64,000 bases of DNA, from IMG/VR virus record IMGVR_UViG_3300025133_000023, one strand, 5' to 3'. The position numbers and the translations under genes were made by a program. Shown here in pieces: positions 1 through 64,000 of this stretch. This DNA comes from a virus. The notes beneath the pieces were generated by a model, which saw only the letters and a list, made by a program, of their open reading frames with translations, did no database searches and was not told the origin of the DNA. Positions within the stretch are counted from its first letter, which is position 1. Each line of letters starts with the position of its first letter.

Positions 1-5
1 CGACC

Positions 6-2168
6 TTAGACATTCGGCTCTCCTGCAGGAATCACTTCACATCCGCAAAATGGATGGTGAGGTGGAATTGAATCAATAGTAACAGTATCAAGACGTAGTG
101 TCAATTTAGAGAGCTCTACACACTCTTGACACGGATCTTGAGAACGAATCTCAAACCTAAGTGTCTCTACACCTTGAATCTTGTATGCTGCAATTCTACC
201 ACGACTGTATGCTGCTTTGCGTTCAGTAATGTAGATTGCATTGATACGATTCATGCTGATGTCCATTGCTGCCATGATTTCGCGGTTACTTTCTTCTGGA
301 TTAATACGACTAACATGACTTGAGATGTCGAAAGCTAAACGTCTAATTACAGAGTTAACACTACTCTCTACGGATCGAAGCTCATCGGTAAACTCGTGTT
401 CCCATCGATTTAATCCAGTAGAAGAAGCTCCATCTCTAAAGCGTGAAATAGCCAAGGTAATAAGTCTGTTGGCTGTGTCATTCTGCCATGCCTCGATGAC
501 CCCTTCAATCCAGCTAATAGGAGAGCCTACAACAATATGGTACTTCACATCCTTAAGAAGACTAGAGAAGGCATTAGAGATGAGATGGTCCTTAAAGGCT
601 ACCTTGGAGGGGAAACAAAGGGCTTCCTTCTTCTTAGCAGCCGCTGGTGCCCTGGGAAGCTGCGGCTTAGCCTTGATCTCTCTTTCCTTGTTCTTCTGCC
701 CAGCTTCAATGTCAGACTTCTCAATAGAGGTCATAGGGTTGACAGCAGCAGCACTAGCCATTGGGCTCGTTGCCATGCTTGCTTGCTTTAACATCTCTAA
801 GGGTTCTACATGTAGCTTAGCGAAGCTTAGTTCTCGTCGTTCGTCGTCAACTTCGAGTGCGTCAAATCCAACCATTTCACGAGCTTCATTCTCCATGATA
901 AGGTGTTTGGTGAAGATATCTGCTGCGTGCTCTTCCATTTTGATCTTCTTGTCGATGTCAATTTCTTTGAACACGAGTGAAGCATCATTGCCAGCCGCCA
1001 ACGGATCATAGTCAAACTTACCCTCTGCAAGAAGCTCATCTAGAATAAGGAACTTGAACTGACAAGCGAAGTCATTCTGAACAGCCTTTACTGTATCGAT
1101 TAACTGAATAGACAGCTGCGCTGCAGTTGCCTTGTTTGCAGTAGCTCCCTCACCAAAGTCAACAGCACTCATTCCAAGTCCAGCAAACACACGAAGCTTG
1201 AAGTGGGTAAGGTAGTTTTCTGCTCTAAGAGCTCTACCTTCACTGCCAATCAGTTCAATCTCGTGTCTCTCTGGAGTAACCAGTACACCCTCTGGGGGCA
1301 TGTAACTAATCTCAGAACGGACCACGTCAATCTCTGTAGAGCCATCTGGATATACTTGAGCCGGCCTGTCGGGAGTTCCTACCTTGTACTGGAATAGAGG
1401 GAATAGGTTTTGGTAGATAAGGAGGTCGATGTTTTCTTCAATACGACGTAAAGTCCGGATGTCATCGATGACAGGAGTTACCGTAGGAGTGCCTACGGCC
1501 CAACCGGCTTTCTTGTTAATGTAGAAATGAACGATATCGTTCTTAGGCCAAGTCTTCTTTCGACCGTCTTCCATTCGCTGCTGCACATGAGTAATGTGCC
1601 CCATGTTGTTTCTCTTAAACTCAATGGTCTCCATGGGAACATGGAAGTATGCAGCAACTGGCTCAACAATAGTAAAGGTTCCATTAGCCTTGAAGACTCT
1701 TCTAGGGAATCCACCAGAGGCTTTACGGTCTCTAGACTTAACCAGAATAGCATTGCTAAATCGGTTAAGGTCTCGACCAATATCTTTCTTGAGGTGAGCC
1801 CAGGGTTTTCCTTGCGCCCGTTGGGTCTGAGCTAGGCGTTTGTCAACATAGGTTTGGGTATCGGGGTTAATAGAGACAACCTTATACCCCTCCTTAAACA
1901 TAAGATTAGTCTTCTTCTCGACAGCACGGGCGAAGTATCCCTCTGCGTCTTCTGCAGACAAGATTTCATCAAAGTCATACTCTGCTGGCTCAAAACTAGA
2001 TCTGGATGATCCATCCTTATAGGCAAAGACTCGATTCCTTTGAAGAGGAATCTTTGCAATACGATTAGGAACATCAGGATTTGTTTCAGCTCTGTCTAGA
2101 CTAAGAAGCCTTTCAGATACTGTTCGAGTCCCGTTACGGTCTACTTGAATGTGTCTAATTTTTGCCAT
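6..2168 (-). CDS. Phage portal protein with C-terminal MuF/SPP1 gp7-like Cys motif
   Basis: 720 aa in the terminase cluster; portal-like core (HVQQRMEDG..DIVHFYINKKAGWAVGTP); C-terminus CQEC...PPHHPFCGC resembles the MuF PPxHPNCRC motif. Confidence 0.75.
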   Translation of the reverse strand: MAKIRHIQVDRNGTRTVSERLLSLDRAETNPDVPNRIAKIPLQRNRVFAYKDGSSRSSFEPAEYDFDEILSAEDAEGYFARAVEKKTNLMFKEGYKVVSINPDTQTYVDKRLAQTQRAQGKPWAHLKKDIGRDLNRFSNAILVKSRDRKASGGFPRRVFKANGTFTIVEPVAAYFHVPMETIEFKRNNMGHITHVQQRMEDGRKKTWPKNDIVHFYINKKAGWAVGTPTVTPVIDDIRTLRRIEENIDLLIYQNLFPLFQYKVGTPDRPAQVYPDGSTEIDVVRSEISYMPPEGVLVTPERHEIELIGSEGRALRAENYLTHFKLRVFAGLGMSAVDFGEGATANKATAAQLSIQLIDTVKAVQNDFACQFKFLILDELLAEGKFDYDPLAAGNDASLVFKEIDIDKKIKMEEHAADIFTKHLIMENEAREMVGFDALEVDDERRELSFAKLHVEPLEMLKQASMATSPMASAAAVNPMTSIEKSDIEAGQKNKEREIKAKPQLPRAPAAAKKKEALCFPSKVAFKDHLISNAFSSLLKDVKYHIVVGSPISWIEGVIEAWQNDTANRLITLAISRFRDGASSTGLNRWEHEFTDELRSVESSVNSVIRRLAFDISSHVSRINPEESNREIMAAMDISMNRINAIYITERKAAYSRGRIAAYKIQGVETLRFEIRSQDPCQECVELSKLTLRLDTVTIDSIPPHHPFCGCEVIPAGEPNV

Positions 2169-2171
2169 AGG

Positions 2172-3683
2172 TTATACGCTAGAAGCTTCAAGCTCTTCAA
2201 TCCAAGAGGCGACCTCTGTCTGAAGGCTATCGGGTACAGAGCCAATACATGTAGGAATAGTGTATGTCTGATTAAGGACAGGGTCATTCACAACTAGGGC
2301 ACCAGCTTCATTAATGTTAACGCTGAATACGTCGGGAATATCACCGACTTCAATGTCAGGAATTTCTTCAAGTACGGCAATCACATCTTCAGGAGATAAA
2401 GGCACCGTAGGGTCAGTACAAATCTCTTTATTCTGTAAGACCCTAATCATCGCTTCAATGAACACGATAAGACGAATGACTTCCGCAATCTGCAAAACTA
2501 AGTTCATTTTATCAGTCATTGCCTTCGTTAGCATCCCAATGATTGCTTGGCAACTTTTCTTCCAAATATCTGTGAGCTTTTTAATCTTTTGCTCAACACC
2601 CTTAAGCTGAGACAGCATTGTATCGAATGAGCTTAGGTCACCAATAGCATACTCTCGATTAATGTTTGACTCAAACCAGTCAGCAGCAATACGGGTAGCC
2701 TTAGCAGCCTTCTTTTCTGCATCGCTAACTGTGTTGCCAGCCTTATTGGCGGCTTGATTAGCTTTAGGTGTGGCTCCATCAATCTTCTTGATGTTCTTAT
2801 CGAGGACTTCAGGGGTATCCTTTCCAGCTAATGCAAGTGACTGAGCAGCTGTACTTCTTACTGCATCTCCGGCTTCTGCTTCATCGTTTTGATTTACAGG
2901 AATGAGGGTTCCCTTACTGAATCCATAATCTCCAGCCCCCATGGCGGGAGCTACATCAATCCCCAATGACATATCCTTAAAGGCGTCAAGGAACTGAAAG
3001 GCACATTCAAGTGGACCCAAAGCGATTGACCCAATTGCATCAAAGGAAATATAGGATAGAAGAAACATGGGAAATAACAACAACCCTACAAGGGCCATCA
3101 TATCAACCTCAAACTTAAGGCTTTTGATAATTATCTGGACAATCTGAAAACGCAAAGCGGCTAACATTAAGAGAAGGTCTTGCGGACAGAAGAACCTCAT
3201 GGCATCTACCATCATACAAAGCTCTTCCATGAACTTAGTCTTGTCCATAAGCTTGCTCATCTTGAGGATGAATGATTCAATAGCAGCAATAAGATCGTCA
3301 AACAGACTAAGGAAGCCGGGTTTGGGAAGGTTCTCTGAACAGAAGACTGTTCTCAGATCACAGCTCTCAAAACTAGGTAGCTTTGCATTAAAGCCGAAAC
3401 AGTCAGAGAAGGGATTGTTGGGGATAAGGTCTGTATCGATAGTTATCTCAGGAGTCTTAAATCCTGTAAAGGTTGTCCCTGCATCCTTCATAGCTTGAGC
3501 AGCCTCGTGCTGCTCTTGAACATCCCCAAAAACAGAAGCGAGCACAGACGTCTCATCTTCTCTTCCACGAGCCGATGCCTCATAGGCTTCTATAATTTGA
3601 AAGACATCAATCGAGGCAAAGGGAGCCTCCAGAATGAGGTCATCCTCTCTTTGTAGAAATTCTTCAATTGGGTTTGTGGGCAT
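2172..3683 (-). CDS. Hypothetical late-cluster (probably virion) protein
   Basis: 503 aa ORF coupled to the upstream gene by a TAATG overlap; no family recognised. Confidence 0.6.
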   Translation of the reverse strand: MPTNPIEEFLQREDDLILEAPFASIDVFQIIEAYEASARGREDETSVLASVFGDVQEQHEAAQAMKDAGTTFTGFKTPEITIDTDLIPNNPFSDCFGFNAKLPSFESCDLRTVFCSENLPKPGFLSLFDDLIAAIESFILKMSKLMDKTKFMEELCMMVDAMRFFCPQDLLLMLAALRFQIVQIIIKSLKFEVDMMALVGLLLFPMFLLSYISFDAIGSIALGPLECAFQFLDAFKDMSLGIDVAPAMGAGDYGFSKGTLIPVNQNDEAEAGDAVRSTAAQSLALAGKDTPEVLDKNIKKIDGATPKANQAANKAGNTVSDAEKKAAKATRIAADWFESNINREYAIGDLSSFDTMLSQLKGVEQKIKKLTDIWKKSCQAIIGMLTKAMTDKMNLVLQIAEVIRLIVFIEAMIRVLQNKEICTDPTVPLSPEDVIAVLEEIPDIEVGDIPDVFSVNINEAGALVVNDPVLNQTYTIPTCIGSVPDSLQTEVASWIEELEASSV

Positions 3684-4021
3684 TACTCTTCCTCGGGGGT
3701 CTCTTCTTCGGAAGCTTCATCGTCATCATCGTCAATCTCAACTAGGTCTTTGAATAGTTTAGTCCCATCCTTTCCAGTCTCAACGACATCCTTATAGAGA
3801 AGAGCTTTCGTCATAGCCTTGGCCCCGCTAAGAGTAAGGCGACCAACAGGAGCACCACCGGTAAAGCCGGATAGAAGATCTAGAACACGCTGAAGAAGAT
3901 CAAGGATGTCTTGCATGTCTTCCTTAGCAACAAAGTCTCGGCCTATTTTGGGGAACATTCTTTCGTACTGCTCCTCAAGCCCCTTCTTCTGCTGTCCACC
4001 CTGGTCTGGGGATCTTAACAT
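3683..4021 (-). CDS. Hypothetical protein, acidic C-terminus
   Basis: 112 aa, tightly packed in the minus-strand operon. Confidence 0.6.
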   Translation of the reverse strand: MLRSPDQGGQQKKGLEEQYERMFPKIGRDFVAKEDMQDILDLLQRVLDLLSGFTGGAPVGRLTLSGAKAMTKALLYKDVVETGKDGTKLFKDLVEIDDDDDEASEEETPEEE

Positions 4022-4025
4022 AGAC

Positions 4026-4622
4026 TTACTCCTCTTCCTTCTTCTTAAGTTTTGGGCATGGTGGCTCGCCCATCTCTTTCTTAAGGGTGGCTTCTAGCTC
4101 TTGTTTGCGAAGCTTTTGCCTTAAGTCGAGGGCTTGCTTATACATATCAAAAGTGATGATGTTTGTTTTCTTTCCATAGAGTCGAGCAATAGCTCTGCGA
4201 AGATTAACGTTCTTCTTAGTGTCAACACGAACATCAACCCCACCCGCAGCTCGGACCTTTTTGTCGATAATAGACCCTAGCTTATTTAAGGTTGCCTGAA
4301 GCTCAGTTGCCTTATCAATGCGAGCCCCCAGCTCTTTGCGGGTATCTTCTAAGTCCATATCTGTAATGTGGAGCTTAGAGTCATCAATGAATGAAAGTCC
4401 AGTTTCAGCATCCGTTACTCTAAAGGGACTGTCTGGGCCTAGAACGTCCGAGACAAGGAGCTTGTCTGGGGTAATAGGGTTGCCCTCACCATCCACACCA
4501 ACCCCAACCTCAAGGCCATTCTTGTCTATGGCTGTTCTTGACGATTTAGGAAGAGGTGTATCTTCTACTATACGAGAAATCTTCTGAAGGATCTCAAGTC
4601 CTTTGAGGGGATCAGAGGGCAT
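4026..4622 (-). CDS. Hypothetical late-cluster protein
   Basis: 198 aa, tightly packed in the operon. Confidence 0.6.
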   Translation of the reverse strand: MPSDPLKGLEILQKISRIVEDTPLPKSSRTAIDKNGLEVGVGVDGEGNPITPDKLLVSDVLGPDSPFRVTDAETGLSFIDDSKLHITDMDLEDTRKELGARIDKATELQATLNKLGSIIDKKVRAAGGVDVRVDTKKNVNLRRAIARLYGKKTNIITFDMYKQALDLRQKLRKQELEATLKKEMGEPPCPKLKKKEEE

Positions 4623-4625
4623 CTA

Positions 4626-5072
4626 TTATGTTCCTATGAGTCGCTGGCTACCAGATACAATCAGAGAGATATCGGCCTTAACCAGAGCTGGGGTAAGTCC
4701 AGGGACAACAACCCTTATATAAAAGGGGTAGTAGCCTGAGACATCTGCTAGAGCGGTATCTCCAATAGTTCCAACATTAGCGATGTTATTCCAAGCAATA
4801 GCGTCCCACTCTCTCTTGGTAGGACGCCTACTCCCTGCACTGACCTTAACCCCCCAGCCACTACCCCCCGGGCCTAGAAGGTCATTGCCTGTTGAGGGGT
4901 CACTGTCTTGAAACTGAACGGTAAGATCCTCATAGTAATGATTGGGATCATCGTTACGAAGATAGAGCAAAGTATCTACTGCCTCACCTAGGGTACCGTT
5001 ATGACTAGTCACAATGGTATTAGCAAAATCAGCGATCTTGATCTTTAAAGAGTCATAAATAGCTAAGGACAT
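4626..5072 (-). CDS. Hypothetical protein, probably structural (beta-rich)
   Basis: 148 aa, TAATG coupling to the upstream gene. Confidence 0.55.
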   Translation of the reverse strand: MSLAIYDSLKIKIADFANTIVTSHNGTLGEAVDTLLYLRNDDPNHYYEDLTVQFQDSDPSTGNDLLGPGGSGWGVKVSAGSRRPTKREWDAIAWNNIANVGTIGDTALADVSGYYPFYIRVVVPGLTPALVKADISLIVSGSQRLIGT

Positions 5073-5578
5073 TATCGGTTTCTTCCTGTCTCACCATGGT
5101 GGAACTGGGTATAGTGTTTCTTCCTACGACTACCGCCGCGCATAAAGCCAAAGGCTCCATAGGCTCCAACAAGAGCAGCTGCGTTTCGTCTAGGATTTTG
5201 AAATAGTTGACGGTTGCTGATTTGAGAAGTAATCGAGGCACGACTAGCTTGGTCGCTGGAGGGGATAAGCATTCTGGATTTCTTGAGTCCTCGAACGTTT
5301 CGCCTCATGGCTAGGCCTCCTATTCCGGCAGCGGCACCCCAGAAGGCTCCACCAGTAACGCCCGGGACAAGCCGTCTATCTCTGTCAACAACAGCAGTAC
5401 CTCCACCAATAGCAGCGCCAACTCCAGCACCAGCTAAGGCATGAAGCATGGCCACTCTAGTATCGACATTAAGACTTCTGGCTCCTCTAATAAGGCCAGC
5501 ACCTAGATTGGGTGTATTCTTAAGGTGACTCAAGGCTATTTCTGAGGCCTTCTTTACTCCTGCACCGATTCCGAGCAT
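5072..5578 (-). CDS. Gly/Ala-rich basic protein with hydrophobic segments
   Basis: 168 aa; GxxxG-rich hydrophobic stretches; TAATG coupling to terL. Confidence 0.55.
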   Translation of the reverse strand: MLGIGAGVKKASEIALSHLKNTPNLGAGLIRGARSLNVDTRVAMLHALAGAGVGAAIGGGTAVVDRDRRLVPGVTGGAFWGAAAGIGGLAMRRNVRGLKKSRMLIPSSDQASRASITSQISNRQLFQNPRRNAAALVGAYGAFGFMRGGSRRKKHYTQFHHGETGRNR

Positions 5579-8034
5579 TAGACTTTCCTCCTAGTGGGTT
5601 TGGAGCTGCTACGTTTCATTACTCGCGCTCCTGCACGAGAGAACCTTTGCTGAAGCTTAAACTTCCATTCGGTATCATTCTCAATGCCTGGACGGAGAGT
5701 CGTCACCTTACCGGTAACGGACTCACGAGGTTTCTTTTCAATAGCCCTGGATCTACTTCTAACTTCTCCTGAGCGCTCAAGAACCTTCTCCGCTTCTACC
5801 ATCTTAAGGTATTCGGGGTCATAACGCACGGCCAACCCACTATACCCTACAGCAGGGTTCCCGTCTGGCTGAAGGGGAACGTTTTGTCTAACCTCAGTTA
5901 GGATTCTGTCCCCTTGCTTTACTGTTCTAGTGTTGTGGTTTGAGCCAAACCCTTGAAGCTTGGCAATATTATTTGCAGCAGGCGCATTCATAGCAAAGGA
6001 TGTTCGCTCAAGCTTGTACGCAACTAGAGCCAGGTTGAGAGCATCAACACGGTGATCTCCAATCTTCTTATCGTTCTGTCCGTAGCGAGGAATACCGGTG
6101 ATTGACACGTTCTCCTTGATGTAGTTGAGGAGTTGGTTGTGCAAAGTCTTGTCTGTGAAGGGGAAGAAGATCAGACCGTTTTCGAACTGTCTAATAGAAT
6201 TCTCTACAAGGAAGGGCTTAGCGAGCGCCTTCTTCATTGTTCCCGTGTTGGGGTCTCTGAACTCAATCTTCTTAGAGAAGTCATAAGAGACAAGCTTATC
6301 TTCGATGTGTGCATCTGGACTGTTGGGATGAGTAACTTTAGCGTGCCTTGATGCGGCTTGCATATGTTCAATCTGCCCAACACCGTAACCAGCATCAACA
6401 TAGATGAACTGTGGATTCCAGTGCTTGTGAAGTTCGAAGATTCTCTGCTCTGCCTTGATCATCATCCAGTTCTGCTTAGGGATGTTGATAGCATCAACGA
6501 CAAAAACTCTCCCCACTTCATCCATACCGGTTACTACAATCTCTGTACCGGCATTGGAGTTCCAGTCAACCCCAATACTATATACCCATCTAGGCATAGG
6601 GCGACTAAGGTCAAGGGGCTTTCCATTCCATAGGAAGTTTGATTCACCATAGCCATAATTTACCTCTGCATTCCCCACATACTGAGGCTGATACACACCC
6701 ATCATCTGAGCAATAAAGTCACCCATGTACTCTTGCATGAAAGCATCGTGAGTCATGTCGATGGTGTTCTTAATATCATCCCAGTTATCTAGAACGGTAG
6801 AGGGGAAGTAAAACTCCTTGGTGTGGGGAGATTCTTTACACTCCTTATAGAACCACTCTCTCTTACCGCTGGGGGTTGAGGATGACCACATCTTTACATG
6901 TGGGTAGGTTAGGAGGATAGGCTCAATGGCCTTCCTAAGGTCGTTGGTTGGGATGTAGTCGACTTCGTCTGCGTAGATGAGGTCCGAGGACTGACCACGG
7001 ACCGTGGAGGCTTCCTGCTTCGACTGAGCGCCTGTGGTGAAACCCTTAACAACAGCAGTCTTCCCACCACCTAAATCAATCTCCAGTCTGTGGTAGGGAG
7101 TCTTGACATGCCTGGACTTCATCGCAAATAGATCATCATTACGCTGTAGTAGCTCGATGAGGTTATCAAAGATAAGTTCAATCTGAGACAAGAACGGACT
7201 AAGGATTAGAACGCTTCCGCCCCGATACTTCTTATCTCCCTGAGCATCTGTTCCGTCAGGGAACTGTACATTGAATAAGAAGTTGAGCATGTTCATTGCC
7301 ATGCCATATGTCTTGCCGGAACGTCGTCCCCATCTGAGGACCTTGTACTTGGCAGAGCATCGGTTAGATACTTCCTGGTGTGGCCTGAGCGTACGGGCTA
7401 AGAATTTCTGAGCCCACATGCTGGGGTCCATAGACGCAATAGCAAATTTCTTCTGCTCGTCGGTAAGGACATCGTCATAGTCAGGAGGTAGCCGATATTC
7501 CTTAGGAATGAAGTCACACTGAATCATGAAGCCCGTAAGGTCACTTTTCTTTACCCAACCCTTGGCGTGCTTGGTAATGACGGTGAATTCACTTTCACAC
7601 TCATCACACTTACGCTCCGTAAAGGAACGCTGGCTCATTGAAGCAAGCTTCTTATGTTCCTTGGGGTGACGCATGCAGGTCGCAATGTACCTACTTACGC
7701 TAACATTAAAGAGCTCACCCTTACGTTCGATAATGTCTACGTGCTGGTGCTTCTTTAGGGGGAGGGTTTTCTTTGTGAGGGCCTTGTCTCTATACAGGAA
7801 GGACTGAGAGTTCTTGATCTTCCATGTCGTTCGACTAGGGTACTTTTCAAGCTGACCGATTTGACACCCCAAACAAGCATTGTGGCAGTCGGTATTGATA
7901 TTGTACATCTCTGCATAGTCGGCTACTAGCTCCTGAGGAACAGGTCTGTAGTAGTCGATATAGGTGATTTCTCTACCTTCAACATCTGTGTAGCCATTGC
8001 CTACAAGAATATTATCGAAAAGTGGATGTGGCAT
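5578..8034 (-). CDS. terL: Terminase large subunit
   Basis: Walker A WGRRSGKT, Walker B LIYADEVD, coupling motif SSTPSG, nuclease acidic motifs IGVDWN, VDAGYG, DHRVDA; start refined to ATG 8034 (TAATG overlap with the upstream gene). Confidence 0.95.
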   Translation of the reverse strand: MPHPLFDNILVGNGYTDVEGREITYIDYYRPVPQELVADYAEMYNINTDCHNACLGCQIGQLEKYPSRTTWKIKNSQSFLYRDKALTKKTLPLKKHQHVDIIERKGELFNVSVSRYIATCMRHPKEHKKLASMSQRSFTERKCDECESEFTVITKHAKGWVKKSDLTGFMIQCDFIPKEYRLPPDYDDVLTDEQKKFAIASMDPSMWAQKFLARTLRPHQEVSNRCSAKYKVLRWGRRSGKTYGMAMNMLNFLFNVQFPDGTDAQGDKKYRGGSVLILSPFLSQIELIFDNLIELLQRNDDLFAMKSRHVKTPYHRLEIDLGGGKTAVVKGFTTGAQSKQEASTVRGQSSDLIYADEVDYIPTNDLRKAIEPILLTYPHVKMWSSSTPSGKREWFYKECKESPHTKEFYFPSTVLDNWDDIKNTIDMTHDAFMQEYMGDFIAQMMGVYQPQYVGNAEVNYGYGESNFLWNGKPLDLSRPMPRWVYSIGVDWNSNAGTEIVVTGMDEVGRVFVVDAINIPKQNWMMIKAEQRIFELHKHWNPQFIYVDAGYGVGQIEHMQAASRHAKVTHPNSPDAHIEDKLVSYDFSKKIEFRDPNTGTMKKALAKPFLVENSIRQFENGLIFFPFTDKTLHNQLLNYIKENVSITGIPRYGQNDKKIGDHRVDALNLALVAYKLERTSFAMNAPAANNIAKLQGFGSNHNTRTVKQGDRILTEVRQNVPLQPDGNPAVGYSGLAVRYDPEYLKMVEAEKVLERSGEVRSRSRAIEKKPRESVTGKVTTLRPGIENDTEWKFKLQQRFSRAGARVMKRSSSKPTRRKV

Positions 8035-8420
8035 TAAATGATGATTCCATCTAGGAGCGTTGTCGACTTTGTTGTGACGATATCTGTGCTTAGGCCTGAT
8101 CTGATAGAGTTCCACTCAGAAATAGGGACCTGTTCATACTGACTATACTTACCAAAGGGAAGGAGAAAGACAAGATCAATAATAGCAATCATGATCTGGC
8201 TACCAAGAAGGCCAACAATAGACAAAGTAATCTTCGCGTCTTCCTTTTTCCTAATTCCTGGCCTTGCTCCGGAGCGGGAGAGAAAACCTTTATTATCCCA
8301 AAGGATGAAGTCTACACTGTCAAACAAGTTAAAGACACTGGTAAAGGTAGTGATATGAGAAGCGTCGAACCTTCCCTCAATCATATGTCGAGTAATAATA
8401 GGGGCTGAAGTAACGGGCAT
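8034..8420 (-). CDS. Hypothetical protein
   Basis: 128 aa, TAATG-coupled on both sides. Confidence 0.55.
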   Translation of the reverse strand: MPVTSAPIITRHMIEGRFDASHITTFTSVFNLFDSVDFILWDNKGFLSRSGARPGIRKKEDAKITLSIVGLLGSQIMIAIIDLVFLLPFGKYSQYEQVPISEWNSIRSGLSTDIVTTKSTTLLDGIII

Positions 8421-9394
8421 TAGAATCCTCTCCTGTGCATGTACTGCGCCTCGTTGCCTAAGGCAGATCTAGCATTAAGATGAGAGCGCTGAATGGCCTG
8501 TACAGACATTTGCCTAGAGGTAAAGGCCCCTTTGGTGGAGAAGGCGGCTAGTGAGCTTGAAGTATTAATCCCAAGGCTTCTGTGCCCTGCATCAATATCC
8601 CTACTGGCACGACCCGTAGCAGCTGTTACATGCCCAATGCCTGCCATGACTGGAAGCATAGCTAGTGTCTGCATAGCAAAGGCTCTCGATCCAAGGAGAG
8701 CAGCTCTAGTCAAAGGACCCGCCGATCCGGCCGTGTAGCCTAGAGCAGCACTGCCAGCCTTGGTTGCCCAACCAGCCTTAGCGCTAGCCGCACCGCCAGG
8801 TATATGCCTAGCTCTAGCACCAGCACTAGCACTACCTTTAGCCCAGCTAGCCTTTGCTTTAGTCATCCCTCTGGTGTGCCCTAACTTCATCATAGTTCCA
8901 GCACCTGAGCCCTTAAAAGTTCTTCCTACCCCAGAGAATGCAGCAGAGAAGCCAACACTCATAGCTCCCCACTCTAGGCCTCCGCCAATAGCACCACCGA
9001 TTCCTCCCTCATTATATCCTGACTTAATGGAATGGCCCATAAATAGCCAGGACACAGCCGGAAGAGCCCTAAGCCCAAACCTTCCAGCTCCCTTGCCTAG
9101 AGCACTAGCCATTCCCCGTTTAGTGGTTGCTGCACCCCAGCCTTGCTTGAGCTTGCTAAGGTCCATAGCCCAGCCTCTTCTTCCACCGAAGAACTCCCAC
9201 CCTCTGCCAGTTTTGCTGAAACCATACTCAGCAGCAATACCATGCCCAACGGCACGGGCAAACCCACCTGGGGTTTTGCTATAGAACTTTTCGCGATGAA
9301 GTAGCTTTTCTTTAAGCTCACTTCTAGTGGGGCTACTCTTGCGCCCTGAATACAGCTCAAACTTTTCAGCAGGTCGGGGAGCTATATTAAACAT
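8420..9394 (-). CDS. Gly/Ala-rich basic protein, possible internal virion or ejection protein
   Basis: 324 aa; G/A-rich hydrophobic segments; position in the late cluster (function is inference). Confidence 0.5.
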   Translation of the reverse strand: MFNIAPRPAEKFELYSGRKSSPTRSELKEKLLHREKFYSKTPGGFARAVGHGIAAEYGFSKTGRGWEFFGGRRGWAMDLSKLKQGWGAATTKRGMASALGKGAGRFGLRALPAVSWLFMGHSIKSGYNEGGIGGAIGGGLEWGAMSVGFSAAFSGVGRTFKGSGAGTMMKLGHTRGMTKAKASWAKGSASAGARARHIPGGAASAKAGWATKAGSAALGYTAGSAGPLTRAALLGSRAFAMQTLAMLPVMAGIGHVTAATGRASRDIDAGHRSLGINTSSSLAAFSTKGAFTSRQMSVQAIQRSHLNARSALGNEAQYMHRRGF

Positions 9395-10686
9395 TAACCT
9401 TTCCTCCTATTATTCATGGCAAAGACTAAGTCTCCTGTAGCCCCCATGTGGCCTCCCTTTACTCTTCTTCCTGAGAAGGTAGGGTTAACTTGTTTACTAG
9501 TATCTCTTGGGGCTGCGGAATTAAGAATCTGTTGACGACTCATTTGATGATGTTGCATATACATCTGGTTCATTTGCATTGCCTTATTGGCTCCACTTTT
9601 TCCAATGCCTACCGTTGCTCCACCAATAGCCGTTACTGCAAGCATGGCCATCATCTTCCGTGGGTTGTTCGCCATCTTACCAACTGTCCATGCGCCAAGC
9701 CGTCCAAGCTTAGAACCACCAAGCCATTCAACACCACTAGCTACCCCTCGACCACCCTTGGCGGCTGTGTCGAAGATAGTATCAGCTCTGGTTGCGGGGT
9801 TCTGAACTTTTTTAAGAAAGTCATCCCCAGCAGGAAGGCCCTTTTCTGTTACCCAATCTGCGGCCCTACCAAAGGCTCCACTTTGGAAGCCCTTATGTAT
9901 TCCATAACCAGCAGCGCCTATTCCAGCTATTCCCAGTCCTGCAATAACAGGATGATCCCACATAGTAACCGCTAAACCAAAAGCAGCAGCTGTGCCAACA
10001 GCAGCAGCACCCGCCTTTCCGAGCCTCTTAGCCGCAGGAGAGGTAAAGGCTCCTTTGACCTTACCTGGAAGGAGGTCGGCATGATACCAAGCCCTGCCTT
10101 CTCCAGGGGAGTGCATTACTGGAGAGCTGAGCTTTGCCTTGCTTCCACCTTTTGCTCCAAAGTCTTCGCCCATTTCAACAACGCTAGACATGTTAGCCGC
10201 ACCTGGGCGTCTCTTGCTTCCACGCCACGGGTCTCGGCCTGCTGCTGTTGCTGCCTTAACGTCTCGAGTATGTCTTCGAAGGGATGTGTCGCGGGCCTCC
10301 CTATCCATAGCCATTGCCTGTTCGTACAGGAAGTCAAGACGAGCGCCACTGACTCTACCGAAGGGAAGGTTTCTCTTCTGCCGTACTCTCTTGTTGTGTA
10401 GTTTGTCAGCAAGGGTTCGGGCCTGGGATGGCGTTCTTCCTCGACCCTGAGTTCTTCCTCTAAAAGCTCCAAAAGCTTCAGCCCTACTTTCAGGACCCAT
10501 AGAGAATTTACCCATGGAAACCCTATACCCAGTTGCACCATGAATGGGGTCTAGGAGAGCTCCAGTTCCAACAAAGGTTATCCCCGAGCGGCGGCGCTGG
10601 CCAGCAGGACTAAGGGGATCTGTAGGATTACGCCTAGGCCTTTGCCGATCAAGGAATCGTTTTCTTTCGTCAAATGGGTTTGACAT
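9394..10686 (-). CDS. Gly/Ala-rich basic protein with two hydrophobic segments
   Basis: 430 aa; composition similar to its neighbours. Confidence 0.5.
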   Translation of the reverse strand: MSNPFDERKRFLDRQRPRRNPTDPLSPAGQRRRSGITFVGTGALLDPIHGATGYRVSMGKFSMGPESRAEAFGAFRGRTQGRGRTPSQARTLADKLHNKRVRQKRNLPFGRVSGARLDFLYEQAMAMDREARDTSLRRHTRDVKAATAAGRDPWRGSKRRPGAANMSSVVEMGEDFGAKGGSKAKLSSPVMHSPGEGRAWYHADLLPGKVKGAFTSPAAKRLGKAGAAAVGTAAAFGLAVTMWDHPVIAGLGIAGIGAAGYGIHKGFQSGAFGRAADWVTEKGLPAGDDFLKKVQNPATRADTIFDTAAKGGRGVASGVEWLGGSKLGRLGAWTVGKMANNPRKMMAMLAVTAIGGATVGIGKSGANKAMQMNQMYMQHHQMSRQQILNSAAPRDTSKQVNPTFSGRRVKGGHMGATGDLVFAMNNRRKG

Positions 10687-10688
10687 TA

Positions 10689-13600
10689 TTAACTACCTCC
10701 ACGGTGGTGATTGATTGGTGATGAGAATTGGTCTTTTGAGGCTGCTGTTTGAGCACGGGCCATCCTCATTTTACGCGCCTGACTTCTTGTTTTTGAAACT
10801 GCCCTCTGGAGATGTTTTCCTTCAATTTTAGCACCTCCAGCCTTTTGACTAAAAAAGCTTTTCGCATCAAGGTTCTGGAGAAGAGCTCCTTCCACAGCAT
10901 CAATAGAACCCAAACCACTCAACATATCCCTATAGTCAGCTGGAGCAATTCTCCCTCGCCCTAGCCCATACAGAACATTACTTGAAGGATCTCTTACCTT
11001 TTGGTGCCGAGAAGTCTCATAGGTTTGAGTCCGTGGTTCACCCCAAGGAGTCATACTAGTACTTGTTTCAGTTTTTGTTCTTAAAATCCTACCAGCTAAT
11101 TCATCCTTATCAAGAGAGAGAACTCCTTGGGGAGTTAGCTCTGTTAACGGAATTCCCTTCTTTTCGAGTGTTGACGTAAAGGTATCAAGGATTTCTTTGC
11201 TTATCTTATTATCATTGTAAGCGGCAGTTTCCCTGATTCCATCTGCTCTCACGCTAGAGAAAGTAAGAGGGTCTCTGAAGAAACCAGACCTAACCTTGTA
11301 GTCTCTTAGAATCATTTCGTTTTGAGTGGCCTGAGAGGCAAGGGCAGAAACAGGCTCATCTATGTTATCAGCAACTCTTCTTCCCGAAGCTGTAAGGGTC
11401 GATCCAATATCCTTAGTCGCCCAAGTGTCAACCTGACCAGAACTATAGAGAAAACCAAGAGGGGTATTCTTGAAGATGAAGTCATGGCCTTCTTTAGCTG
11501 GATTAATTAAACTAGCTGAAATACCCCCTGTTCGAGCTTCCTCTGTAAACATTCCCTTAACTCTTGCTTCAAATGTTTCTCTTCCCATAGAAGAGGCCGT
11601 TGCCGCTTCATCAAGAATAAGACCAGCAACAGCAAAAGGTTCGCCCCCAAAGGCTTCAGTATACTCTCCCTTAAGACTCTTAACTGTTCCTCGTGCTCCT
11701 GGCCCATAGGATGGAGAGGGTAGAGCTTTTTCTAAGTTCCTCTTACCCAATCCTCCCGACCTAAGGGCATCTCCCATAGGCCTAAGGCTGGACCAAAGAT
11801 CCAAAACCATAGGAGCAATCTTGCCAATGCTGGGACTACCAAAACCAAACATAGGTCGATACTCACTAGCTATGCCTCCGTGCTGGAAACCCTGGATGTC
11901 GTTGTGGGCTCTTGGGTTACCCTTACGCTTAGCGCGCTTCTTGTTCCTAGAATTGAACCTTCCTACAGTAGAGCGAAGCCTAAAGCCATAGTCTACAAAT
12001 TCCTGCTCATCCTCAATATAGCCTCGCTCATGGGCCCCCCAAGCAGACATAGTCATTTGCTGTAGGGCAGCATCCTTGGCCAACTTATCCATACGGGTCA
12101 TGGTGTTAAAGGTGACTCTAGAACCAGCCTCATCCATGGCGATCTTCTGAGCTTGCCAGAAAGGATCTCCCCACATTCCGCTTCTAGATCCAGAAGCCAC
12201 ATCTTCAGCTCTTTGGAACTGACCTCTATCTACAATGGAAGAACCAGAGTCTCCGAAGGGAAGGTGAGCTGCCTGACCGCCTCGCACAAGCTGAAGGTTG
12301 ATGTTTTGCTGGTCTTCACCATAGAGGAAACCAATCTGTCTACCGTAGGTGCTGGCTTCTGGATCATAGGCTAGAGTAAGGCTGCCTTGAGCCCTGATGA
12401 TTTCTTCAAACTGTTCTGCCGACACCTTACCGTGAGGCTGGTCCTGACCAACACGAACTGGCTCTAGGGGATCGTTTGCGTGACCACCAGTTTCGGGAGC
12501 ATCAATACCGGCAAGACGAATGGAGATTTTCTTTCCAGTACCAAAGCCTAGGAAGTTCTTTCTCCTAAGCATGAGAGTGTCGGCGTCATCGAACTCATAC
12601 TTGTACTTGTCTTTACTAATGTCTACCACCGCCAGGCGCTTCTGTAGCATAGGGTTAACACCACTCAATAGAGCGCCTCCAGAGGCGTCCTGAATAGCCT
12701 TAACCTGTTCGGGGGTGTAGGTTATGCCTGCTCCTAGTGGAATCCTTCCTAGCTTACTCTGGGCCTTGGTCTGGGCCTCCTTGATCATCATCTGCTCTAC
12801 GGCAAAACGACCTGGCTCCTGCCAGACATCTCGTTCCCACTTAGCCTGCTGAGCTCGATACTCTCGCTCTTGCTGAACACGGAAGAACCACGGAGTTCCC
12901 ATTCCCTGATAGCCAGAACCGAATTCAGTATTCTGCTTACGCAGCTGAGGAGCTACACCAAGTTCACTCAATCCTTCTGCGACAAGACGCTCGTCCTTGT
13001 CTGGACTCATAAAGGACGTAAGGACTTCAAAGCCAATCACCGCAGCAGTGAGGGTACCTGCAGACTTAAAGGGATACTTCCTCGCCAACAGAGCAGCACT
13101 GTCTCTAAGTCCCCATTTGCCAGCAGCATCCATCTTTGAAAGAAGCTTCTTGTTAAGCTGAGCTTCTGCCTCTAGGCTAACTCCAGTGTGCTTGAGAGCT
13201 TCAAGCTTGCTAGTGCGCATGCGATTGACTTTACTAGCCTCTCCGTCCCAGTCAAAGCCCTCACTGCCATTCATGTGAACGGTCTTCAAATACTCAACAG
13301 CTTCACTCCATTTCTTTGTTCTAACTTTGTTGGCTACACTGATTGGGGTTGATCTAACAAACGGACTGCCATGAGTAAACACTGGGGCTTCCCAGCTTCT
13401 TCTCCCAGTAACTACCTCTACACCCTTGCCCGTTCTAATCTCTAGCTTGGCGTCGGCTAGGGCTCTACGAATGGCTCGATGCTTAAGCTCTGGTCTGACT
13501 GCTTCCAGTCTCTTCATTACTTGAAGATCGTCTTTGGCCCCGGGGGAAAACAAAGCGCCTATGGCCCCCATAAACCCCTGGTTCAACCCACTCATTCTCT

Positions 13601-14417
13601 GATTTAGCCCAAGGAGCCCTCCTGGCGTTCCCGCCTTACCCAACCTAGGGCCAAACAACACCTTGGCTTCCTGCACAACATCGCCTGCTGCACGGTGAGT
13701 TTCGGCTTCCATGCCCATTGCCATACCCATGACGTTAATTGAGGTGCCTGTGTAGGTGCCTTTTTGGGAGAAGATTCCCAAGTCCATAGCCTGAGAAAAC
13801 ACACTCCTAGCTACGTCCTGAACATCCCTTACCTTGGTACTGGCTCCAGCTCCTGATTTGGCATATTGTTCAATAACACTTGCCCAGTCTCCGGTAGCAT
13901 AGGCAGCGCCTCTGGCAGCTTGGACTCGCCTACCAGTAACGTAGAACATGTTGCCAATGTTTCCCTTTCCTGCAGGGGCTGTTTGGAATTGCTTGCTGAA
14001 CTTGACTAGTTCTTCATCACTTAGATGGTCTCTAGCCATTGCTCCTAGTTGTCGAGACTCAAAGGGTGCGTTGGCAATCCATACTTGCTTGCCTTGTATT
14101 TCTGCAAACAGTTCCCGTAGGAAGTTCCCGGGAGTAGATGATCCCTCAGCAAAAGAAGCGGCGATTCCTGCTCTGGTTGAGGGCTGTCCTTCGAACCTTG
14201 CTCTAGTCCATGGCTCCATGGACTCAGCAGCTGCGTCTGCAGCGATTGCTTCTTTCCCTGCATGTGGCCTAATGGACCACCTTCTTACTTTGCCGGTTTG
14301 TAAGTCATACCAAGCCGCTTCCCAGACGGGACTTCCTTTCTCAAGACCAAAGGTCTCAATATCTAGGAAGCCTGCATTAAGGGCAAATGGATGGATGTTC
14401 TTTAAATTTGACTTCAT
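10689..14417 (-). CDS. Large multidomain protein: N-terminal DEDDh exonuclease plus central thermonuclease (SNase) domain
   Basis: ExoI GFLDIETFG, ExoII ANAPFES, ExoIII HRAAGDV; SNase DADTL..IRLAGIDAPE..STYGRQIG..NLQLVRGGQA..AEDVASGSRSGMW. Confidence 0.8.
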   Translation of the reverse strand: MKSNLKNIHPFALNAGFLDIETFGLEKGSPVWEAAWYDLQTGKVRRWSIRPHAGKEAIAADAAAESMEPWTRARFEGQPSTRAGIAASFAEGSSTPGNFLRELFAEIQGKQVWIANAPFESRQLGAMARDHLSDEELVKFSKQFQTAPAGKGNIGNMFYVTGRRVQAARGAAYATGDWASVIEQYAKSGAGASTKVRDVQDVARSVFSQAMDLGIFSQKGTYTGTSINVMGMAMGMEAETHRAAGDVVQEAKVLFGPRLGKAGTPGGLLGLNQRMSGLNQGFMGAIGALFSPGAKDDLQVMKRLEAVRPELKHRAIRRALADAKLEIRTGKGVEVVTGRRSWEAPVFTHGSPFVRSTPISVANKVRTKKWSEAVEYLKTVHMNGSEGFDWDGEASKVNRMRTSKLEALKHTGVSLEAEAQLNKKLLSKMDAAGKWGLRDSAALLARKYPFKSAGTLTAAVIGFEVLTSFMSPDKDERLVAEGLSELGVAPQLRKQNTEFGSGYQGMGTPWFFRVQQEREYRAQQAKWERDVWQEPGRFAVEQMMIKEAQTKAQSKLGRIPLGAGITYTPEQVKAIQDASGGALLSGVNPMLQKRLAVVDISKDKYKYEFDDADTLMLRRKNFLGFGTGKKISIRLAGIDAPETGGHANDPLEPVRVGQDQPHGKVSAEQFEEIIRAQGSLTLAYDPEASTYGRQIGFLYGEDQQNINLQLVRGGQAAHLPFGDSGSSIVDRGQFQRAEDVASGSRSGMWGDPFWQAQKIAMDEAGSRVTFNTMTRMDKLAKDAALQQMTMSAWGAHERGYIEDEQEFVDYGFRLRSTVGRFNSRNKKRAKRKGNPRAHNDIQGFQHGGIASEYRPMFGFGSPSIGKIAPMVLDLWSSLRPMGDALRSGGLGKRNLEKALPSPSYGPGARGTVKSLKGEYTEAFGGEPFAVAGLILDEAATASSMGRETFEARVKGMFTEEARTGGISASLINPAKEGHDFIFKNTPLGFLYSSGQVDTWATKDIGSTLTASGRRVADNIDEPVSALASQATQNEMILRDYKVRSGFFRDPLTFSSVRADGIRETAAYNDNKISKEILDTFTSTLEKKGIPLTELTPQGVLSLDKDELAGRILRTKTETSTSMTPWGEPRTQTYETSRHQKVRDPSSNVLYGLGRGRIAPADYRDMLSGLGSIDAVEGALLQNLDAKSFFSQKAGGAKIEGKHLQRAVSKTRSQARKMRMARAQTAASKDQFSSPINHHRGGS

Positions 14418-14455
14418 TGGGGCCTATGCTAGTACAGAAGGGAAGGAGTGGGCGA

Positions 14456-15328
14456 CTACTCTAGGGTATCATCCTCCTCATCATCCAGCACTTCAACAAC
14501 CTCAGCTTCGATAAAGTCATCTCGTTCTTGAAGGCGACGAGCAAGATCTGCCATTACCTCTGTGAGCTCATTTTGACGACTAGTGCCAAGAGCTGCCTGG
14601 GCCTTGACCTTGGACTGCCTATCTCCAATCATGGCTCGGATTAGTTCCTGCTTCATGCGGTGGATCTTTTCTTTAAGCTCGAATGCGGGATGGAGGCGCT
14701 TGTTGGTGATTTCTGTCCCAGGATCATCGGTGCGGGGGTTGATGATAATGGTCGCTACCTCATCCATAATGATAGCCTCTTTGGCTAGAATTTGCGAGGC
14801 ACGAGCGTCATATATGTCAAGTTCAGCTAATTTGCTAATGATCGACATGTCTGTGACGTTATTACTGTCACTGGGATCTACATTGAACTCCATGCACAGA
14901 TCTTGCACCTTCATAGCAATGAGGGTGTTCTCATAGGGACACTGCTCAAACACCGGCCACTTGGAGTTGGCAGTGTCAATCACAGGCAGGCTGTCGTGAC
15001 CACGCTGCGGCTTGTTTGTTTTTTTGTCCATGACAAACCTAGTCAAACCACACTGCCTACCTACTGGACACTTAATCCCACCCGGACATATCATGGGAAC
15101 CCTGGCGTGAAGCCCAGTCCGCAAACTTATCATGGAGTTCTTAAACCTTTCAGCTGTGGTTGGATCTAGTTCCAAATCATAGCTGGCAAGGGGGATTTTG
15201 AGGAACTTGAAGTACTCTTCCTTATCTATAGCTTTAGTAGAGGCTACGTCATGGGTGATTGTGTCAAGCCCTATTGTTTTGACTAGAGTTGTGCTGCTGT
15301 TGTTGTCATTGTTGTTGTTTGATGACAT
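14456..15328 (-). CDS. Probable terminase small subunit
   Basis: Helical, Cys cluster, acidic tail, located at the head of the packaging operon; start at the TAATG overlap 15328; assignment is mainly positional. Confidence 0.4.
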   Translation of the reverse strand: MSSNNNNDNNSSTTLVKTIGLDTITHDVASTKAIDKEEYFKFLKIPLASYDLELDPTTAERFKNSMISLRTGLHARVPMICPGGIKCPVGRQCGLTRFVMDKKTNKPQRGHDSLPVIDTANSKWPVFEQCPYENTLIAMKVQDLCMEFNVDPSDSNNVTDMSIISKLAELDIYDARASQILAKEAIIMDEVATIIINPRTDDPGTEITNKRLHPAFELKEKIHRMKQELIRAMIGDRQSKVKAQAALGTSRQNELTEVMADLARRLQERDDFIEAEVVEVLDDEEDDTLE

Positions 15329-15582
15329 TATCTTTTGTTCCGTTCCCACTCACTGACAAGGTCTTCGTTCTCCCCTAGCCATTGGATGAACTCTTCCTGC
15401 TCGAGTTGTTCAAACAGCTTCTTTGTTTTCTTAGCATAGGCGCAGTTGTGATAGTAGGGGCCTCTGGAGGAGAAATATCTATAGCGCCTAGCATGGCTAT
15501 TCCACCAACGCCCACTTCTTTCTTCACCCAAATAGTTGAGCAAGTCCCCAAAGCCTTTAAGCTGATTGATTGTGATTTCCAC
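15328..15582 (-). CDS. Hypothetical protein
   Basis: 84 aa; GTG start; TAATG coupling to the downstream gene. Confidence 0.45.
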   Translation of the reverse strand: MEITINQLKGFGDLLNYLGEERSGRWWNSHARRYRYFSSRGPYYHNCAYAKKTKKLFEQLEQEEFIQWLGENEDLVSEWERNKR

Positions 15583-15598
15583 GTGAGATTATTTCAGC

Positions 15599-16330
15599 CT
15601 AGGCATTGACACGAGTAAGGTCATACCTATATACGCGCGACTTACTAAGAGCATCCTCAAATCCCTGCTTCTGCCAGCGATCTTTTCTTCCCTGAAAGGC
15701 TTCAAACCTTGAGTAGCGGGCCCTTTGCATTGCATCAATCTTAGCATCCAATACTTCACCATAGATGAGCTTACCATTGGTGAGCCTAAGCCCGGGGATT
15801 GAGATGTGCAACCAAGCACTACGGGCCCCTACTTCATAAATGGCCTGGCCAAACGGATTTGGACACTCTTCTCTCGCCCAGTCCCATAGCTCTCGTACAG
15901 GAATTCCACTAACCCTTACATCGGCGGCTTCACCTCTGCTGTGTTGAGAACGAGGCTTGTACTTTTTCTTAGCATAGACGGATCTAATGTCAACATCGAT
16001 GCCTTCCCACCAGTTAGTAGATTGATCTAGCTTGATGGTGTCTTGCTCTGCCCATCTCATTGCTGAGTTAATCATTATGGGGCGCTTAAAGTAGTCCCTC
16101 ATAGGCTGCAACAAGGTTGTGCAGAGTTTGGTAAGAGATGCTCGATAATAGTGCGCATAGAGGAAGTTAACCGCTTCCGTACGACCGGTACGCCACGTGT
16201 TGGCCATTTCCCATAGGGAAAAGTTGGGCGATAGTTTGTCTTTGCGACTGGCTTCTATAAAAGCAGGCGTAATAGAGCTAAGTTTAAGTGTGAATTGTGT
16301 CATTGGTTGTGGTTGGCTTAACTTCGTCAT
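15599..16330 (-). CDS. Peptidase M15 family (Zn peptidase), probable endolysin
   Basis: LSPNFSLWEM, LQPMRDYFKRPIMINSAMR, SQHSRGEAADVRV, WLHIS motifs. Confidence 0.85.
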   Translation of the reverse strand: MTKLSQPQPMTQFTLKLSSITPAFIEASRKDKLSPNFSLWEMANTWRTGRTEAVNFLYAHYYRASLTKLCTTLLQPMRDYFKRPIMINSAMRWAEQDTIKLDQSTNWWEGIDVDIRSVYAKKKYKPRSQHSRGEAADVRVSGIPVRELWDWAREECPNPFGQAIYEVGARSAWLHISIPGLRLTNGKLIYGEVLDAKIDAMQRARYSRFEAFQGRKDRWQKQGFEDALSKSRVYRYDLTRVNA

Positions 16331-16740
16331 TGGTTGTTCTATTCCTCCTAAAGGGACCTTAGTTAGGAACCATGGGTAGATTCTATCATAAGATAAGATT
16401 CATATAAAGAAAAGAGAATTGGGTGAAAACGAGAGAGAAAAGCTTAATGAAAGCCTAATAGGGAAGTGAAAAATGAAAAAGAGTATGGGAGTAGAGTTAA
16501 GTAAGGTTAGCTAAGCTAGGGTTGTCGGTTTTTCAAAAAAAACTTATGAAGTTGAGGAATACCTAATGAAATTGAGAAAAGCCCTATGGGGAAAGAGAAA
16601 AGTAAAATAAAATATCGGGGAGGGAGGTATAGAGAGACTAGGACTGTAGGGGTCCCAGTTTTTCGGAGACCCCCGGGGTCCATATCTGGCATGTAGTCAG
16701 GTCTGGTAATCCTAGGCGTCTCACGGGCAACCCTGCCCAC
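16331..16740. other. Divergent intergenic region between the late (minus) and early (plus) blocks
   Basis: No credible ORF; strongly purine-rich plus strand at 16380-16650; GGGGTC/GACCCC inverted repeat near 16650-16675. Confidence 0.6.
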
Positions 16741-16742
16741 TC

Positions 16743-16761
16743 ACACTCTTGAAGGGAGTGT
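16743..16761 (+). promoter_or_regulatory. TTGAARG-loop hairpin over the SD, copy 1
   Basis: ACACTC-TTGAAGG-GAGTGT, ATG at 16767. Confidence 0.65.
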
Positions 16762-16766
16762 TACAC

Positions 16767-18551
16767 ATGGCTACCATCGATATGTTCCTGTTCGTCCTCT
16801 TCGCCATCTGCTTCGCCGCCCCCACCGTCGCCTGGATCTTCCTCATCGTCACCGAGCGGGCCTCGACCTGCTCGCCCCTCCAGGTCGCCGTGACCTTCAC
16901 CCCGCCCCTCCCCAGGTACAACGAGGTGGACTACGAGGTGGTGGATGTGTCCCCCATGCCCACCACCTACTCGTCCATCCTCTTCGTGCGCACACACGTA
17001 CTGGACCTGCGTCCTGATGGTGATGTCGTGCTCGATGGTGAGTGGAGCATGGTCAAGGCTGAGGACAAGCAGTCATACACCATGCGTGCCCATGGTAGCG
17101 TGGTGCGCTACCGCTACCACCACAACACCAACTACTCCCGTGCTGTCAACACACGCAGCACCCTCAGCACCACGATCACCGTGCATGAGGAGAGGGTCAA
17201 GGTGCCTGTGCCCACCCTCACCCCTGAGCCCACCTACCACTACATCCTGGTAGGCAGCACGGCAAGTGAGCAGGACATGGTGGACTACGTGTCCGCCTTC
17301 GACCTCGTGCTGTATCAGGTCTACCCTGGCTACATCGGGAACACCACTGTATGGGACTTCACCTCCAAGGACGACCCGTACACCATCCACAGCTGGGTGT
17401 TCCTCGACAATCCCGAGCTGGTCATGGAGACAGAGGAGGAGATGTGGGAGCGCAAGGCTTCCCGTGTCCGTCCCTCTGCTGCCCTGGGTGTGCGTGGTAG
17501 CCACACCAAGGGGTGGAAGCACGACCGCGTGGCCCGACAGCGGTGCGTCTACAAGCACAGCATGGTGATGGACAAGCAGTGGGGTCACACCACCTACATG
17601 CCCACTGATGAGGATGTGCGTGCATGGCAGGCTGATGAGGATGTGCACGTGAGCACCCGCACGGTGCAGTCGAACAAGCCCTCTCCTCGCAAGCCCCGGC
17701 AGAAGTACAAGGGCAAGGTTGTGCAGGCTGACATCCTCAACGCCGACTACCTCACCGACGCGGTCTGGGAAGCGAGGGAAGTCAGCAACGACCAGTGGAA
17801 GGCTGGTTGGTGCAAGTGGGACGAGATCGACATCGACCTCGAATGGGTCGATATGTCGAACGCCATCGACGCCGAGGAGCTGCTCCACCAGGGAGAGTGG
17901 CCCTTCGAGTTCCTCTGCGACATCTGTGGCAGCAACGCCTGCAGCTGCGAGGAGGACGACGACGGCGAGCACTGCTGTGGGTATGGTGAGTGCGACTGCG
18001 ACTTCGGGGATGAGCGGTGCAGCCGATGCAGGCAGTGGTACGCCACGTGCTCGTGTGGTGGCTCGCTGGTCTCCGAGACCTGGGCCGAGTACGCCAAGAG
18101 GGAGGCCTACCTCGACACCGTGGTCGAAGGCAAGACCAACCGTGAATGGGAAGACATCCATAGCTCCCTCAAGGAGACGGATGAAGGTCCCGGCCAGCAG
18201 GCTGACGAGGACTTCAAGCCCGACATGGACGTGCTCTGGGCCAACGTGGTCAAGTCCTTCGAGCTGTTGGGGCAGTGGCCGTTCGAGTTCCGCTGTGACA
18301 CCTGTGGGAGCAACGCCTGCTCCTGCGAAGAGGACAAGGCCATCAACGACCAGGAGGAGTACGACAAGGCCAACAACCTGTGCCTGAACTGTCACCAGAA
18401 CCCCTGTTGCTTCGACTGCGTCTACGATGACGATCCGCAGCAGGAAGAGGACGACTTCGGGGCAGAGGCCGAGGTCGCCAAGCGTAAAGAGGCCAAGACG
18501 GACTGGTCCAAGGTCACGATGGAAGACCCCTTTTCCATCACAGACTTCTAG
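16767..18551 (+). CDS. Membrane-anchored Cys-rich acidic protein
   Basis: N-terminal TM segment; duplicated WPFEFxCDxCGSNACSCEED motif; many Cys clusters. Confidence 0.7.
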   Translation: MATIDMFLFVLFAICFAAPTVAWIFLIVTERASTCSPLQVAVTFTPPLPRYNEVDYEVVDVSPMPTTYSSILFVRTHVLDLRPDGDVVLDGEWSMVKAEDKQSYTMRAHGSVVRYRYHHNTNYSRAVNTRSTLSTTITVHEERVKVPVPTLTPEPTYHYILVGSTASEQDMVDYVSAFDLVLYQVYPGYIGNTTVWDFTSKDDPYTIHSWVFLDNPELVMETEEEMWERKASRVRPSAALGVRGSHTKGWKHDRVARQRCVYKHSMVMDKQWGHTTYMPTDEDVRAWQADEDVHVSTRTVQSNKPSPRKPRQKYKGKVVQADILNADYLTDAVWEAREVSNDQWKAGWCKWDEIDIDLEWVDMSNAIDAEELLHQGEWPFEFLCDICGSNACSCEEDDDGEHCCGYGECDCDFGDERCSRCRQWYATCSCGGSLVSETWAEYAKREAYLDTVVEGKTNREWEDIHSSLKETDEGPGQQADEDFKPDMDVLWANVVKSFELLGQWPFEFRCDTCGSNACSCEEDKAINDQEEYDKANNLCLNCHQNPCCFDCVYDDDPQQEEDDFGAEAEVAKRKEAKTDWSKVTMEDPFSITDF

Positions 18552-18602
18552 GCCCTACACCTAGTCGTCGCTCCCTTCAGGCCACATCCATCCCAATGGG
18601 GT

Positions 18603-18668
18603 GGATGCTGCGCCTTAGTACCAGTGGTGTCCCAGATGGGGCATTACTGTTACTAAGATGCGGTATCC
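18603..18668 (+). promoter_or_regulatory. Long imperfect G.U-rich rod hairpin
   Basis: GGATGCTGCG/TGCGGTATCC, TTAGTA/TACTAA, CAGTGGTGTCCC/GGGGCATTACTG. Confidence 0.6.
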
Positions 18669-18699
18669 GACCGCTAGGGGTAATCATACCCCACCTTTG

Positions 18700-18716
18700 C
18701 ACTCTTGAAAGGAGTG
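18700..18716 (+). promoter_or_regulatory. TTGAARG-loop hairpin over the SD, copy 2
   Basis: CACTC-TTGAAAG-GAGTG, ATG at 18723. Confidence 0.65.
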
Positions 18717-18722
18717 TTAGTT

Positions 18723-19382
18723 ATGTTGCTGTTGCTGGCCATTTTGGCCATGGTGTCCCTCGCCACCCTCGTCCGTCTCCAGATCCGGACGGCGTCGAAG
18801 AACCGTTTCACCCTCATCGAGGAGATGATCATCATGGGCCCCATGTGGTTCGTGCTGCTCCCGATCATGTCCTGGATGTTCCCCGACATCTGGGTGGGAG
18901 TGATCGGCCACTTCTTCATGAGCTGGGGGTACGTGTACAACACCGTGCTCACGGGGGTGCTGTGTGTGTCGATCGGATTGAGTCTGGATCGTCCGACTTA
19001 TCTCTGGGACAAGCCAACGGCTGTCCTGAGTTCCGTCATCCTCCTGGCCTTCGGCCTGGGCATGATGTGGGACCGCATCCCCTACGTCCAGTGGGACAGC
19101 AACGTGCACCAGTTCCTGAAGGACACCTTCGTCCAGTGGATGAACACCTGTGGCCATGCCATGCTCATCCTCGTGTGGTTCCGGGCCGCTCGGTACTGGG
19201 ACTGCACCATGGGTCGGGCCTTCATGAACAGCCTCATGTGCAGTGCCAAGGCCATGCGTCTCACGGTCAGGGTGCTGAAGCGTGACGGTACCTCGACATG
19301 GTCGGCGTTCTGGATCATTGCGATCCTCGCCTTCGCCTTCGGGCACAACGTCGTCGTCCTCTTCAACACAATCGGATACTAA
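18723..19382 (+). CDS. Polytopic membrane protein
   Basis: About 220 aa with multiple hydrophobic helices; RBS and codon bias. Confidence 0.7.
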   Translation: MLLLLAILAMVSLATLVRLQIRTASKNRFTLIEEMIIMGPMWFVLLPIMSWMFPDIWVGVIGHFFMSWGYVYNTVLTGVLCVSIGLSLDRPTYLWDKPTAVLSSVILLAFGLGMMWDRIPYVQWDSNVHQFLKDTFVQWMNTCGHAMLILVWFRAARYWDCTMGRAFMNSLMCSAKAMRLTVRVLKRDGTSTWSAFWIIAILAFAFGHNVVVLFNTIGY

Positions 19383-19392
19383 GGAGTAGACA

Positions 19393-19485
19393 ATGCTCAT
19401 CGATGACGACCTGGGCCTCGCCCTCCACCTGTTCATCAACGAGATGAACCTCAAGATCCTGTTGGGCTACATGAGCCTCAACTAA
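19393..19485 (+). CDS. Small 30-aa peptide
   Basis: AAGGAG RBS plus ATG and C-ending codons; below the ORF-track cutoff. Confidence 0.45.
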   Translation: MLIDDDLGLALHLFINEMNLKILLGYMSLN

Positions 19486-19492
19486 CCTTCTT

Positions 19493-19606
19493 CCCAGGGC
19501 TGCGTCTGGAGAAACAACGCAGTAACACCCCATCCAGGGTCACAAGGCCTGGAGCCACAATCTCGTGGTAGCTGTGGAGTGAGTCGATAAAGGGTAACCA
19601 ATCCCT
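19493..19606 (+). ncRNA. Structured leader/ncRNA, copy A
   Basis: Shares CCCAGGGCTGCGTCTGG..CAACGCAG..ACAAGGCC..GGGTAACCAATCCC with copy B. Confidence 0.5.
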
Positions 19607-19621
19607 GTAGGAGTGCTAGAC

Positions 19622-19906
19622 ATGACCAAGCCTTTCCGTTCTCACTTCTGCCCTCGCTGCCGGCACAAGGGCAGCACTCAGGTGGACAACATGCGCTGCG
19701 ACGTCTACCTTTGCGGAGGGCCCCATCAGCGGCAGGAGATCTGGGGAGAGGTCCACGAGTGGCCGTCCCAGAAAATCATCGTCCGCCACGGGCGATTCGT
19801 TAAGGGTGAGCAGCTCGGTGAGGGCGTGGTCTGGGAGGACCAGATCCTCAACGGCACCACCACCATCGTCAAGGCCGCGAAGGCCATCCTCAACAAGGAG
19901 TCCTAG
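19622..19906 (+). CDS. Hypothetical protein with CxxC
   Basis: AGGAG RBS; codon bias. Confidence 0.6.
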   Translation: MTKPFRSHFCPRCRHKGSTQVDNMRCDVYLCGGPHQRQEIWGEVHEWPSQKIIVRHGRFVKGEQLGEGVVWEDQILNGTTTIVKAAKAILNKES

Positions 19907-19907
19907 A

Positions 19908-20072
19908 ATGAAGATCAAGCTTGCCGCAATCATCGAGTTCCTCTACATGGCCCAGCGTGACGGCTGGACCCTGGACTTCATCCTGCAGCAGTTGCACTTC
20001 GTGCACTCGGGTACGCGGGACGAACGCCTGCACGACAACATGATCGTGCTCATCGAGGCCATTGAGGACTAA
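19908..20072 (+). CDS. Small hypothetical protein
   Basis: AAGGAG RBS; codon bias. Confidence 0.55.
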   Translation: MKIKLAAIIEFLYMAQRDGWTLDFILQQLHFVHSGTRDERLHDNMIVLIEAIED

Positions 20073-20081
20073 CCAACCTCA

Positions 20082-20205
20082 CCCAGGGCTGCGTCTGGGT
20101 TATCAACGCAGGAGCTACAAGGCCACTCGTTCTTGAGTGGTGGGGTGCGAAGGCCTAGGCCCCCGTAAGCAAAGTAGAGGCATCAACAAGGGGTAACCAA
20201 TCCCC
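20082..20205 (+). ncRNA. Structured leader/ncRNA, copy B
   Basis: Same conserved blocks as copy A with different spacer hairpins. Confidence 0.5.
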
Positions 20206-20223
20206 AAGCTAGGAGATAGTCAG

Positions 20224-20616
20224 ATGACCACGCTCGAATTCGCCACCCGTTTCCCCATGTTCCTCATCCTCCTCCCCACCCTCATCAGCATGGCGCTCCT
20301 CATCTACTGCAGCTGGGAGGATGAGATCGTCGCGGTCTACGACTTCGTCACCATGGGCATCAGCTCCTACCTGCAGCGCCGCACCGCCATCGTGCTGGAA
20401 GAGATGGTCGAAGAGGAGGAGAAGGAGGAGTTCATCTTCCCCGAGGGCATCGACTGGGACGGCGTCGAAGACATCACCGAAGATGAGGTCTTCGGCTACA
20501 TGCCCATCCCGGCTTCTACCCCCGAGGGCCGGCGCCAGCACCAGGCGTTCATGCTGTCTGAAGCCCGCGTGGTGGGGCAGAACAACGATAACATCGACCG
20601 CTGCCCCCGCCGTTAG
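20224..20616 (+). CDS. Membrane-anchored acidic protein
   Basis: AGGAG RBS, N-terminal TM; ends in TAG in frame with the next ORF. Confidence 0.6.
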   Translation: MTTLEFATRFPMFLILLPTLISMALLIYCSWEDEIVAVYDFVTMGISSYLQRRTAIVLEEMVEEEEKEEFIFPEGIDWDGVEDITEDEVFGYMPIPASTPEGRRQHQAFMLSEARVVGQNNDNIDRCPRR

Positions 20617-20994
20617 TTGGTCTACTCCAACTTCCGTAAGGGGGTCATGATCTGCCGTGAATGCGGTGGTGAGTGTCCCCTGGGGACGGACGACTACGAC
20701 AGCGTCATCCACCAGGGTGACTGCTCTCGGCTTCGGGTCATCCGAATGCTGAGGCAGTTCCCCATCATCAGCGATCTCGAGGTGCAGGCTCACACCTGCC
20801 ACGTCGATGGTCGCATCATCGACCACGGGATCAGCCGCACTTGCCCTGCCTGGGGTAGGCTCATGCGGGTCATTTCCCGTAACCCTGTTCCTGGCTGTTT
20901 CTGCAGCAAGGAGCAGATCCTGAAGTGCTACAACAAGCACTTCGTCACCTACGAAGAGGACGTGCTCGCCGCGGCCTTCTTCATCGAAGACTAG
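20617..20994 (+). CDS. Cys-rich (Zn-finger-like) protein
   Basis: CRECGGEC, CxxC-type motifs; continues the frame of the previous ORF; own ATG probably near 20648. Confidence 0.55.
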   Translation: MVYSNFRKGVMICRECGGECPLGTDDYDSVIHQGDCSRLRVIRMLRQFPIISDLEVQAHTCHVDGRIIDHGISRTCPAWGRLMRVISRNPVPGCFCSKEQILKCYNKHFVTYEEDVLAAAFFIED

Positions 20995-21022
20995 CCCATA
21001 CAGGGCAGAAAGAGAGAAGCTA

Positions 21023-21649
21023 ATGTCTACCAACAACTACGTCAACCTCTTCATCCACGAGGAGACGGTCAAGCGCACCAAGGTGCTCAAGTACCGCTCC
21101 CGGGTGAAGAAGACCGACCGCCTCGGCCGCAGCTACTACAAGCTCGAGGTCACGATGACCAAGGAGATCAAGGTCAAGCGCCTGGTCTACCGCGATCAGC
21201 GCAACGGACGCTTCGCCAGCAAGGCTGCGTTCCTGGCCGAGCAGGAGGGTGAGGTCCTGCCCCAGGTGTGGCCGAGTAACCCCATGGGTGAGCTTCCTAC
21301 GACCACGGTGATGAGCATGGAGGGCATCGACGCCGACTGGAAGGTCAAGAGCGAGCTGCTGGAGGCGGCCTACGACAGCCAGGAGCTGGCCGAGTGGATG
21401 GAGGGCTTCGACGCCTCCCATCCCGTGGGGAGCAAGGCCGAGAAGCGGCTGCCGACGAGCGAGGCCCGCTACAACGAGGTCATGGAGTGGCTGCAGTTCG
21501 AGCAGAGCTGGGACCACAGCATCCTCGTGGTGGTGGAAACGCCCGAGCCCCGCGTCCTCAACAACCTGGCCTTCCAGCAGGCCCGCGTCAAGCTGCTCGT
21601 CCGCAAGGGCATGAGCAAGGAAGACGCCTACAACGAGGTGATGGCATGA
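21023..21649 (+). CDS. Hypothetical protein
   Basis: 208 aa; strong codon bias. Confidence 0.65.
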   Translation: MSTNNYVNLFIHEETVKRTKVLKYRSRVKKTDRLGRSYYKLEVTMTKEIKVKRLVYRDQRNGRFASKAAFLAEQEGEVLPQVWPSNPMGELPTTTVMSMEGIDADWKVKSELLEAAYDSQELAEWMEGFDASHPVGSKAEKRLPTSEARYNEVMEWLQFEQSWDHSILVVVETPEPRVLNNLAFQQARVKLLVRKGMSKEDAYNEVMA

Positions 21650-22158
21650 TCAAGTCTCAGACAAACCCGTGGCTGCACTTTGGTCGGTGCGTGGACGCTC
21701 TTCGGAGTGCTCTGCCCATGGCCAAGTTCCTGTACGAGGGAGATCTCGTTCAGGACCACATGCACACCAACACCCCCACCCCCACCCTGTTCGTTCGACA
21801 CGAGTGCGGACGGATCGTGGGCCACGTGCGCTACGACAAGAGCATGGTCTGCAGTCGACGGTACGTGTCCTACTACACCCGTCTCAGCGGTGGCAAGGGT
21901 GGCGGCGGCGAGGTCACCATCGAGGAGCTCTTGCGGGCGTTCAAGGAGACGTACAAGGACAGCGAGCCGATTCCCTACCCGCCGAAGCCCCTGTGGCTGG
22001 CCGAGAAGAACTACCGCTGGTTCACGTTGCAGATGGCAGTGTCGGAAACGTTCTGGCACATCCTCGACCTCCGGTTGGATCGGCACAAGTCCGACCAGCG
22101 TGTGGGTACCATTCGTCCCGGTCGTGTCAGCGGCTGGGACATCAACTGGAGCCAGTAG
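21646..22158 (+). CDS. Hypothetical protein
   Basis: ATGA overlap with the upstream stop. Confidence 0.6.
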   Translation: MIKSQTNPWLHFGRCVDALRSALPMAKFLYEGDLVQDHMHTNTPTPTLFVRHECGRIVGHVRYDKSMVCSRRYVSYYTRLSGGKGGGGEVTIEELLRAFKETYKDSEPIPYPPKPLWLAEKNYRWFTLQMAVSETFWHILDLRLDRHKSDQRVGTIRPGRVSGWDINWSQ

Positions 22159-22159
22159 C

Positions 22160-22315
22160 ATGGACTTCCCCAAGACCAAGGGCGCCACCTACGTCAACCT
22201 CCTGAACATTCTGGACCAGCTCCGGTTCCAGAAGTTCATCAATCAGAATCGCTGTGAGGACTGGGTCGTCGAGATCTGCTCCTACATGGCACCCATCAAC
22301 AAGCAGGAGAACTAG
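22160..22315 (+). CDS. Small hypothetical protein
   Basis: ATG one nt after the upstream TAG; codon bias. Confidence 0.5.
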   Translation: MDFPKTKGATYVNLLNILDQLRFQKFINQNRCEDWVVEICSYMAPINKQEN

Positions 22316-22317
22316 CC

Positions 22318-22500
22318 ATGTTCGAGACCCTTTTCTCTTCCCTGTCCCTTCAGGTGGAACTGGACGGCTTCAACAATGCGCTCAAGGCGCTCCAGGCCGA
22401 GTACACCGAAGAAATGGACCAGGTCGTCTGGGACTGGTCCTGGGAGCTCGAAGACGACCACATCGCATACGCCAACACCCTCACCCCGGCTGTTGCCTAG
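22318..22500 (+). CDS. Small acidic hypothetical protein
   Basis: AGGAG RBS; TAG-CC-ATG junction. Confidence 0.55.
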   Translation: MFETLFSSLSLQVELDGFNNALKALQAEYTEEMDQVVWDWSWELEDDHIAYANTLTPAVA

Positions 22501-22551
22501 CTAGACTCAACTCATCCACGCCAGGAATGGCGAGATCAAGGAGAAGAAGTA

Positions 22552-23163
22552 ATGCCCGTTTTCGACCCCAACAACCCCAATGATAAGGTGGCCCTGGCCG
22601 CCTTCAGCAGCAACCACTTCTACGCCGACACCCGCAACCCGCTCCTCAAGGAGGACAACACCATGACCAGCAAGCTCAAGAACATCGCCACCCTCGCCCT
22701 CATCATCTTCTGCCTGGGGGCGGTGCTGTTCCTCACCATCCGCGCCGTCAGCGTGCTCAGCAACCCCACGAGCAACGGCATCATCACCATCCCGTCCTGG
22801 GGTGAGGGCGTCCTCCTCTGCGGGGACAAGCACAACAAGGTGACCGAGGGGGACAACCACTACTGGAACGACGTCTACGGTGCCTGGACGGTCAACGCCG
22901 GCCACATGGACGACATCGAGCTGGACGAGCTCAAGTATGTGGCCACCTTCACCTGCCCCTACAACACCAAGGGCATCCGGGGCATCGCCACGCACGACCA
23001 CTTCTTCACCAACGACGGAAAGGAGATCAAGTTCCACGCCGTTCAGATCGTGGAAGAGGGTGTCGACATCAGCAACGGTGGACTCAAGACCGCCGACGCT
23101 GAGCTGGAGCAGCACATGCGCTACGTGTGTGACCATGACTTCAACGCCATCCTGAGGAAGTAG
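22552..23163 (+). CDS. Membrane-anchored hypothetical protein
   Basis: AAGGAG RBS; one TM segment. Confidence 0.65.
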   Translation: MPVFDPNNPNDKVALAAFSSNHFYADTRNPLLKEDNTMTSKLKNIATLALIIFCLGAVLFLTIRAVSVLSNPTSNGIITIPSWGEGVLLCGDKHNKVTEGDNHYWNDVYGAWTVNAGHMDDIELDELKYVATFTCPYNTKGIRGIATHDHFFTNDGKEIKFHAVQIVEEGVDISNGGLKTADAELEQHMRYVCDHDFNAILRK

Positions 23164-23183
23164 TCGCTAGAAACACCCCAAAC

Positions 23184-23251
23184 TTGAACTGATCGCACTT
23201 ACTGCTCATGGCCTAATTCTGGGTCATGGGCAGTGGGGGTTATTAGTTCAA
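23184..23251 (+). promoter_or_regulatory. Long imperfect rod hairpin
   Basis: TTGAACTGAT/ATTAGTTCAA outer stem plus ACTGCTCATGGCC/GGTCATGGGCAGT inner stem. Confidence 0.55.
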
Positions 23252-23269
23252 CTGCTCATAGGAGATAGA

Positions 23270-23407
23270 ATGAAAAGCTGCTTTTCCATCCTTGCCCCCC
23301 TGGCGATCATCGCCCTCATCTTTTTCATGGGCCTCACCAAGGCCTTCGTCATCTTCATCATGATCATGATCGTCGGGGGATTCACCCTCGGCCTGCTGGG
23401 AGAATAA
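23270..23407 (+). CDS. Small hydrophobic membrane peptide (45 aa)
   Basis: AGGAG RBS plus ATG; almost entirely hydrophobic. Confidence 0.5.
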   Translation: MKSCFSILAPLAIIALIFFMGLTKAFVIFIMIMIVGGFTLGLLGE

Positions 23408-23413
23408 AAATAA

Positions 23414-23779
23414 ATGTCTAGCCTGTTCACCGTTCCCGCCACCAAGTACCTCACCGTTCAGTTCTTCATGGGGAAGCGCGACGACCGCACGTTCTCGGTG
23501 TGGTGCAAGACCAACATGGGCTTCAAGCCCGACGAGCCCCACGAGTGGTACTACGACGTCAAGCTCGGTGAGCCCGGGGAGCTGATGGTCTCCGTGCCCA
23601 AGAGCCACAGCAGCGAGAACTGGTTGCGGTGGGGGGATCGCGGTACCGAGATCGACATCAAGGACGCCTACGACTTCCTGGCCCAGCTGGAGAAGGAGCA
23701 GTCGCACCGTGGCGACATCAAGCTGACCGTCAACATGCCCCCGTCCGAGTTCAACATCAACTTCGTGGAGGCCAAGTAG
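23414..23779 (+). CDS. Hypothetical protein
   Basis: 121 aa; codon bias. Confidence 0.6.
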   Translation: MSSLFTVPATKYLTVQFFMGKRDDRTFSVWCKTNMGFKPDEPHEWYYDVKLGEPGELMVSVPKSHSSENWLRWGDRGTEIDIKDAYDFLAQLEKEQSHRGDIKLTVNMPPSEFNINFVEAK

Positions 23780-23781
23780 TC

Positions 23782-24012
23782 ATGAACAACAACATCGCGC
23801 TCATCGTGCTCGGCTGCCTCTGCCTCGGGTGGGTCCAGTTCGCTACCGTCCTCATCGCCTATAGTGCCACTCAGGCCAAGAGCAAGCCCCTCGGGGTGAT
23901 GTCGGTGCTGTGCTGGCTCATCCTCGCCTTCCTCTGCTCGGTCATCGTCATCGACCAGTTCATCCTCCTCCCCTGGTTGGAGGAGACCAACTTCCACGTC
24001 TGCGGCAAGTAG
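23782..24012 (+). CDS. Small two-TM membrane protein
   Basis: GGAGG RBS; TAG-TC-ATG junction. Confidence 0.55.
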   Translation: MNNNIALIVLGCLCLGWVQFATVLIAYSATQAKSKPLGVMSVLCWLILAFLCSVIVIDQFILLPWLEETNFHVCGK

Positions 24013-24037
24013 CCCGTAGAAGAAAGGAGAATGCTAG

Positions 24038-24442
24038 ATGTCTGAGAAAATCAAGTGGCGGTTCCAGTTCCGTACGGGACTGGACAAGCAGTGCAGCTGG
24101 ACCAACCCCGACGAGATGTATCCACATTTCGATCGAGAGATGATCACCGAAAACATGATCACGGGATTCATGTCCAAGTACCTTTGGGGACCGAACAAGA
24201 AGACGGTCCTCGAAGTTCATGACGAGCACAAGGGTGACAAGCACCTGCAGGACGTGACCGCTGCCAACACCTACTGGGTGTGGCGCACCGGCTTCACGAT
24301 CTACGTGTGCCACGGTGTCCACTTCAAAACCAACAACATCGAGCCCAAGAAGATCGGAGCCCACAAGTGTCACATCTCGGAAGAGGTGATCGACACGGTG
24401 TGGGAGCTCATGTTCGAGGGTGCGGCTGAGGAGAACGGTTAG
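24038..24442 (+). CDS. Hypothetical protein
   Basis: AAAGGAG RBS. Confidence 0.6.
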   Translation: MSEKIKWRFQFRTGLDKQCSWTNPDEMYPHFDREMITENMITGFMSKYLWGPNKKTVLEVHDEHKGDKHLQDVTAANTYWVWRTGFTIYVCHGVHFKTNNIEPKKIGAHKCHISEEVIDTVWELMFEGAAEENG

Positions 24443-24628
24443 ATGGCCAAGAAGAAGTTTGAGAGGAACAACAGTCTCGGGGGACGAACCGCCTCGCGGG
24501 TGAACAAGCTGATCTCGCAGCGACGGCAGGTCGCTCTTGACAACCGGTGGGATCGCGGACCTCGCGTGACCACTACCAACCGTAACAAGGACTGGAAGCG
24601 CATCAGCATCCAGTCCGAGGAGAGCTAG
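24443..24628 (+). CDS. Small basic protein
   Basis: GAGGAG RBS; Arg/Lys-rich. Confidence 0.55.
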   Translation: MAKKKFERNNSLGGRTASRVNKLISQRRQVALDNRWDRGPRVTTTNRNKDWKRISIQSEES

Positions 24629-24630
24629 TC

Positions 24631-25479
24631 ATGTTCGGAATAGCACAGCAGTTCAGCGAAGAGGGCCTGACCAAGAAGGTGCTGGAGCGCGTCTTCTTCC
24701 TGGCCTTCGGCGTCTGGGCCATGTTCTTCATCATGGACCACATGGCGAGCACGTGGGCGACTGTCATCGCCTCTCTCCTGGCGGTGGGTACGGCTCTCAG
24801 CAGCTCCCTGCCGCGTTGGGCGTTGCTCTGGTACGAGCGTCGCCACTTCCTGATCGAAATCACCTTCGGGGGGGTGTCATGGCTCCTCAGCGGGGGAGCT
24901 GGCGGCATCGGACTCGTCAACTTCATGTTCGCGTCGACGGCGGCTGTGAGCTTCATCAAGATGCTCAACGCCCGCCGAGGCACACTCAAGGGAGAAACCT
25001 TCTACCAATACCTCCTCAAGAGCCGCTTCCACTGGCTCTTTGCCTACGGGTTCCGACCCATGGACAAGAACTGGCGATGGCCCTCGACCCGTGTCGAGGA
25101 CGAGGATGGCGTACACTACGAGTTCGAGAAGGCGGGCTTCCTTGATTGGAAGTACCTGCTCGGGCACTGGCGGAATCGATCGATCAAGGGCTACGACTAC
25201 TGGGTCACGCCTGAAGTCCATCCCATGCCCCCGCTGTGGATGAAGTACGTCAACAGTAGCCAGTACTGGCTTGCTGTCGATGACCACAACGCTTCGATGG
25301 CTTCCAGCCAGCACATGACCCAGCTCGTGGGAGTGCGGAACGAGGCCGTCAAGAAGCTCGAAGAGCTGCTCTCCAACAAACCCTCCAACAAGAACCAGAA
25401 CTCGGTGTGGATCGCACGGATGCATCGCCTCCAGATCCTCATCGACTCCCTCAACACCCAGATCGAAGGGATTAAGTAG
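24631..25479 (+). CDS. Membrane protein
   Basis: 282 aa; N-terminal TM helices. Confidence 0.65.
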   Translation: MFGIAQQFSEEGLTKKVLERVFFLAFGVWAMFFIMDHMASTWATVIASLLAVGTALSSSLPRWALLWYERRHFLIEITFGGVSWLLSGGAGGIGLVNFMFASTAAVSFIKMLNARRGTLKGETFYQYLLKSRFHWLFAYGFRPMDKNWRWPSTRVEDEDGVHYEFEKAGFLDWKYLLGHWRNRSIKGYDYWVTPEVHPMPPLWMKYVNSSQYWLAVDDHNASMASSQHMTQLVGVRNEAVKKLEELLSNKPSNKNQNSVWIARMHRLQILIDSLNTQIEGIK

Positions 25480-25481
25480 TA

Positions 25482-25958
25482 ATGAACATCGACAAGCCCA
25501 AGTGGGCGCAACTCCTTGACAGCGGAACGGATCTCCTCCTCCGTGGTGGAGACACCATCATGGACAACACCTTGGGGCGGCTGAAAGCTCCTCTGGCTGA
25601 TGAGGAAAAGGCCCGCATCTACGTCGAGACCACGACCAATGTCCTCTCCCACACCACGGGAGCGGACCTCGGTGACCAGGAGAAGCTGGCGAAGTTGGCA
25701 GCGATAGAGGACCAGCTTGCCCAGTATGGCGAGCTCAACCGTCAGCAGCGGAACAGTGTTGGGAAGCAGTTGCTCAAGGACATGAGCAACCCCGACACGT
25801 TCGTCGCGGAAGAAGAGAAGAAGGAAGTGGAAGAGCGTCCCGCGTGGCAGTGGGTGCTGTTCCTCATCGTTAATTTGTTTATGCTCCTGTTCAACCGGGG
25901 ACTCTACACCAACAAGGAGGTCGAGAACTACATCAACCAGAGCAAGGAGAAGAAGTGA
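25482..25958 (+). CDS. Hypothetical protein with C-terminal TM
   Basis: 158 aa. Confidence 0.6.
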   Translation: MNIDKPKWAQLLDSGTDLLLRGGDTIMDNTLGRLKAPLADEEKARIYVETTTNVLSHTTGADLGDQEKLAKLAAIEDQLAQYGELNRQQRNSVGKQLLKDMSNPDTFVAEEEKKEVEERPAWQWVLFLIVNLFMLLFNRGLYTNKEVENYINQSKEKK

Positions 25959-26209
25959 TGCGTACCAGAATCCTCATGGTCGGTGAGATCGACGGCGACG
26001 GCATCCAGTTCCAGCTGGATGAAACCAAGAACACCTACATGTGGAAGGGTGAAGCCACCCTCGGCTACGGCATCCACCGCATCGTCCGCGACACGGACAT
26101 GAACGAGGTGGAAACCCTCCACGATGTTCAGCAGTCCGTTGCTGGCGCCCTGTTCGAGTTCAACAAGCTGGCCGTCCTGATCAAGGCTGGTGCTTTCAAG
26201 TCCAACTAG
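25955..26209 (+). CDS. Hypothetical protein
   Basis: Overlaps the upstream stop; AAGGAG RBS. Confidence 0.55.
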   Translation: MMRTRILMVGEIDGDGIQFQLDETKNTYMWKGEATLGYGIHRIVRDTDMNEVETLHDVQQSVAGALFEFNKLAVLIKAGAFKSN

Positions 26210-26281
26210 AGGAGGCAGAGGAAATGTGCATTCGTGGTCCACCGTCCTTCTCTTCAACAGAGACGGACACCAACAACATAC

Positions 26282-26296
26282 GCTCTTGAAAGGAGC
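26282..26296 (+). promoter_or_regulatory. TTGAARG-loop hairpin over the SD, copy 3
   Basis: GCTC-TTGAAAG-GAGC, ATG at 26303. Confidence 0.6.
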
Positions 26297-26302
26297 AATC
26301 TC

Positions 26303-26746
26303 ATGGAAGACATCCGCAACAAGTACTTCATCCTCGAAGACGATATGGGGAACCAGTACGTTGAGTACGCCACCTCCGACACCCAGGCCTTGGAGCAGGC
26401 AGAAGAAAAGTGGCCCACGGTCACCTTCGTCCGCATCACCTTCCACGGAACCAACCCCCCGCTCTGGTACAAGCAGAGCAACAAGGAGAACAAGATGAAC
26501 ACCAACACCCAGGCCGGATTCACTCTCATCGAGCTCATGATCGTCATCGTGATCATCAGCATCATCGGGGCCCTGGTCCTCTCCAACTTCGACATCATCG
26601 GCACCCTCCTCGGTGCCGTCACGTTCGTCGTGTTCGTGCTCGTGGGTTGCGCCATCAGCGCGGGCTACAGCTCGGTCAAGTCGATCAAGCAGAAGATGGA
26701 CAACACGATGTCTTTCACCCCCAACAACAACAAGAAGGGAAACTAG
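26303..26746 (+). CDS. ORF whose 3' part (from ATG 26495, own AAGGAG RBS) is a type IV prepilin-like peptide
   Basis: MNTNTQAG|FTLIELMIVIVIISIIG = class III signal (G-1, F+1, E+5) followed by a second TM. Confidence 0.7.
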   Translation: MEDIRNKYFILEDDMGNQYVEYATSDTQALEQAEEKWPTVTFVRITFHGTNPPLWYKQSNKENKMNTNTQAGFTLIELMIVIVIISIIGALVLSNFDIIGTLLGAVTFVVFVLVGCAISAGYSSVKSIKQKMDNTMSFTPNNNKKGN

Positions 26747-26748
26747 TC

Positions 26749-28164
26749 ATGGGTGCACACTGGCTCGGACAGAACTACATCGCCTGCAAGGGTGACGGCA
26801 CCACCACCGCCAAGGGTGGAATCGCATTGAGCCCGAAGGAGGTCACCTGCCGCCGATGCCGTCGGTGGATCGTGACCCTCATGGGAGCGAAACGATTCGA
26901 CCGAAACTGGACAACGGAAGACGTCCAGGCCGCTGAGATCAACAACAACCCGGAGAACACCGACATGCCCCCGACCGACCCCACCACGCCCGCCGCCCCC
27001 AACGCCTACAACTGCGCCAACTGCAACAAGGAGCAGAAGCTGACGATCGTCACCGACCAGAAGGTCTTCTGCGACGAGAAGTGCATGCTGGAATACGTGC
27101 AGGCGAGTGCCAAGGAGCAGGATGATATGGACAAGGAGATCGACGACCTGATCGCCAAGGAGCGGGAGATCAACAGCCCCAAGGGCACCACCCCCAAGAC
27201 GGAGAGCAAGACCATGCCCGACCCGACCCCCACCGCCCCGACCAACGACAACCCCAACAAGGATGACAAGACCATGACCGACCCGACCCCCACCGCCCCG
27301 CCCCTGTTCACCTACGACCCCGAGAACAAGGAGACCGCGTTCCACTACCAGAACCTCCCCGCCGCCATGGCTGACTGGAAGGAGGCGATCGTCTTCAGCT
27401 ACATGGGCAAGGACGACAAGAAGGTCATCCGCCGCGAGGAGATGGAGGTCAAGGACCTGATGAACCTGTTCGAGACCATCCTGAACAACCGCACGGACAA
27501 GTACGGCTTCAACCCCATCCACCAGTACGTCTCCCTGACCGGTGACGTCACGCGGATGTTCGTCTACGCCGTGGACCGCAAGACGAAGAAGGCGACCCAC
27601 ACCCTGATCGAGCTCAAGCTCAAGGGCAAGGGCGACAAGGCCCGCGTGGTGGACACCTGCCACAGCAACCCCCGGGGCAAGGGCAACCACCCCAACATGG
27701 TCGCGCTCGGCGTGGCCTTCTCGGCCTTCAAGGCCAACACCAACGACAAGGAGAGTGACATGGAGAAGAAGAACGTGTTCATCCGCATGGCGCACAGCGT
27801 CAAGGACATGGCCATCAAGTTCGGCAAGAAGATGATGGGCTGGGCCCGCAGCTTCATGGGCTGGAACATCGAGCAGCGCTACGCCATCCTGGGTTCCGTG
27901 AGCGCGATGTACGGCGGCATGTGGTTCTGGTACCTGATGGGTGGCGCGCTGCCCATCTACGTGTTCGGCGTGAGCAACATCCTCTGGGTCGCGACCTGCG
28001 TCGGCTTCCTGGCGTCTTACGCGATCCTGGCCTACCTCTCCTACGCGGCCATCTACGCCGTCGTCGCGGGACTCGTGGCTCTGAAGAACACCGTGGGTGA
28101 GTTCATGGCCCTGAGCGATGCGTCCGTCTCCCCCGAGATGACCACCGCTGCCGCCAACGCCTAG
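26749..28164 (+). CDS. Modular protein: Zn-finger-like motifs, Pro/Thr repeats, C-terminal TM helices
   Basis: CRRC, CANC..FCDEKC, DPTPTAP repeats; start at the TAG-TC-ATG junction. Confidence 0.65.
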   Translation: MGAHWLGQNYIACKGDGTTTAKGGIALSPKEVTCRRCRRWIVTLMGAKRFDRNWTTEDVQAAEINNNPENTDMPPTDPTTPAAPNAYNCANCNKEQKLTIVTDQKVFCDEKCMLEYVQASAKEQDDMDKEIDDLIAKEREINSPKGTTPKTESKTMPDPTPTAPTNDNPNKDDKTMTDPTPTAPPLFTYDPENKETAFHYQNLPAAMADWKEAIVFSYMGKDDKKVIRREEMEVKDLMNLFETILNNRTDKYGFNPIHQYVSLTGDVTRMFVYAVDRKTKKATHTLIELKLKGKGDKARVVDTCHSNPRGKGNHPNMVALGVAFSAFKANTNDKESDMEKKNVFIRMAHSVKDMAIKFGKKMMGWARSFMGWNIEQRYAILGSVSAMYGGMWFWYLMGGALPIYVFGVSNILWVATCVGFLASYAILAYLSYAAIYAVVAGLVALKNTVGEFMALSDASVSPEMTTAAANA

Positions 28165-28249
28165 TCTGGCAACCAACAACCCATAGCTGAAGTCTAACCC
28201 AGGGGAATGGCACGTGGACCCATACTAACCGTGCCCAAAAGGAGAACAC

Positions 28250-28756
28250 ATGTTCAACTGGTTGTGGAGCAAGATCAAGGCTCCCTTTGAGACAGTTCCC
28301 GAGACCTTCGAGGTTCGGGATAGCGAGAACAACGCCATCGTGGCATACCAGCGGCCTGAGGAGATGGCCATCAAGCGGTGGGTGGCTGGAGCAGGCTACT
28401 CGATCCGTGAAGACATCGAAGAGGCCGTGGAGCTGGGGCAGGCGAGCACGCCCATGATCGGACTCGCCGTCCTCTACATCGGGATCATGTGGATCGGCTT
28501 GCTGGTCAGTGTGATCTTCGGCATGGCCCTGAAGGGAGCTGGTCTCCTGGCGATCTTGGTAGTGGTGTGGAAGATCACCTACGTCATGGTCGTCGCCACC
28601 CTGTTCCTCGTCAGCATCTACGGGGCGTTCCTCGGACTCGCTCTCGTGATCGCGAAGCGGGGATGGAAGCTGTTCAACCGCTACATCCGGCGTGAGCCGA
28701 TGTCGTGGAAGGATGCCTTCCAGCGTACCGTGGGCCGATTCGTCTACGCCAACTAA
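28250..28756 (+). CDS. Membrane protein
   Basis: AAGGAG RBS; 2-3 TM segments. Confidence 0.65.
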   Translation: MFNWLWSKIKAPFETVPETFEVRDSENNAIVAYQRPEEMAIKRWVAGAGYSIREDIEEAVELGQASTPMIGLAVLYIGIMWIGLLVSVIFGMALKGAGLLAILVVVWKITYVMVVATLFLVSIYGAFLGLALVIAKRGWKLFNRYIRREPMSWKDAFQRTVGRFVYAN

Positions 28757-28887
28757 CCCATAGCTAGGAGAACAACATGAACCCGATTAGGGCTCCTTGA
28801 GACTAACTGTTAACCTCGACCATGGGCGTATGTCGTTAAAGATCGCCCACCTTCGAGACAATCAACGTTACACGGAGATAGAGAACA

Positions 28888-29553
28888 ATGGCTACCAAGA
28901 GCAACGACCGCACCGGCCTCAACCGTCACCCCTTCAGCGATACGGGCGTCCACCCGTGGCGTTACCTGAACGTTCACATCAGCAAGATGCCGAAGCCCGT
29001 CCCGATGGTGGACTTCGAGCGGCTCGCTGAAACGGAGGGCGTCAGCCCCACCTTCATCGGCTACATCCGCAGCCACGAGGGTGACTTCCTGGGTGATGAT
29101 GGCATCGCGTGGACCGGCAACTACCGTGGGCTGAACGGGTTCCTGACGAAGGCTCTGTTCGAGCGGATCGATGGCATCCGCGAGATCATCGTCAAGAAGT
29201 CCTTCCTCGTGAAGGCCGACAAGACGATCAAGGGTGGGCACATGCCCACCTCCAAGTACAGCGAGAGCCTGTACTGCCACCTCGTCATCGGTCCCGTCAA
29301 GGGCGAGAACCTGCAGCCGGACACGTCGTACGTCCAGAAGGGAGACAAGTACTACAAGGTGGTGGAGCTGAAGGGCTTCAACATCGTGGACGTGAACGAC
29401 AACAGCTACGGGCTGCCCAAGCCCTGCGAGCACCCCGACGCCCCCAAGATCCGCAAGTGGGTCCAGGGGCTCTACGCGGCTCACGCGGCGAAGATGGCCA
29501 AGGCCAAGGCCAAGGCGGCTGACGTCGACACGACCGAGGACAACCCGCTCTAG
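28888..29553 (+). CDS. Hypothetical protein
   Basis: 221 aa; strong codon bias. Confidence 0.65.
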   Translation: MATKSNDRTGLNRHPFSDTGVHPWRYLNVHISKMPKPVPMVDFERLAETEGVSPTFIGYIRSHEGDFLGDDGIAWTGNYRGLNGFLTKALFERIDGIREIIVKKSFLVKADKTIKGGHMPTSKYSESLYCHLVIGPVKGENLQPDTSYVQKGDKYYKVVELKGFNIVDVNDNSYGLPKPCEHPDAPKIRKWVQGLYAAHAAKMAKAKAKAADVDTTEDNPL

Positions 29554-29567
29554 GTCAACAGAGCGAT

Positions 29568-29601
29568 CAGGGTGGGGGCTCTTAATTGAGCCCTCGCCCT
29601 G
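29568..29601 (+). promoter_or_regulatory. 14-bp hairpin between genes
   Basis: CAGGGTGGGGGCTC-TTAATT-GAGCCCTCGCCCTG; no U-tract. Confidence 0.5.
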
Positions 29602-29983
29602 GGTGGGAGAAAGGAGGTAGCAACAATGGCCGCATTTGATGACTCTTCGTATCGCCGTGCTGCTTACAATGCGTTCTGCCCCCTGTGCTACACAAGGGTC
29701 AGAAAGAATGATCTCATCTGTCCACCCTACGGTGGTGGTAAGTGGGCACACTACTCGTGTGCGTTTGAGGTCAATCATGGACGACCGCCCCAGCCCCCCC
29801 GGAGGGAGAAAGAAGAAAACCATGACCAAACTGAGTAATCTACTCGAAACCTCAATCCCACCCCCGGAGGGGAATCAAACCCTCCCCGGAGGGGAGTACA
29901 ACCAGAACAACAACAACCATTCCTACTACTACTCTACTACTACTATAACCACAACTAACAATACCCTTAGAAAGGGAAAACAA

Positions 29984-30481
29984 ATGAGCGTTTTCGCAAC
30001 CATGACTGCATGTGCAGTCGGTACCACTGTCACTGTCGGTCTGATTAAGACCGTCAAGGACCTCATCGTCCACCGCAAGGACCGCAAGCACGAGGCCTGG
30101 ACCTGGAAGAAGAAGCTGAAGAGCTTCGCCTGGAGCTTGGCGTCCCTGCCTCTCACCGTTCTCAGCACGCCCTGGGAGGTCTTCATCAACGACCTGGGCT
30201 GGGGCCACACCTACAGGGGTGTGTGGTACCATCGTGTCCTGGCTGCTGCTCTCGTGGGCATCATTGCCTTCTTCAAGCCCCTGTGCTTGGCGACGGCTTT
30301 GATGTTCTACGGCTGCACCGGCCTTTACACGTGGTTCAAGGAGTGGGAGAACGACTACCACAACTCCTACCGTAGGGTCGTTAGTGAGTTCAGCAAGGCT
30401 GAGCCTGCTGCCACGCCCAAGCCGTCCGGCATCCACCACGAGTGGAAGGTCGTCCCCCCGGAGGGAGCTGGTGCCGAGTAG
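29984..30481 (+). CDS. Membrane protein
   Basis: Codon-biased part begins at ATG 29984 (AGGG RBS); the upstream in-frame extension is low-complexity. Confidence 0.55.
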   Translation: MSVFATMTACAVGTTVTVGLIKTVKDLIVHRKDRKHEAWTWKKKLKSFAWSLASLPLTVLSTPWEVFINDLGWGHTYRGVWYHRVLAAALVGIIAFFKPLCLATALMFYGCTGLYTWFKEWENDYHNSYRRVVSEFSKAEPAATPKPSGIHHEWKVVPPEGAGAE

Positions 30482-30819
30482 GAACTACTGGAAGGCAAAG
30501 TATCGCGGAAGCGTCTGCATTCCCGGAGGGCATACGATTAACGGCGGTACGTTGATCTGTGTGTGGGGAGACCGGACAAACAAGCGATACGCATGCAAGC
30601 GCTGTGCGGAGAAGCATGACAAGAAGCAGAAGGTGGAGAAGAAGAAGCAGGACCCGCAAGGCTCCCTCTTCTAGACTCCCCACTCAACGTTAACCTTAAC
30701 TCCCTGTATGGGGACCTTAGTACACTGGTTAAGATTGAGGTTCGAGTTGTCTTCCCATACACAGCAATGTGTATTCAGATGCTTGAATCGACGTTTTTGC
30801 TAGTGTGTTGAGGTCCCCC

Positions 30820-31260
30820 TATAGGGAAGAAAGGAGGTGTGAGCTTGGGTATACGAACCCAAGCGAGGAGAATGCCAGCACCCTAGGGGAAGGGGCTGGT
30901 TTGGGATTGTGAAGGTGTGAAGTTAGCGGAGTTTGGCCTAAACTCCGCGTAGTGACACCCAATCAACCTACCTGTCATTTGCAAGGGAATCTGCCCCATG
31001 TAGCATAGCTCTCTATGTGGGACAAGTTGTACTATATGCTGACGCTGTGCCTTGCAAGGCTATGACACCCCACTATGAGCTTTCTGCAATCTCCCTTCAA
31101 CAGCTATGCTGATTACCCCCCTGGCAACAGGGGGCACCATGGGAGCAACCCTACTAGCAAGGGTTTAATGTGCGGCGTTCAACTCCGCTTCAACAATCCT
31201 CAATCAAAGAGGGAGACAAGCATGATGCTGTTGTTGGGGAGTAAGATGAGAGGGTGAGTC
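30820..31260 (+). ncRNA. Candidate large structured RNA
   Basis: Many consecutive hairpins, e.g. CTTGGGT/ACCCAAG, GCGGAGTTT/AAACTCCGC, CCCCCTG-GCAA-CAGGGGG. Confidence 0.35.
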
Positions 31261-31280
31261 TTTGTGGGGGACAGACCCTT

Positions 31281-31348
31281 AAATCAACCCTACCCCCATT
31301 AAACGAACCCTACCTCCATCTAAACACGAACCCTACCTCCATCTAAAC
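31281..31348 (+). repeat. Three direct repeats, AACCCTACCYCCAT core (two exact 23-mers)
   Basis: ACGAACCCTACCTCCATCTAAAC at 31303 and 31326 plus a degenerate copy at about 31285. Confidence 0.75.
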
Positions 31349-31706
31349 TACTCTTCGAGCTCTTAACCCTATTCATATTCAAGGGGAGAGACTCTGATAA
31401 GGTTAACTAACTCTACTAGGGTCATACCCATAGGGAGTATGGTAATGACAAAGGGGATAAGCGTTCGGGTCTGATGACACCTCACTCACTAAGCCTAACC
31501 AACCTCACCTCCTACCTATCTTTCCATCTTCACCACTAACAAGGGCTAGCATCCTAACCAACAACAACGCCTGTCTTACTTCACCAACACTCAACCTAGG
31601 GTACATACCCAAACTACCCACTAACCTCTCCCTTTTACGGTACTAGGCACAAGGTTCAAGTGTCCAAAGAAGAGAGCTTTTTTGTTGTGAAACCTGTTAA
31701 TCACCC

Positions 31707-31725
31707 TGATTCTTGAAAGGAATCA
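31707..31725 (+). promoter_or_regulatory. TTGAARG-loop hairpin over the SD, copy 4
   Basis: TGATTC-TTGAAAG-GAATCA, ATG at 31735. Confidence 0.65.
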
Positions 31726-31734
31726 ATACCAATC

Positions 31735-32175
31735 ATGGATAGCACCAAGTCCAACCTTCCTGATCGCGAATTCACCCTTCACGAGCAGTCCCGCCTCGCC
31801 CGCTTCACCCGCATCCTCACCGTCATGACCATGGCTCGCAAGTATGAGGCCATGCTCAAGGTCAACCTCATCGACGACCCGTTCAACATGAATCAGGTTC
31901 AGAAAGGCATGCTCGACAAGGTGGTGGGAATAGAGGTGGAGGCGTTCCTTCAGCGCCACATCTGCGTACCCAAGGGCAAGAGCGGCAGCAAGCCCTGTCG
32001 GGCGACCTGGACCAAGAACATCAGCGTGGGAGTGGACGACGCCTGGGTCGGCTTCGAGAACGGTCTCATCACCTGGGGTGAGTTCCTCAACCAGTACATC
32101 TTCGACTTCAACGAGCGCTTCAGCGGCTTCCTCAAGTACTGGGACATGAGCGCTGCTCGCAACCTGTTCGCCTAG
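31735..32175 (+). CDS. Hypothetical protein
   Basis: 146 aa; codon bias. Confidence 0.65.
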   Translation: MDSTKSNLPDREFTLHEQSRLARFTRILTVMTMARKYEAMLKVNLIDDPFNMNQVQKGMLDKVVGIEVEAFLQRHICVPKGKSGSKPCRATWTKNISVGVDDAWVGFENGLITWGEFLNQYIFDFNERFSGFLKYWDMSAARNLFA

Positions 32176-32262
32176 GCTCAACTAGGCTCAACCAACAACA
32201 ACTTCAGGTGGCTCCTTAGCACAATACGTGTTAGGGGGCCATACCTGTGTAATGGAGAGACA

Positions 32263-32865
32263 ATGGAATCCCTTCCTGGCTATGATAACTGGAAGCTCGC
32301 GACTCCTCCTGAGTACGAGTTCGACAACGAGTACCCTCACGACTGCGCCCCTCACGGTGAGCCCTGTCCCACCTGTCAAAACATCGAGATGGAAATGCTC
32401 GAAGCCATGCCCGAAGACAAGAGCGAATGCCCTCACTGCGATCAGCTCCCCTGTACGGGACTCAACATCCGTACTAAGACCAACATCAATCACGAGGACA
32501 CGTGCAACAAGTGGGTTCCTCACTGCGACTGCAACAAGATCTACGTCGATAAGTGGGTAGGAACTGTGCCCGAGTGCCAGCTCATGTGGGGTGGCCACTG
32601 CTACGGGGTCAAGCTCGACAACAACCAGAAATGCAGCTGCATTCCCGACATCACCCACTACTACACCATGCCCAACGGCAAGGGGTTCCACATCTATCAG
32701 GTGTGGTATCCCTGCAGTGGCAGCATCTGGAAGTGCAAGTGTGGCCATGAAGACCACACCGGGGACACTGAGTGGGACAAGCACATCTGCACGCTCCGTA
32801 AGATGATCAAGACTTCTGCCAACACCTGGGTCAACGAGAACGACCCCACCGACATCCCCTTCTAG
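32263..32865 (+). CDS. Cys/His-rich protein ending in DIPF
   Basis: Multiple CxxC/CxC motifs; C-terminus NENDPTDIPF. Confidence 0.65.
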   Translation: MESLPGYDNWKLATPPEYEFDNEYPHDCAPHGEPCPTCQNIEMEMLEAMPEDKSECPHCDQLPCTGLNIRTKTNINHEDTCNKWVPHCDCNKIYVDKWVGTVPECQLMWGGHCYGVKLDNNQKCSCIPDITHYYTMPNGKGFHIYQVWYPCSGSIWKCKCGHEDHTGDTEWDKHICTLRKMIKTSANTWVNENDPTDIPF

Positions 32866-32874
32866 GAGAACACC

Positions 32875-33129
32875 ATGCAACTCACCATCACCTTCGACCC
32901 CTACGATGACCAACAGATTCACACTGCTCGTCAAATCGTCAACAAAGCCCACTACGGGTCCAATACCCGAAGGATGAATAAAATCGAACTGATCAAAGCA
33001 ATCCGCGCCGGTACTGAAGTCATCCGCAAACAAGACAAGGAAAGTGATACCAACTTCCCTGTATTTCCCACTCAGCTGGGACTCAAGGAAGCCAAGCGAC
33101 TGGCTGACATCATGTGGGAACAGCTTTAG
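32875..33129 (+). CDS. Hypothetical protein
   Basis: AGGAG RBS. Confidence 0.55.
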   Translation: MQLTITFDPYDDQQIHTARQIVNKAHYGSNTRRMNKIELIKAIRAGTEVIRKQDKESDTNFPVFPTQLGLKEAKRLADIMWEQL

Positions 33130-33171
33130 TGTCAGTTCCAAGCTAAACCTTACATCCACGGGAGCACCTAG

Positions 33172-33630
33172 ATGATCATCTACAAGGAAGGCGACCTGAC
33201 CAAGTCAGGAGCTAACGTACTTATTCACGGCTGCAACTGCTACCACACTATGGGAAGCGGAGTAGCCCAAGCCTTACGAGCAGCATGGCCAAGGTGCTAC
33301 ACCGTCGACGTCATGACCACCAAGATTGCTGATGGCAGTAAGTTGGGCAACTGGTCCTGCTCCGGTGAAGCCACCGCTGAAGAGCCTCTCATTATCAATC
33401 TCTACACCCAGTACAACTACGGGACCCATCAGCGCCAGCTCAACTATGAGGCTGTCGCAACCGGCATGCTTCACATAGCTCGTCGTCTAGAAGAGCTCGA
33501 CCCCGACATGAATTGGCGTATAGCCATGCCTCGCATCGGAGCTGGCCTGGCAGGCGGAGACTGGGATATCATCGAGATGATGATCAACAAGGCCTTCGGT
33601 GATCGTGAAGTGGAAGTGTGGGTTCTTTGA
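33172..33630 (+). CDS. Macro domain (ADP-ribose binding/hydrolase) protein
   Basis: GDL..HGCNC..MGSGVA..INLYTQ..MPRIGAGLAGGDW. Confidence 0.9.
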   Translation: MIIYKEGDLTKSGANVLIHGCNCYHTMGSGVAQALRAAWPRCYTVDVMTTKIADGSKLGNWSCSGEATAEEPLIINLYTQYNYGTHQRQLNYEAVATGMLHIARRLEELDPDMNWRIAMPRIGAGLAGGDWDIIEMMINKAFGDREVEVWVL

Positions 33631-33741
33631 TGTCAAATTTCCGAATCCGAAAACACATGAAGAGTGTTGCCAAAGGCATGATTGAAGTAGTTCTATTCAC
33701 CATCGTTCTGGCAGCAATCCACCTTGACCCAAGCCTGAGGA

Positions 33742-34116
33742 TTGACCTCACCCCTCGATAGGAGTCAACTCATGCTTCAAGCCATTAAGGACCTAGCTTC
33801 ACCCTGGAACTTTGAGTTGGGATGCAAGTCTCTCCTTATCCTCAACTTCCTTGACGCCATCTTCACCCTCATTTGGGCACTTACCGGAGCCTTAGTAGAA
33901 GCCAATCCCGTAATGGCGGCAGCTATTGCAACAGGACCAGGCTTCTTCATCTGGACCAAGGTGATTCTGGTCTGTCTGGGAATCTGGTTGCTATGGAGAC
34001 AACGCCATCGTTTGTGGGTACGAGTCGTCATGGTTCCTGTTTTGCTTCTCTACACCTTTATTGTGGCAGGACACCTTGGGGCTTTCCTCTTTGTCTACTG
34101 GCCCATTTTCTTCTAG
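33742..34116 (+). CDS. DUF5658-like membrane protein
   Basis: LNFLDAIFT..EANPVM signature, 3-4 TM segments. Confidence 0.6.
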   Translation: MTSPLDRSQLMLQAIKDLASPWNFELGCKSLLILNFLDAIFTLIWALTGALVEANPVMAAAIATGPGFFIWTKVILVCLGIWLLWRQRHRLWVRVVMVPVLLLYTFIVAGHLGAFLFVYWPIFF

Positions 34117-34126
34117 GAACCTAACA

Positions 34127-34333
34127 ATGACCAACAAAGAACTATGTGATGCAATCGCATCACACTATTCCACTATTTTTGGGCCCACCCGTACTGATGT
34201 ACTCGATGCCCTAGACAAACTCATCGACTCCGAAGAGTCTGCCTGGAAACAGCTGGAAGAGCTCAAGGACAACGACAAGTCCATGCAAGAACCTCGCGAC
34301 CTCAACACCACCCTCAAGATACTAGACAACTAG
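34127..34333 (+). CDS. Small hypothetical protein
   Basis: AGGA RBS plus ATG. Confidence 0.5.
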   Translation: MTNKELCDAIASHYSTIFGPTRTDVLDALDKLIDSEESAWKQLEELKDNDKSMQEPRDLNTTLKILDN

Positions 34334-34336
34334 ACA

Positions 34337-34918
34337 ATGACCCGTACCACAGTAGCCATTGTAGGCACCGCAGGACGTCTAAAAGACCTCCGAAACCTCA
34401 ACTATGACATATACTTCCGAATGGTCAAAAAAGCTAGAGGAGTCATCACAGAGCTGTGGAAGCTCAAGTGGAACAATGTTCAGCTCGTCAGTGGTGGAGC
34501 AGCCTGGGCAGACCATGTCGCCGTTAGTCTGTTCCTCATGTACCAGCCCAAGGTGGAACTCCAACTCTACCTTCCCTGTGAATGGGATGGAGAAGCCCGC
34601 ACCTTCGTGGACGATGGAACCCGTAACTGGCGTACCAACCCCGGAGGAACTGCCAACTCCTACCATCGACGCTTTTCTGACCGTATGGGGAAGGAAACTC
34701 TTCACGGCATCGACTCTGCTTTCAATCTAGGAGCAACCAAGCAAGTCATCCCCGGCTTCAAGGCCCGCAATGCTGGGCCCGCAAGCAGTGACTACCTCCT
34801 AGCCTTCACTTGGGGAGAGGGTGACGTTCCCAAAGATGGTGGCACCAAAGATACTTGGGACAAAGCCCATCAATTCGAAGGCACAAGGCTTCACATCCCA
34901 CTTATTTCTTTGAAGTGA
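34337..34918 (+). CDS. SLOG-superfamily (YspA/DprA-like fold) protein
   Basis: VAIVGTAGR, VSGGAAWAD, RN..SDYLLAF, GGTKDT. Confidence 0.65.
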   Translation: MTRTTVAIVGTAGRLKDLRNLNYDIYFRMVKKARGVITELWKLKWNNVQLVSGGAAWADHVAVSLFLMYQPKVELQLYLPCEWDGEARTFVDDGTRNWRTNPGGTANSYHRRFSDRMGKETLHGIDSAFNLGATKQVIPGFKARNAGPASSDYLLAFTWGEGDVPKDGGTKDTWDKAHQFEGTRLHIPLISLK

Positions 34919-35201
34919 AATGAGGGGGAAAGGAAACGCTGCTTGAAAGTGCGTCTTAGTCTGTAAAACTATAACGCGCGCGCGGTCTTCTAATCCTATC
35001 ATACCGTTCTCGCTGTAAAGGCTAAGAAATACTGCGTATTTCTCCCCGTCTTCGACGGCTTCGGCCTTGACAGCTCCGCTGCGGTATGCAAAAAGAATCC
35101 CACACGCTCACGAAGCGTAACTAGCTAGCCTAACAGCACCAGGCTTAGCTACATCAATCGTCTAGGTGCTAAACTTCTGCAATCCCGCGCAGAGGAGAAA
35201 C

Positions 35202-38183
35202 ATGTCCCGTAAAATTCAATCTTCTACTATCTTCCTCAACCACAAGGGCTACATCAAGAGCGAGCTGCGACACGCGGCGGCGGCTCTCTACCTCGCCATC
35301 AAGCTCGCTCGTACCGCCGACGATACCCTCGTCCATCGGTTCGCTGTCCGTATGGGCAAGCAGGCGTCATGGCGCAAGCGCATCATGGCCTTCTGTGAAG
35401 AGGCTGAGCGAACGAACAATCTCGCTACCGAGCAGCGCAAGGACAACGCAGAAGTCGTTCACGACCTGAGCGACTTGGACAAGCTGTTCCTGAATACCAT
35501 CGGCTACGACGACAGCGCAGGCATCGACCCGGCTGGCCCCACCAGCGATACTCCCTACACCGAAGGCGTCACCGGTGGCTTCAGCCTTCACGGTGCTGGC
35601 AAGGCCTACCTGCGTCTGGCCCTCAAGGGCTGTGGTGAATGCAAGGGCGTCTACATGCGACGGTCGGGCAAGGTCATCCACATGACCAAGTGCGTAAACG
35701 ATGTCGAAGACTTCGAGCCTGAGTGGTTCGAGAACCCCAAGCTCACCGAGCAGGATGGTCGCTACATCCAGCTCAACAACGACATGAGCATCATGGCCAT
35801 CCTCCCCCAGGAAGAGGTCGAAATGCTCGGAGACCGGCAGGACAACGGCCAGCCGTGCAACGACGACAAGCACATCGAGATCAAGCTCGACAACGGGCAC
35901 ATCCGCTACATGGTGAAGCGTGTCCGCAAGGGCGAAGAAGTGCTGGAAGCCTGTCCCAAGTGCAGGGGCACCAACACGACCTTCCCCAAGTGCCGCATGT
36001 GCGACGGCAGCAACGTCATCAACTACATGGAAGTCGTCACCACCCAGGTGTGGGACCCCAGCGAAGGCAAGGATGTCGACCTGTTCGAATCCAAGCTGAT
36101 CGACTCCCACCAGTGCCCCGCCTGCGCTGGCGATGTCGGGCGTAACGTCAACATCACGGGAACCAGCAGCGATGCCAACCGCGACCACCAGCAGCGAATG
36201 CTCAACCAGATTCGCCAGGATGCTGAGTTCGTAGAACTCGGTGAAGACTTCATCGCCTTCGCCAGCTCCATCATCAACGTCATCAAGGCGGGTCGGCTCC
36301 AGCACAAGAACAACACCAAGCTACGCCGACGTACCTACCTCCTGAGCCTCCGCAGGAAGCAGGGCGGCCTCAACACCCAGGAGGCTCTGGAGCTGGAAGG
36401 GCTCAAGGAAGTCAAGTACTTCGATGACCTCGATGCCTGGCGTGCGCTCATTCTCGAAGAAATCACCATCGGAAACCTACAGCTGGACTGGCTGTGGGTT
36501 CTCGATGGCAAGCCCCATCCTGCGACCAACTCCTCCAAGCTTCAGGCCATGAACCGCATTCTCCAGTGGTGCCTCAACCCCACGGGCGGAAGCGTAGCTG
36601 GCACCATCGGTCGCTCCCACGACGAACTCACCCTCATGCTGCCCGAGCACGCCGACGTGGGCGACAGCTGGGGTCCCTACCTCCTGCAGCGAGAGCTGGG
36701 CGATGCCGAACTCATGGAACATACGGTCAATGACGACCTCATGCACTCCATGGACGTGTACCCGCTCAACGAGCCGCCTCAGTTCAACGTCATTCAGGAC
36801 GATGTCCGTGGCTACAATCCCGGTCGAAACCTGAGCGAACGAGCTGCTACCAATGCCGAAACCAACATGATCGAGGAGCTGGTGCTGCCTGTCATCACCA
36901 ACCCCAAGGCCACCTACGAAGACTACTTCAACGTGATCAAGGGGCTTCGTGGCGATCGTCGTCCTCGTCGCATCACCGTGGGTGACTTCCTGGGCGACAA
37001 TCCCGAGTTCGTTAAGCAGCCCAAGGACATGGCTTTCCTCGAAGAGCCCATGTACCGCGCCTATGCAAAAGGCCAGCGGGTCAGCGGCTTCTTCCTCGAA
37101 AACTTCGGCTTCCTCCAGCTGCGACTGGTTCCCAATCCCGAAGATGTGCAAGAAATCAAAGACTGGGGCACCGCCAACATCGCCAACACCCACACTCGTG
37201 CCAAATGGGTTCGTGGTGAAATCAACAAGCTGCCCACCAAGTGGAGCACCAAGCTGCACAAGCACGTCACCGGAGTCGACGGCATCAGCTGCTGGAAGTC
37301 GGCTAACATCAGCGAGGGAGGCATCACCAATGCCTTCGCCCTGCTGGGTGCTGCCATGCTGAAGCGGAAGATCGTCAAGGAGACGATGGCCAAGCGTAAG
37401 CACGCCGGAACGGCTGCTTTGCGTGCTGCTGGTCAGGAAGAGCGGGCCAACACCTACAACATCATGGCTATGTGCTACCAGTGGGTGCCGCCCAACGCGA
37501 CCAAGCTTCCCGACCTCGCCTACTTCAAGTGGGAAGCCGGTGGACTCATGAGCCGAAACTGGGAGAGTGTGCCCAGCCGCATCACCCAAGGCGCCATCAA
37601 CACCTTCACCAAGGACTGGTGCCAGGAGAACAAGGTCGAGTGGACCTCGTGGAAGGAGCCTCGTGGTCGATACTCCGTCACCCATGTGGTACCCGTCGAC
37701 AGCAAGTACGGCGATGCTCTCGACAAGGCCATGTCGGCCTGGATGGACAAGGTGGAACAGCAGCGCCTCACGGCTCTGGACCAGTTCACCGAGCGCATGG
37801 CAATCATGGCCGATCGCTGGCGACCGGTCGTCACCCAGTGGATGCAGGAGCGCAACAACGTCAAGGCTCAGCTCAAGAGCTGGAACTCCGAAGGTACCAC
37901 CATGGGACTTCGGGGAGACTTCGATGTCCTCTTCAACAACCCTCACGTTGGGCCTCGTGTCTACGGGGAAAGCAACCACACCATCCAGTACGAAAACAAC
38001 ATGCCCTCCAAAGACAAGGGCATCAACAAGGGTGAGCTGGGTCAGCTGATGGGAGAGATGATCGCTAATGCGTTCATCGACCTCCTCTCCGACACCATGC
38101 CCATCAACATCGACGCCGTGCCCTGGTCAGCCGTCAAGGACTCTACTGAATCCAAGCCCGGCTGCATCATCGTCTACGGATAG
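35202..38183 (+). CDS. Large hypothetical protein with DnaJ-like Cys repeats
   Basis: About 990 aa; CGECKG, CPKCRG, CRMCDG, CPACAG; GAGGAG RBS. Confidence 0.65.
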   Translation: MSRKIQSSTIFLNHKGYIKSELRHAAAALYLAIKLARTADDTLVHRFAVRMGKQASWRKRIMAFCEEAERTNNLATEQRKDNAEVVHDLSDLDKLFLNTIGYDDSAGIDPAGPTSDTPYTEGVTGGFSLHGAGKAYLRLALKGCGECKGVYMRRSGKVIHMTKCVNDVEDFEPEWFENPKLTEQDGRYIQLNNDMSIMAILPQEEVEMLGDRQDNGQPCNDDKHIEIKLDNGHIRYMVKRVRKGEEVLEACPKCRGTNTTFPKCRMCDGSNVINYMEVVTTQVWDPSEGKDVDLFESKLIDSHQCPACAGDVGRNVNITGTSSDANRDHQQRMLNQIRQDAEFVELGEDFIAFASSIINVIKAGRLQHKNNTKLRRRTYLLSLRRKQGGLNTQEALELEGLKEVKYFDDLDAWRALILEEITIGNLQLDWLWVLDGKPHPATNSSKLQAMNRILQWCLNPTGGSVAGTIGRSHDELTLMLPEHADVGDSWGPYLLQRELGDAELMEHTVNDDLMHSMDVYPLNEPPQFNVIQDDVRGYNPGRNLSERAATNAETNMIEELVLPVITNPKATYEDYFNVIKGLRGDRRPRRITVGDFLGDNPEFVKQPKDMAFLEEPMYRAYAKGQRVSGFFLENFGFLQLRLVPNPEDVQEIKDWGTANIANTHTRAKWVRGEINKLPTKWSTKLHKHVTGVDGISCWKSANISEGGITNAFALLGAAMLKRKIVKETMAKRKHAGTAALRAAGQEERANTYNIMAMCYQWVPPNATKLPDLAYFKWEAGGLMSRNWESVPSRITQGAINTFTKDWCQENKVEWTSWKEPRGRYSVTHVVPVDSKYGDALDKAMSAWMDKVEQQRLTALDQFTERMAIMADRWRPVVTQWMQERNNVKAQLKSWNSEGTTMGLRGDFDVLFNNPHVGPRVYGESNHTIQYENNMPSKDKGINKGELGQLMGEMIANAFIDLLSDTMPINIDAVPWSAVKDSTESKPGCIIVYG

Positions 38184-38219
38184 GGGTCTCCTCGACTTCG
38201 TTGTTAGATGAAAAAGAAG

Positions 38220-38380
38220 TAGACGTTCGGAAGCCTCAGGGCTGTCCGAACTAGCGAGCACCGGCGAAACAAGGTGCACATACGGGAGCGCTTGCAAAGA
38301 GCGCAATAGAGCCTTTGATAGCGGGACACTTCAAGGCTCGGGGCTGGCTCCAGGGGAATTCAATCTCCCCTGGGGCCTTA
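38220..38380 (+). ncRNA. Candidate multi-hairpin RNA
   Basis: TTCGGA/TCCGAA, GCACC/GGTGC, GCGCT/AGCGC, GAGCCTT/AAGGCTC, CCAGGGGA/TCCCCTGG. Confidence 0.45.
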
Positions 38381-38421
38381 GCTCATTAAGATAATTGTCT
38401 CAGTAATTAAGGGAATCCATC

Positions 38422-38637
38422 ATGAAGCGCAACGGACAGGGCAACGGCAAGACCAAGGGACGTCGCAAGCGTGGGAGTAAGAAGCGAAAGCTCATGCGAG
38501 CCATTCGCCTGGGACTTCGTCTTCGCACCGGCAAGGGTAGCCTGAACAAGTTCAACTCCGAGAAGTACCACAGCGGGACCAATGAAGCTACCCGACGAGC
38601 ATTGGCAGCGGCACGAGCACGCGCCACGAAGAAGTAA
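38422..38637 (+). CDS. Very basic small protein
   Basis: 71 aa, Arg/Lys-rich; AAGGGA RBS. Confidence 0.55.
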   Translation: MKRNGQGNGKTKGRRKRGSKKRKLMRAIRLGLRLRTGKGSLNKFNSEKYHSGTNEATRRALAAARARATKK

Positions 38638-38789
38638 CATGGTACCTGCCGTGGTTACTCTCCCTCCGACCTACTTCTTTTTTATTGAAAAACTGGTAAG
38701 GAGATTGTGGGGTTACACCTCATGAGCTTCCTCTTCCTGATCACCATTCTCGCGCTCGCAAATAGTCGAGCAATTCGGAGTCCCTAACA

Positions 38790-39347
38790 ATGAAGTCCCT
38801 TCGCTCCAAGCCCAAGACCACTTTCCGTCTGGGCGACGTGCTTCTCGACCAGTTCTCCTTCCGAGGAGGCAAGTCCATGGTCGTCACCATGCCCGATGGC
38901 AGCACCCGCACGGACAAGGCGGTTATCATCCGTCCGCAGTCCCTCAAAGGTCAAACCAAGGTCGCCATTCGATCTCACAACTATGCCCTGGTGCAGGAGA
39001 AGCGTCACAACGCCAAGCTCCTCAAGGGCATGGCAAGTTCCATCTACAACAAGCTGGCCAAGGTCGGCTGGTGGCGACGTGAAGAGCGTGAGCGTGACAA
39101 CCTCATCAAGGCCGAGGGCTACCTCAGCTGGAGCGAGGTGACCAAGGAAAGTGAACGCAATGCGTTCATCTCTCAGGCTCATGACAACGCAACTCGATGG
39201 AAGAAGAACCACAAGCTGTGGCCCCTCTTCCGCCAGTACAACGACTACATCGACGGTGCCTCCAAGCTCGATGGTGAGGCCAAGGTCCTCATCAGCAACC
39301 TCGGCAGCCCCAATCTCCTGAAGACGACGTTGGTCGTCACCCGCTAG
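38790..39347 (+). CDS. Hypothetical protein
   Basis: 185 aa; GGAG RBS. Confidence 0.6.
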   Translation: MKSLRSKPKTTFRLGDVLLDQFSFRGGKSMVVTMPDGSTRTDKAVIIRPQSLKGQTKVAIRSHNYALVQEKRHNAKLLKGMASSIYNKLAKVGWWRREERERDNLIKAEGYLSWSEVTKESERNAFISQAHDNATRWKKNHKLWPLFRQYNDYIDGASKLDGEAKVLISNLGSPNLLKTTLVVTR

Positions 39348-39443
39348 GGCAAACCCTAGACCCCATCCACCGACTCTCTTTTTTGAGGGTTAAATCGTTT
39401 GTCACGTACGAAACGTGAAACCAAGAAAAGGAACCAATTTCTC

Positions 39444-40109
39444 ATGACCATCATTGCACTCGACGGCAACGTCTCCCGCATGCCCGACATCAACAACGCG
39501 AACGACAAGTTCCACTTCGTCACCAAGGACGAGAGCAAGCGACGTGGTTGCCGGTTCTCCATGGCCTGTGGCTACGGTGACCGTCGCTGGTTCGCCAACG
39601 TCCTCGTCTTCGACCGCGAGAGCCTGCCCGAAGGCACGTTCCCCAACCGCTTCAAGCACGCTGCCACCTGGCTCATGTTCCACGCCAACCTCGGTACCCG
39701 CGTCAGCATGGACTGCCGCATCGAGGGTGAGACCCGCGAGGTCACGCAGTCCAAGGCGGGCTGGGGACGTTCGGGCGGAAGCACGACCAAGCAGTACCAG
39801 GGTATGACCTTCATCCCGGTCGGCGGCATCGACATCCACGAGCACAAGGGCGAGCGCAGCCTCCTGACGGCCCTCCGTCGGAACGCGACCAACCCCAAGG
39901 TCGTGGCGCTCTTCGACATGCTCACCGAGCAGGGCGACGAGGTCGAGCGCATCGGTCCCCAGGTGAACGAGGTCCCGCCCATCTGGGAGCAGCTGAGCGC
40001 GGTCGAAGCCATGCGCAACGACAACGAGAACTCCACGACGACCATCCCCACCGGCGATTCCACGGCCAAGACGGATGACGACGAGGACGAGGAAGAGATC
40101 CCCTTCTAG
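39444..40109 (+). CDS. ssb: Single-stranded DNA-binding protein-like
   Basis: OB-like N-terminus (IIALDGNVSRMP) and acidic tail DDDEDEEEIPF. Confidence 0.65.
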   Translation: MTIIALDGNVSRMPDINNANDKFHFVTKDESKRRGCRFSMACGYGDRRWFANVLVFDRESLPEGTFPNRFKHAATWLMFHANLGTRVSMDCRIEGETREVTQSKAGWGRSGGSTTKQYQGMTFIPVGGIDIHEHKGERSLLTALRRNATNPKVVALFDMLTEQGDEVERIGPQVNEVPPIWEQLSAVEAMRNDNENSTTTIPTGDSTAKTDDDEDEEEIPF

Positions 40110-40181
40110 GGAACCTCCTCAACCCCCCTGAGCCCACCAGCGAGCACAGGGATGACGGTGGCACAGGCATCGTGAACGAGA

Positions 40182-40213
40182 AAGGGTGCCCTAGGTCAAA
40201 CTGGGGCACCCTT
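40182..40213 (+). terminator. Hairpin ending the high-GC block
   Basis: AAGGGTGCCCTAG/CTGGGGCACCCTT followed by CGTTCTC; weak U-tract. Confidence 0.5.
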
Positions 40214-40427
40214 CGTTCTCATCCACCTTGCAAATCCTCACAAAAACAATCGGGCTCGAGTCAGGCGCAAAGCGCCCTCGGACCAAGCCCCTAGTTTTTC
40301 CCCCCTCTAGGTTTGAACAAGGTTTGAGCCAAGGTTTAAGAGAGGAAACTTCCTTATGCCTTGCCGTGACTATGTTCTTTTGTATTGTAAAAAGAGTACT
40401 TAGAAAAAACGAAAAGAGGGCTCACTA

Positions 40428-40640
40428 ATGGCTGACTTGAATATGGTAAAGACGCTTCTACGCGATCTCCAATTTAAGCTAGCTGGTAGTGAGTTCGACA
40501 CTGAAATCGCCTTGAGAGTCAATCAAGCCATTCATGAGATAGAAGAAGCAAATCAAAATATCAAGGCATTTCGTGAAGAGGATAGAGCGGAAGGACTTCG
40601 ACTGGGTTACACCAGCGGACAACCTTACGAGTTCACTTAA
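40428..40640 (+). CDS. Small hypothetical protein
   Basis: GAGGG RBS. Confidence 0.5.
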   Translation: MADLNMVKTLLRDLQFKLAGSEFDTEIALRVNQAIHEIEEANQNIKAFREEDRAEGLRLGYTSGQPYEFT

Positions 40641-40917
40641 CTTCACACCCCAAATAGGGCAGTCGTACTACGGAAGAGCCACACTTGCAAAACAAAGCCG
40701 TAAGAGCGCCAACACGCGAGGATGCTCAAGCGGAATGATTCAAGTAAAGCGAAGACTCCAACGACAGGTAGAACAAAAGGGACACGCGCGCGCAAGTTGA
40801 CTAGCTCATGAGAACGTAGACCCGTCTGAATTGCTACATCAATTATTCAGTCCTGGCCCAAGTGTAGGTGACGATAACCAAAACCTACTAGAGCGGGGGA
40901 CCCTTCAATGTGGTCTC

Positions 40918-40972
40918 GATAAGCCTAATAAGCCTAAGGCCCAATAAGCCTAAGGCCCAATAAGGCCAATAG
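40918..40972 (+). repeat. Tandem repeat AATAAGCCTAAGGCCC x2 plus partial copies
   Basis: Exact copies at 40927-40942 and 40943-40958. Confidence 0.75.
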
Positions 40973-41057
40973 AACTTCTACTGTCCCCGGATAAAGTAAC
41001 CTTCCGGGGGCAGTAGATCTATTTCAAAAGAATCATCTTAAAAACATGGAATGACTC

Positions 41058-41330
41058 ATGCCCATCAGTCGCCCTAAGAAGACCAACCTTTCCCTTTCCT
41101 ACCAGCCTGCCTTCGGTCGTATCCGTGTAGGCGGAAAGAAGTCTACACCTTCCGGCACCACCGAGAAGAGGATCGCCACACAGCGGCGTTCTGATGAAAA
41201 GTGGGCTCGCAAGAAGAAGCTTGCCTGGCGCAAGCGCAAGCGTGAATTGAAGGCCAAGATTTGCGAAGAAGCTAACATCAAGGCTCAGAACGATCTCGCA
41301 GAATCCATCGTTCAATCCATTTCCCTTTAA
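41058..41330 (+). CDS. Basic hypothetical protein
   Basis: 90 aa, Lys/Arg-rich. Confidence 0.55.
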   Translation: MPISRPKKTNLSLSYQPAFGRIRVGGKKSTPSGTTEKRIATQRRSDEKWARKKKLAWRKRKRELKAKICEEANIKAQNDLAESIVQSISL

Positions 41331-41511
41331 TCAAGGGGCTCTTGGGAAGAGCTTAAAAGCACCCTGGTGGAGGATGACGAGACCATCGTCGTCCCTAGAA
41401 TACAGATAAAGCCCTGCTCGCCACAGGCTAAGAAAGCTTCGATCAGTTGTCTTTCTTACCAGGCAGAGATAAGAAATAATCCCATTCCTGGGTGGGTAAA
41501 AGGAATCATAA

Positions 41512-41784
41512 ATGGCTCACCTCCGCACCTTGCTTATTCTTCTCACCCTCTTCCTCATGGTCAGTTGTGTCAGTCAGAACACCGCAACCTCCTACGCTCA
41601 GAGGGCCTACCCCGACTGCAGCAACTTCACTTCCCTGAACCACAGCTACAGTTCAGGTGACCAGAGCAACGGCTCCCAGACTGAGGTAAGCATGGTTTGC
41701 GGTGAGGCTAAGAAGTCCATCACTGTCAAGTGCATCCACGGCTGGGGCATCTTCTCCGACACCACCTGCCACGAGAACAACTAA
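41512..41784 (+). CDS. Small Cys-rich lipoprotein
   Basis: Signal peptide with lipobox-like MVSC. Confidence 0.6.
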   Translation: MAHLRTLLILLTLFLMVSCVSQNTATSYAQRAYPDCSNFTSLNHSYSSGDQSNGSQTEVSMVCGEAKKSITVKCIHGWGIFSDTTCHENN

Positions 41785-41848
41785 TCATTTTCTTTTCTGT
41801 TAGAATAAAAAATAACCTTGAGAGTGTATAGGCTAACTCCCAACTTTT

Positions 41849-42240
41849 GGGTCCGATAAGGTCTCGACAGGGTGATAATGCGGGGAAACCGCGTGGCAAA
41901 AGATGGTGGTTGTACCCACCAATAAAAACAATCGGCACTGAAAGCGCGCCACTTGCTCTCGCTGCCTAATAGGTAGCTAGAGTTAGTACTTGGGACTACG
42001 AGAGCCCAAGAGTAAGATGACAAAGTATGCCAGTATGCTTATTTTCTTGCTTAAACATTAACTGGCTAGTGGAACTTACATTGACGTTCTTCCTTGTAAA
42101 CCCAACGATAAAAACCCATCTAGAACTTGGTGCTAGAATCACCTAACCTTGTTTGCAGGTAAAATAATAGCTTACTAGGCCACGTAGACGTTGTACCAAA
42201 AACACTTTGGACGAGGGTTCGATTCCCTCCGGATCCACCA
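41849..42240 (+). ncRNA. ssrA: tmRNA
   Basis: Acceptor GGGTCCG/CGGATCC-A-CCA with G3.U70; T-arm GAGGG-TTCGATT-CCCTC; tag frame 41934-41969 encoding (A)GTESAPLALAA-stop. Confidence 0.92.
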
Positions 42241-42314
42241 AACAAACTGAGCTATTCCACCAACACCCCTGGTGAAGAAAAGCTCTTCTCGCACTTAATA
42301 AAAAAATTGACGGT

Positions 42315-42566
42315 GACAGTCTCCGCTCCACTTGGTAACCTTCAGGAAACCTCGTAACAAGGTTTGGTTTTAACCTTGGAGCAAGCCATTGAACGAGTCT
42401 ATTCTAGCGTGAGCACCTAGAGTTGTGACCTCTCTGGTAAAACCCAAACCTCGACGCACCCAATGACGATTGGGGATGGTGCATCACAATTCGGGATGCT
42501 TAATAGCCATTGATAACTAAGAAGCGTTTAATGAGGGACAATGGAGAAGCGCAACGGCATTCTGTC
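42315..42566 (+). ncRNA. Unclassified multibranch structured RNA candidate
   Basis: GACAG/CTGTC, TCTCC/GGAGA, GCTCCA/TGGAGC, TTGTGA/TCACAA stems and a crossing GGTTTGGTTTTA/TAAAACCCAAACC pairing. Confidence 0.45.
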
Positions 42567-42738
42567 TTATTATAGAAGCCATTTCCTAAAACCCTAAAAA
42601 TTCACTCCTATCTGCCTACCTAGAGAACAGACCAATGACTACCCTATACCTTCTCTTCCCCAACATGACAATTGACAAGTTCGAGTTTATCTCCTTGTGT
42701 GTTTGGTTGGCTGATAAGGCAAGTGGACTTAACTTGAT

Positions 42739-43038
42739 ATGACCGACATCGTTCTAATTGACTACAATGGTCCAGCCGTAGAGAAACCGAGAGTTCGTCA
42801 ACTCGATAACTGGATCTTCTGCTTTGCTGGCGGAAGTAAGGTTTTTCTTAAGGGCGGTATAATCTCCGAAAACGGAGTACCAATCCCAGAAGATCAAATT
42901 CGACTCACAACAACAAGCTTCATCGCTAAGATTGAAGGGCGTATCGCAATTACAGAGTCTGGTAGTCGTTACGAACTACTAACTCCGATCGACCCCAAGC
43001 AAGAAGAAGCCCTTCTCCTGATTAGCTCTTCGGGGTAG
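42739..43038 (+). CDS. Hypothetical protein
   Basis: 99 aa; its TAG stop lies inside the following tRNA gene. Confidence 0.55.
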   Translation: MTDIVLIDYNGPAVEKPRVRQLDNWIFCFAGGSKVFLKGGIISENGVPIPEDQIRLTTTSFIAKIEGRIAITESGSRYELLTPIDPKQEEALLLISSSG

Positions 43039-43108
43039 TAGTTCAGTGGCCTAGGGCGGCAGCTTCTAAACCTGTGCGGCGAGGGTTCGAATCCCTCTTA
43101 CCCCGCCA
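43032..43108 (+). tRNA. tRNA with CUA anticodon (amber suppressor type)
   Basis: GGGGTAG/TTACCCC-G-CCA; D GTTC/GGGC; anticodon stem GCAG(C)/(C)CTGT with loop TT-CTA-AA; T GAGGG/CCCTC. Confidence 0.75.
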
Positions 43109-43128
43109 CACCAGAGAACAAGCCTTTA

Positions 43129-43755
43129 ATGGACTATTGTAACCTAGCAGAAAAGTGCAAAGGAATTTGGCCTGTTCGTATTGAAAAGTCAACCATTCTT
43201 ACTTATCCAATCATGCCCCTGGATGTGAGAGTTGTTCTTGTCACTACGGAAGAAGCCTGTAACAAGGCTATTGTCCATATCCGACAGTACAGAGTCACTG
43301 GCGTTGATACTGAAACCAAACCAACCTTCGTCAAAGGCAAGAAAAACAAGATTGCCCTGGTCCAAGTCGCTCTCCCAGGAATCATTTACTTGTTTAGAGT
43401 AAATATCATGGGTATTCCTCAAAGCTTGTGGAACTTTTTTGAAGATCCCAGCCTTATCAAAATAGGGATGGGACTTAACAGTGATATGAATCAGCTTCGG
43501 TCATTCAATCCCAACTTTAAACCTGCAGGGTTCATTGACTTGGGAAAAATTGCCAAGGCTGGTGGAATCATTACTTTTGGATTGAGAAATCTCGTAGGGA
43601 TTTTTCTCCAGCAACGACTTCCCAAAACTTTCCAAACTTCCAACTGGGAAGCAGAAAATCTAGGAAAAGGCCAAGTCATCTACGCTGCACGAGATGCGTG
43701 GGCTTGCCTCATCCTGTTCTACAAAATGACAGCTCAGATAGTTGTTAGTAGTTAA
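43129..43755 (+). CDS. 3'-5' exonuclease (WRN/RNase D-like, DEDDy)
   Basis: GVDTE, VQVA, KIGMGLNSD, IDL..GLRNL, SNWE..YAARDAW. Confidence 0.9.
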   Translation: MDYCNLAEKCKGIWPVRIEKSTILTYPIMPLDVRVVLVTTEEACNKAIVHIRQYRVTGVDTETKPTFVKGKKNKIALVQVALPGIIYLFRVNIMGIPQSLWNFFEDPSLIKIGMGLNSDMNQLRSFNPNFKPAGFIDLGKIAKAGGIITFGLRNLVGIFLQQRLPKTFQTSNWEAENLGKGQVIYAARDAWACLILFYKMTAQIVVSS

Positions 43756-43934
43756 ATATTTGACCTCCTAGAACGACCGCTCGAACTAGGCTGGTCTCCC
43801 CTGAAGACCCTGGACCAAATAACTAAGGGAACAAGGCCCGGCACGCTCATCTCTACCGGTGGATGAACTCGGACGCACAACCGTCAAATCAAGTGTCTAA
43901 CTCTTCAGGGCAGCATCACAAGGAGTAATTCGTA

Positions 43935-45065
43935 ATGTTCTTTACCCGAGAAACACACCCCAGTCAGGTACACATGCTCAACGCACACGACGGGGAAGCT
44001 CTTCTCTCGGTGGTAGAGTTTACCTACGAGACTCTTCATAGCAGCGTAGCTGTTATCATTCCTGTTCACACAAACGACGCTATCACCCTGCACGAAGTCC
44101 CTCAAGACTTCTTCGATAGCATCAACGCTCTCACGGAAAACAACAAGCTCCCGTGCTCAGCAGGAACCCCCTTCCTTCAGCAAAGCGTAGACATTCGCAT
44201 CATCGAGAATCCCAACCTTCTGGGAATCAAGTGTGCCGACATCTACGTAAATCCAGCAACCCTGGAAAACTTGCTCGATGAGTATGGCATCAACTACAAG
44301 TACATCATCATCAAGCTCCCCAAGGGTAAAGCTCGCGTTCCGCCAATCGCCTTCAGCTGCACTCCTTTCACAAGACGAAACATTTTCCTCACGCGCCAAG
44401 CTCGGGAAAATGGAATTCCTCTCTTTGCCTACTTCAACGACACTCTCTACTGGACAGCATCCAAGGGGGCAGACGCCATCTCCTCCCTTGTCACTCCCAA
44501 GAACACCTTTGACGTAGTAAACCTTCCAGCCTATGTTATCGCTGAAGCTCGTTTTGGCGGTGAAAACTTTGAAGATTGGCTAGAAGACCTTCCCGAGGGA
44601 ATTGGTGAGTTCTTCACTTGCGACGACGAGCTCCTTGGTGTTCACTATCAGGGAATGCTTCCTAATGGAACCATCATGGCTCGTGGCGTTAATACTCACT
44701 ATGTCAACAGCTTCGAAGAAGAAGAAACAGAGGAAGAAGACGATGACTTCTGCGGCGATCCTGACTGTGAGTCATGCTATCCTCTTGAAGAGGAAGAAGA
44801 GCCTGCTTCAGTAGACCCCCCCGAAGCTCCAATCTTCTTAAAGGAAGAAAATCTTCCTCCAGTTCCTCCTATTTCTTCCGATTACACCTTGAAGAAAGAC
44901 TGGACAAAGCTACTCAAGAACGAAGTGATCAAGGCACCATCAAGCATTGGAAAGAACTACTCCGACGACAAGATAAAAGAAAAGTATCTCACCGAATACG
45001 AAGCTATCTTTATCAAGCCCTCCACTTACGCGAAAACGATCGTGAAGCCTCTCGACCCCAAGTAA
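43935..45065 (+). CDS. Hypothetical acidic protein
   Basis: 376 aa; AAGGAG RBS. Confidence 0.6.
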   Translation: MFFTRETHPSQVHMLNAHDGEALLSVVEFTYETLHSSVAVIIPVHTNDAITLHEVPQDFFDSINALTENNKLPCSAGTPFLQQSVDIRIIENPNLLGIKCADIYVNPATLENLLDEYGINYKYIIIKLPKGKARVPPIAFSCTPFTRRNIFLTRQARENGIPLFAYFNDTLYWTASKGADAISSLVTPKNTFDVVNLPAYVIAEARFGGENFEDWLEDLPEGIGEFFTCDDELLGVHYQGMLPNGTIMARGVNTHYVNSFEEEETEEEDDDFCGDPDCESCYPLEEEEEPASVDPPEAPIFLKEENLPPVPPISSDYTLKKDWTKLLKNEVIKAPSSIGKNYSDDKIKEKYLTEYEAIFIKPSTYAKTIVKPLDPK

Positions 45066-45090
45066 TCAACCCACAACCCCCGGATTCAAT

Positions 45091-45669
45091 ATGGCCCATC
45101 ATGGCCCCACTGTCCTCTTTTTCGCAGTCTCCGACGAGGGAGCGCTCCGTGCGTTCGCCCTTGACAGCCAGACGGTTCGAGAACTGAACCATCATTCAGT
45201 CCTTGAAGCCGATAATTGGCAGCATGCTCGAGTGCTAGCACAAAACATCTGTGTTTCCTCTCAGAAGGTTGTTGTCCTCTACTGGCAGAAGCCTTGGCTG
45301 AATAAGATTGCCTCTTTCCGAAGCATGTTCGAACCTCGAACCTCTCTTCACATCCCTTACACGATTCAGGTCGATAGTAAGGGAACCATGTTCCACACCT
45401 CTCACACTCCCAAGGCGGATGACAATGGGAACCTCGTTTATGACGAAAAGGGAATGCGTATCATGCTTCCTTCCCCTGGAATTCAGGGAACACTTACCAT
45501 GGACGAATCCCAACACAAGGTGGGACTTCCTTCTTCCTACATCATGAACAAGGAGAAGCGAGGTCACTCCCGAGTCATGGAAACGGAGTACGGAACCAGC
45601 TACAACCTGTTGACCACTTCCGAGGAATCCTCCGGCAAACGCTCTCGGCGCAAGCCTCGAAAGAAGTAG
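45091..45669 (+). CDS. Hypothetical protein
   Basis: 192 aa. Confidence 0.6.
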   Translation: MAHHGPTVLFFAVSDEGALRAFALDSQTVRELNHHSVLEADNWQHARVLAQNICVSSQKVVVLYWQKPWLNKIASFRSMFEPRTSLHIPYTIQVDSKGTMFHTSHTPKADDNGNLVYDEKGMRIMLPSPGIQGTLTMDESQHKVGLPSSYIMNKEKRGHSRVMETEYGTSYNLLTTSEESSGKRSRRKPRKK

Positions 45670-45698
45670 TTGACAACCCAAGGTTTCTCGATTACTTT
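45670..45698 (+). promoter_or_regulatory. Sigma70-type promoter
   Basis: TTGACA-17 nt-TACTTT upstream of the ACAGCAA RNAs and the DUF2828-like gene. Confidence 0.6.
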
Positions 45699-45720
45699 GG
45701 TTAGTTCGTAAAAAAAATAA

Positions 45721-45768
45721 GGGTGCTTACAGCAATTCTAAAAAACTGCAACCAAGATTAAAGCACTT
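45721..45768 (+). ncRNA. ACAGCAA-motif small RNA, copy 1
   Basis: GGGTGCTT/AAGCACTT closing stem, TACAGCAA motif. Confidence 0.55.
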
Positions 45769-45863
45769 CATGGCCTAAGAACCAGAAGTCCGGGTATGCA
45801 AAAGCCCCGGACGCACCCTGTTCAATCTCAACAAAAAGGTGGGTTTAAGGCCCTCCACTTACA

Positions 45864-45928
45864 AGGGTACTTCCAGCAAACCAAAACTCAAGTCAAATCC
45901 AAATTCTTTGACGAGAAACCAGTACCCT
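45864..45928 (+). ncRNA. ACAGCAA-motif small RNA, copy 2
   Basis: AGGGTACT/AGTACCCT stem, TCCAGCAA motif, inner GTCAAA/TTTGAC hairpin. Confidence 0.55.
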
Positions 45929-45941
45929 GGAGATAAATACA

Positions 45942-47519
45942 ATGAGCCGATTCATGGACGCCCTCAAGGGCAAGACCGCACGAACTTCTTCCACTACGAC
46001 TCCTCAGCGAGTCAAGGCTGTTAAGGTTCCAACCGAAGTAGCACTACTTCAGCGCACCGACTACACGGGTGGACGCACGGCTAACGCCGCTGTGACTCAC
46101 TCCACGTCTCAGAGCGCTCTGGTCGACCTGTTCTTCCAGATTGGTGCTATGCGGAACGTGCCTGCGCGTAACCGTGCAGAGGAATTCCTCAAGGCTTATC
46201 GTCTCAATCCCCTGGACGCTCTCCGAATGATCTTCTACGCACGTGATGTGCGTGGTGGACAGGGTGAGCGTGAGACCTTCCGTGTCATGTTCCGGGTTCT
46301 CTGCCTGGAAGACCCAGCAGTAGCCGCACTCAACCTGCACCTTGTGCCGGTGTACGGTCGCTGGGATGACATGTACGTAACTCAGGGGACCACTCTGGAA
46401 GCAGGTGCCGTCAACCTGTGGGCAACCGCCATCAAGGCCAAAGATGGCCTCGCTTGCAAGTGGGCTCCTCGTGAGAAGAGCGCACGAAGCGAGTGGGCTC
46501 TGCGTCTGCGAAACGCTCTCGGCTGGTCTGCCAAGGCCTACCGAAAGTTTATCGCAGCCAACTCCAAGACTGTTGAACAGGCCATGTGCGCTGGTGATTG
46601 GGAAACCATCACCTATGAGCACGTTCCTGCTCAGGCCATGAGCCGTCTGCGTAAGGCTTTTGCCAAGCACGATGGTGAGCGGTTCACCGCATTCAAGGGC
46701 GCAGTCAAGTACGGCAAGACCAAGATCAACGCGGGGACGGCAATTCATCCTCACGAGATCCTTGCCATGATGCGCACCACCGGCACCCGGAGCTACCGCC
46801 ATGGCTACGGCTACGGCTACGCTGGTAACGCTACCTACAGGCATGACGACACTCTGGAACTTCAGTGGAAGGCCCTCAAGGACTTCGCTGGAAAGAGTGG
46901 CCGAAATGCTCTGGTTGTCACCGATGTGTCTGGTTCCATGGAAATTCGGCTTGCCGACTCCAAGGCTCAGATCATTGACGTTGCCATTGCCATCGCAGTT
47001 TACTGTGGTGAGCGACTCAGTGGCCCCTACAAGGACCACGCTGTAACGTTTAGTGACAAGCCCACTCTGGTTGACTTCTCCAAGGAGAAGACCCTTGCTG
47101 CCAAGGCAACCAAGGTTGGCACTGCCAACTGGGCAGGTAGCACCAACATCGAAGCAGTATTCGACCTGATTCTCGGAGCCGCAGTTCGCTACGGCCTGAC
47201 TCAGGATGAGCTTCCCTCTACCCTCATCGTTGTCTCCGATATGGAGTTCAACCACGCGGGCAGAGGCACCAACTACGCAAAGGCTGCAAACAAGTTTGCT
47301 CAGGCAGGCTTCAAGCTCCCCGAGATCGTTTGGTGGAACGTCAACGCTCGACCCGGCAACAACCCGGTTCGCAAGCACGAGACGGGAACGGCTCTCATCA
47401 GTGGCTACAGCCCAAGCATTCTCTCGCAAGTCCTGGGGTCTGACCTCATGACGCCTGAGCGAGTTATGCGAAAGGTTCTCGATGGCCAGCGATACGAAGC
47501 TGTTCGAATCCAGAGTTGA
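45942..47519 (+). CDS. DUF2828-like protein (TROVE/Ro60-like helical domain plus vWA)
   Basis: FYARDVRGGQGER, YGRWDD, CKWAPRE, vWA MIDAS VVTDVSGSM and IVVSDMEF, WNV. Confidence 0.85.
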   Translation: MSRFMDALKGKTARTSSTTTPQRVKAVKVPTEVALLQRTDYTGGRTANAAVTHSTSQSALVDLFFQIGAMRNVPARNRAEEFLKAYRLNPLDALRMIFYARDVRGGQGERETFRVMFRVLCLEDPAVAALNLHLVPVYGRWDDMYVTQGTTLEAGAVNLWATAIKAKDGLACKWAPREKSARSEWALRLRNALGWSAKAYRKFIAANSKTVEQAMCAGDWETITYEHVPAQAMSRLRKAFAKHDGERFTAFKGAVKYGKTKINAGTAIHPHEILAMMRTTGTRSYRHGYGYGYAGNATYRHDDTLELQWKALKDFAGKSGRNALVVTDVSGSMEIRLADSKAQIIDVAIAIAVYCGERLSGPYKDHAVTFSDKPTLVDFSKEKTLAAKATKVGTANWAGSTNIEAVFDLILGAAVRYGLTQDELPSTLIVVSDMEFNHAGRGTNYAKAANKFAQAGFKLPEIVWWNVNARPGNNPVRKHETGTALISGYSPSILSQVLGSDLMTPERVMRKVLDGQRYEAVRIQS

Positions 47520-47541
47520 GGGTTAACTCCCCCGTAAAAAG

Positions 47542-47577
47542 GACCCCCTCTTCACTAGCGATAGCGGAGAGGGGGTT
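47542..47577 (+). terminator. Hairpin after the DUF2828-like gene
   Basis: GACCCCCTCT..AGAGGGGGTT. Confidence 0.5.
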
Positions 47578-47598
47578 CACTACATTAGAAAGAACTCC

Positions 47599-48129
47599 AT
47601 GTTTGACGAACAGGCTTCAACTCTCGGTGCACTGCTGGAAACCCTCGGAGCTATTCTCCTTGTTGGAGACTGGAATGCTGGTGGAGCTCCCACAGCCTAC
47701 ATCAGCCAATTCAGTGAGAACTGGGAACATTTGGCTCTAGGTTTGACCGTCGGAACCTATGAGTTTGCAGAGTTGATGGGAATGCAACGCGCCAACATCA
47801 CCTCCAGAATCAACCTCGATGCCAAAGCAGCTTCTGCTCTTGCTGACAATTTGTGGATTCGCTTCCACGAAGCAGCATCCCAAAGCCATACCGTTTGTGT
47901 TGGAACGGTACTCGATCCCGAAGCAAGGGAAGGCTACGTCAAGGTAGTCATTCGTGACCAGAGCGGTGAGATCCTCGATCAAACCTGCTCCTTCATTGGG
48001 CTTGAAGCCGATGAAGTTAAACACGATGTTGCCCAAAATCAAGACACCATTGCCCGTTATGTCATCGAAAGCATTCACGAAACCCTAGTTGGTTTCGTTA
48101 ATGCTGTTCTCAGCGACAATCAGGAGTAG
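47599..48129 (+). CDS. Hypothetical protein
   Basis: 176 aa. Confidence 0.55.
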   Translation: MFDEQASTLGALLETLGAILLVGDWNAGGAPTAYISQFSENWEHLALGLTVGTYEFAELMGMQRANITSRINLDAKAASALADNLWIRFHEAASQSHTVCVGTVLDPEAREGYVKVVIRDQSGEILDQTCSFIGLEADEVKHDVAQNQDTIARYVIESIHETLVGFVNAVLSDNQE

Positions 48130-48132
48130 CTC

Positions 48133-48495
48133 ATGACTCTTCTCATCGGCCTTATCGTCGTAGCCTTCATCACTGCTTTCCTTGTCGGGAAAGAATCCCT
48201 TCCTGTTCCGCAAGAGACAACTCCCTACATCAGAATGGATGGATTCTTGTCCACCTATCCTGATCGTTGGATGTGGGATGACAAGGAAATCGCTCCTCGT
48301 AGGGTTCTTCGTATCGACTATCCCGAAGGCGCCTCTTTCAACAACCTTCTCGATGACACCGTCTATCAATGGATCTATGTCGGAGAAGAAGACTTCGATC
48401 TCGGATTCGAGTGTGACCTCTTTGGGGTCTACGGTGAAGCTTACTCTCCCGTAGTGGAAGAGGAAATCCCGCCCATCAATCCAAGTCTCGACTGA
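48133..48495 (+). CDS. Membrane-anchored hypothetical protein
   Basis: AGGAG RBS; N-terminal TM. Confidence 0.55.
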   Translation: MTLLIGLIVVAFITAFLVGKESLPVPQETTPYIRMDGFLSTYPDRWMWDDKEIAPRRVLRIDYPEGASFNNLLDDTVYQWIYVGEEDFDLGFECDLFGVYGEAYSPVVEEEIPPINPSLD

Positions 48496-48521
48496 TTCTT
48501 CTTCAGAGTAAAACGTTTACG

Positions 48522-49205
48522 ATGATTGAATATCCCCTAAACAAAGATCCCAGCTATATCACAACAGAAGCATGTCAAGCTGACGTGTGGCTTGTTGCTT
48601 CACCCAAGCTCATCTTCAATGGAGGTCACCCCTTTAGTCGAGATATTCTTCACATGTATGGGTTCCTTCCAAAAGAAGGACTCTACGTTGTAGAAAGCTT
48701 CAATAGATCTTTGAGGCACGGTTACCATGACCGAAACAAGGTCATCATTGGTATTTCCAAGGAAGACTTCGAAGCTCAGATGAACTCAGGCTTCTGGAGT
48801 GTTCTCACCAATCAGCAGTGGGAACTTATCGTCAGCCTGTCTCGTCAAATTGAAGAAAAGCTCGAAACCTACACAGAAGAAGTCATTCGTAACAATCGCC
48901 TTGCTAACCTAGCTATTGAAGGCTTTGTATGGCACAAGTTCAACAATGCTCCCACCTGGCTTCTTGTCCCCGAAAACGACCTAACCAACACCCGAGTTTC
49001 TCTTGGGATGTATAAAAGACTTAAGGATGGTACATGGAAATGTACACACCTTGATTCTTCTTCCCAAACAAAGCCTCCCAAGCGCAAGTTCAATAGCCGT
49101 CGTCTTCGAAGTGAGACTGAATGCAGAGCTTGTATTTTCTGGGAAATCACAGCTTACGACCCCAATGCCTTCTATTGGAAGGTTATCCCGAGTAAAAACA
49201 AATGA
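48522..49205 (+). CDS. Hypothetical protein
   Basis: 227 aa. Confidence 0.55.
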   Translation: MIEYPLNKDPSYITTEACQADVWLVASPKLIFNGGHPFSRDILHMYGFLPKEGLYVVESFNRSLRHGYHDRNKVIIGISKEDFEAQMNSGFWSVLTNQQWELIVSLSRQIEEKLETYTEEVIRNNRLANLAIEGFVWHKFNNAPTWLLVPENDLTNTRVSLGMYKRLKDGTWKCTHLDSSSQTKPPKRKFNSRRLRSETECRACIFWEITAYDPNAFYWKVIPSKNK

Positions 49206-49759
49206 ACGGAATCACCATAGTTGCTCTTAGCACTGTTATTTTTCTCCTTCTCTGCTACATCACCGTTTGGGTAACTCACCACACTCTCCGTTGGAGTAGG
49301 GGATTGCCCTCTGTTTTCAACAATGCTTTCGATGTATGGGATAATGAGGAGAACAACAGTGACAAGTAGACTTCAGCAAGGACTAGAAAGGCTAGGCTTC
49401 ATCCCTACTGTTTCAACTCTTTCACGTAAAGAAAACATCAAGCTTGGATTTATCCAACTTGTAGCGTCAGCAACTGTCATTATTAGTGGTGGCCACTATG
49501 ACTGTACTTGGGGAAGTGTCTACGCCAGCAAACTCCGAACCAAAATGATGGCTGCAGCAATGCTTAACCTCTTTGGAAATCCACCAGACTCATCAGATCC
49601 TTCACCTAATGAGCCCAATCCTTTCACTGATCTGAACAACAAGTAACTAAAGCTTAATCATTCCATTATCAAACTCTCCCTGTTATTATGTTGAGCAACA
49701 CAGCTTCTATCACAAAATTTAGGATTAGCTGTTTCTTTAATATAAAATAAACAATTCAC

Positions 49760-49840
49760 GGGGAAGTATCTCCTCGGCCTCCTAAGCTGTTGAAAGAGTA
49801 ACCTGGATACATGTGGGTTCGAATCCCTCCTTCCCTGCCA
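49760..49840 (+). ncRNA. Non-canonical tRNA-like RNA with CCU (Arg) loop and no canonical D-arm
   Basis: GGGGAAG/CTTCCCT-G-CCA; T-loop TTCGAAT; CGGC-CTCCTAA-GCTG nested inside TATC/GATA. Confidence 0.6.
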
Positions 49841-49860
49841 TTTTAACAACGGTGAATTCA

Positions 49861-50103
49861 ATGAGCAAGAAGAAGAACCAGTCCTCGCAGCCGACCCGGC
49901 CCCGTAATTGGGTCGCAGTTCACGCTAAACTTCGGTCTGGAGCTGGTCCACATCGTTCCTCTAAAAGCTATGACCGTTCACGCTGTCCTAGTTGTGACGA
50001 GAAGATAAATTCTCAAGGCCTTTGCCCAGATTGTGACGAAGAGCATGACAGACCTGACAACTCCACCACCAACGGAACAGAAAACCTCCCAAATTCAGAT
50101 TAA
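49861..50103 (+). CDS. Small basic protein with Zn ribbon
   Basis: CPSC..CPDC. Confidence 0.5.
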   Translation: MSKKKNQSSQPTRPRNWVAVHAKLRSGAGPHRSSKSYDRSRCPSCDEKINSQGLCPDCDEEHDRPDNSTTNGTENLPNSD

Positions 50104-50563
50104 TATTTCAGTTAGCACAAGTTGGGCAACCGATACCGCCACTGATCTATGTGAATTGCTAGGACTTCCAGTTCCCGGCGAAAGAGCCCTTCTTTGGAAC
50201 ACTAAACAAGGCCTCACCATTGCAGTAGTCCGACAACCCGACCATTGCATCATGGTGTACTCCATGCCTGCCAACGACATGGCAGAATTCCTTGAGGCCC
50301 TCCTAGAGGCCAGCAGGTGGGTTCCTGAAAGCTTCATGAACCTTCAGCCACTTCCTTCGGACAAGACTCCCCTAGAATTGTCTGAGGGCCCTGTGGCGAA
50401 CATCTTCGAGCACCCTCTCTTCTCTTTTGCAGGAGGGGCAAGCGAATGGCTCGAGTTCTCCAAAAGTCTCAAAGATGCTCCCATTGGTGGAGATACCGAA
50501 GACTGGATTCAGTGGTTCCAAGAACAGGCTGACCTAGACGAAGACGAAGAACCTGAGGACTAG
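50045..50563 (+). CDS. Hypothetical acidic protein
   Basis: About 170 aa; start uncertain. Confidence 0.5.
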   Translation: MTDLTTPPPTEQKTSQIQINISVSTSWATDTATDLCELLGLPVPGERALLWNTKQGLTIAVVRQPDHCIMVYSMPANDMAEFLEALLEASRWVPESFMNLQPLPSDKTPLELSEGPVANIFEHPLFSFAGGASEWLEFSKSLKDAPIGGDTEDWIQWFQEQADLDEDEEPED

Positions 50564-50589
50564 GCTTAACCCATGGTAGAATCTTTGCC

Positions 50590-50907
50590 ATGGATAAGCC
50601 CGTCACACTCAATCAAATCGTTGAACAGCTTAAGCTTGCTCAAAAGCAAGGTTCCCTAATTGATCCACAAGAAGAGCATTTTATTGTTCTTTGTGGAGAA
50701 AGCTTTAAGGTAAAGGAAGTCTCTCCTGAGGTATTCCTTACCTGGTTGGCAACTCATCACCCCGATCTCGCTGAAGATATGGGTTTGCCTCAACTCAAAG
50801 AAGAATCAGAACCCAACCAAAGGAGAATCATTCTCGCTTTGGCTATTACTGCTCTCGTTAAATACGATAAGCAGTTCTATGGCGATAAAGAATTCTGGGT
50901 TCATTGA
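50590..50907 (+). CDS. Hypothetical protein
   Basis: 105 aa. Confidence 0.5.
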   Translation: MDKPVTLNQIVEQLKLAQKQGSLIDPQEEHFIVLCGESFKVKEVSPEVFLTWLATHHPDLAEDMGLPQLKEESEPNQRRIILALAITALVKYDKQFYGDKEFWVH

Positions 50908-50949
50908 TTTTTTAGTTTTCAAAGTTTTACTTAGAAAGGTAACACTCAG

Positions 50950-51357
50950 ATGGCTTCTACCAAGACCCCCACAGCCCCCAAGGCTCTCGAGATCAAGTAC
51001 ATCGCCAAGCCTGTTCATACAACGTATTCTCTCATTTTCATCGGAAAAGATGATTTTAACGGAAACAAGTTCCGTTGTGGACTCTACAGTGAAAACTTCA
51101 ACGCAAAACAGCTACAGGCAGATGGTTTTCCCACTGCTGAAACTGCTCTTCAAAATCTGCTCATTCAGTTCATGAGCAAGATGGCAGATGAAGACGGAGA
51201 GCTCACCACGCTCGGCCACTGGGCCAAGATTCATCCTTTGGCTGGCTTGTCCACCCAGGGCAACGGCGTCAGGCTTCCACTACGAGCTCTGAAGATTGTT
51301 CAAGCTCTTATGGGACTCATGCCACCCGACGAGGGCATGGAGCTTCCTACGCTCTAA
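50950..51357 (+). CDS. Hypothetical protein
   Basis: 135 aa; AAAGG RBS. Confidence 0.55.
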   Translation: MASTKTPTAPKALEIKYIAKPVHTTYSLIFIGKDDFNGNKFRCGLYSENFNAKQLQADGFPTAETALQNLLIQFMSKMADEDGELTTLGHWAKIHPLAGLSTQGNGVRLPLRALKIVQALMGLMPPDEGMELPTL

Positions 51358-51539
51358 GTAGTTTTTTTTATTCCTCAAATTTCGTGATAATCGTTGTTGA
51401 TTGTCATACTCGTGAGTATGCAAACAATTATGCTGCTCTAGGCCACGCGCGGCCAAAACAACAGGGGGCATCTTCCCCAAACCTGTCCACAGTGAGGCTC
51501 AATTAGCCTTAGCCTCCAAGGACGAAGGGAGTTAATAAC

Positions 51540-52052
51540 ATGACTGAAATCAATTTTTCTGCACAGGACATCGTCAAGTTGCAGTTCCGATGCGAGCGCC
51601 CAGGCGGCGGCGGCATCGAGGTTACCACAGCACTGAGCGCTTCTGAGCTCGGTTTGACCGGCGCTGAGGATGAAAATTCTCCCATCGCGCTGACGGCACA
51701 GTTCGACTCGGACAGCATCAACGATGCTCTGGCCGAAGCGGCTAACGCCAACACCCCAAGTGAGCGCGCTGCTGCGCTTTCTCGCGCCTTCGAAGCTCGT
51801 GCGCAGTACGAGCAGGCTCTCGCTGCCCAGCTGGCAGACGGTGCCCAGTCTCAGGGCGAGTCTGTAGCCACTGCGGTTGTGGATTGGCTGTGCGCAGGTA
51901 ACCTGCGTGATGAGGAGGGTAAGGCAGTAAGCTTCTCTCGGGAGGACGGTTCGCTGTTCGTCATCCGTGAGAGTGAGCTGAATGTCAGCCAGCGTCGTGA
52001 GGTCGAGGGCCACGGGTTCTTCGTCGTCACCGCGACTGCGACCTGGGGCTAA
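51540..52052 (+). CDS. Hypothetical protein
   Basis: 170 aa; AAGGGAG RBS. Confidence 0.6.
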   Translation: MTEINFSAQDIVKLQFRCERPGGGGIEVTTALSASELGLTGAEDENSPIALTAQFDSDSINDALAEAANANTPSERAAALSRAFEARAQYEQALAAQLADGAQSQGESVATAVVDWLCAGNLRDEEGKAVSFSREDGSLFVIRESELNVSQRREVEGHGFFVVTATATWG

Positions 52053-52092
52053 GCCCTAGGCCGAACTTAACGTCTAAATAACGTTAAAAAGT

Positions 52093-52131
52093 TTTAGAGG
52101 GGAGCTGGGCATTGCCTGGTTCCCCTCTAAA
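52093..52131 (+). promoter_or_regulatory. 18-bp G.U-containing hairpin
   Basis: TTTAGAGGGGAGCTGGGC-ATT-GCCTGGTTCCCCTCTAAA. Confidence 0.55.
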
Positions 52132-52179
52132 CTTGTGTCTCGCTCACATAATACCCTTCTCCCTTTGAAAGAGAGTCCC

Positions 52180-53613
52180 ATGAGTTCAATCACCAAGACT
52201 GCCGATGTAACACGAACTCGTAAGGGTGTTCGTATCAACAAGCCGGGAAGCTTCTTTATCCGTGATACTTCTATCAACGGAGATAAGAGCGTTTTCTGGT
52301 TTACCAATGGAGAGCCTGGCCAGGTATGGCCTCGGCCTACTCTCATTGCCATGGCCAATGCTGCTCGCAGCTGGTATGGAGAAATCAACATCGGTAACGG
52401 TGACGTGGATTCTCCCTATGGGGCCGCCCTTGCTTTCGATAGCGAATGGCTTGAGCAATATCATCCCCAGTTGCTTGCTCAAGTAATCCAGAACAACAAG
52501 AACACAAACACCGCCTACAGCAAGGCAGAACTGGCTGAGCTCAAGGCTCAAGTAGAAGCTGGAACACTCCCCTGGTGGAAGGCTCCCAACTTCGAAAACC
52601 TTGGACACCCCGCCAATGGCAGGCTCCTCAACATTGGTGGGTTTATTGTCACTGCTGGACCTCGGTTCCCCAACGGAATGAGTCCAACTCCGCTAATCGG
52701 TATCGTTGGATCTCGAAAGCTCGGCTTCTTTGGTCCAACCATCGGAAGAGACCTGCTCAAGGACAGTGGGCAAGCCTATCCAAACGAATGCGCATCTGAC
52801 TTGATAGGATTCCCAGTCCTTACGCTACTTGACCCTACCACAGGCAAGGCCAACTTTGAAAAGACTGCCGAATGGCATGCCGAAGAAGACCCCGAGTTCA
52901 TGGAACAGCTGATTGATGTTCTTCCCAAGTACACTCGCTTCTACGGCCGACCTGTAGGAACCTACATCAATGAAGGCTGGAATTACTTCAACAAGCTGCC
53001 CAAGTCAGAACCCAAGTGGAATGAGCTTCCCTCCCCTGCCAAGGCTATTGAAGAAGTAACTCTCAATATGCAGACACTCGAGATGTGCGAAGACGTCGCC
53101 GTCGCAGCTGCTGAGTGGGTTCCCATCTGCTTTAGTGACCATCAGCCCGAATACGACGAGGCTGGCAAGTTCCTCGGCTACAACGAAAACAAGATGAAGA
53201 ACACTTATCGTTGGGGATTGCGAATGATCTTCAAAAAGCAGGGCGGAAAGAAGGGGACTGGCAAGTTCAAGCAGTGGGGTTCCGACAAGAACATCTGCGC
53301 ATGGGTTAGCTATCGACCCGACATCGATGCTGAGCGTCCTTGGCGACTGATTAAGTCTACCAAGTGCCAGCGCAAAAACCGTTGGTCCAAGTACGACTCA
53401 TCTATTGCAGGCAATACCTATTACAACCAGGCTCTTCCTGATACAGACCATGCCGTTTGTCAATGGGCTTGTAACTCAATGGCTCAGATGGCTTCTGACT
53501 ATCCCGCCACTCGAACCCCCATCTTCAATGGTGGAACCGATGGAGTGAAGAAGATCGGCAACTTCAAGAAGAAGCTTCAGGCAACAATCAAGGCCAACAT
53601 CTTCGCAGTCTAA
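52180..53613 (+). CDS. Hypothetical protein upstream of ThiF
   Basis: About 477 aa; start refined to ATG 52180. Confidence 0.6.
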   Translation: MSSITKTADVTRTRKGVRINKPGSFFIRDTSINGDKSVFWFTNGEPGQVWPRPTLIAMANAARSWYGEINIGNGDVDSPYGAALAFDSEWLEQYHPQLLAQVIQNNKNTNTAYSKAELAELKAQVEAGTLPWWKAPNFENLGHPANGRLLNIGGFIVTAGPRFPNGMSPTPLIGIVGSRKLGFFGPTIGRDLLKDSGQAYPNECASDLIGFPVLTLLDPTTGKANFEKTAEWHAEEDPEFMEQLIDVLPKYTRFYGRPVGTYINEGWNYFNKLPKSEPKWNELPSPAKAIEEVTLNMQTLEMCEDVAVAAAEWVPICFSDHQPEYDEAGKFLGYNENKMKNTYRWGLRMIFKKQGGKKGTGKFKQWGSDKNICAWVSYRPDIDAERPWRLIKSTKCQRKNRWSKYDSSIAGNTYYNQALPDTDHAVCQWACNSMAQMASDYPATRTPIFNGGTDGVKKIGNFKKKLQATIKANIFAV

Positions 53614-53649
53614 CGACTCCTACCCAGTCTTAAGAAAGGCTATTCCCTC

Positions 53650-54471
53650 ATGCAAGAGCAAAAGATTGTTTTCGTTGGTCTTGGATTCCTTGGGTCCTGG
53701 TTCAATGAAATGGCCTGCAAGGCCATCTTCACCCAGGACATCGAAGCTAGCGTCGTCTACATCGATGATGATGCTTTCGAGCTTCGTAACGCAGGTAACC
53801 AGAACATCAACCTGGGTTTCGCTTCTCAGGAAACCCCTAAGGTAGTGGCAGCTTCTCGAATCGCCATGGGCTACAAGATCATGGCAACCACCCGCCAGAC
53901 AAGGCTCGACATGAACAACATGTTCGATCTTCTCGAAGGCGCAACGCTCATCATCGATAGCGTTGACAACGTCCCAACTCGCCAGCTCCTGAACATGGCA
54001 GGAACCGCTCTCAAGGTTCCCGTCATGCACCTGGGCATTAGCAAGAAGGGCAGTGGACGAGTCGATTGGACCGCTCCTGGCTTCCAGACATTCCCCTACA
54101 CCGTAGAGGCAATGGCTGGACGAAAAATGGCTGACGACGATGGTGGCGGTGAGCCTCCCTGCGAGATGTTCGCTCATCTTCCCAACGGACTCATGCTCAT
54201 CGGAGCAGCAACCAAGGCTCTCTGCCTGTACTACGGGAAGGACCCCTGGGATCAGTCTGGGAACCTCATTCGTAGAGCTTGCATCGCAGCCGGATTGGAA
54301 GGGGATCTCCTCGAAGAGATGGTAGCTTCTACCGTCGAAGAGATTGGTCCTCGAATGGAAATGGAAGGTCTTCTCACTTGTTGGGACACGTGGCCTGAAG
54401 GTTGTCGGATTCGTACCGACGTCACAACTTTGGTAGATGACTTCTACCCCGTTCTCGAAGGGAGCGAATAA
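53650..54471 (+). CDS. ThiF/E1-like adenylyltransferase
   Basis: IVFVGLGFLGS, IDDDAFELRNAGNQ, PKV, LIIDSVDNVPTR, PVMHLG. Confidence 0.85.
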   Translation: MQEQKIVFVGLGFLGSWFNEMACKAIFTQDIEASVVYIDDDAFELRNAGNQNINLGFASQETPKVVAASRIAMGYKIMATTRQTRLDMNNMFDLLEGATLIIDSVDNVPTRQLLNMAGTALKVPVMHLGISKKGSGRVDWTAPGFQTFPYTVEAMAGRKMADDDGGGEPPCEMFAHLPNGLMLIGAATKALCLYYGKDPWDQSGNLIRRACIAAGLEGDLLEEMVASTVEEIGPRMEMEGLLTCWDTWPEGCRIRTDVTTLVDDFYPVLEGSE

Positions 54472-54474
54472 ACA

Positions 54475-55974
54475 ATGCCCACACCCAATGGCGGTTACCC
54501 TTGGCAGGGTCACGGCGGCTACACTAGCTACACTGGCTACACTGGCGGAGCTTATCAGTCCACCATCTACGGCTACTATCTCATCAAGATGGAAGACGGA
54601 ACCACAATCATCGATGACATCACCAGCAAGGATGAGTACGAAGCGATTCTTCTGAGTAATCAGTTCGAAATCGAGCACAATGCCGATCCCGAAGACTGTG
54701 ACCTTAAGAAGCTTCCCAAAGACCTCACCCACGACTTCATCGCTATTCACTGTAGCGAAAAGGACATCAGCTGGACCAAGAAGACTCGTTTCGTCCATAC
54801 TTGCCTTGTCAAGGCTGCCAATGAACATTTGTCTCATTGGTTTGGTCGAAAGCTCGACTCTAGCGATGAGAATTGGTACTCGTCCTACGCCGACAAGGTG
54901 ACCAAGGACGGTTGCGCTGAAAAGTGGACCCTTACCGTCACTCACCAGCTCGTGTCTCCTTATGAGATCGGCATCAAGAAGGTGTTCGTTCCTCGTAACG
55001 CCAACCTCTCTCCCGAGATGTATGTCTGGATGGGACGCTTGGGGGCCAATCCCGACTTTGCCAAGAACTACTCCACCACCAACGAAGAGTATTTCGCCAA
55101 ACTGGGATGCGACCAGGCTTCCATCAACAAGATCAAGGACGCCACGGAGCGTGCCAGCATGCAGGACATGCATGACCAGATGGATGCCATGTTCGGCTTC
55201 CAGTGCGTGGAAACCCCGCCAGGTCCGGCTATTGTCCTCAGCTCCTTCTCCTCTTCTGGGGGTATGACTTGGAGCAGCTCTGGAGGTTATTCCAACAGCA
55301 GCACCTATGGAGCAACCAACACTCACAGTGGTGGTGCTTTCTACGAAGGCCCACGTTCTGGAAGGAAGAGCTCTTGGAAGATTGCTGTCCAGCTTGGCTG
55401 GCTCAAGGATCTTTCCTACGACGAGTTCAAGTTCCCCCTCGATCCCTACCGAACTGATCCTGGGGTTATGACTCCCAAGTGCAACACTCTCAAGATTGTC
55501 AAGCAAGATGGCAAGTCCTTTGATGTGTGGCAGGTCAAGTCCTGGCTCTCCAAGAAGAAGGCCAAGGAAACTGCAGCACGCAACAAGGCCAATACTCAGG
55601 CAAGAAAGCCTTTCTTGCAGGCCGTTCGACGGCTTGCTCAGAAGTTCCACATCAACGCCAAGGAAGCCAAGGCCGTTCTCGATTCCTTCAATGGAAATGA
55701 ATACCAGGCTAACAAGTTCCTCGAAGATGGCGATCTGACGAAGATTCCTCAGTCTCAGAGCGTAGCCCCTACTCGGGTTACTACTGGATCTCAGGGTCCT
55801 CAGTCTTCAATGGGTTTCTTCGGGTCCGACATGTGTCCTGACTGTTTCCAGCGAATGAAGGCATACATCATTGATGATCAGTACTGCTGTGATCAGTGTA
55901 ACGCTGTTCTTGGGCCAGCAAAGTCAAATCTACCTTCTGTGGTAGTTCCCCCAGGATTCAAGAAGTCGCTCTAG
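54475..55974 (+). CDS. Multidomain protein with UBA-like helical motif and C-terminal Zn ribbon
   Basis: LAQKFHINAKEAKAVLDSFNGNEYQANKFL resembles the UBA pattern; CPDC..CDQC. Confidence 0.55.
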   Translation: MPTPNGGYPWQGHGGYTSYTGYTGGAYQSTIYGYYLIKMEDGTTIIDDITSKDEYEAILLSNQFEIEHNADPEDCDLKKLPKDLTHDFIAIHCSEKDISWTKKTRFVHTCLVKAANEHLSHWFGRKLDSSDENWYSSYADKVTKDGCAEKWTLTVTHQLVSPYEIGIKKVFVPRNANLSPEMYVWMGRLGANPDFAKNYSTTNEEYFAKLGCDQASINKIKDATERASMQDMHDQMDAMFGFQCVETPPGPAIVLSSFSSSGGMTWSSSGGYSNSSTYGATNTHSGGAFYEGPRSGRKSSWKIAVQLGWLKDLSYDEFKFPLDPYRTDPGVMTPKCNTLKIVKQDGKSFDVWQVKSWLSKKKAKETAARNKANTQARKPFLQAVRRLAQKFHINAKEAKAVLDSFNGNEYQANKFLEDGDLTKIPQSQSVAPTRVTTGSQGPQSSMGFFGSDMCPDCFQRMKAYIIDDQYCCDQCNAVLGPAKSNLPSVVVPPGFKKSL

Positions 55975-56019
55975 TCAAATAGAGTAACCTAAGAAAACTT
56001 ACGTGAGGGGGATCAGCTT

Positions 56020-56048
56020 TTGTTGGTTCCCTAAACGTATGCTACAAT
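56020..56048 (+). promoter_or_regulatory. Extended -10 promoter for tRNA-Ser
   Basis: TTGTTG-17 nt-TACAAT with TGn extension. Confidence 0.5.
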
Positions 56049-56061
56049 CGACTTTACTTAA

Positions 56062-56148
56062 GGAAGGTACCGGCAAGGTGTCAAAACTGGTTTGAACCCA
56101 GTGGGGACGTGATGAGCGTTCGGGTTTCGATTACTCTACTTTCCTCCA
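56062..56148 (+). tRNA. tRNA-Ser(UGA) with 8/4 acceptor/T fold
   Basis: GGAAGGTA/TACTTTCC 8 bp, GGGT/ACTC 4 bp, ACTGG-TTTGAAC-CCAGT, long variable arm. Confidence 0.7.
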
Positions 56149-56166
56149 TTTTCTAAAGGGTAATCA

Positions 56167-56403
56167 ATGCCAAAGTTCAATAGACACATGACAAAAATCT
56201 ATGTCAGTTTGGACTCCTTTGAGAACATTGAAGCTACCTACTATTGGCTAAGGTCCCAACTCTATAAGGACCATACAGTCACCATAATCACCCCTAGTCA
56301 AAAGATCTATCTAAGAGGAAAATGGAAGCAGTTACCTGCTTTACAATTTCTCTTAGAGATGATGCGTTTTCTGAATCCAGAGATACGTATCAAAGGAGAA
56401 TAA
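56167..56403 (+). CDS. Hypothetical protein
   Basis: 78 aa. Confidence 0.45.
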   Translation: MPKFNRHMTKIYVSLDSFENIEATYYWLRSQLYKDHTVTIITPSQKIYLRGKWKQLPALQFLLEMMRFLNPEIRIKGE

Positions 56404-56942
56404 TGAGTGGAATCATCTTGCCAGGACAGCAAAATATGTCACAGCAACAAATCGACGCAATCGACAGAAAGCAAAGAATGCTTACCCTTCTACACAAGTG
56501 GGAAGCTTTCGTTAACGCAAGCACAGCTGATGAAGTTCTTGAAAGCGAAATAGGGATTTCAATCCTTGCCAACATCGATAGATTTATTGCTGCATTCCCT
56601 AGTGCTGTTATTGGAGAAGATGACCGTCATGAGATGGTCCTTAAGCTTCATGGGGGCAGTCATATTCTTCTCACAGAACAGATTGCAATGAAGGAAGCAA
56701 TGGAAGCAAGGGGACAGAAGGTTCCTGATGAAGCACTCCTAATGACCGTTGCTCAGGTTATTACGTTTGTAGAAGGCATTGCTCTTCACGATCCTCAGGT
56801 TACTTCCAATCCAATGTTTAGAGCTTTTGCTTTAGCCATTGAGTTAGGTTTTGTCAAGACACAAACGGACCCAACAAATATTTCTGAAATAGTTAATCCA
56901 ATAGAACCAACTCCTGAGACAAATATTCCACTTGCCGAATAA
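56403..56942 (+). CDS. Hypothetical protein
   Basis: AAAGGAG RBS; TAATG coupling. Confidence 0.55.
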   Translation: MSGIILPGQQNMSQQQIDAIDRKQRMLTLLHKWEAFVNASTADEVLESEIGISILANIDRFIAAFPSAVIGEDDRHEMVLKLHGGSHILLTEQIAMKEAMEARGQKVPDEALLMTVAQVITFVEGIALHDPQVTSNPMFRAFALAIELGFVKTQTDPTNISEIVNPIEPTPETNIPLAE

Positions 56943-56972
56943 CTTCTTTTAGTGCTAAACTAAGGAAACATT

Positions 56973-57048
56973 GCCTTTATAATTCAATGGTTTAGAATTC
57001 TTCTGTGGTATAGAAGAGACTATGGTTCGATTCCGCACCTAGGCACCA
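56973..57048 (+). tRNA. Degenerate tRNA-Thr(GGU)-like
   Basis: Cloverleaf with CCA but three acceptor mismatches and G at position 32. Confidence 0.45.
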
Positions 57049-57063
57049 TGAAAAAAATAATGA

Positions 57064-57141
57064 GCGGGCGTAGTGTTTAATGGTCTAGCACGGCAGCCTT
57101 CCAAGCTTTAAGTAGGGGTTCGAATCCCCTCGTCCGCTCCA
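57064..57141 (+). tRNA. tRNA-Gly(UCC)
   Basis: GCGGGCG/CGTCCGC-T-CCA, loop CTTCCAA. Confidence 0.9.
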
Positions 57142-57164
57142 ACTTCTTTAAAGGCTTCATCACT

Positions 57165-57596
57165 ATGCGAAAGTTTCTAGCAAACACACTCAGCAAAGTC
57201 CTCGACAAAATCATTGGTCCAGTTCTGGACCCCCTTGATGTCACCCAAGCCCTATCTGAGGCCATCACAGAAACAACCAATGAAATGACGCCCTCTCCTA
57301 GAGTGGTCGTTGCTTCTTCTGTTCTAGTCGAGCCCTCCTCCGCGCAAGAATCCAATTGGACCCATTGCGACAAGTCCGAATACTACAGAATGATTGTTCC
57401 TTCAGATGTAACCGACATGAACAAAAGTCAACCTGCCTACATGGCAACTATCATCGAAGACAAAAACACCGGTGATGTAAGGATGGTTCCTTATTTGAAG
57501 GTTCCAATGATTCTACAAGTACATGCTACTGTAGACCCTCAAACAAAGGACATAGATCAACGACAGTGGATCACTCCTAAGCTCGATGAAAATTAG
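57165..57596 (+). CDS. Hypothetical protein
   Basis: 143 aa. Confidence 0.55.
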   Translation: MRKFLANTLSKVLDKIIGPVLDPLDVTQALSEAITETTNEMTPSPRVVVASSVLVEPSSAQESNWTHCDKSEYYRMIVPSDVTDMNKSQPAYMATIIEDKNTGDVRMVPYLKVPMILQVHATVDPQTKDIDQRQWITPKLDEN

Positions 57597-57622
57597 ATAA
57601 ATCCCTTTATAAGGAGAGAATC

Positions 57623-58117
57623 ATGTTGATATATCCTGATTCTCTAATCGACTATCATGTCGATGAACAAGATGGGCTACTTCTATATCTTCCTAATAAA
57701 GACAAAACAACCTGGGATCAAAGGGAACGTAAAGTTACCTCGGCCCTAGTTAATCAGTGCAATAACCAAGTTGTAGATCTTGGACTGCCGCACGGATATC
57801 ATCTTGATTCTCGCTACAAAGGCAAGCCCATCATTCATCGGTTTGTACATGACGGCCATGTTTACTGGCGAACACCGTCCTCTCGCAGCAATTATCTGGG
57901 TCAGAATCCCAATAGCCAAGAAGAATGGAACACTATCCTCGATAAGTACCCCTCTTTGGTTTCCCCAGGCTTCTTCTACAACCACACCCTTGTGTTTGTA
58001 CAAGAAAAAGCCAAGATTAAGCTCCTCGCACTCATTCATTTAAGCACTGGCGAACTCGAAGACGCAGATGAGGTCATCGCGGTTGCTGAGCATTTCGGAC
58101 TCGACTATGACACCTAA
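57623..58117 (+). CDS. Hypothetical protein
   Basis: AAGGAG RBS. Confidence 0.55.
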   Translation: MLIYPDSLIDYHVDEQDGLLLYLPNKDKTTWDQRERKVTSALVNQCNNQVVDLGLPHGYHLDSRYKGKPIIHRFVHDGHVYWRTPSSRSNYLGQNPNSQEEWNTILDKYPSLVSPGFFYNHTLVFVQEKAKIKLLALIHLSTGELEDADEVIAVAEHFGLDYDT

Positions 58118-58844
58118 CTGCAATTACGACAGAGACCTCCTTGTAATTGATACCGAGACCACAGGAGTAGAAGGCCATCATGTCATCTGCCAATGGGGAA
58201 GTATCCTTCTCGACAGACAAACACTGAAAGAGAAGTCTCGGTTTCAAACCCTAGTCCGTATCAACTCAGGTGATGCTGGAAGAGCAAGCCCAGAAGCATT
58301 GGCGATTCATGGAATTCCCCTAAAGAAGCTCATGGATCCCAACCACACCATGAAGTTTCAGGACCTGCCTGAAGCAATTCGTGAAGCACATGGGGATCCC
58401 CAGGGATATCATATCTATGGAGTACACATTCACTTCGACACCTTCAAGCTTGCTCGCATGTGCAACAAGTACAAGATCGAATATCCATTCCCTGATGCTA
58501 GGCCAATAAGTTGCCGAACCTATGACCTCCAGGCTTTCTGGCATGCTATCGGCGCGACTCTTGGTTTAGGGTGGGGAAACTGTGCGCTTAGAGGAATGGC
58601 TCGTCATTGGAAGATTCCATTCCCTGAAGACCACGACGCTCTCAACGACTGTGAAATAACCGCAGAAGTTCAACGTAGAGTGATGAAGATGATTCAGCCC
58701 AAGGGGCTTATCATCCCAACCTCACCAGAGTGTCCCAAGTGTAAGGGACACATGCTTCTCAAAACCAATGGGAAGACAGGACATCAGTTCTGGGGTTGTG
58801 CCAAGTACCCAGTCTGCAAAAAGACAAGGAACATCAAACAATGA
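58107..58844 (+). CDS. DEDDh (DnaQ-like) exonuclease with C-terminal topoisomerase-type Zn ribbon
   Basis: LVIDTETTG, HIHFD, HDALNDC; CPKCKGHM..FWGCAKYPVC. Confidence 0.85.
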   Translation: MTPNCNYDRDLLVIDTETTGVEGHHVICQWGSILLDRQTLKEKSRFQTLVRINSGDAGRASPEALAIHGIPLKKLMDPNHTMKFQDLPEAIREAHGDPQGYHIYGVHIHFDTFKLARMCNKYKIEYPFPDARPISCRTYDLQAFWHAIGATLGLGWGNCALRGMARHWKIPFPEDHDALNDCEITAEVQRRVMKMIQPKGLIIPTSPECPKCKGHMLLKTNGKTGHQFWGCAKYPVCKKTRNIKQ

Positions 58845-59236
58845 TTGAAGTCTCTATAGGTGTTGCTGTTTTTTTAATACTAGCGTCTTGCTTCTGGTTT
58901 GGGCTGCCAACCAAAAGCTTACGTAAGAAGAAGGTGGAGGTTGAAGAAGTCGAAGAGCTGGAAACAGTCAATCGACCACTCACCGACTTTCGAGGCCCTA
59001 GTGAAAGGGAAGAAGAACTCAAAATCAGAGTCAACCGACTAGAGAACGCTATCGTTCTTATCGAACAAGCTTTCGGATGGGTTCTCATCCCAGAAGATGG
59101 CAAAGATGAGATTGTAACGGTTATCGAAAGAATCGAGTCTGGACATATTGAGTATGTTCCTGCTATTCTAGTCGAAACTGAAGAGAAAAAAGCTGAACAA
59201 CCCCAAAAGCCTATTCGGCCAAGGTTTGTTCACTAA
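58841..59236 (+). CDS. Membrane-anchored coiled-coil protein
   Basis: N-terminal TM; ATGA overlap. Confidence 0.55.
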   Translation: MIEVSIGVAVFLILASCFWFGLPTKSLRKKKVEVEEVEELETVNRPLTDFRGPSEREEELKIRVNRLENAIVLIEQAFGWVLIPEDGKDEIVTVIERIESGHIEYVPAILVETEEKKAEQPQKPIRPRFVH

Positions 59237-59288
59237 AACATAACACGCTCCCTTCTAGGGAAAAAGAAGAAATTCTTAAATCATTCGT

Positions 59289-59364
59289 GCGCTCATAGCT
59301 CAATGGATAGAGTGCTGGTTTTCTAAGCCGGGAGATGTAGGTTCGAATCCTACTGAGCGTACCA
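59289..59364 (+). tRNA. tRNA-Arg(UCU)
   Basis: GCGCTCA/TGAGCGT-A-CCA, loop TTTCTAA. Confidence 0.88.
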
Positions 59365-59445
59365 CTTCATAAATGAATCCTAGGACTATGATCCTACTCT
59401 CCAATGCCCCATCAAAAAGCAAAGGTATTGGGTTAAGAAATACCA

Positions 59446-60027
59446 ATGAAAACCTTCTTCACCAGCGACACACACTGGCTCCATAAGAACATCATTAAAT
59501 ACTGCTCACGTCCATGGACCAACTGTCCTGACATGTATGAAACAATGATTGCTCGTTGGAACAGTGTTGTGACTCCACAAGACCATGTCTACCATCTTGG
59601 TGATGTAGCTCTAGGTAGCACAAGCAAAGCTGTAGAGATTCTCCAAAGGCTTAATGGTACCAAATACCACCTATGGGGAAACCACGATTCTGGAATGAAA
59701 AAGAAACAAGCCTTTCTAGATGAATTCGAGTGGTCAGCATACTATCACGAACTCAAGATACAGGACGCAGACGCCCACAGGGGACGTCAAATCATTGTTC
59801 TCTGCCACTACCCTCTCTATACTTGGAACAAGGCTTCACGAGGCTCGTGGATGCTTCACGGACACTGTCACGGCAATGTCGATGAGGCTAACAAAACCAC
59901 AACACGTCTTGACGTAGGGGTTGACTCTCATCACTACACTCCTATTTCCTATGATCAGGTTAAGAAGATTATGTCTGCGAAGACCTACGATCCAGTTGAC
60001 CATCATGACGGAACCGAAGACGAGTAG
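59446..60027 (+). CDS. Calcineurin-like metallophosphoesterase
   Basis: FTSDTH, HLGD, GNHD, LCHYP, LHGHCH, DVGVD. Confidence 0.9.
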   Translation: MKTFFTSDTHWLHKNIIKYCSRPWTNCPDMYETMIARWNSVVTPQDHVYHLGDVALGSTSKAVEILQRLNGTKYHLWGNHDSGMKKKQAFLDEFEWSAYYHELKIQDADAHRGRQIIVLCHYPLYTWNKASRGSWMLHGHCHGNVDEANKTTTRLDVGVDSHHYTPISYDQVKKIMSAKTYDPVDHHDGTEDE

Positions 60028-60046
60028 CTATGCTTGGAACCCGTAG

Positions 60047-60610
60047 ATGAATTTTTGTAGTAACTGCGGCTGCTCGAAGGAGTGGGCGGGGCTCAACACC
60101 AGCAAGCAACCTCCTCACATCTACTGTGAAAACTGCGAACTCTGGTTTTGGAAAAACCCTAAGCCTGTCTCCGTTGGGGTTGTCATTACTGACTGCCCAT
60201 ATGAGAATGGAAGAGTAGAATTTCTTTCTGATCGCTCTACACGCTCTATCATGCTTACCAAGCGAGATATTGAGCCTGGAAAGGGACTGTGGGCGCTGCC
60301 TGGAGGATTTGTAGACGGAGGAGAAGACCCAGTCTCGGCTGCAAGTCGTGAGGTTCTAGAAGAAACTGGAGTCATGTGCTCCTTTAATCTTCATCCTGAC
60401 TTTACTCTTTACTCTAAAAAGCATGACACTCTTCTTTGCTTCTACATCGCAGAAAAGAAATGGGAAGATGTCAAATACGCTCTACCCCTCGAAGAGACAG
60501 AGTCTGTGGAGTTTTTCAGTAAAAGAAACATCCACAGGATGATCGAAGAAAAGCAAATCGCCTTCCCTCTTCACTCATGGGTATTGATGAAGGTTCTCTC
60601 AACCTGGTAG
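60047..60610 (+). CDS. Nudix hydrolase with N-terminal Zn ribbon
   Basis: CSNC..CENC; Nudix box GGFVDGGEDPVSAASREVLEETG. Confidence 0.9.
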   Translation: MNFCSNCGCSKEWAGLNTSKQPPHIYCENCELWFWKNPKPVSVGVVITDCPYENGRVEFLSDRSTRSIMLTKRDIEPGKGLWALPGGFVDGGEDPVSAASREVLEETGVMCSFNLHPDFTLYSKKHDTLLCFYIAEKKWEDVKYALPLEETESVEFFSKRNIHRMIEEKQIAFPLHSWVLMKVLSTW

Positions 60611-60620
60611 AATAGAGAGT

Positions 60621-60857
60621 ATGAGAGAAGATGTCGCAATGATGGTAGAGACTATTCGTAGGTGGGCCCTTACTTGTCCTCCTGAGAAGGTCGTGAAAAA
60701 TCACCCCGACACAGGTGAATGGACCGCTGCAAGCATTGTTTCAATGTGTGATGATCCAGAAACCTTTCCTGAAATCATTGAGTACGCTATAACTGTTCAT
60801 GGTCTTATTCTTGCCTATAAGGATGAAAAAGCCAGGAAACCGAAAATCTTCAGTTAG
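60621..60857 (+). CDS. Hypothetical protein
   Basis: 78 aa. Confidence 0.5.
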   Translation: MREDVAMMVETIRRWALTCPPEKVVKNHPDTGEWTAASIVSMCDDPETFPEIIEYAITVHGLILAYKDEKARKPKIFS

Positions 60858-60933
60858 CGCTGGGCGCATGGGAAGTGCACACTCCTCTCATAAGGGAGAC
60901 GTTGTAGTGGTTCGAGCCCACCCTCAGCGACCA
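60858..60933 (+). tRNA. tRNA(CAU), Met or Ile2
   Basis: CGCTGGG/CTCAGCG-A-CCA, loop CTCATAA; paired 1:72 so not a typical initiator. Confidence 0.75.
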
Positions 60934-60957
60934 TCACTTAGAAAGGTTAAGTAAACC

Positions 60958-61242
60958 ATGAAGAAACTAATAATGGGAAAAGGAGATGTCATCAGCTTTA
61001 TGCCATGTAAAATCTACACGCCTCCCAAGAACAAAGATGGTTCATATCGGGACAAGCGCTCAAACACCGTAGAAGACGCAGCTGCTTTCGAGCGTCTTTA
61101 CAACTCTCACATGTATATGGATGAAGATCCTGACTATGATCCGGATGAAGAAGATGACGACGAAGACGATGATGACTATGATCGCTGTAGATGCAGTGAC
61201 CCAGGTTGTCCGTGTTCTGGCAGCAAAAGAGGCATTCCTTAA
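60958..61242 (+). CDS. Small acidic protein with Cys tail
   Basis: 94 aa. Confidence 0.5.
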   Translation: MKKLIMGKGDVISFMPCKIYTPPKNKDGSYRDKRSNTVEDAAAFERLYNSHMYMDEDPDYDPDEEDDDEDDDDYDRCRCSDPGCPCSGSKRGIP

Positions 61243-61272
61243 TAGCCACAGAAGTAGTTCATAAATTCCCCT

Positions 61273-61348
61273 GGGGAACGGAGGTCAGGTTGATCCGCTG
61301 GGTCTTATAAGCGCGGCGTGCTGGGATCATTCCCCAGGTTCCCTACCA
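61273..61348 (+). tRNA. tRNA-Ile(UAU)-like with atypical T-loop
   Basis: GGGGAAC/GTTCCCT-A-CCA, loop CTTATAA, T-arm CTGGG-ATCATTC-CCCAG. Confidence 0.6.
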
Positions 61349-61473
61349 GTATTGTATACAAGAGTTCAACTCCTTGCTCAAGGTTCAATCCCTTCTCGCC
61401 CTACCATTTTCGATTTACAAAACCCTAATAGGGATCTCATTTTTGGAAAAAAAACGGGAGGCCGATTAGTCAT

Positions 61474-61550
61474 ATCCGGATAGCCCAATTGGCAGAGGCA
61501 TGAGACTTAAAATCTCTGAGTTGGGGGTTCGAGTCCCCCTCCGGATACCA
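61474..61550 (+). tRNA. tRNA-Leu(UAA) with short variable loop
   Basis: ATCCGGA/TCCGGAT-A-CCA, loop CTTAAAA. Confidence 0.85.
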
Positions 61551-61654
61551 AAGAAAGAAAACACCAATGTGGCTCAAACCTGGTAGTATTTAGTTTTTTA
61601 GTTGACAAATTAGCTCGAACTTAGCTAAGCCAATAAGTTCAGAATACAAAATGT

Positions 61655-61731
61655 GGCGACCATGGTCTAATTGGTTAAGATACTGGACTGTGAATCCGGA
61701 AACGAGAGTTCGAAACTCTCTGGCCGCCCCA
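61655..61731 (+). tRNA. tRNA-His(GUG)
   Basis: G-1:C73, loop CTGTGAA, encoded CCA. Confidence 0.88.
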
Positions 61732-61743
61732 AATATCAAAAAT

Positions 61744-61820
61744 TGCAGGGAGGGTAGTCTTAGCTCCCAGTCAAGGCTCATAATCTTGATTATGCTGGTG
61801 CAACACAGCCTCTGCTCCCA
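61744..61820 (+). ncRNA. Non-canonical tRNA(CAU)-like RNA
   Basis: 8-bp stem AGTCAAGG-CTCATAA-TCTTGATT; GCTG/CAGC T-like arm; GCAGGG/CTCTGC acceptor-like stem. Confidence 0.45.
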
Positions 61821-61831
61821 TTATCAAGTAT

Positions 61832-61909
61832 CTCGGCGTAGCGCAGCCTGGTTAGCGCACGTGCTTTGGGAGCACGGGGTCGTAGGTTCGAATCCTACCG
61901 CCGAGACCA
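61832..61909 (+). tRNA. tRNA-Pro(UGG)
   Basis: CTCGGCG/CGCCGAG-A-CCA, loop TTTGGGA. Confidence 0.92.
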
Positions 61910-62045
61910 TCATTAGCCTAGGCCTTGAGAGGGCCTTTAGAACGCAAGCGAATCAAAGGCTTCAGCCCTTAGGGTTTCTCTCGAAAAATCACTATCAGTG
62001 ACATCGACAGAAGAATCGTTGAATCCTTCCAAGCGTAGGAAAACA

Positions 62046-62303
62046 ATGAAGAATCTACTAGGCATCATACTAATAATGCTCATGGTTGGATGTGCTCACA
62101 TCTCCAACCCACCAGCCCCTCCAGTTCCCTTCTCTACTGATTGTCCAGATACTCATCTGATTAAGGGCAACATCACAGACGAAGGCAGAAAGATCTTCCA
62201 CACCCCTCGCTCTCCGTGGTATGAAAGAACAAATCCTGAAGTGTGCTTCAGGTCAATCGAAGATGCATCCGATGCAGGCTTCGCTCCCCCAGAAAGGTGG
62301 TAA
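62046..62303 (+). CDS. Lipoprotein with SunI-like/thermonuclease-associated domain
   Basis: Lipobox MVGC; IKGNI..KIFH.P..WY..T..CF.S..A..AGF. Confidence 0.65.
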   Translation: MKNLLGIILIMLMVGCAHISNPPAPPVPFSTDCPDTHLIKGNITDEGRKIFHTPRSPWYERTNPEVCFRSIEDASDAGFAPPERW

Positions 62304-62307
62304 CTCA

Positions 62308-62601
62308 ATGGAAAAGCCTGCCGACCTCCAAGATGGAGCATTGGTTTTCCAGTCAGCACAACGTCAACTAAAAGTTGCTCAAGTCGCTGGAAACTGGAAG
62401 GGGTACAACGAAGCTCTTTCAAGTATTTCTCGTGCTGCAAAGAAGGGTCACATCACCATAGACCAAACTAAGCTTGGTCCTTTTGCTGTTAAACAGCTGA
62501 AAAAGGACGGATTTAAGGTTTCACCTGATACCCGAACAGAGTCCGGCGACCAACGGGGAGATAGCTGGAAAGTCAGTGTCTACCTCATTAGCTGGGAATA
62601 A
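62308..62601 (+). CDS. Hypothetical protein
   Basis: About 97 aa. Confidence 0.5.
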   Translation: MEKPADLQDGALVFQSAQRQLKVAQVAGNWKGYNEALSSISRAAKKGHITIDQTKLGPFAVKQLKKDGFKVSPDTRTESGDQRGDSWKVSVYLISWE

Positions 62602-62603
62602 CA

Positions 62604-63200
62604 ATGACCATCACCGATCAACTCACAAGAGCCAAGCACTTTGCAATCACAGCTCACGGTAGTCAGATGTATGGGAAAGGTCTTCCCTATGAATACCATC
62701 TCCAAAAAGTACATGATGAAATGATACGAGTAGGAATAGACGACAAAGACCTACTCATTTGTGCGTTTCTTCATGACACCATCGAAGATGCTGACATCAA
62801 CATTCGAACAATCGAATGTGCTTTTGGTTGGAAGCCTGCTGCCATTACTTGGGCAGTAAGTGATGGACCCGGACAGAATCGTAAAGAAAGAAAGGCTGGA
62901 GTCTATCCTAAAATCAGGATGATCCCAGACGCAGCAGTAGTAAAGCTTGCAGACCGTGTCGCCAACTTCAGAGCCTCTCTAAACTCTGCAGAAAAGCGTA
63001 ACGACCCTCGCATGATGTGCATGTATCTCAAGGAGTCTGAAGACTTCTACGAAGGGCTCAAGGGCTCTAGGTTCAGTTCACCAGTCACTGCTGACTGGGC
63101 GCAGAAGCTAGTAAGTACACTAAGACTTCTCGAAACAGACGCACAACTATTGCTTGAAGCAGTTAAAAGAAAGAAGGCAGCAGAAAATGCTCCTTGGTAA
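62604..63200 (+). CDS. HD-domain protein, RelA/SpoT hydrolase (Mesh1/SAH)-like
   Basis: FAITAHGSQ..PYEYH, FLHDTIED, VKLADRVAN. Confidence 0.85.
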   Translation: MTITDQLTRAKHFAITAHGSQMYGKGLPYEYHLQKVHDEMIRVGIDDKDLLICAFLHDTIEDADINIRTIECAFGWKPAAITWAVSDGPGQNRKERKAGVYPKIRMIPDAAVVKLADRVANFRASLNSAEKRNDPRMMCMYLKESEDFYEGLKGSRFSSPVTADWAQKLVSTLRLLETDAQLLLEAVKRKKAAENAPW

Positions 63201-63321
63201 AGTCTGCAAAGCCTGTTGTGGTATCGTAGCTCCAGGGAAAACCTGTTACGCATGCGGCAGAAAAGGTTTATCTTTTAGTTGCTAAACCCTTGCTTGATAA
63301 GGTAACATCAAAGAATACATT

Positions 63322-63401
63322 GGGGTATGGGACTGCATGGGGTGGTCGCTTCGCTTGCACCGAGGATATTCAGAAGGGTTCGATTCCCTTATACTCCACC
63401 A
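63322..63401 (+). tRNA. tRNA-Ala(UGC)
   Basis: G3.U70, loop CTTGCAC, CCA. Confidence 0.85.
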
Positions 63402-63409
63402 AAACATAT

Positions 63410-63482
63410 GGACTTGTAGCTCAGATCTAGAGCGCCCATCTCAAGTGGGAGGTCGGTGATTAGTATCCACCCAGGTCCACCA
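63410..63482 (+). pseudogene. tRNA-like gene with 5-nt anticodon loop
   Basis: GGACTTG/CAGGTCC-A-CCA, CCCAT-CTCAA-GTGGG, aberrant T-loop. Confidence 0.55.
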
Positions 63483-63489
63483 AGAATTA

Positions 63490-63542
63490 AGGATGCTAAC
63501 AGCAATTAAACATTGTAGGATAAACAAAACAAAATGCATCCT
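63490..63542 (+). ncRNA. ACAGCAA-motif small RNA, copy 3
   Basis: AGGATGC/GCATCCT stem, TAACAGCAA motif. Confidence 0.55.
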
Positions 63543-63557
63543 GTTTATTTCTACCAC

Positions 63558-63633
63558 GGAACTTTAGCTTACCTGGTGCAAGCGCTCGGCTGAAGCCCGA
63601 GAGAGTCTGGTTCGATTCCAGGAGGTTCCACCA
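63558..63633 (+). tRNA. tRNA-Phe(GAA)
   Basis: GGAACTT/AGGTTCC-A-CCA, loop CTGAAGC. Confidence 0.88.
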
Positions 63634-63640
63634 AAAATCA

Positions 63641-63716
63641 CCTGCATGACGCGCCGGTTGCGCTGCGGATCCTGATAAGATCTGTGTGCTGAGTTCAACT
63701 CCCAGATGCAGGACCA
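63641..63716 (+). tRNA. tRNA-Ile(GAU)
   Basis: CCTGCAT/ATGCAGG-A-CCA, loop CTGATAA. Confidence 0.75.
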
Positions 63717-63721
63717 AATAC

Positions 63722-63803
63722 GTAAGGGGTCTCGCTTAGCGGCTTTACGGTAGGATCAAGCAACAGCACAACACTTTGTGCTTGGATACTTGACGCCCCT
63801 TAC
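63722..63803 (+). ncRNA. Unclassified structured RNA in the tRNA array
   Basis: GTAAGGGG/CCCCTTAC closing stem; AGCACAA/TTGTGCT hairpin. Confidence 0.4.
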
Positions 63804-63808
63804 TACAT

Positions 63809-63874
63809 ACCAAGGATACTCACAGCAAACCCTGCCTTCGGGCATAATAGGTTCGATTCCTACTCTTGGTGCCA
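63809..63874 (+). ncRNA. ACAGCAA-motif/tRNA chimera, copy 4
   Basis: ACCAAGG/TCTTGGT-G-CCA acceptor, GGATACTCACAGCAA, TGCC-TTCG-GGCA, TAGG-TTCGATT-CCTA. Confidence 0.6.
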
Positions 63875-63881
63875 AATATCT

Positions 63882-63951
63882 GGGAAGTTCATCTAATTCA
63901 AGACACGGCATAGTAGTCGTGAATGCAGGCTAAATCCTGCCCTTCCCACCA
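63882..63951 (+). pseudogene. Degenerate tRNA-like gene
   Basis: GGGAAG/CTTCCC-A-CCA; 6-nt anticodon loop ATAGTA; 6-nt T-loop. Confidence 0.45.
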
Positions 63952-64000
63952 AAGACATAGCCAGATAGCTCAATATCTAGAGCATCGTATGCCCACTGAC

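What the first reader, a model, noticed from the sequence alone, without database searches (positions are those of the whole stretch)
49760..49840. Arm-rearranged tRNA-like RNA with Arg(CCU) loop
Seen: a normal 7-bp acceptor, G discriminator, CCA and T-loop, but no D-arm after the acceptor. Instead TATC/GATA encloses first an anticodon-type hairpin (CGGC-CTCCTAA-GCTG) and then a D-loop-like AGTAACCTGGATA segment, so the arm order looks swapped. Inference: either a non-canonical functional tRNA fold, or a decoy for anticodon nucleases or synthetases.
Basis: partly seen in the sequence, partly recalled or inferred. Interest (0 to 1): 0.7.

Follow-up and report, generated by a model that had tools for sequence, protein, structure and literature searches.

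The report
Phage arginine tRNA with rewired core
This 81-base phage gene is very likely a working arginine tRNA (anticodon CCU) that has every standard tRNA part, but with half of the D-stem and the D-loop placed after the anticodon arm instead of before it. Many phages share this non-cloverleaf layout, gene finders miss it, and I found no paper describing it.

Summary
The element is not a chance look-alike. A covariance model built without the window scores it at 81 bits (E 5e-19), against 25 bits or less for the window's ordinary tRNAs.

It belongs to a family of at least 78 distinct sequences. Members occur in Streptomyces, Microbacterium and Listeria phages, crAss-like gut phages, jumbo phages and many marine viral contigs, mostly inside tRNA arrays.

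Covariation instead supports a 3-bp helix, C11-U12-C13 with G37-A38-G39, that encloses the anticodon arm. It is followed by a D-loop-like AACCUGGAUA. This amounts to a tRNA core in circularly permuted order.

Family members carry only Ile (UAU, GAU), CAU or Arg (CCU, UCU, ACG, UCG) anticodons. The base at the position-20 equivalent is A in all 14 Arg members and U in all 62 Ile members, matching the known ArgRS and IleRS identity sets.

ARAGORN of 78 members. Rfam's tRNA model gives the window copy 24.9 bits, below its cut-off of 29.

Best reading: a functional tRNA-Arg(CCU). Expression and charging are untested.

This scan has found the same family before on other DNA and read it the same way. 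I found no paper describing it.

The parts
49760..49766 (+). Acceptor stem, 5' strand (GGGGAAG, positions 1-7)
   Evidence: Pairs 7/7 with 49830-49836, including G1.U72. All 7 pairs show changes on both sides across 78 members.
49767..49769 (+). U8 A9, then U10. U10 lies opposite U40 and corresponds to the 13:22 pair.
   Evidence: U8 and A9 are invariant, although no search pattern constrained them. U10 is A in one member, where it can pair with U40.
49770..49772 (+). D-stem strand placed before the anticodon arm (C11 U12 C13; equivalent to canonical 23-25)
   Evidence: Paired with 49796-49798 in 78/78 members. Variants are CUC/GAG, CCC/GGG, ACC/GGU, CCG/CGG and CUU/GAG, plus CGC/GCG in a second subclass.
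49773..49774 (+). C14 (position-26 equivalent) and U15 (position-27 equivalent, opposite U31)
   Evidence: C14 is invariant and U15 nearly so. Listeria phage LPML1 has A15-U31, a fifth Watson-Crick pair.
49775..49789 (+). Anticodon arm: stem CGGC/GCUG, loop CUCCUAA. Anticodon CCU lies at 49781-49783, with U33 at 49780 and A37 at 49784.
   Evidence: The stem is 99.7% paired and all 4 pairs covary. Loop format is Y-U-NNN-A-N in all members.
49790..49795 (+). U31 and the variable-loop-like U32 G33 A34 A35 A36
   Evidence: GAAA is present in all members, but the retrieval patterns partly fixed it. Position 32 varies among A, U and C.
49796..49799 (+). D-stem strand placed after the anticodon arm (G37 A38 G39, then U40; equivalent to canonical 10-13)
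   Evidence: Compensatory changes with 49770-49772.
49800..49809 (+). D-loop equivalent AACCUGGAUA: A14, A15, the G18 G19 pair at 49805-49806, A20 at 49807, A21 at 49809
   Evidence: GG is present in all members. The base after GG is A in 14/14 Arg members and U in 62/62 Ile members. This copy has one extra nucleotide (C) compared with the other members.
49810..49812 (+). Linker C A U to the T arm. U53 is a candidate position-48 partner of A15.
   Evidence: Constant in all members, but fixed by the retrieval patterns. Its tertiary role is inferred only.
49813..49829 (+). T arm: GUGGG / UUCGAAU / CCCUC
   Evidence: 4 of 5 pairs form in this copy (U.U at the second pair). Across the family the stem is 98.7% paired and 4 of its pairs covary. 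The T-loop has the T54-Psi55-C56...A58 consensus.
49830..49836 (+). Acceptor stem, 3' strand (CUUCCCU)
49837..49840 (+). Discriminator G73, then genome-encoded CCA
   Evidence: Arg members carry A, G or (once) U as discriminator; Ile members always carry A. Most members do not encode CCA.

Best explanation
49760-49840 is the gene of a functional elongator tRNA-Arg(CCU), reading AGG, whose central domain is wired in circularly permuted order.

Layout, in order:
- After U8 A9 comes the strand that normally forms the 3' half of the D-stem (U-CUC).
- Next come position 26, the anticodon arm and a five-nucleotide variable-like segment (UGAAA).
- Only then come the 5' half of the D-stem (GAG-U) and the D-loop (AACCUGGAUA).
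- A CAU linker joins these to a normal T arm.

In secondary structure this is a three-way junction in which the D-stem encloses the anticodon arm.

Inferred, not shown: all nucleotides that build the L-shape are kept (U8, A14, A15, G18, G19, A21, T54, Psi55, C56, A58). The molecule is therefore expected to fold into a near-normal L. It would then be processed by RNase P, charged by the host ArgRS through A20, C35, U36 and G73, and used on the ribosome.

The layout most plausibly arose once, by tandem duplication and trimming of the core. It then spread among phages, switching between Ile and Arg anticodons.
For: 1. Membership. A family model built without the window scores the element at 81.4 bits, E 4.7e-19; the next best hit, an ordinary tRNA, scores 25.2 bits.
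2. Family size and range. There are 78 distinct sequences: Streptomyces, Microbacterium and Listeria phages, a crAss-like Kehishuvirus, jumbo phage contigs and many marine viral contigs.
3. Structure. 97.8% of cells are paired, and 18 of 19 pairs show changes on both sides. No shuffle out of 500 reached this, and shifted-register controls fall to 44-48% paired. Helix 11-13:37-39 is 100% paired with five sequence variants and a sixth, CGC/GCG, in a second subclass.
4. Identity elements. The position-20 equivalent is A in 14/14 Arg-anticodon members, U in 62/62 Ile members and C in 2/2 CAU members. The discriminator is A in all Ile members and A, G or U in Arg members. This matches the bacterial ArgRS set (A20, C35, U/G36, A/G73) and IleRS set (A73, U20, A35, U36, A37) listed in PMC9976931. 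The window copy has A20, C35, U36 and G73.
5. Genomic placement. 49 of 78 members lie within 300 nt of an ordinary tRNA, often 4-6 nt from the neighbour in an array. In 77 of 78 held loci no ordinary tRNA carries the same anticodon.
6. Re-ordering test. Moving the block G37..A50 back between A9 and U10 makes ARAGORN, 78 as tRNAs with the expected anticodon. The native order gives 0/78, and a control with a shuffled D-arm gives 18/78.
7. Codon demand. AGG is 15% and AGA 19% of Arg codons in the window's ORFs. The window holds no other CCU tRNA.
Against: - There are no expression, end-mapping, modification or charging data.
- Thermodynamic folding of the single sequence is no better than shuffles (z = 0.80).
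- This copy has a U.U mismatch in the T-stem and a G.U at 1:72.
- Columns 33-42, 46-47 and 51-53 were partly fixed by the patterns used to collect members. Their constancy is therefore not independent evidence.
- The three-dimensional fit of the permuted wiring is reasoned from canonical tRNA geometry, not modelled.
- The host is unknown, so the codon-demand argument is weak.
Confidence: 0.77

Rival explanations
1. It is a tRNA mimic or decoy. The RNA folds like a tRNA and binds ArgRS, an anticodon nuclease or another tRNA-binding host factor, but it does not deliver arginine on the ribosome. It would soak up or mislead a host defence or a regulator.
For: - The family is almost confined to phages. 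In the viral scan 109 of the matches that could be checked passed the T-loop filter (75 distinct sequences). Only 1 of 119 rows in the genome scan was real. None of 150 further genomes of one order had a match.
- The core sequence is unusually constant across very distant phages, as expected if a protein reads it.
- The wiring is non-standard.
Against: - A decoy does not need anticodon-matched A20/U20 and discriminator bases for two different synthetases.
- A decoy does not need to fill the one anticodon missing from an array.
- A decoy does not need a full 7-bp acceptor and 5-bp T-stem of EF-Tu-compatible length.
- Several anticodons (UAU, GAU, CAU, CCU, UCU, ACG, UCG) share the scaffold. That fits decoding better than a single nuclease target.
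Confidence: 0.13
2. A TATC/GATA helix closes a two-hairpin domain, with the anticodon hairpin first and a D-arm-like hairpin second, so two whole arms are swapped.
For: The four-base complementarity exists in this copy. A GUA/UAC mini-hairpin around the GG can be drawn in some members.
Against: - Helix 8-11:47-50 is only 67% paired and has no compensatory change. When C11 changes, G47 does not.
- G39 is taken up by the covarying 11-13:37-39 helix.
- Column 48 follows the amino-acid class, not a pairing partner.
Confidence: 0.03
3. It is a precursor that is cut and re-ligated into a canonical cloverleaf tRNA, as happens with the permuted tRNA genes of some algae. Alternatively, it is a decaying tRNA pseudogene.
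For: Re-ordering one block gives a canonical tRNA in silico. Some phages encode RNA ligases.
Against: - The permutation is internal. Both acceptor strands are already in the normal order, so circularisation plus one cut cannot restore the cloverleaf; two cuts and two ligations would be needed.
- A pseudogene is excluded by covariation in all four helices across 78 sequences.
Confidence: 0.03

Closest known systems
Canonical bacterial and phage elongator tRNA (Rfam RF00005), specifically tRNA-Arg(CCU)
   Same: It has the 7-bp acceptor, discriminator and CCA. It has the 5-bp T-stem and TPsiC loop. It has a 7-nt anticodon loop with U33 and A37. It keeps U8, A14, G18, G19 and A21 equivalents, and the Arg identity set A20, C35, U36 and G73. 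It sits among tRNA genes.
   Different: There is no D hairpin between position 9 and the anticodon arm. The two D-stem strands flank the anticodon arm, and the D-loop follows as a strand leading to the T arm. The RF00005 score is 24.9, below the cut-off of 29. ARAGORN does not call it.
D-arm-lacking mitochondrial tRNAs (for example mammalian mt-tRNA-Ser(AGY), nematode mt-tRNAs; reviewed in PMC7609411)
   Same: There is no D hairpin at the usual place, and a short connector joins the acceptor to the anticodon arm.
   Different: Those tRNAs have lost the D-stem and the G18 G19 elbow contacts, and they are shorter. This RNA keeps a covarying D-stem and a full D-loop sequence, is 4-5 nt longer than a standard tRNA, and is found in phages of bacteria.
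Circularly permuted tRNA genes of Cyanidioschyzon merolae and other algae (from my own knowledge: Soma et al. 2007)
   Same: The gene order of tRNA segments differs from the order in the cloverleaf.
   Different: In the algal genes the whole molecule is permuted (3' half before 5' half). Processing through a circular intermediate restores a normal tRNA. Here only the inner core is permuted, the ends are normal, and the mature RNA is expected to stay permuted.
Allo-tRNAs and other 8/4 or 9/3 tRNAs from metagenomes and phages (PMC5389517)
   Same: They are non-standard tRNA architectures found by mining metagenomes. Some occur in phage tRNA clusters, with UAU among the frequent anticodons.
   Different: Allo-tRNAs change the acceptor/T-stem lengths and have long variable arms, but they keep the normal arm order. 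This family keeps 7/5 and changes the order of the core strands.

Membership tests
Canonical tRNA (Rfam RF00005 cloverleaf) | 7-bp acceptor stem with a discriminator base (CCA encoded or added) | tested here: met
   GGGGAAG/CUUCCCU pairs 7/7, followed by G and CCA. The stem covaries across the family.
Canonical tRNA (Rfam RF00005 cloverleaf) | T arm with a 5-bp stem and the UUCRANY loop | tested here: met
   GUGGG-UUCGAAU-CCCUC forms 4 of 5 pairs in this copy; the family is 98.7% paired.
Canonical tRNA (Rfam RF00005 cloverleaf) | Anticodon arm: 5-bp stem and 7-nt loop with U33 and a purine at 37 | tested here: met
   Four Watson-Crick or G.U pairs plus U15.U31; loop CUCCUAA.
Canonical tRNA (Rfam RF00005 cloverleaf) | D-arm hairpin between position 9 and the anticodon arm | tested here: not met
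   Only 8 nt lie between the acceptor and the anticodon stem. Infernal deletes the D arm and inserts 19 nt in the variable region.
Canonical tRNA (Rfam RF00005 cloverleaf) | Reaches the family's curated score, or is called by tRNA finders | tested here: not met
   24.9 bits against a cut-off of 29. ARAGORN gives no call here and of 78 members. 8 of about 22 members tested reach only 29-37 bits. tRNAscan-SE was not available.
Canonical tRNA (Rfam RF00005 cloverleaf) | Aminoacylation and use in translation | not testable with these tools
   No RNA data could be reached.
Rewired (permuted-core) phage tRNA family, as defined here (models R1, R2) | A helix 11-13:37-39 encloses the anticodon arm and is followed by U-AA-YY-GG-N-N-R and CAU | tested here: met
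   CUC/GAG is present here. The helix is 100% paired with compensatory variants across the family.
Rewired (permuted-core) phage tRNA family, as defined here (models R1, R2) | High score with a family model that does not contain the query | tested here: met
   R2 gives 81.4 bits, E 4.7e-19.
Rewired (permuted-core) phage tRNA family, as defined here (models R1, R2) | Ile or Arg anticodon with the matching position-20 base and discriminator | tested here: met
   CCU with A20 and G73; the rule holds in 14/14 Arg and 62/62 Ile members.
D-armless mitochondrial-type tRNA | Loss of the D-stem and of the G18 G19 elbow nucleotides | tested here: not met
   The D-stem equivalent covaries, and GG is present in all members.
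Whole-gene permuted tRNA (algal type) | 3' half of the tRNA encoded upstream of the 5' half | tested here: not met
   Both acceptor strands are in the normal order at the two ends.

The most novel reading that the evidence does not exclude
Phages maintain a second, topologically distinct tRNA fold. It would be a permuted-core tRNA that host ArgRS and IleRS charge and ribosomes accept. Its rewiring would be selected because it escapes host tRNA-targeting defences (anticodon nucleases, tRNA-depleting systems) or the phage's own attack on host tRNAs, while still decoding AGG, AGA and AUA.
Probability: 0.15. Interest if true: 0.92.

Novelty: new variant of a known kind. Interest (0 to 1): 0.8.

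Why it matters
[quoted passage not shown] A 2020 review of non-canonical tRNAs lists no phage case and no permuted one (PMC7609411).

A widespread, conserved tRNA whose D-stem strands and D-loop are joined in a different order would have several consequences:
- It would show that the L-shape can be reached by another strand topology.
- It would mean phage tRNA repertoires are under-counted, especially for AUA, AGA and AGG.
- It would offer a natural scaffold for orthogonal tRNA engineering.
- It would raise a testable question: why do only Ile and Arg acceptors, both served by class Ia synthetases that read position 20, use this layout?

For this window, it adds a tRNA-Arg(CCU) to the phage's gene list.

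Tried and rejected
- Single-sequence folding was uninformative: MFE -18.2 kcal/mol, z = 0.80 against shuffles.
- The window's own genome is not held.
- A D-arm-like hairpin G39-A42 with 48-51 was rejected. G39 belongs to the covarying helix, and columns 48-49 do not follow a partner.
- The pattern scan of bacterial genomes gave 119 rows. 117 could be checked; 116 were chance matches and 1 was real.
- The one metagenome-assembled genome with copies has two. No tRNAs lie nearby, and the flanking genes did not settle whether the region is a prophage.
- Five literature searches, including one for the core sequence strings, found no description of this layout. The library lacks most subscription journals.
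- Pfam and PHROG scans of the flanking ORFs found nothing that links them to the RNA.

Full report
**1. What is in the sequence**

The window is a phage. It has Mu F-like head protein and large-terminase hits, a tmRNA and about ten tRNAs. No whole genome is held for it.

Positions 49760-49840 read as follows:
- GGGGAAG, the acceptor 5' strand
- UAU-CUC-CU
- CGGC-CUCCUAA-GCUG, the anticodon arm with anticodon CCU
- UUGAAA-GAG-U
- AACCUGGAUA-CAU
- GUGGG-UUCGAAU-CCCUC, the T arm
- CUUCCCU, the acceptor 3' strand
- G, then CCA

ARAGORN does not call it. Rfam's tRNA model aligns it end to end at 24.9 bits, below the cut-off of 29, by deleting the D arm and inserting 19 nt after the anticodon arm. 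Folding the single sequence is no better than folding shuffles (z = 0.80), so energy alone says nothing either way.

**2. It has many relatives**

blastn against GenBank phages matched only these roughly 60-70 bases. It matched in unannotated gaps of Streptomyces phages (Stanimal, Yaboi, TomSawyer and others) and of a crAss-like Kehishuvirus that infects Bacteroides. In that alignment the acceptor and T stems differ but stay paired, while the core is nearly identical.

109 matches passed a T-loop filter, giving 75 distinct sequences with paired acceptor, anticodon and T stems.

A short-query blastn added more divergent copies in other Streptomyces phages, in Microbacterium phage A3Wally and in Listeria phage LPML1. 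All lay in unannotated gaps.

After filtering I kept 78 distinct sequences (alignment A2).

A model built from 40 of them, without the window, scores the window element at 81.4 bits (E 4.7e-19). The window's ordinary tRNAs score 25 bits or less. The window holds one copy.

**3. The structure**

The divergent copies settle the fold. The triplet after U8-A9-U10 and the triplet after GAAA change together:
- CUC/GAG in the window, the marine contigs and the crAss-like phage
- ACC/GGU in Mildred21, A3Wally and Lululemon
- CCG/CGG in TunaTartare and Braelyn
- CCC/GGG in two marine copies
- CUU/GAG in one copy (a wobble)
- CGC/GCG in a second subclass

Counted on 78 sequences, the four-helix structure is 97.8% paired, and 18 of 19 pairs show changes on both sides. 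No shuffle out of 500 reaches this, and registers shifted by 1-3 columns drop to 44-48% paired. Helix 11-13:37-39 is 100% paired.

The D-stem therefore exists, but its two strands lie on either side of the anticodon arm. Mapped onto standard numbering, the order after U8 A9 is:
- 22-25 (U-CUC)
- 26 (C)
- 27-43 (the anticodon arm, with a U.U at 27:43)
- 44-48 (UGAAA)
- 10-13 (GAG-U)
- 14-21 (AACCUGGAUA)
- a CAU linker, then the T arm

This is a circular permutation of the core, [22-48][10-21].

As a computational check I moved the block G37..A50 back between A9 and U10 in all 78 sequences. ARAGORN then of 78 as tRNAs with the expected anticodon. It of 78 in the native order, and 18 of 78 in a control with a shuffled D-arm.

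That the permuted wiring can still form the L-shape is my inference from canonical geometry. In the canonical stack, strand 39-43 already continues towards position 10. Positions 8 and 9 lie next to 22 and 23, and A21 lies next to 48. I did not model this.

A caveat on conservation. Columns 33-42, 46-47 and 51-53 were partly fixed by the search patterns and by my filter, so their constancy is not independent evidence. The 5' core UAUCUCCU was not constrained by the second pattern and is still nearly invariant.

**4. Is it a working tRNA?**

Four observations bear on this.

- *Restricted anticodons.* The counts are UAU 52, GAU 10, CAU 2, CCU 7, UCU 3, ACG 2 and UCG 2.
- *Identity nucleotides.* The base after GG, the position-20 equivalent, is A in 14 of 14 Arg-anticodon members, U in 62 of 62 Ile members and C in both CAU members. 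The discriminator is A in every Ile member, and A, G or (once) U in Arg members. These are the published bacterial identity sets: Arg is A20, C35, U/G36 and A/G73; Ile is A73, U20, A35, U36 and A37 (PMC9976931). The window copy has A20 (49807), C35 (49782), U36 (49783) and G73 (49837). The D-loop-like strand therefore behaves like a D-loop that synthetases read.
- *Genomic placement.* 49 of 78 members lie within 300 nt of an ordinary tRNA, often 4-6 nt from the neighbour. An example is the marine arrays Leu(UAA)-Arg(UCU)-[rewired Ile(UAU)]. In 77 of 78 held loci no ordinary tRNA has the same anticodon. The loci are partial, so this is only indicative.
- *Codon demand in the window.* AGG makes up 15% and AGA 19% of Arg codons in the window's long ORFs, and together 53% in the structural-gene block at 1-16 kb. 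The window's only other AGR reader is an ordinary tRNA-Arg(UCU) at 59289. The host is unknown, so this is weak support.

What is missing is any direct evidence of a mature, charged RNA.

**5. Distribution**

- In the viral collection, 109 pattern matches passed the T-loop filter. In the collection of bacterial and archaeal genomes, 1 of 119 rows was real, in a Prevotellaceae metagenome bin.
- That bin has two copies. None of 150 further genomes of the same order had a match, although filtering was limited.
- Streptomyces phages carry three or four copies per genome. One belongs to a second subclass that has UCGUUAAC in place of UNGAAA; Listeria phage LPML1 shares it.
- Rfam's tRNA model reaches its cut-off only marginally (29-37 bits) for 8 of about 22 members tested, while ordinary tRNAs in the same loci mostly score 40-73 bits.
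- None of the matched GenBank records annotates the element as a tRNA.

**6. Comparison with what is known**

It works like a tRNA and has all the parts, but it fails the defining cloverleaf feature of a D hairpin before the anticodon arm.

- It is not a D-armless mitochondrial-type tRNA, because the D-stem and GG are kept.
- It is not an algal whole-gene permuted tRNA, because its ends are normal and circularisation could not restore a cloverleaf.
- It is not an allo-tRNA, because it keeps the 7/5 acceptor/T-stem lengths.

A 2020 review of non-canonical tRNAs mentions neither phages nor permutation. A 2024 paper states that all known bacterial tRNAs are cloverleaves. Five full-text searches found no description. 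The library is incomplete, so 'not found' does not mean 'not published'.

**7. Earlier notes of this scan**

After I had reached the reading above, look-ups showed that this scan has flagged the same family many times on other DNA. Most cases were UAU (Ile) members and some were UCU (Arg). The follow-up agents reached the same reading, and none found it in print.

Those notes are not independent evidence. Everything I rely on here was derived here. One note describes its 85-base variant as a pseudoknot. In the class to which the window copy belongs, the helix is nested, not knotted.

**8. Verdict**

The proposed fold is partly wrong: the helix was misplaced. The 'functional non-canonical tRNA' reading is well supported by comparative evidence, and I put it at about 0.77. 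A decoy role remains possible, at about 0.13.

The window copy is an intact Arg(CCU) member with four minor peculiarities:
- an encoded CCA
- one extra D-loop nucleotide
- a G.U at 1:72
- one U.U in the T-stem

Noticed in passing
window 41849-42240 and 43032-43108: The phage carries a tmRNA (tag GTESAPLALAA) and a tRNA with a CUA anticodon, which looks like an amber suppressor. I did not test whether TAG is recoded in this phage.
   Followed up: no
window 56973-57045, 63322-63401, 63410-63479, 63641-63716: The two tRNA finders disagree in the array. Rfam lists tRNAs at 56973-57045 (33.9 bits) and 63410-63479 (42.3 bits) that ARAGORN does not call. ARAGORN calls an 80-nt Ala(tgc) and an Ile(gat) that Rfam does not list at its cut-off. 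These may be further atypical tRNAs.
   Followed up: no
window 45942-47519: A 525-aa protein has strong DUF2828 and DUF7788 matches. Another first-reader note on this window links it to a small-RNA family.
   Followed up: no
L265:1501-1578 (Streptomyces phage Stanimal 87113-87190) and L135:295-373 (Listeria phage LPML1): This is a second subclass of the rewired tRNA, with anticodon UCU. It has UCGUUAAC(A/C) in place of UNGAAA and GGAGUAU in place of GGAUACAU. The split D-stem is again compensated: CGC/GCG in Stanimal, CUC/GAG in LPML1.
   Followed up: partly
L266:1501-1575 (Streptomyces phage Mildred21 86379-86453): The family model gives a 37-bit match here, with a CUUCUAA loop. I could not resolve its core fold; it may be a third layout.
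   Followed up: no
L002:1071-1570 (TomSawyer); L132, L133, L134: HNH endonuclease or endonuclease VII genes lie directly upstream of the rewired tRNA in several actinophages. In TomSawyer the annotated HNH CDS overlaps the first 42 nt of the tRNA. This may be homing-endonuclease traffic at this site.
   Followed up: no
L092:6268-6344 and L114:1954-2030: Two members carry a CAU anticodon and a C at the position-20 equivalent. That differs from both the Ile (U) and the Arg (A) classes. They could be Met or lysidine-dependent Ile2 versions.
   Followed up: no
L268 (G001:C2:165258-165334) and L269 (G001:C127:517-593): One Prevotellaceae metagenome bin holds two copies with no ordinary tRNA nearby. 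Whether these lie in prophages or in mis-binned phage contigs is unresolved.
   Followed up: partly
window 1-16000 versus 16000-40000: Composition and codon use differ sharply. GC is 44-51% and AGA+AGG are 53% of Arg codons in the first block. GC is 53-61% and AGA+AGG are 14% in the second. The phage genome looks mosaic.
   Followed up: no
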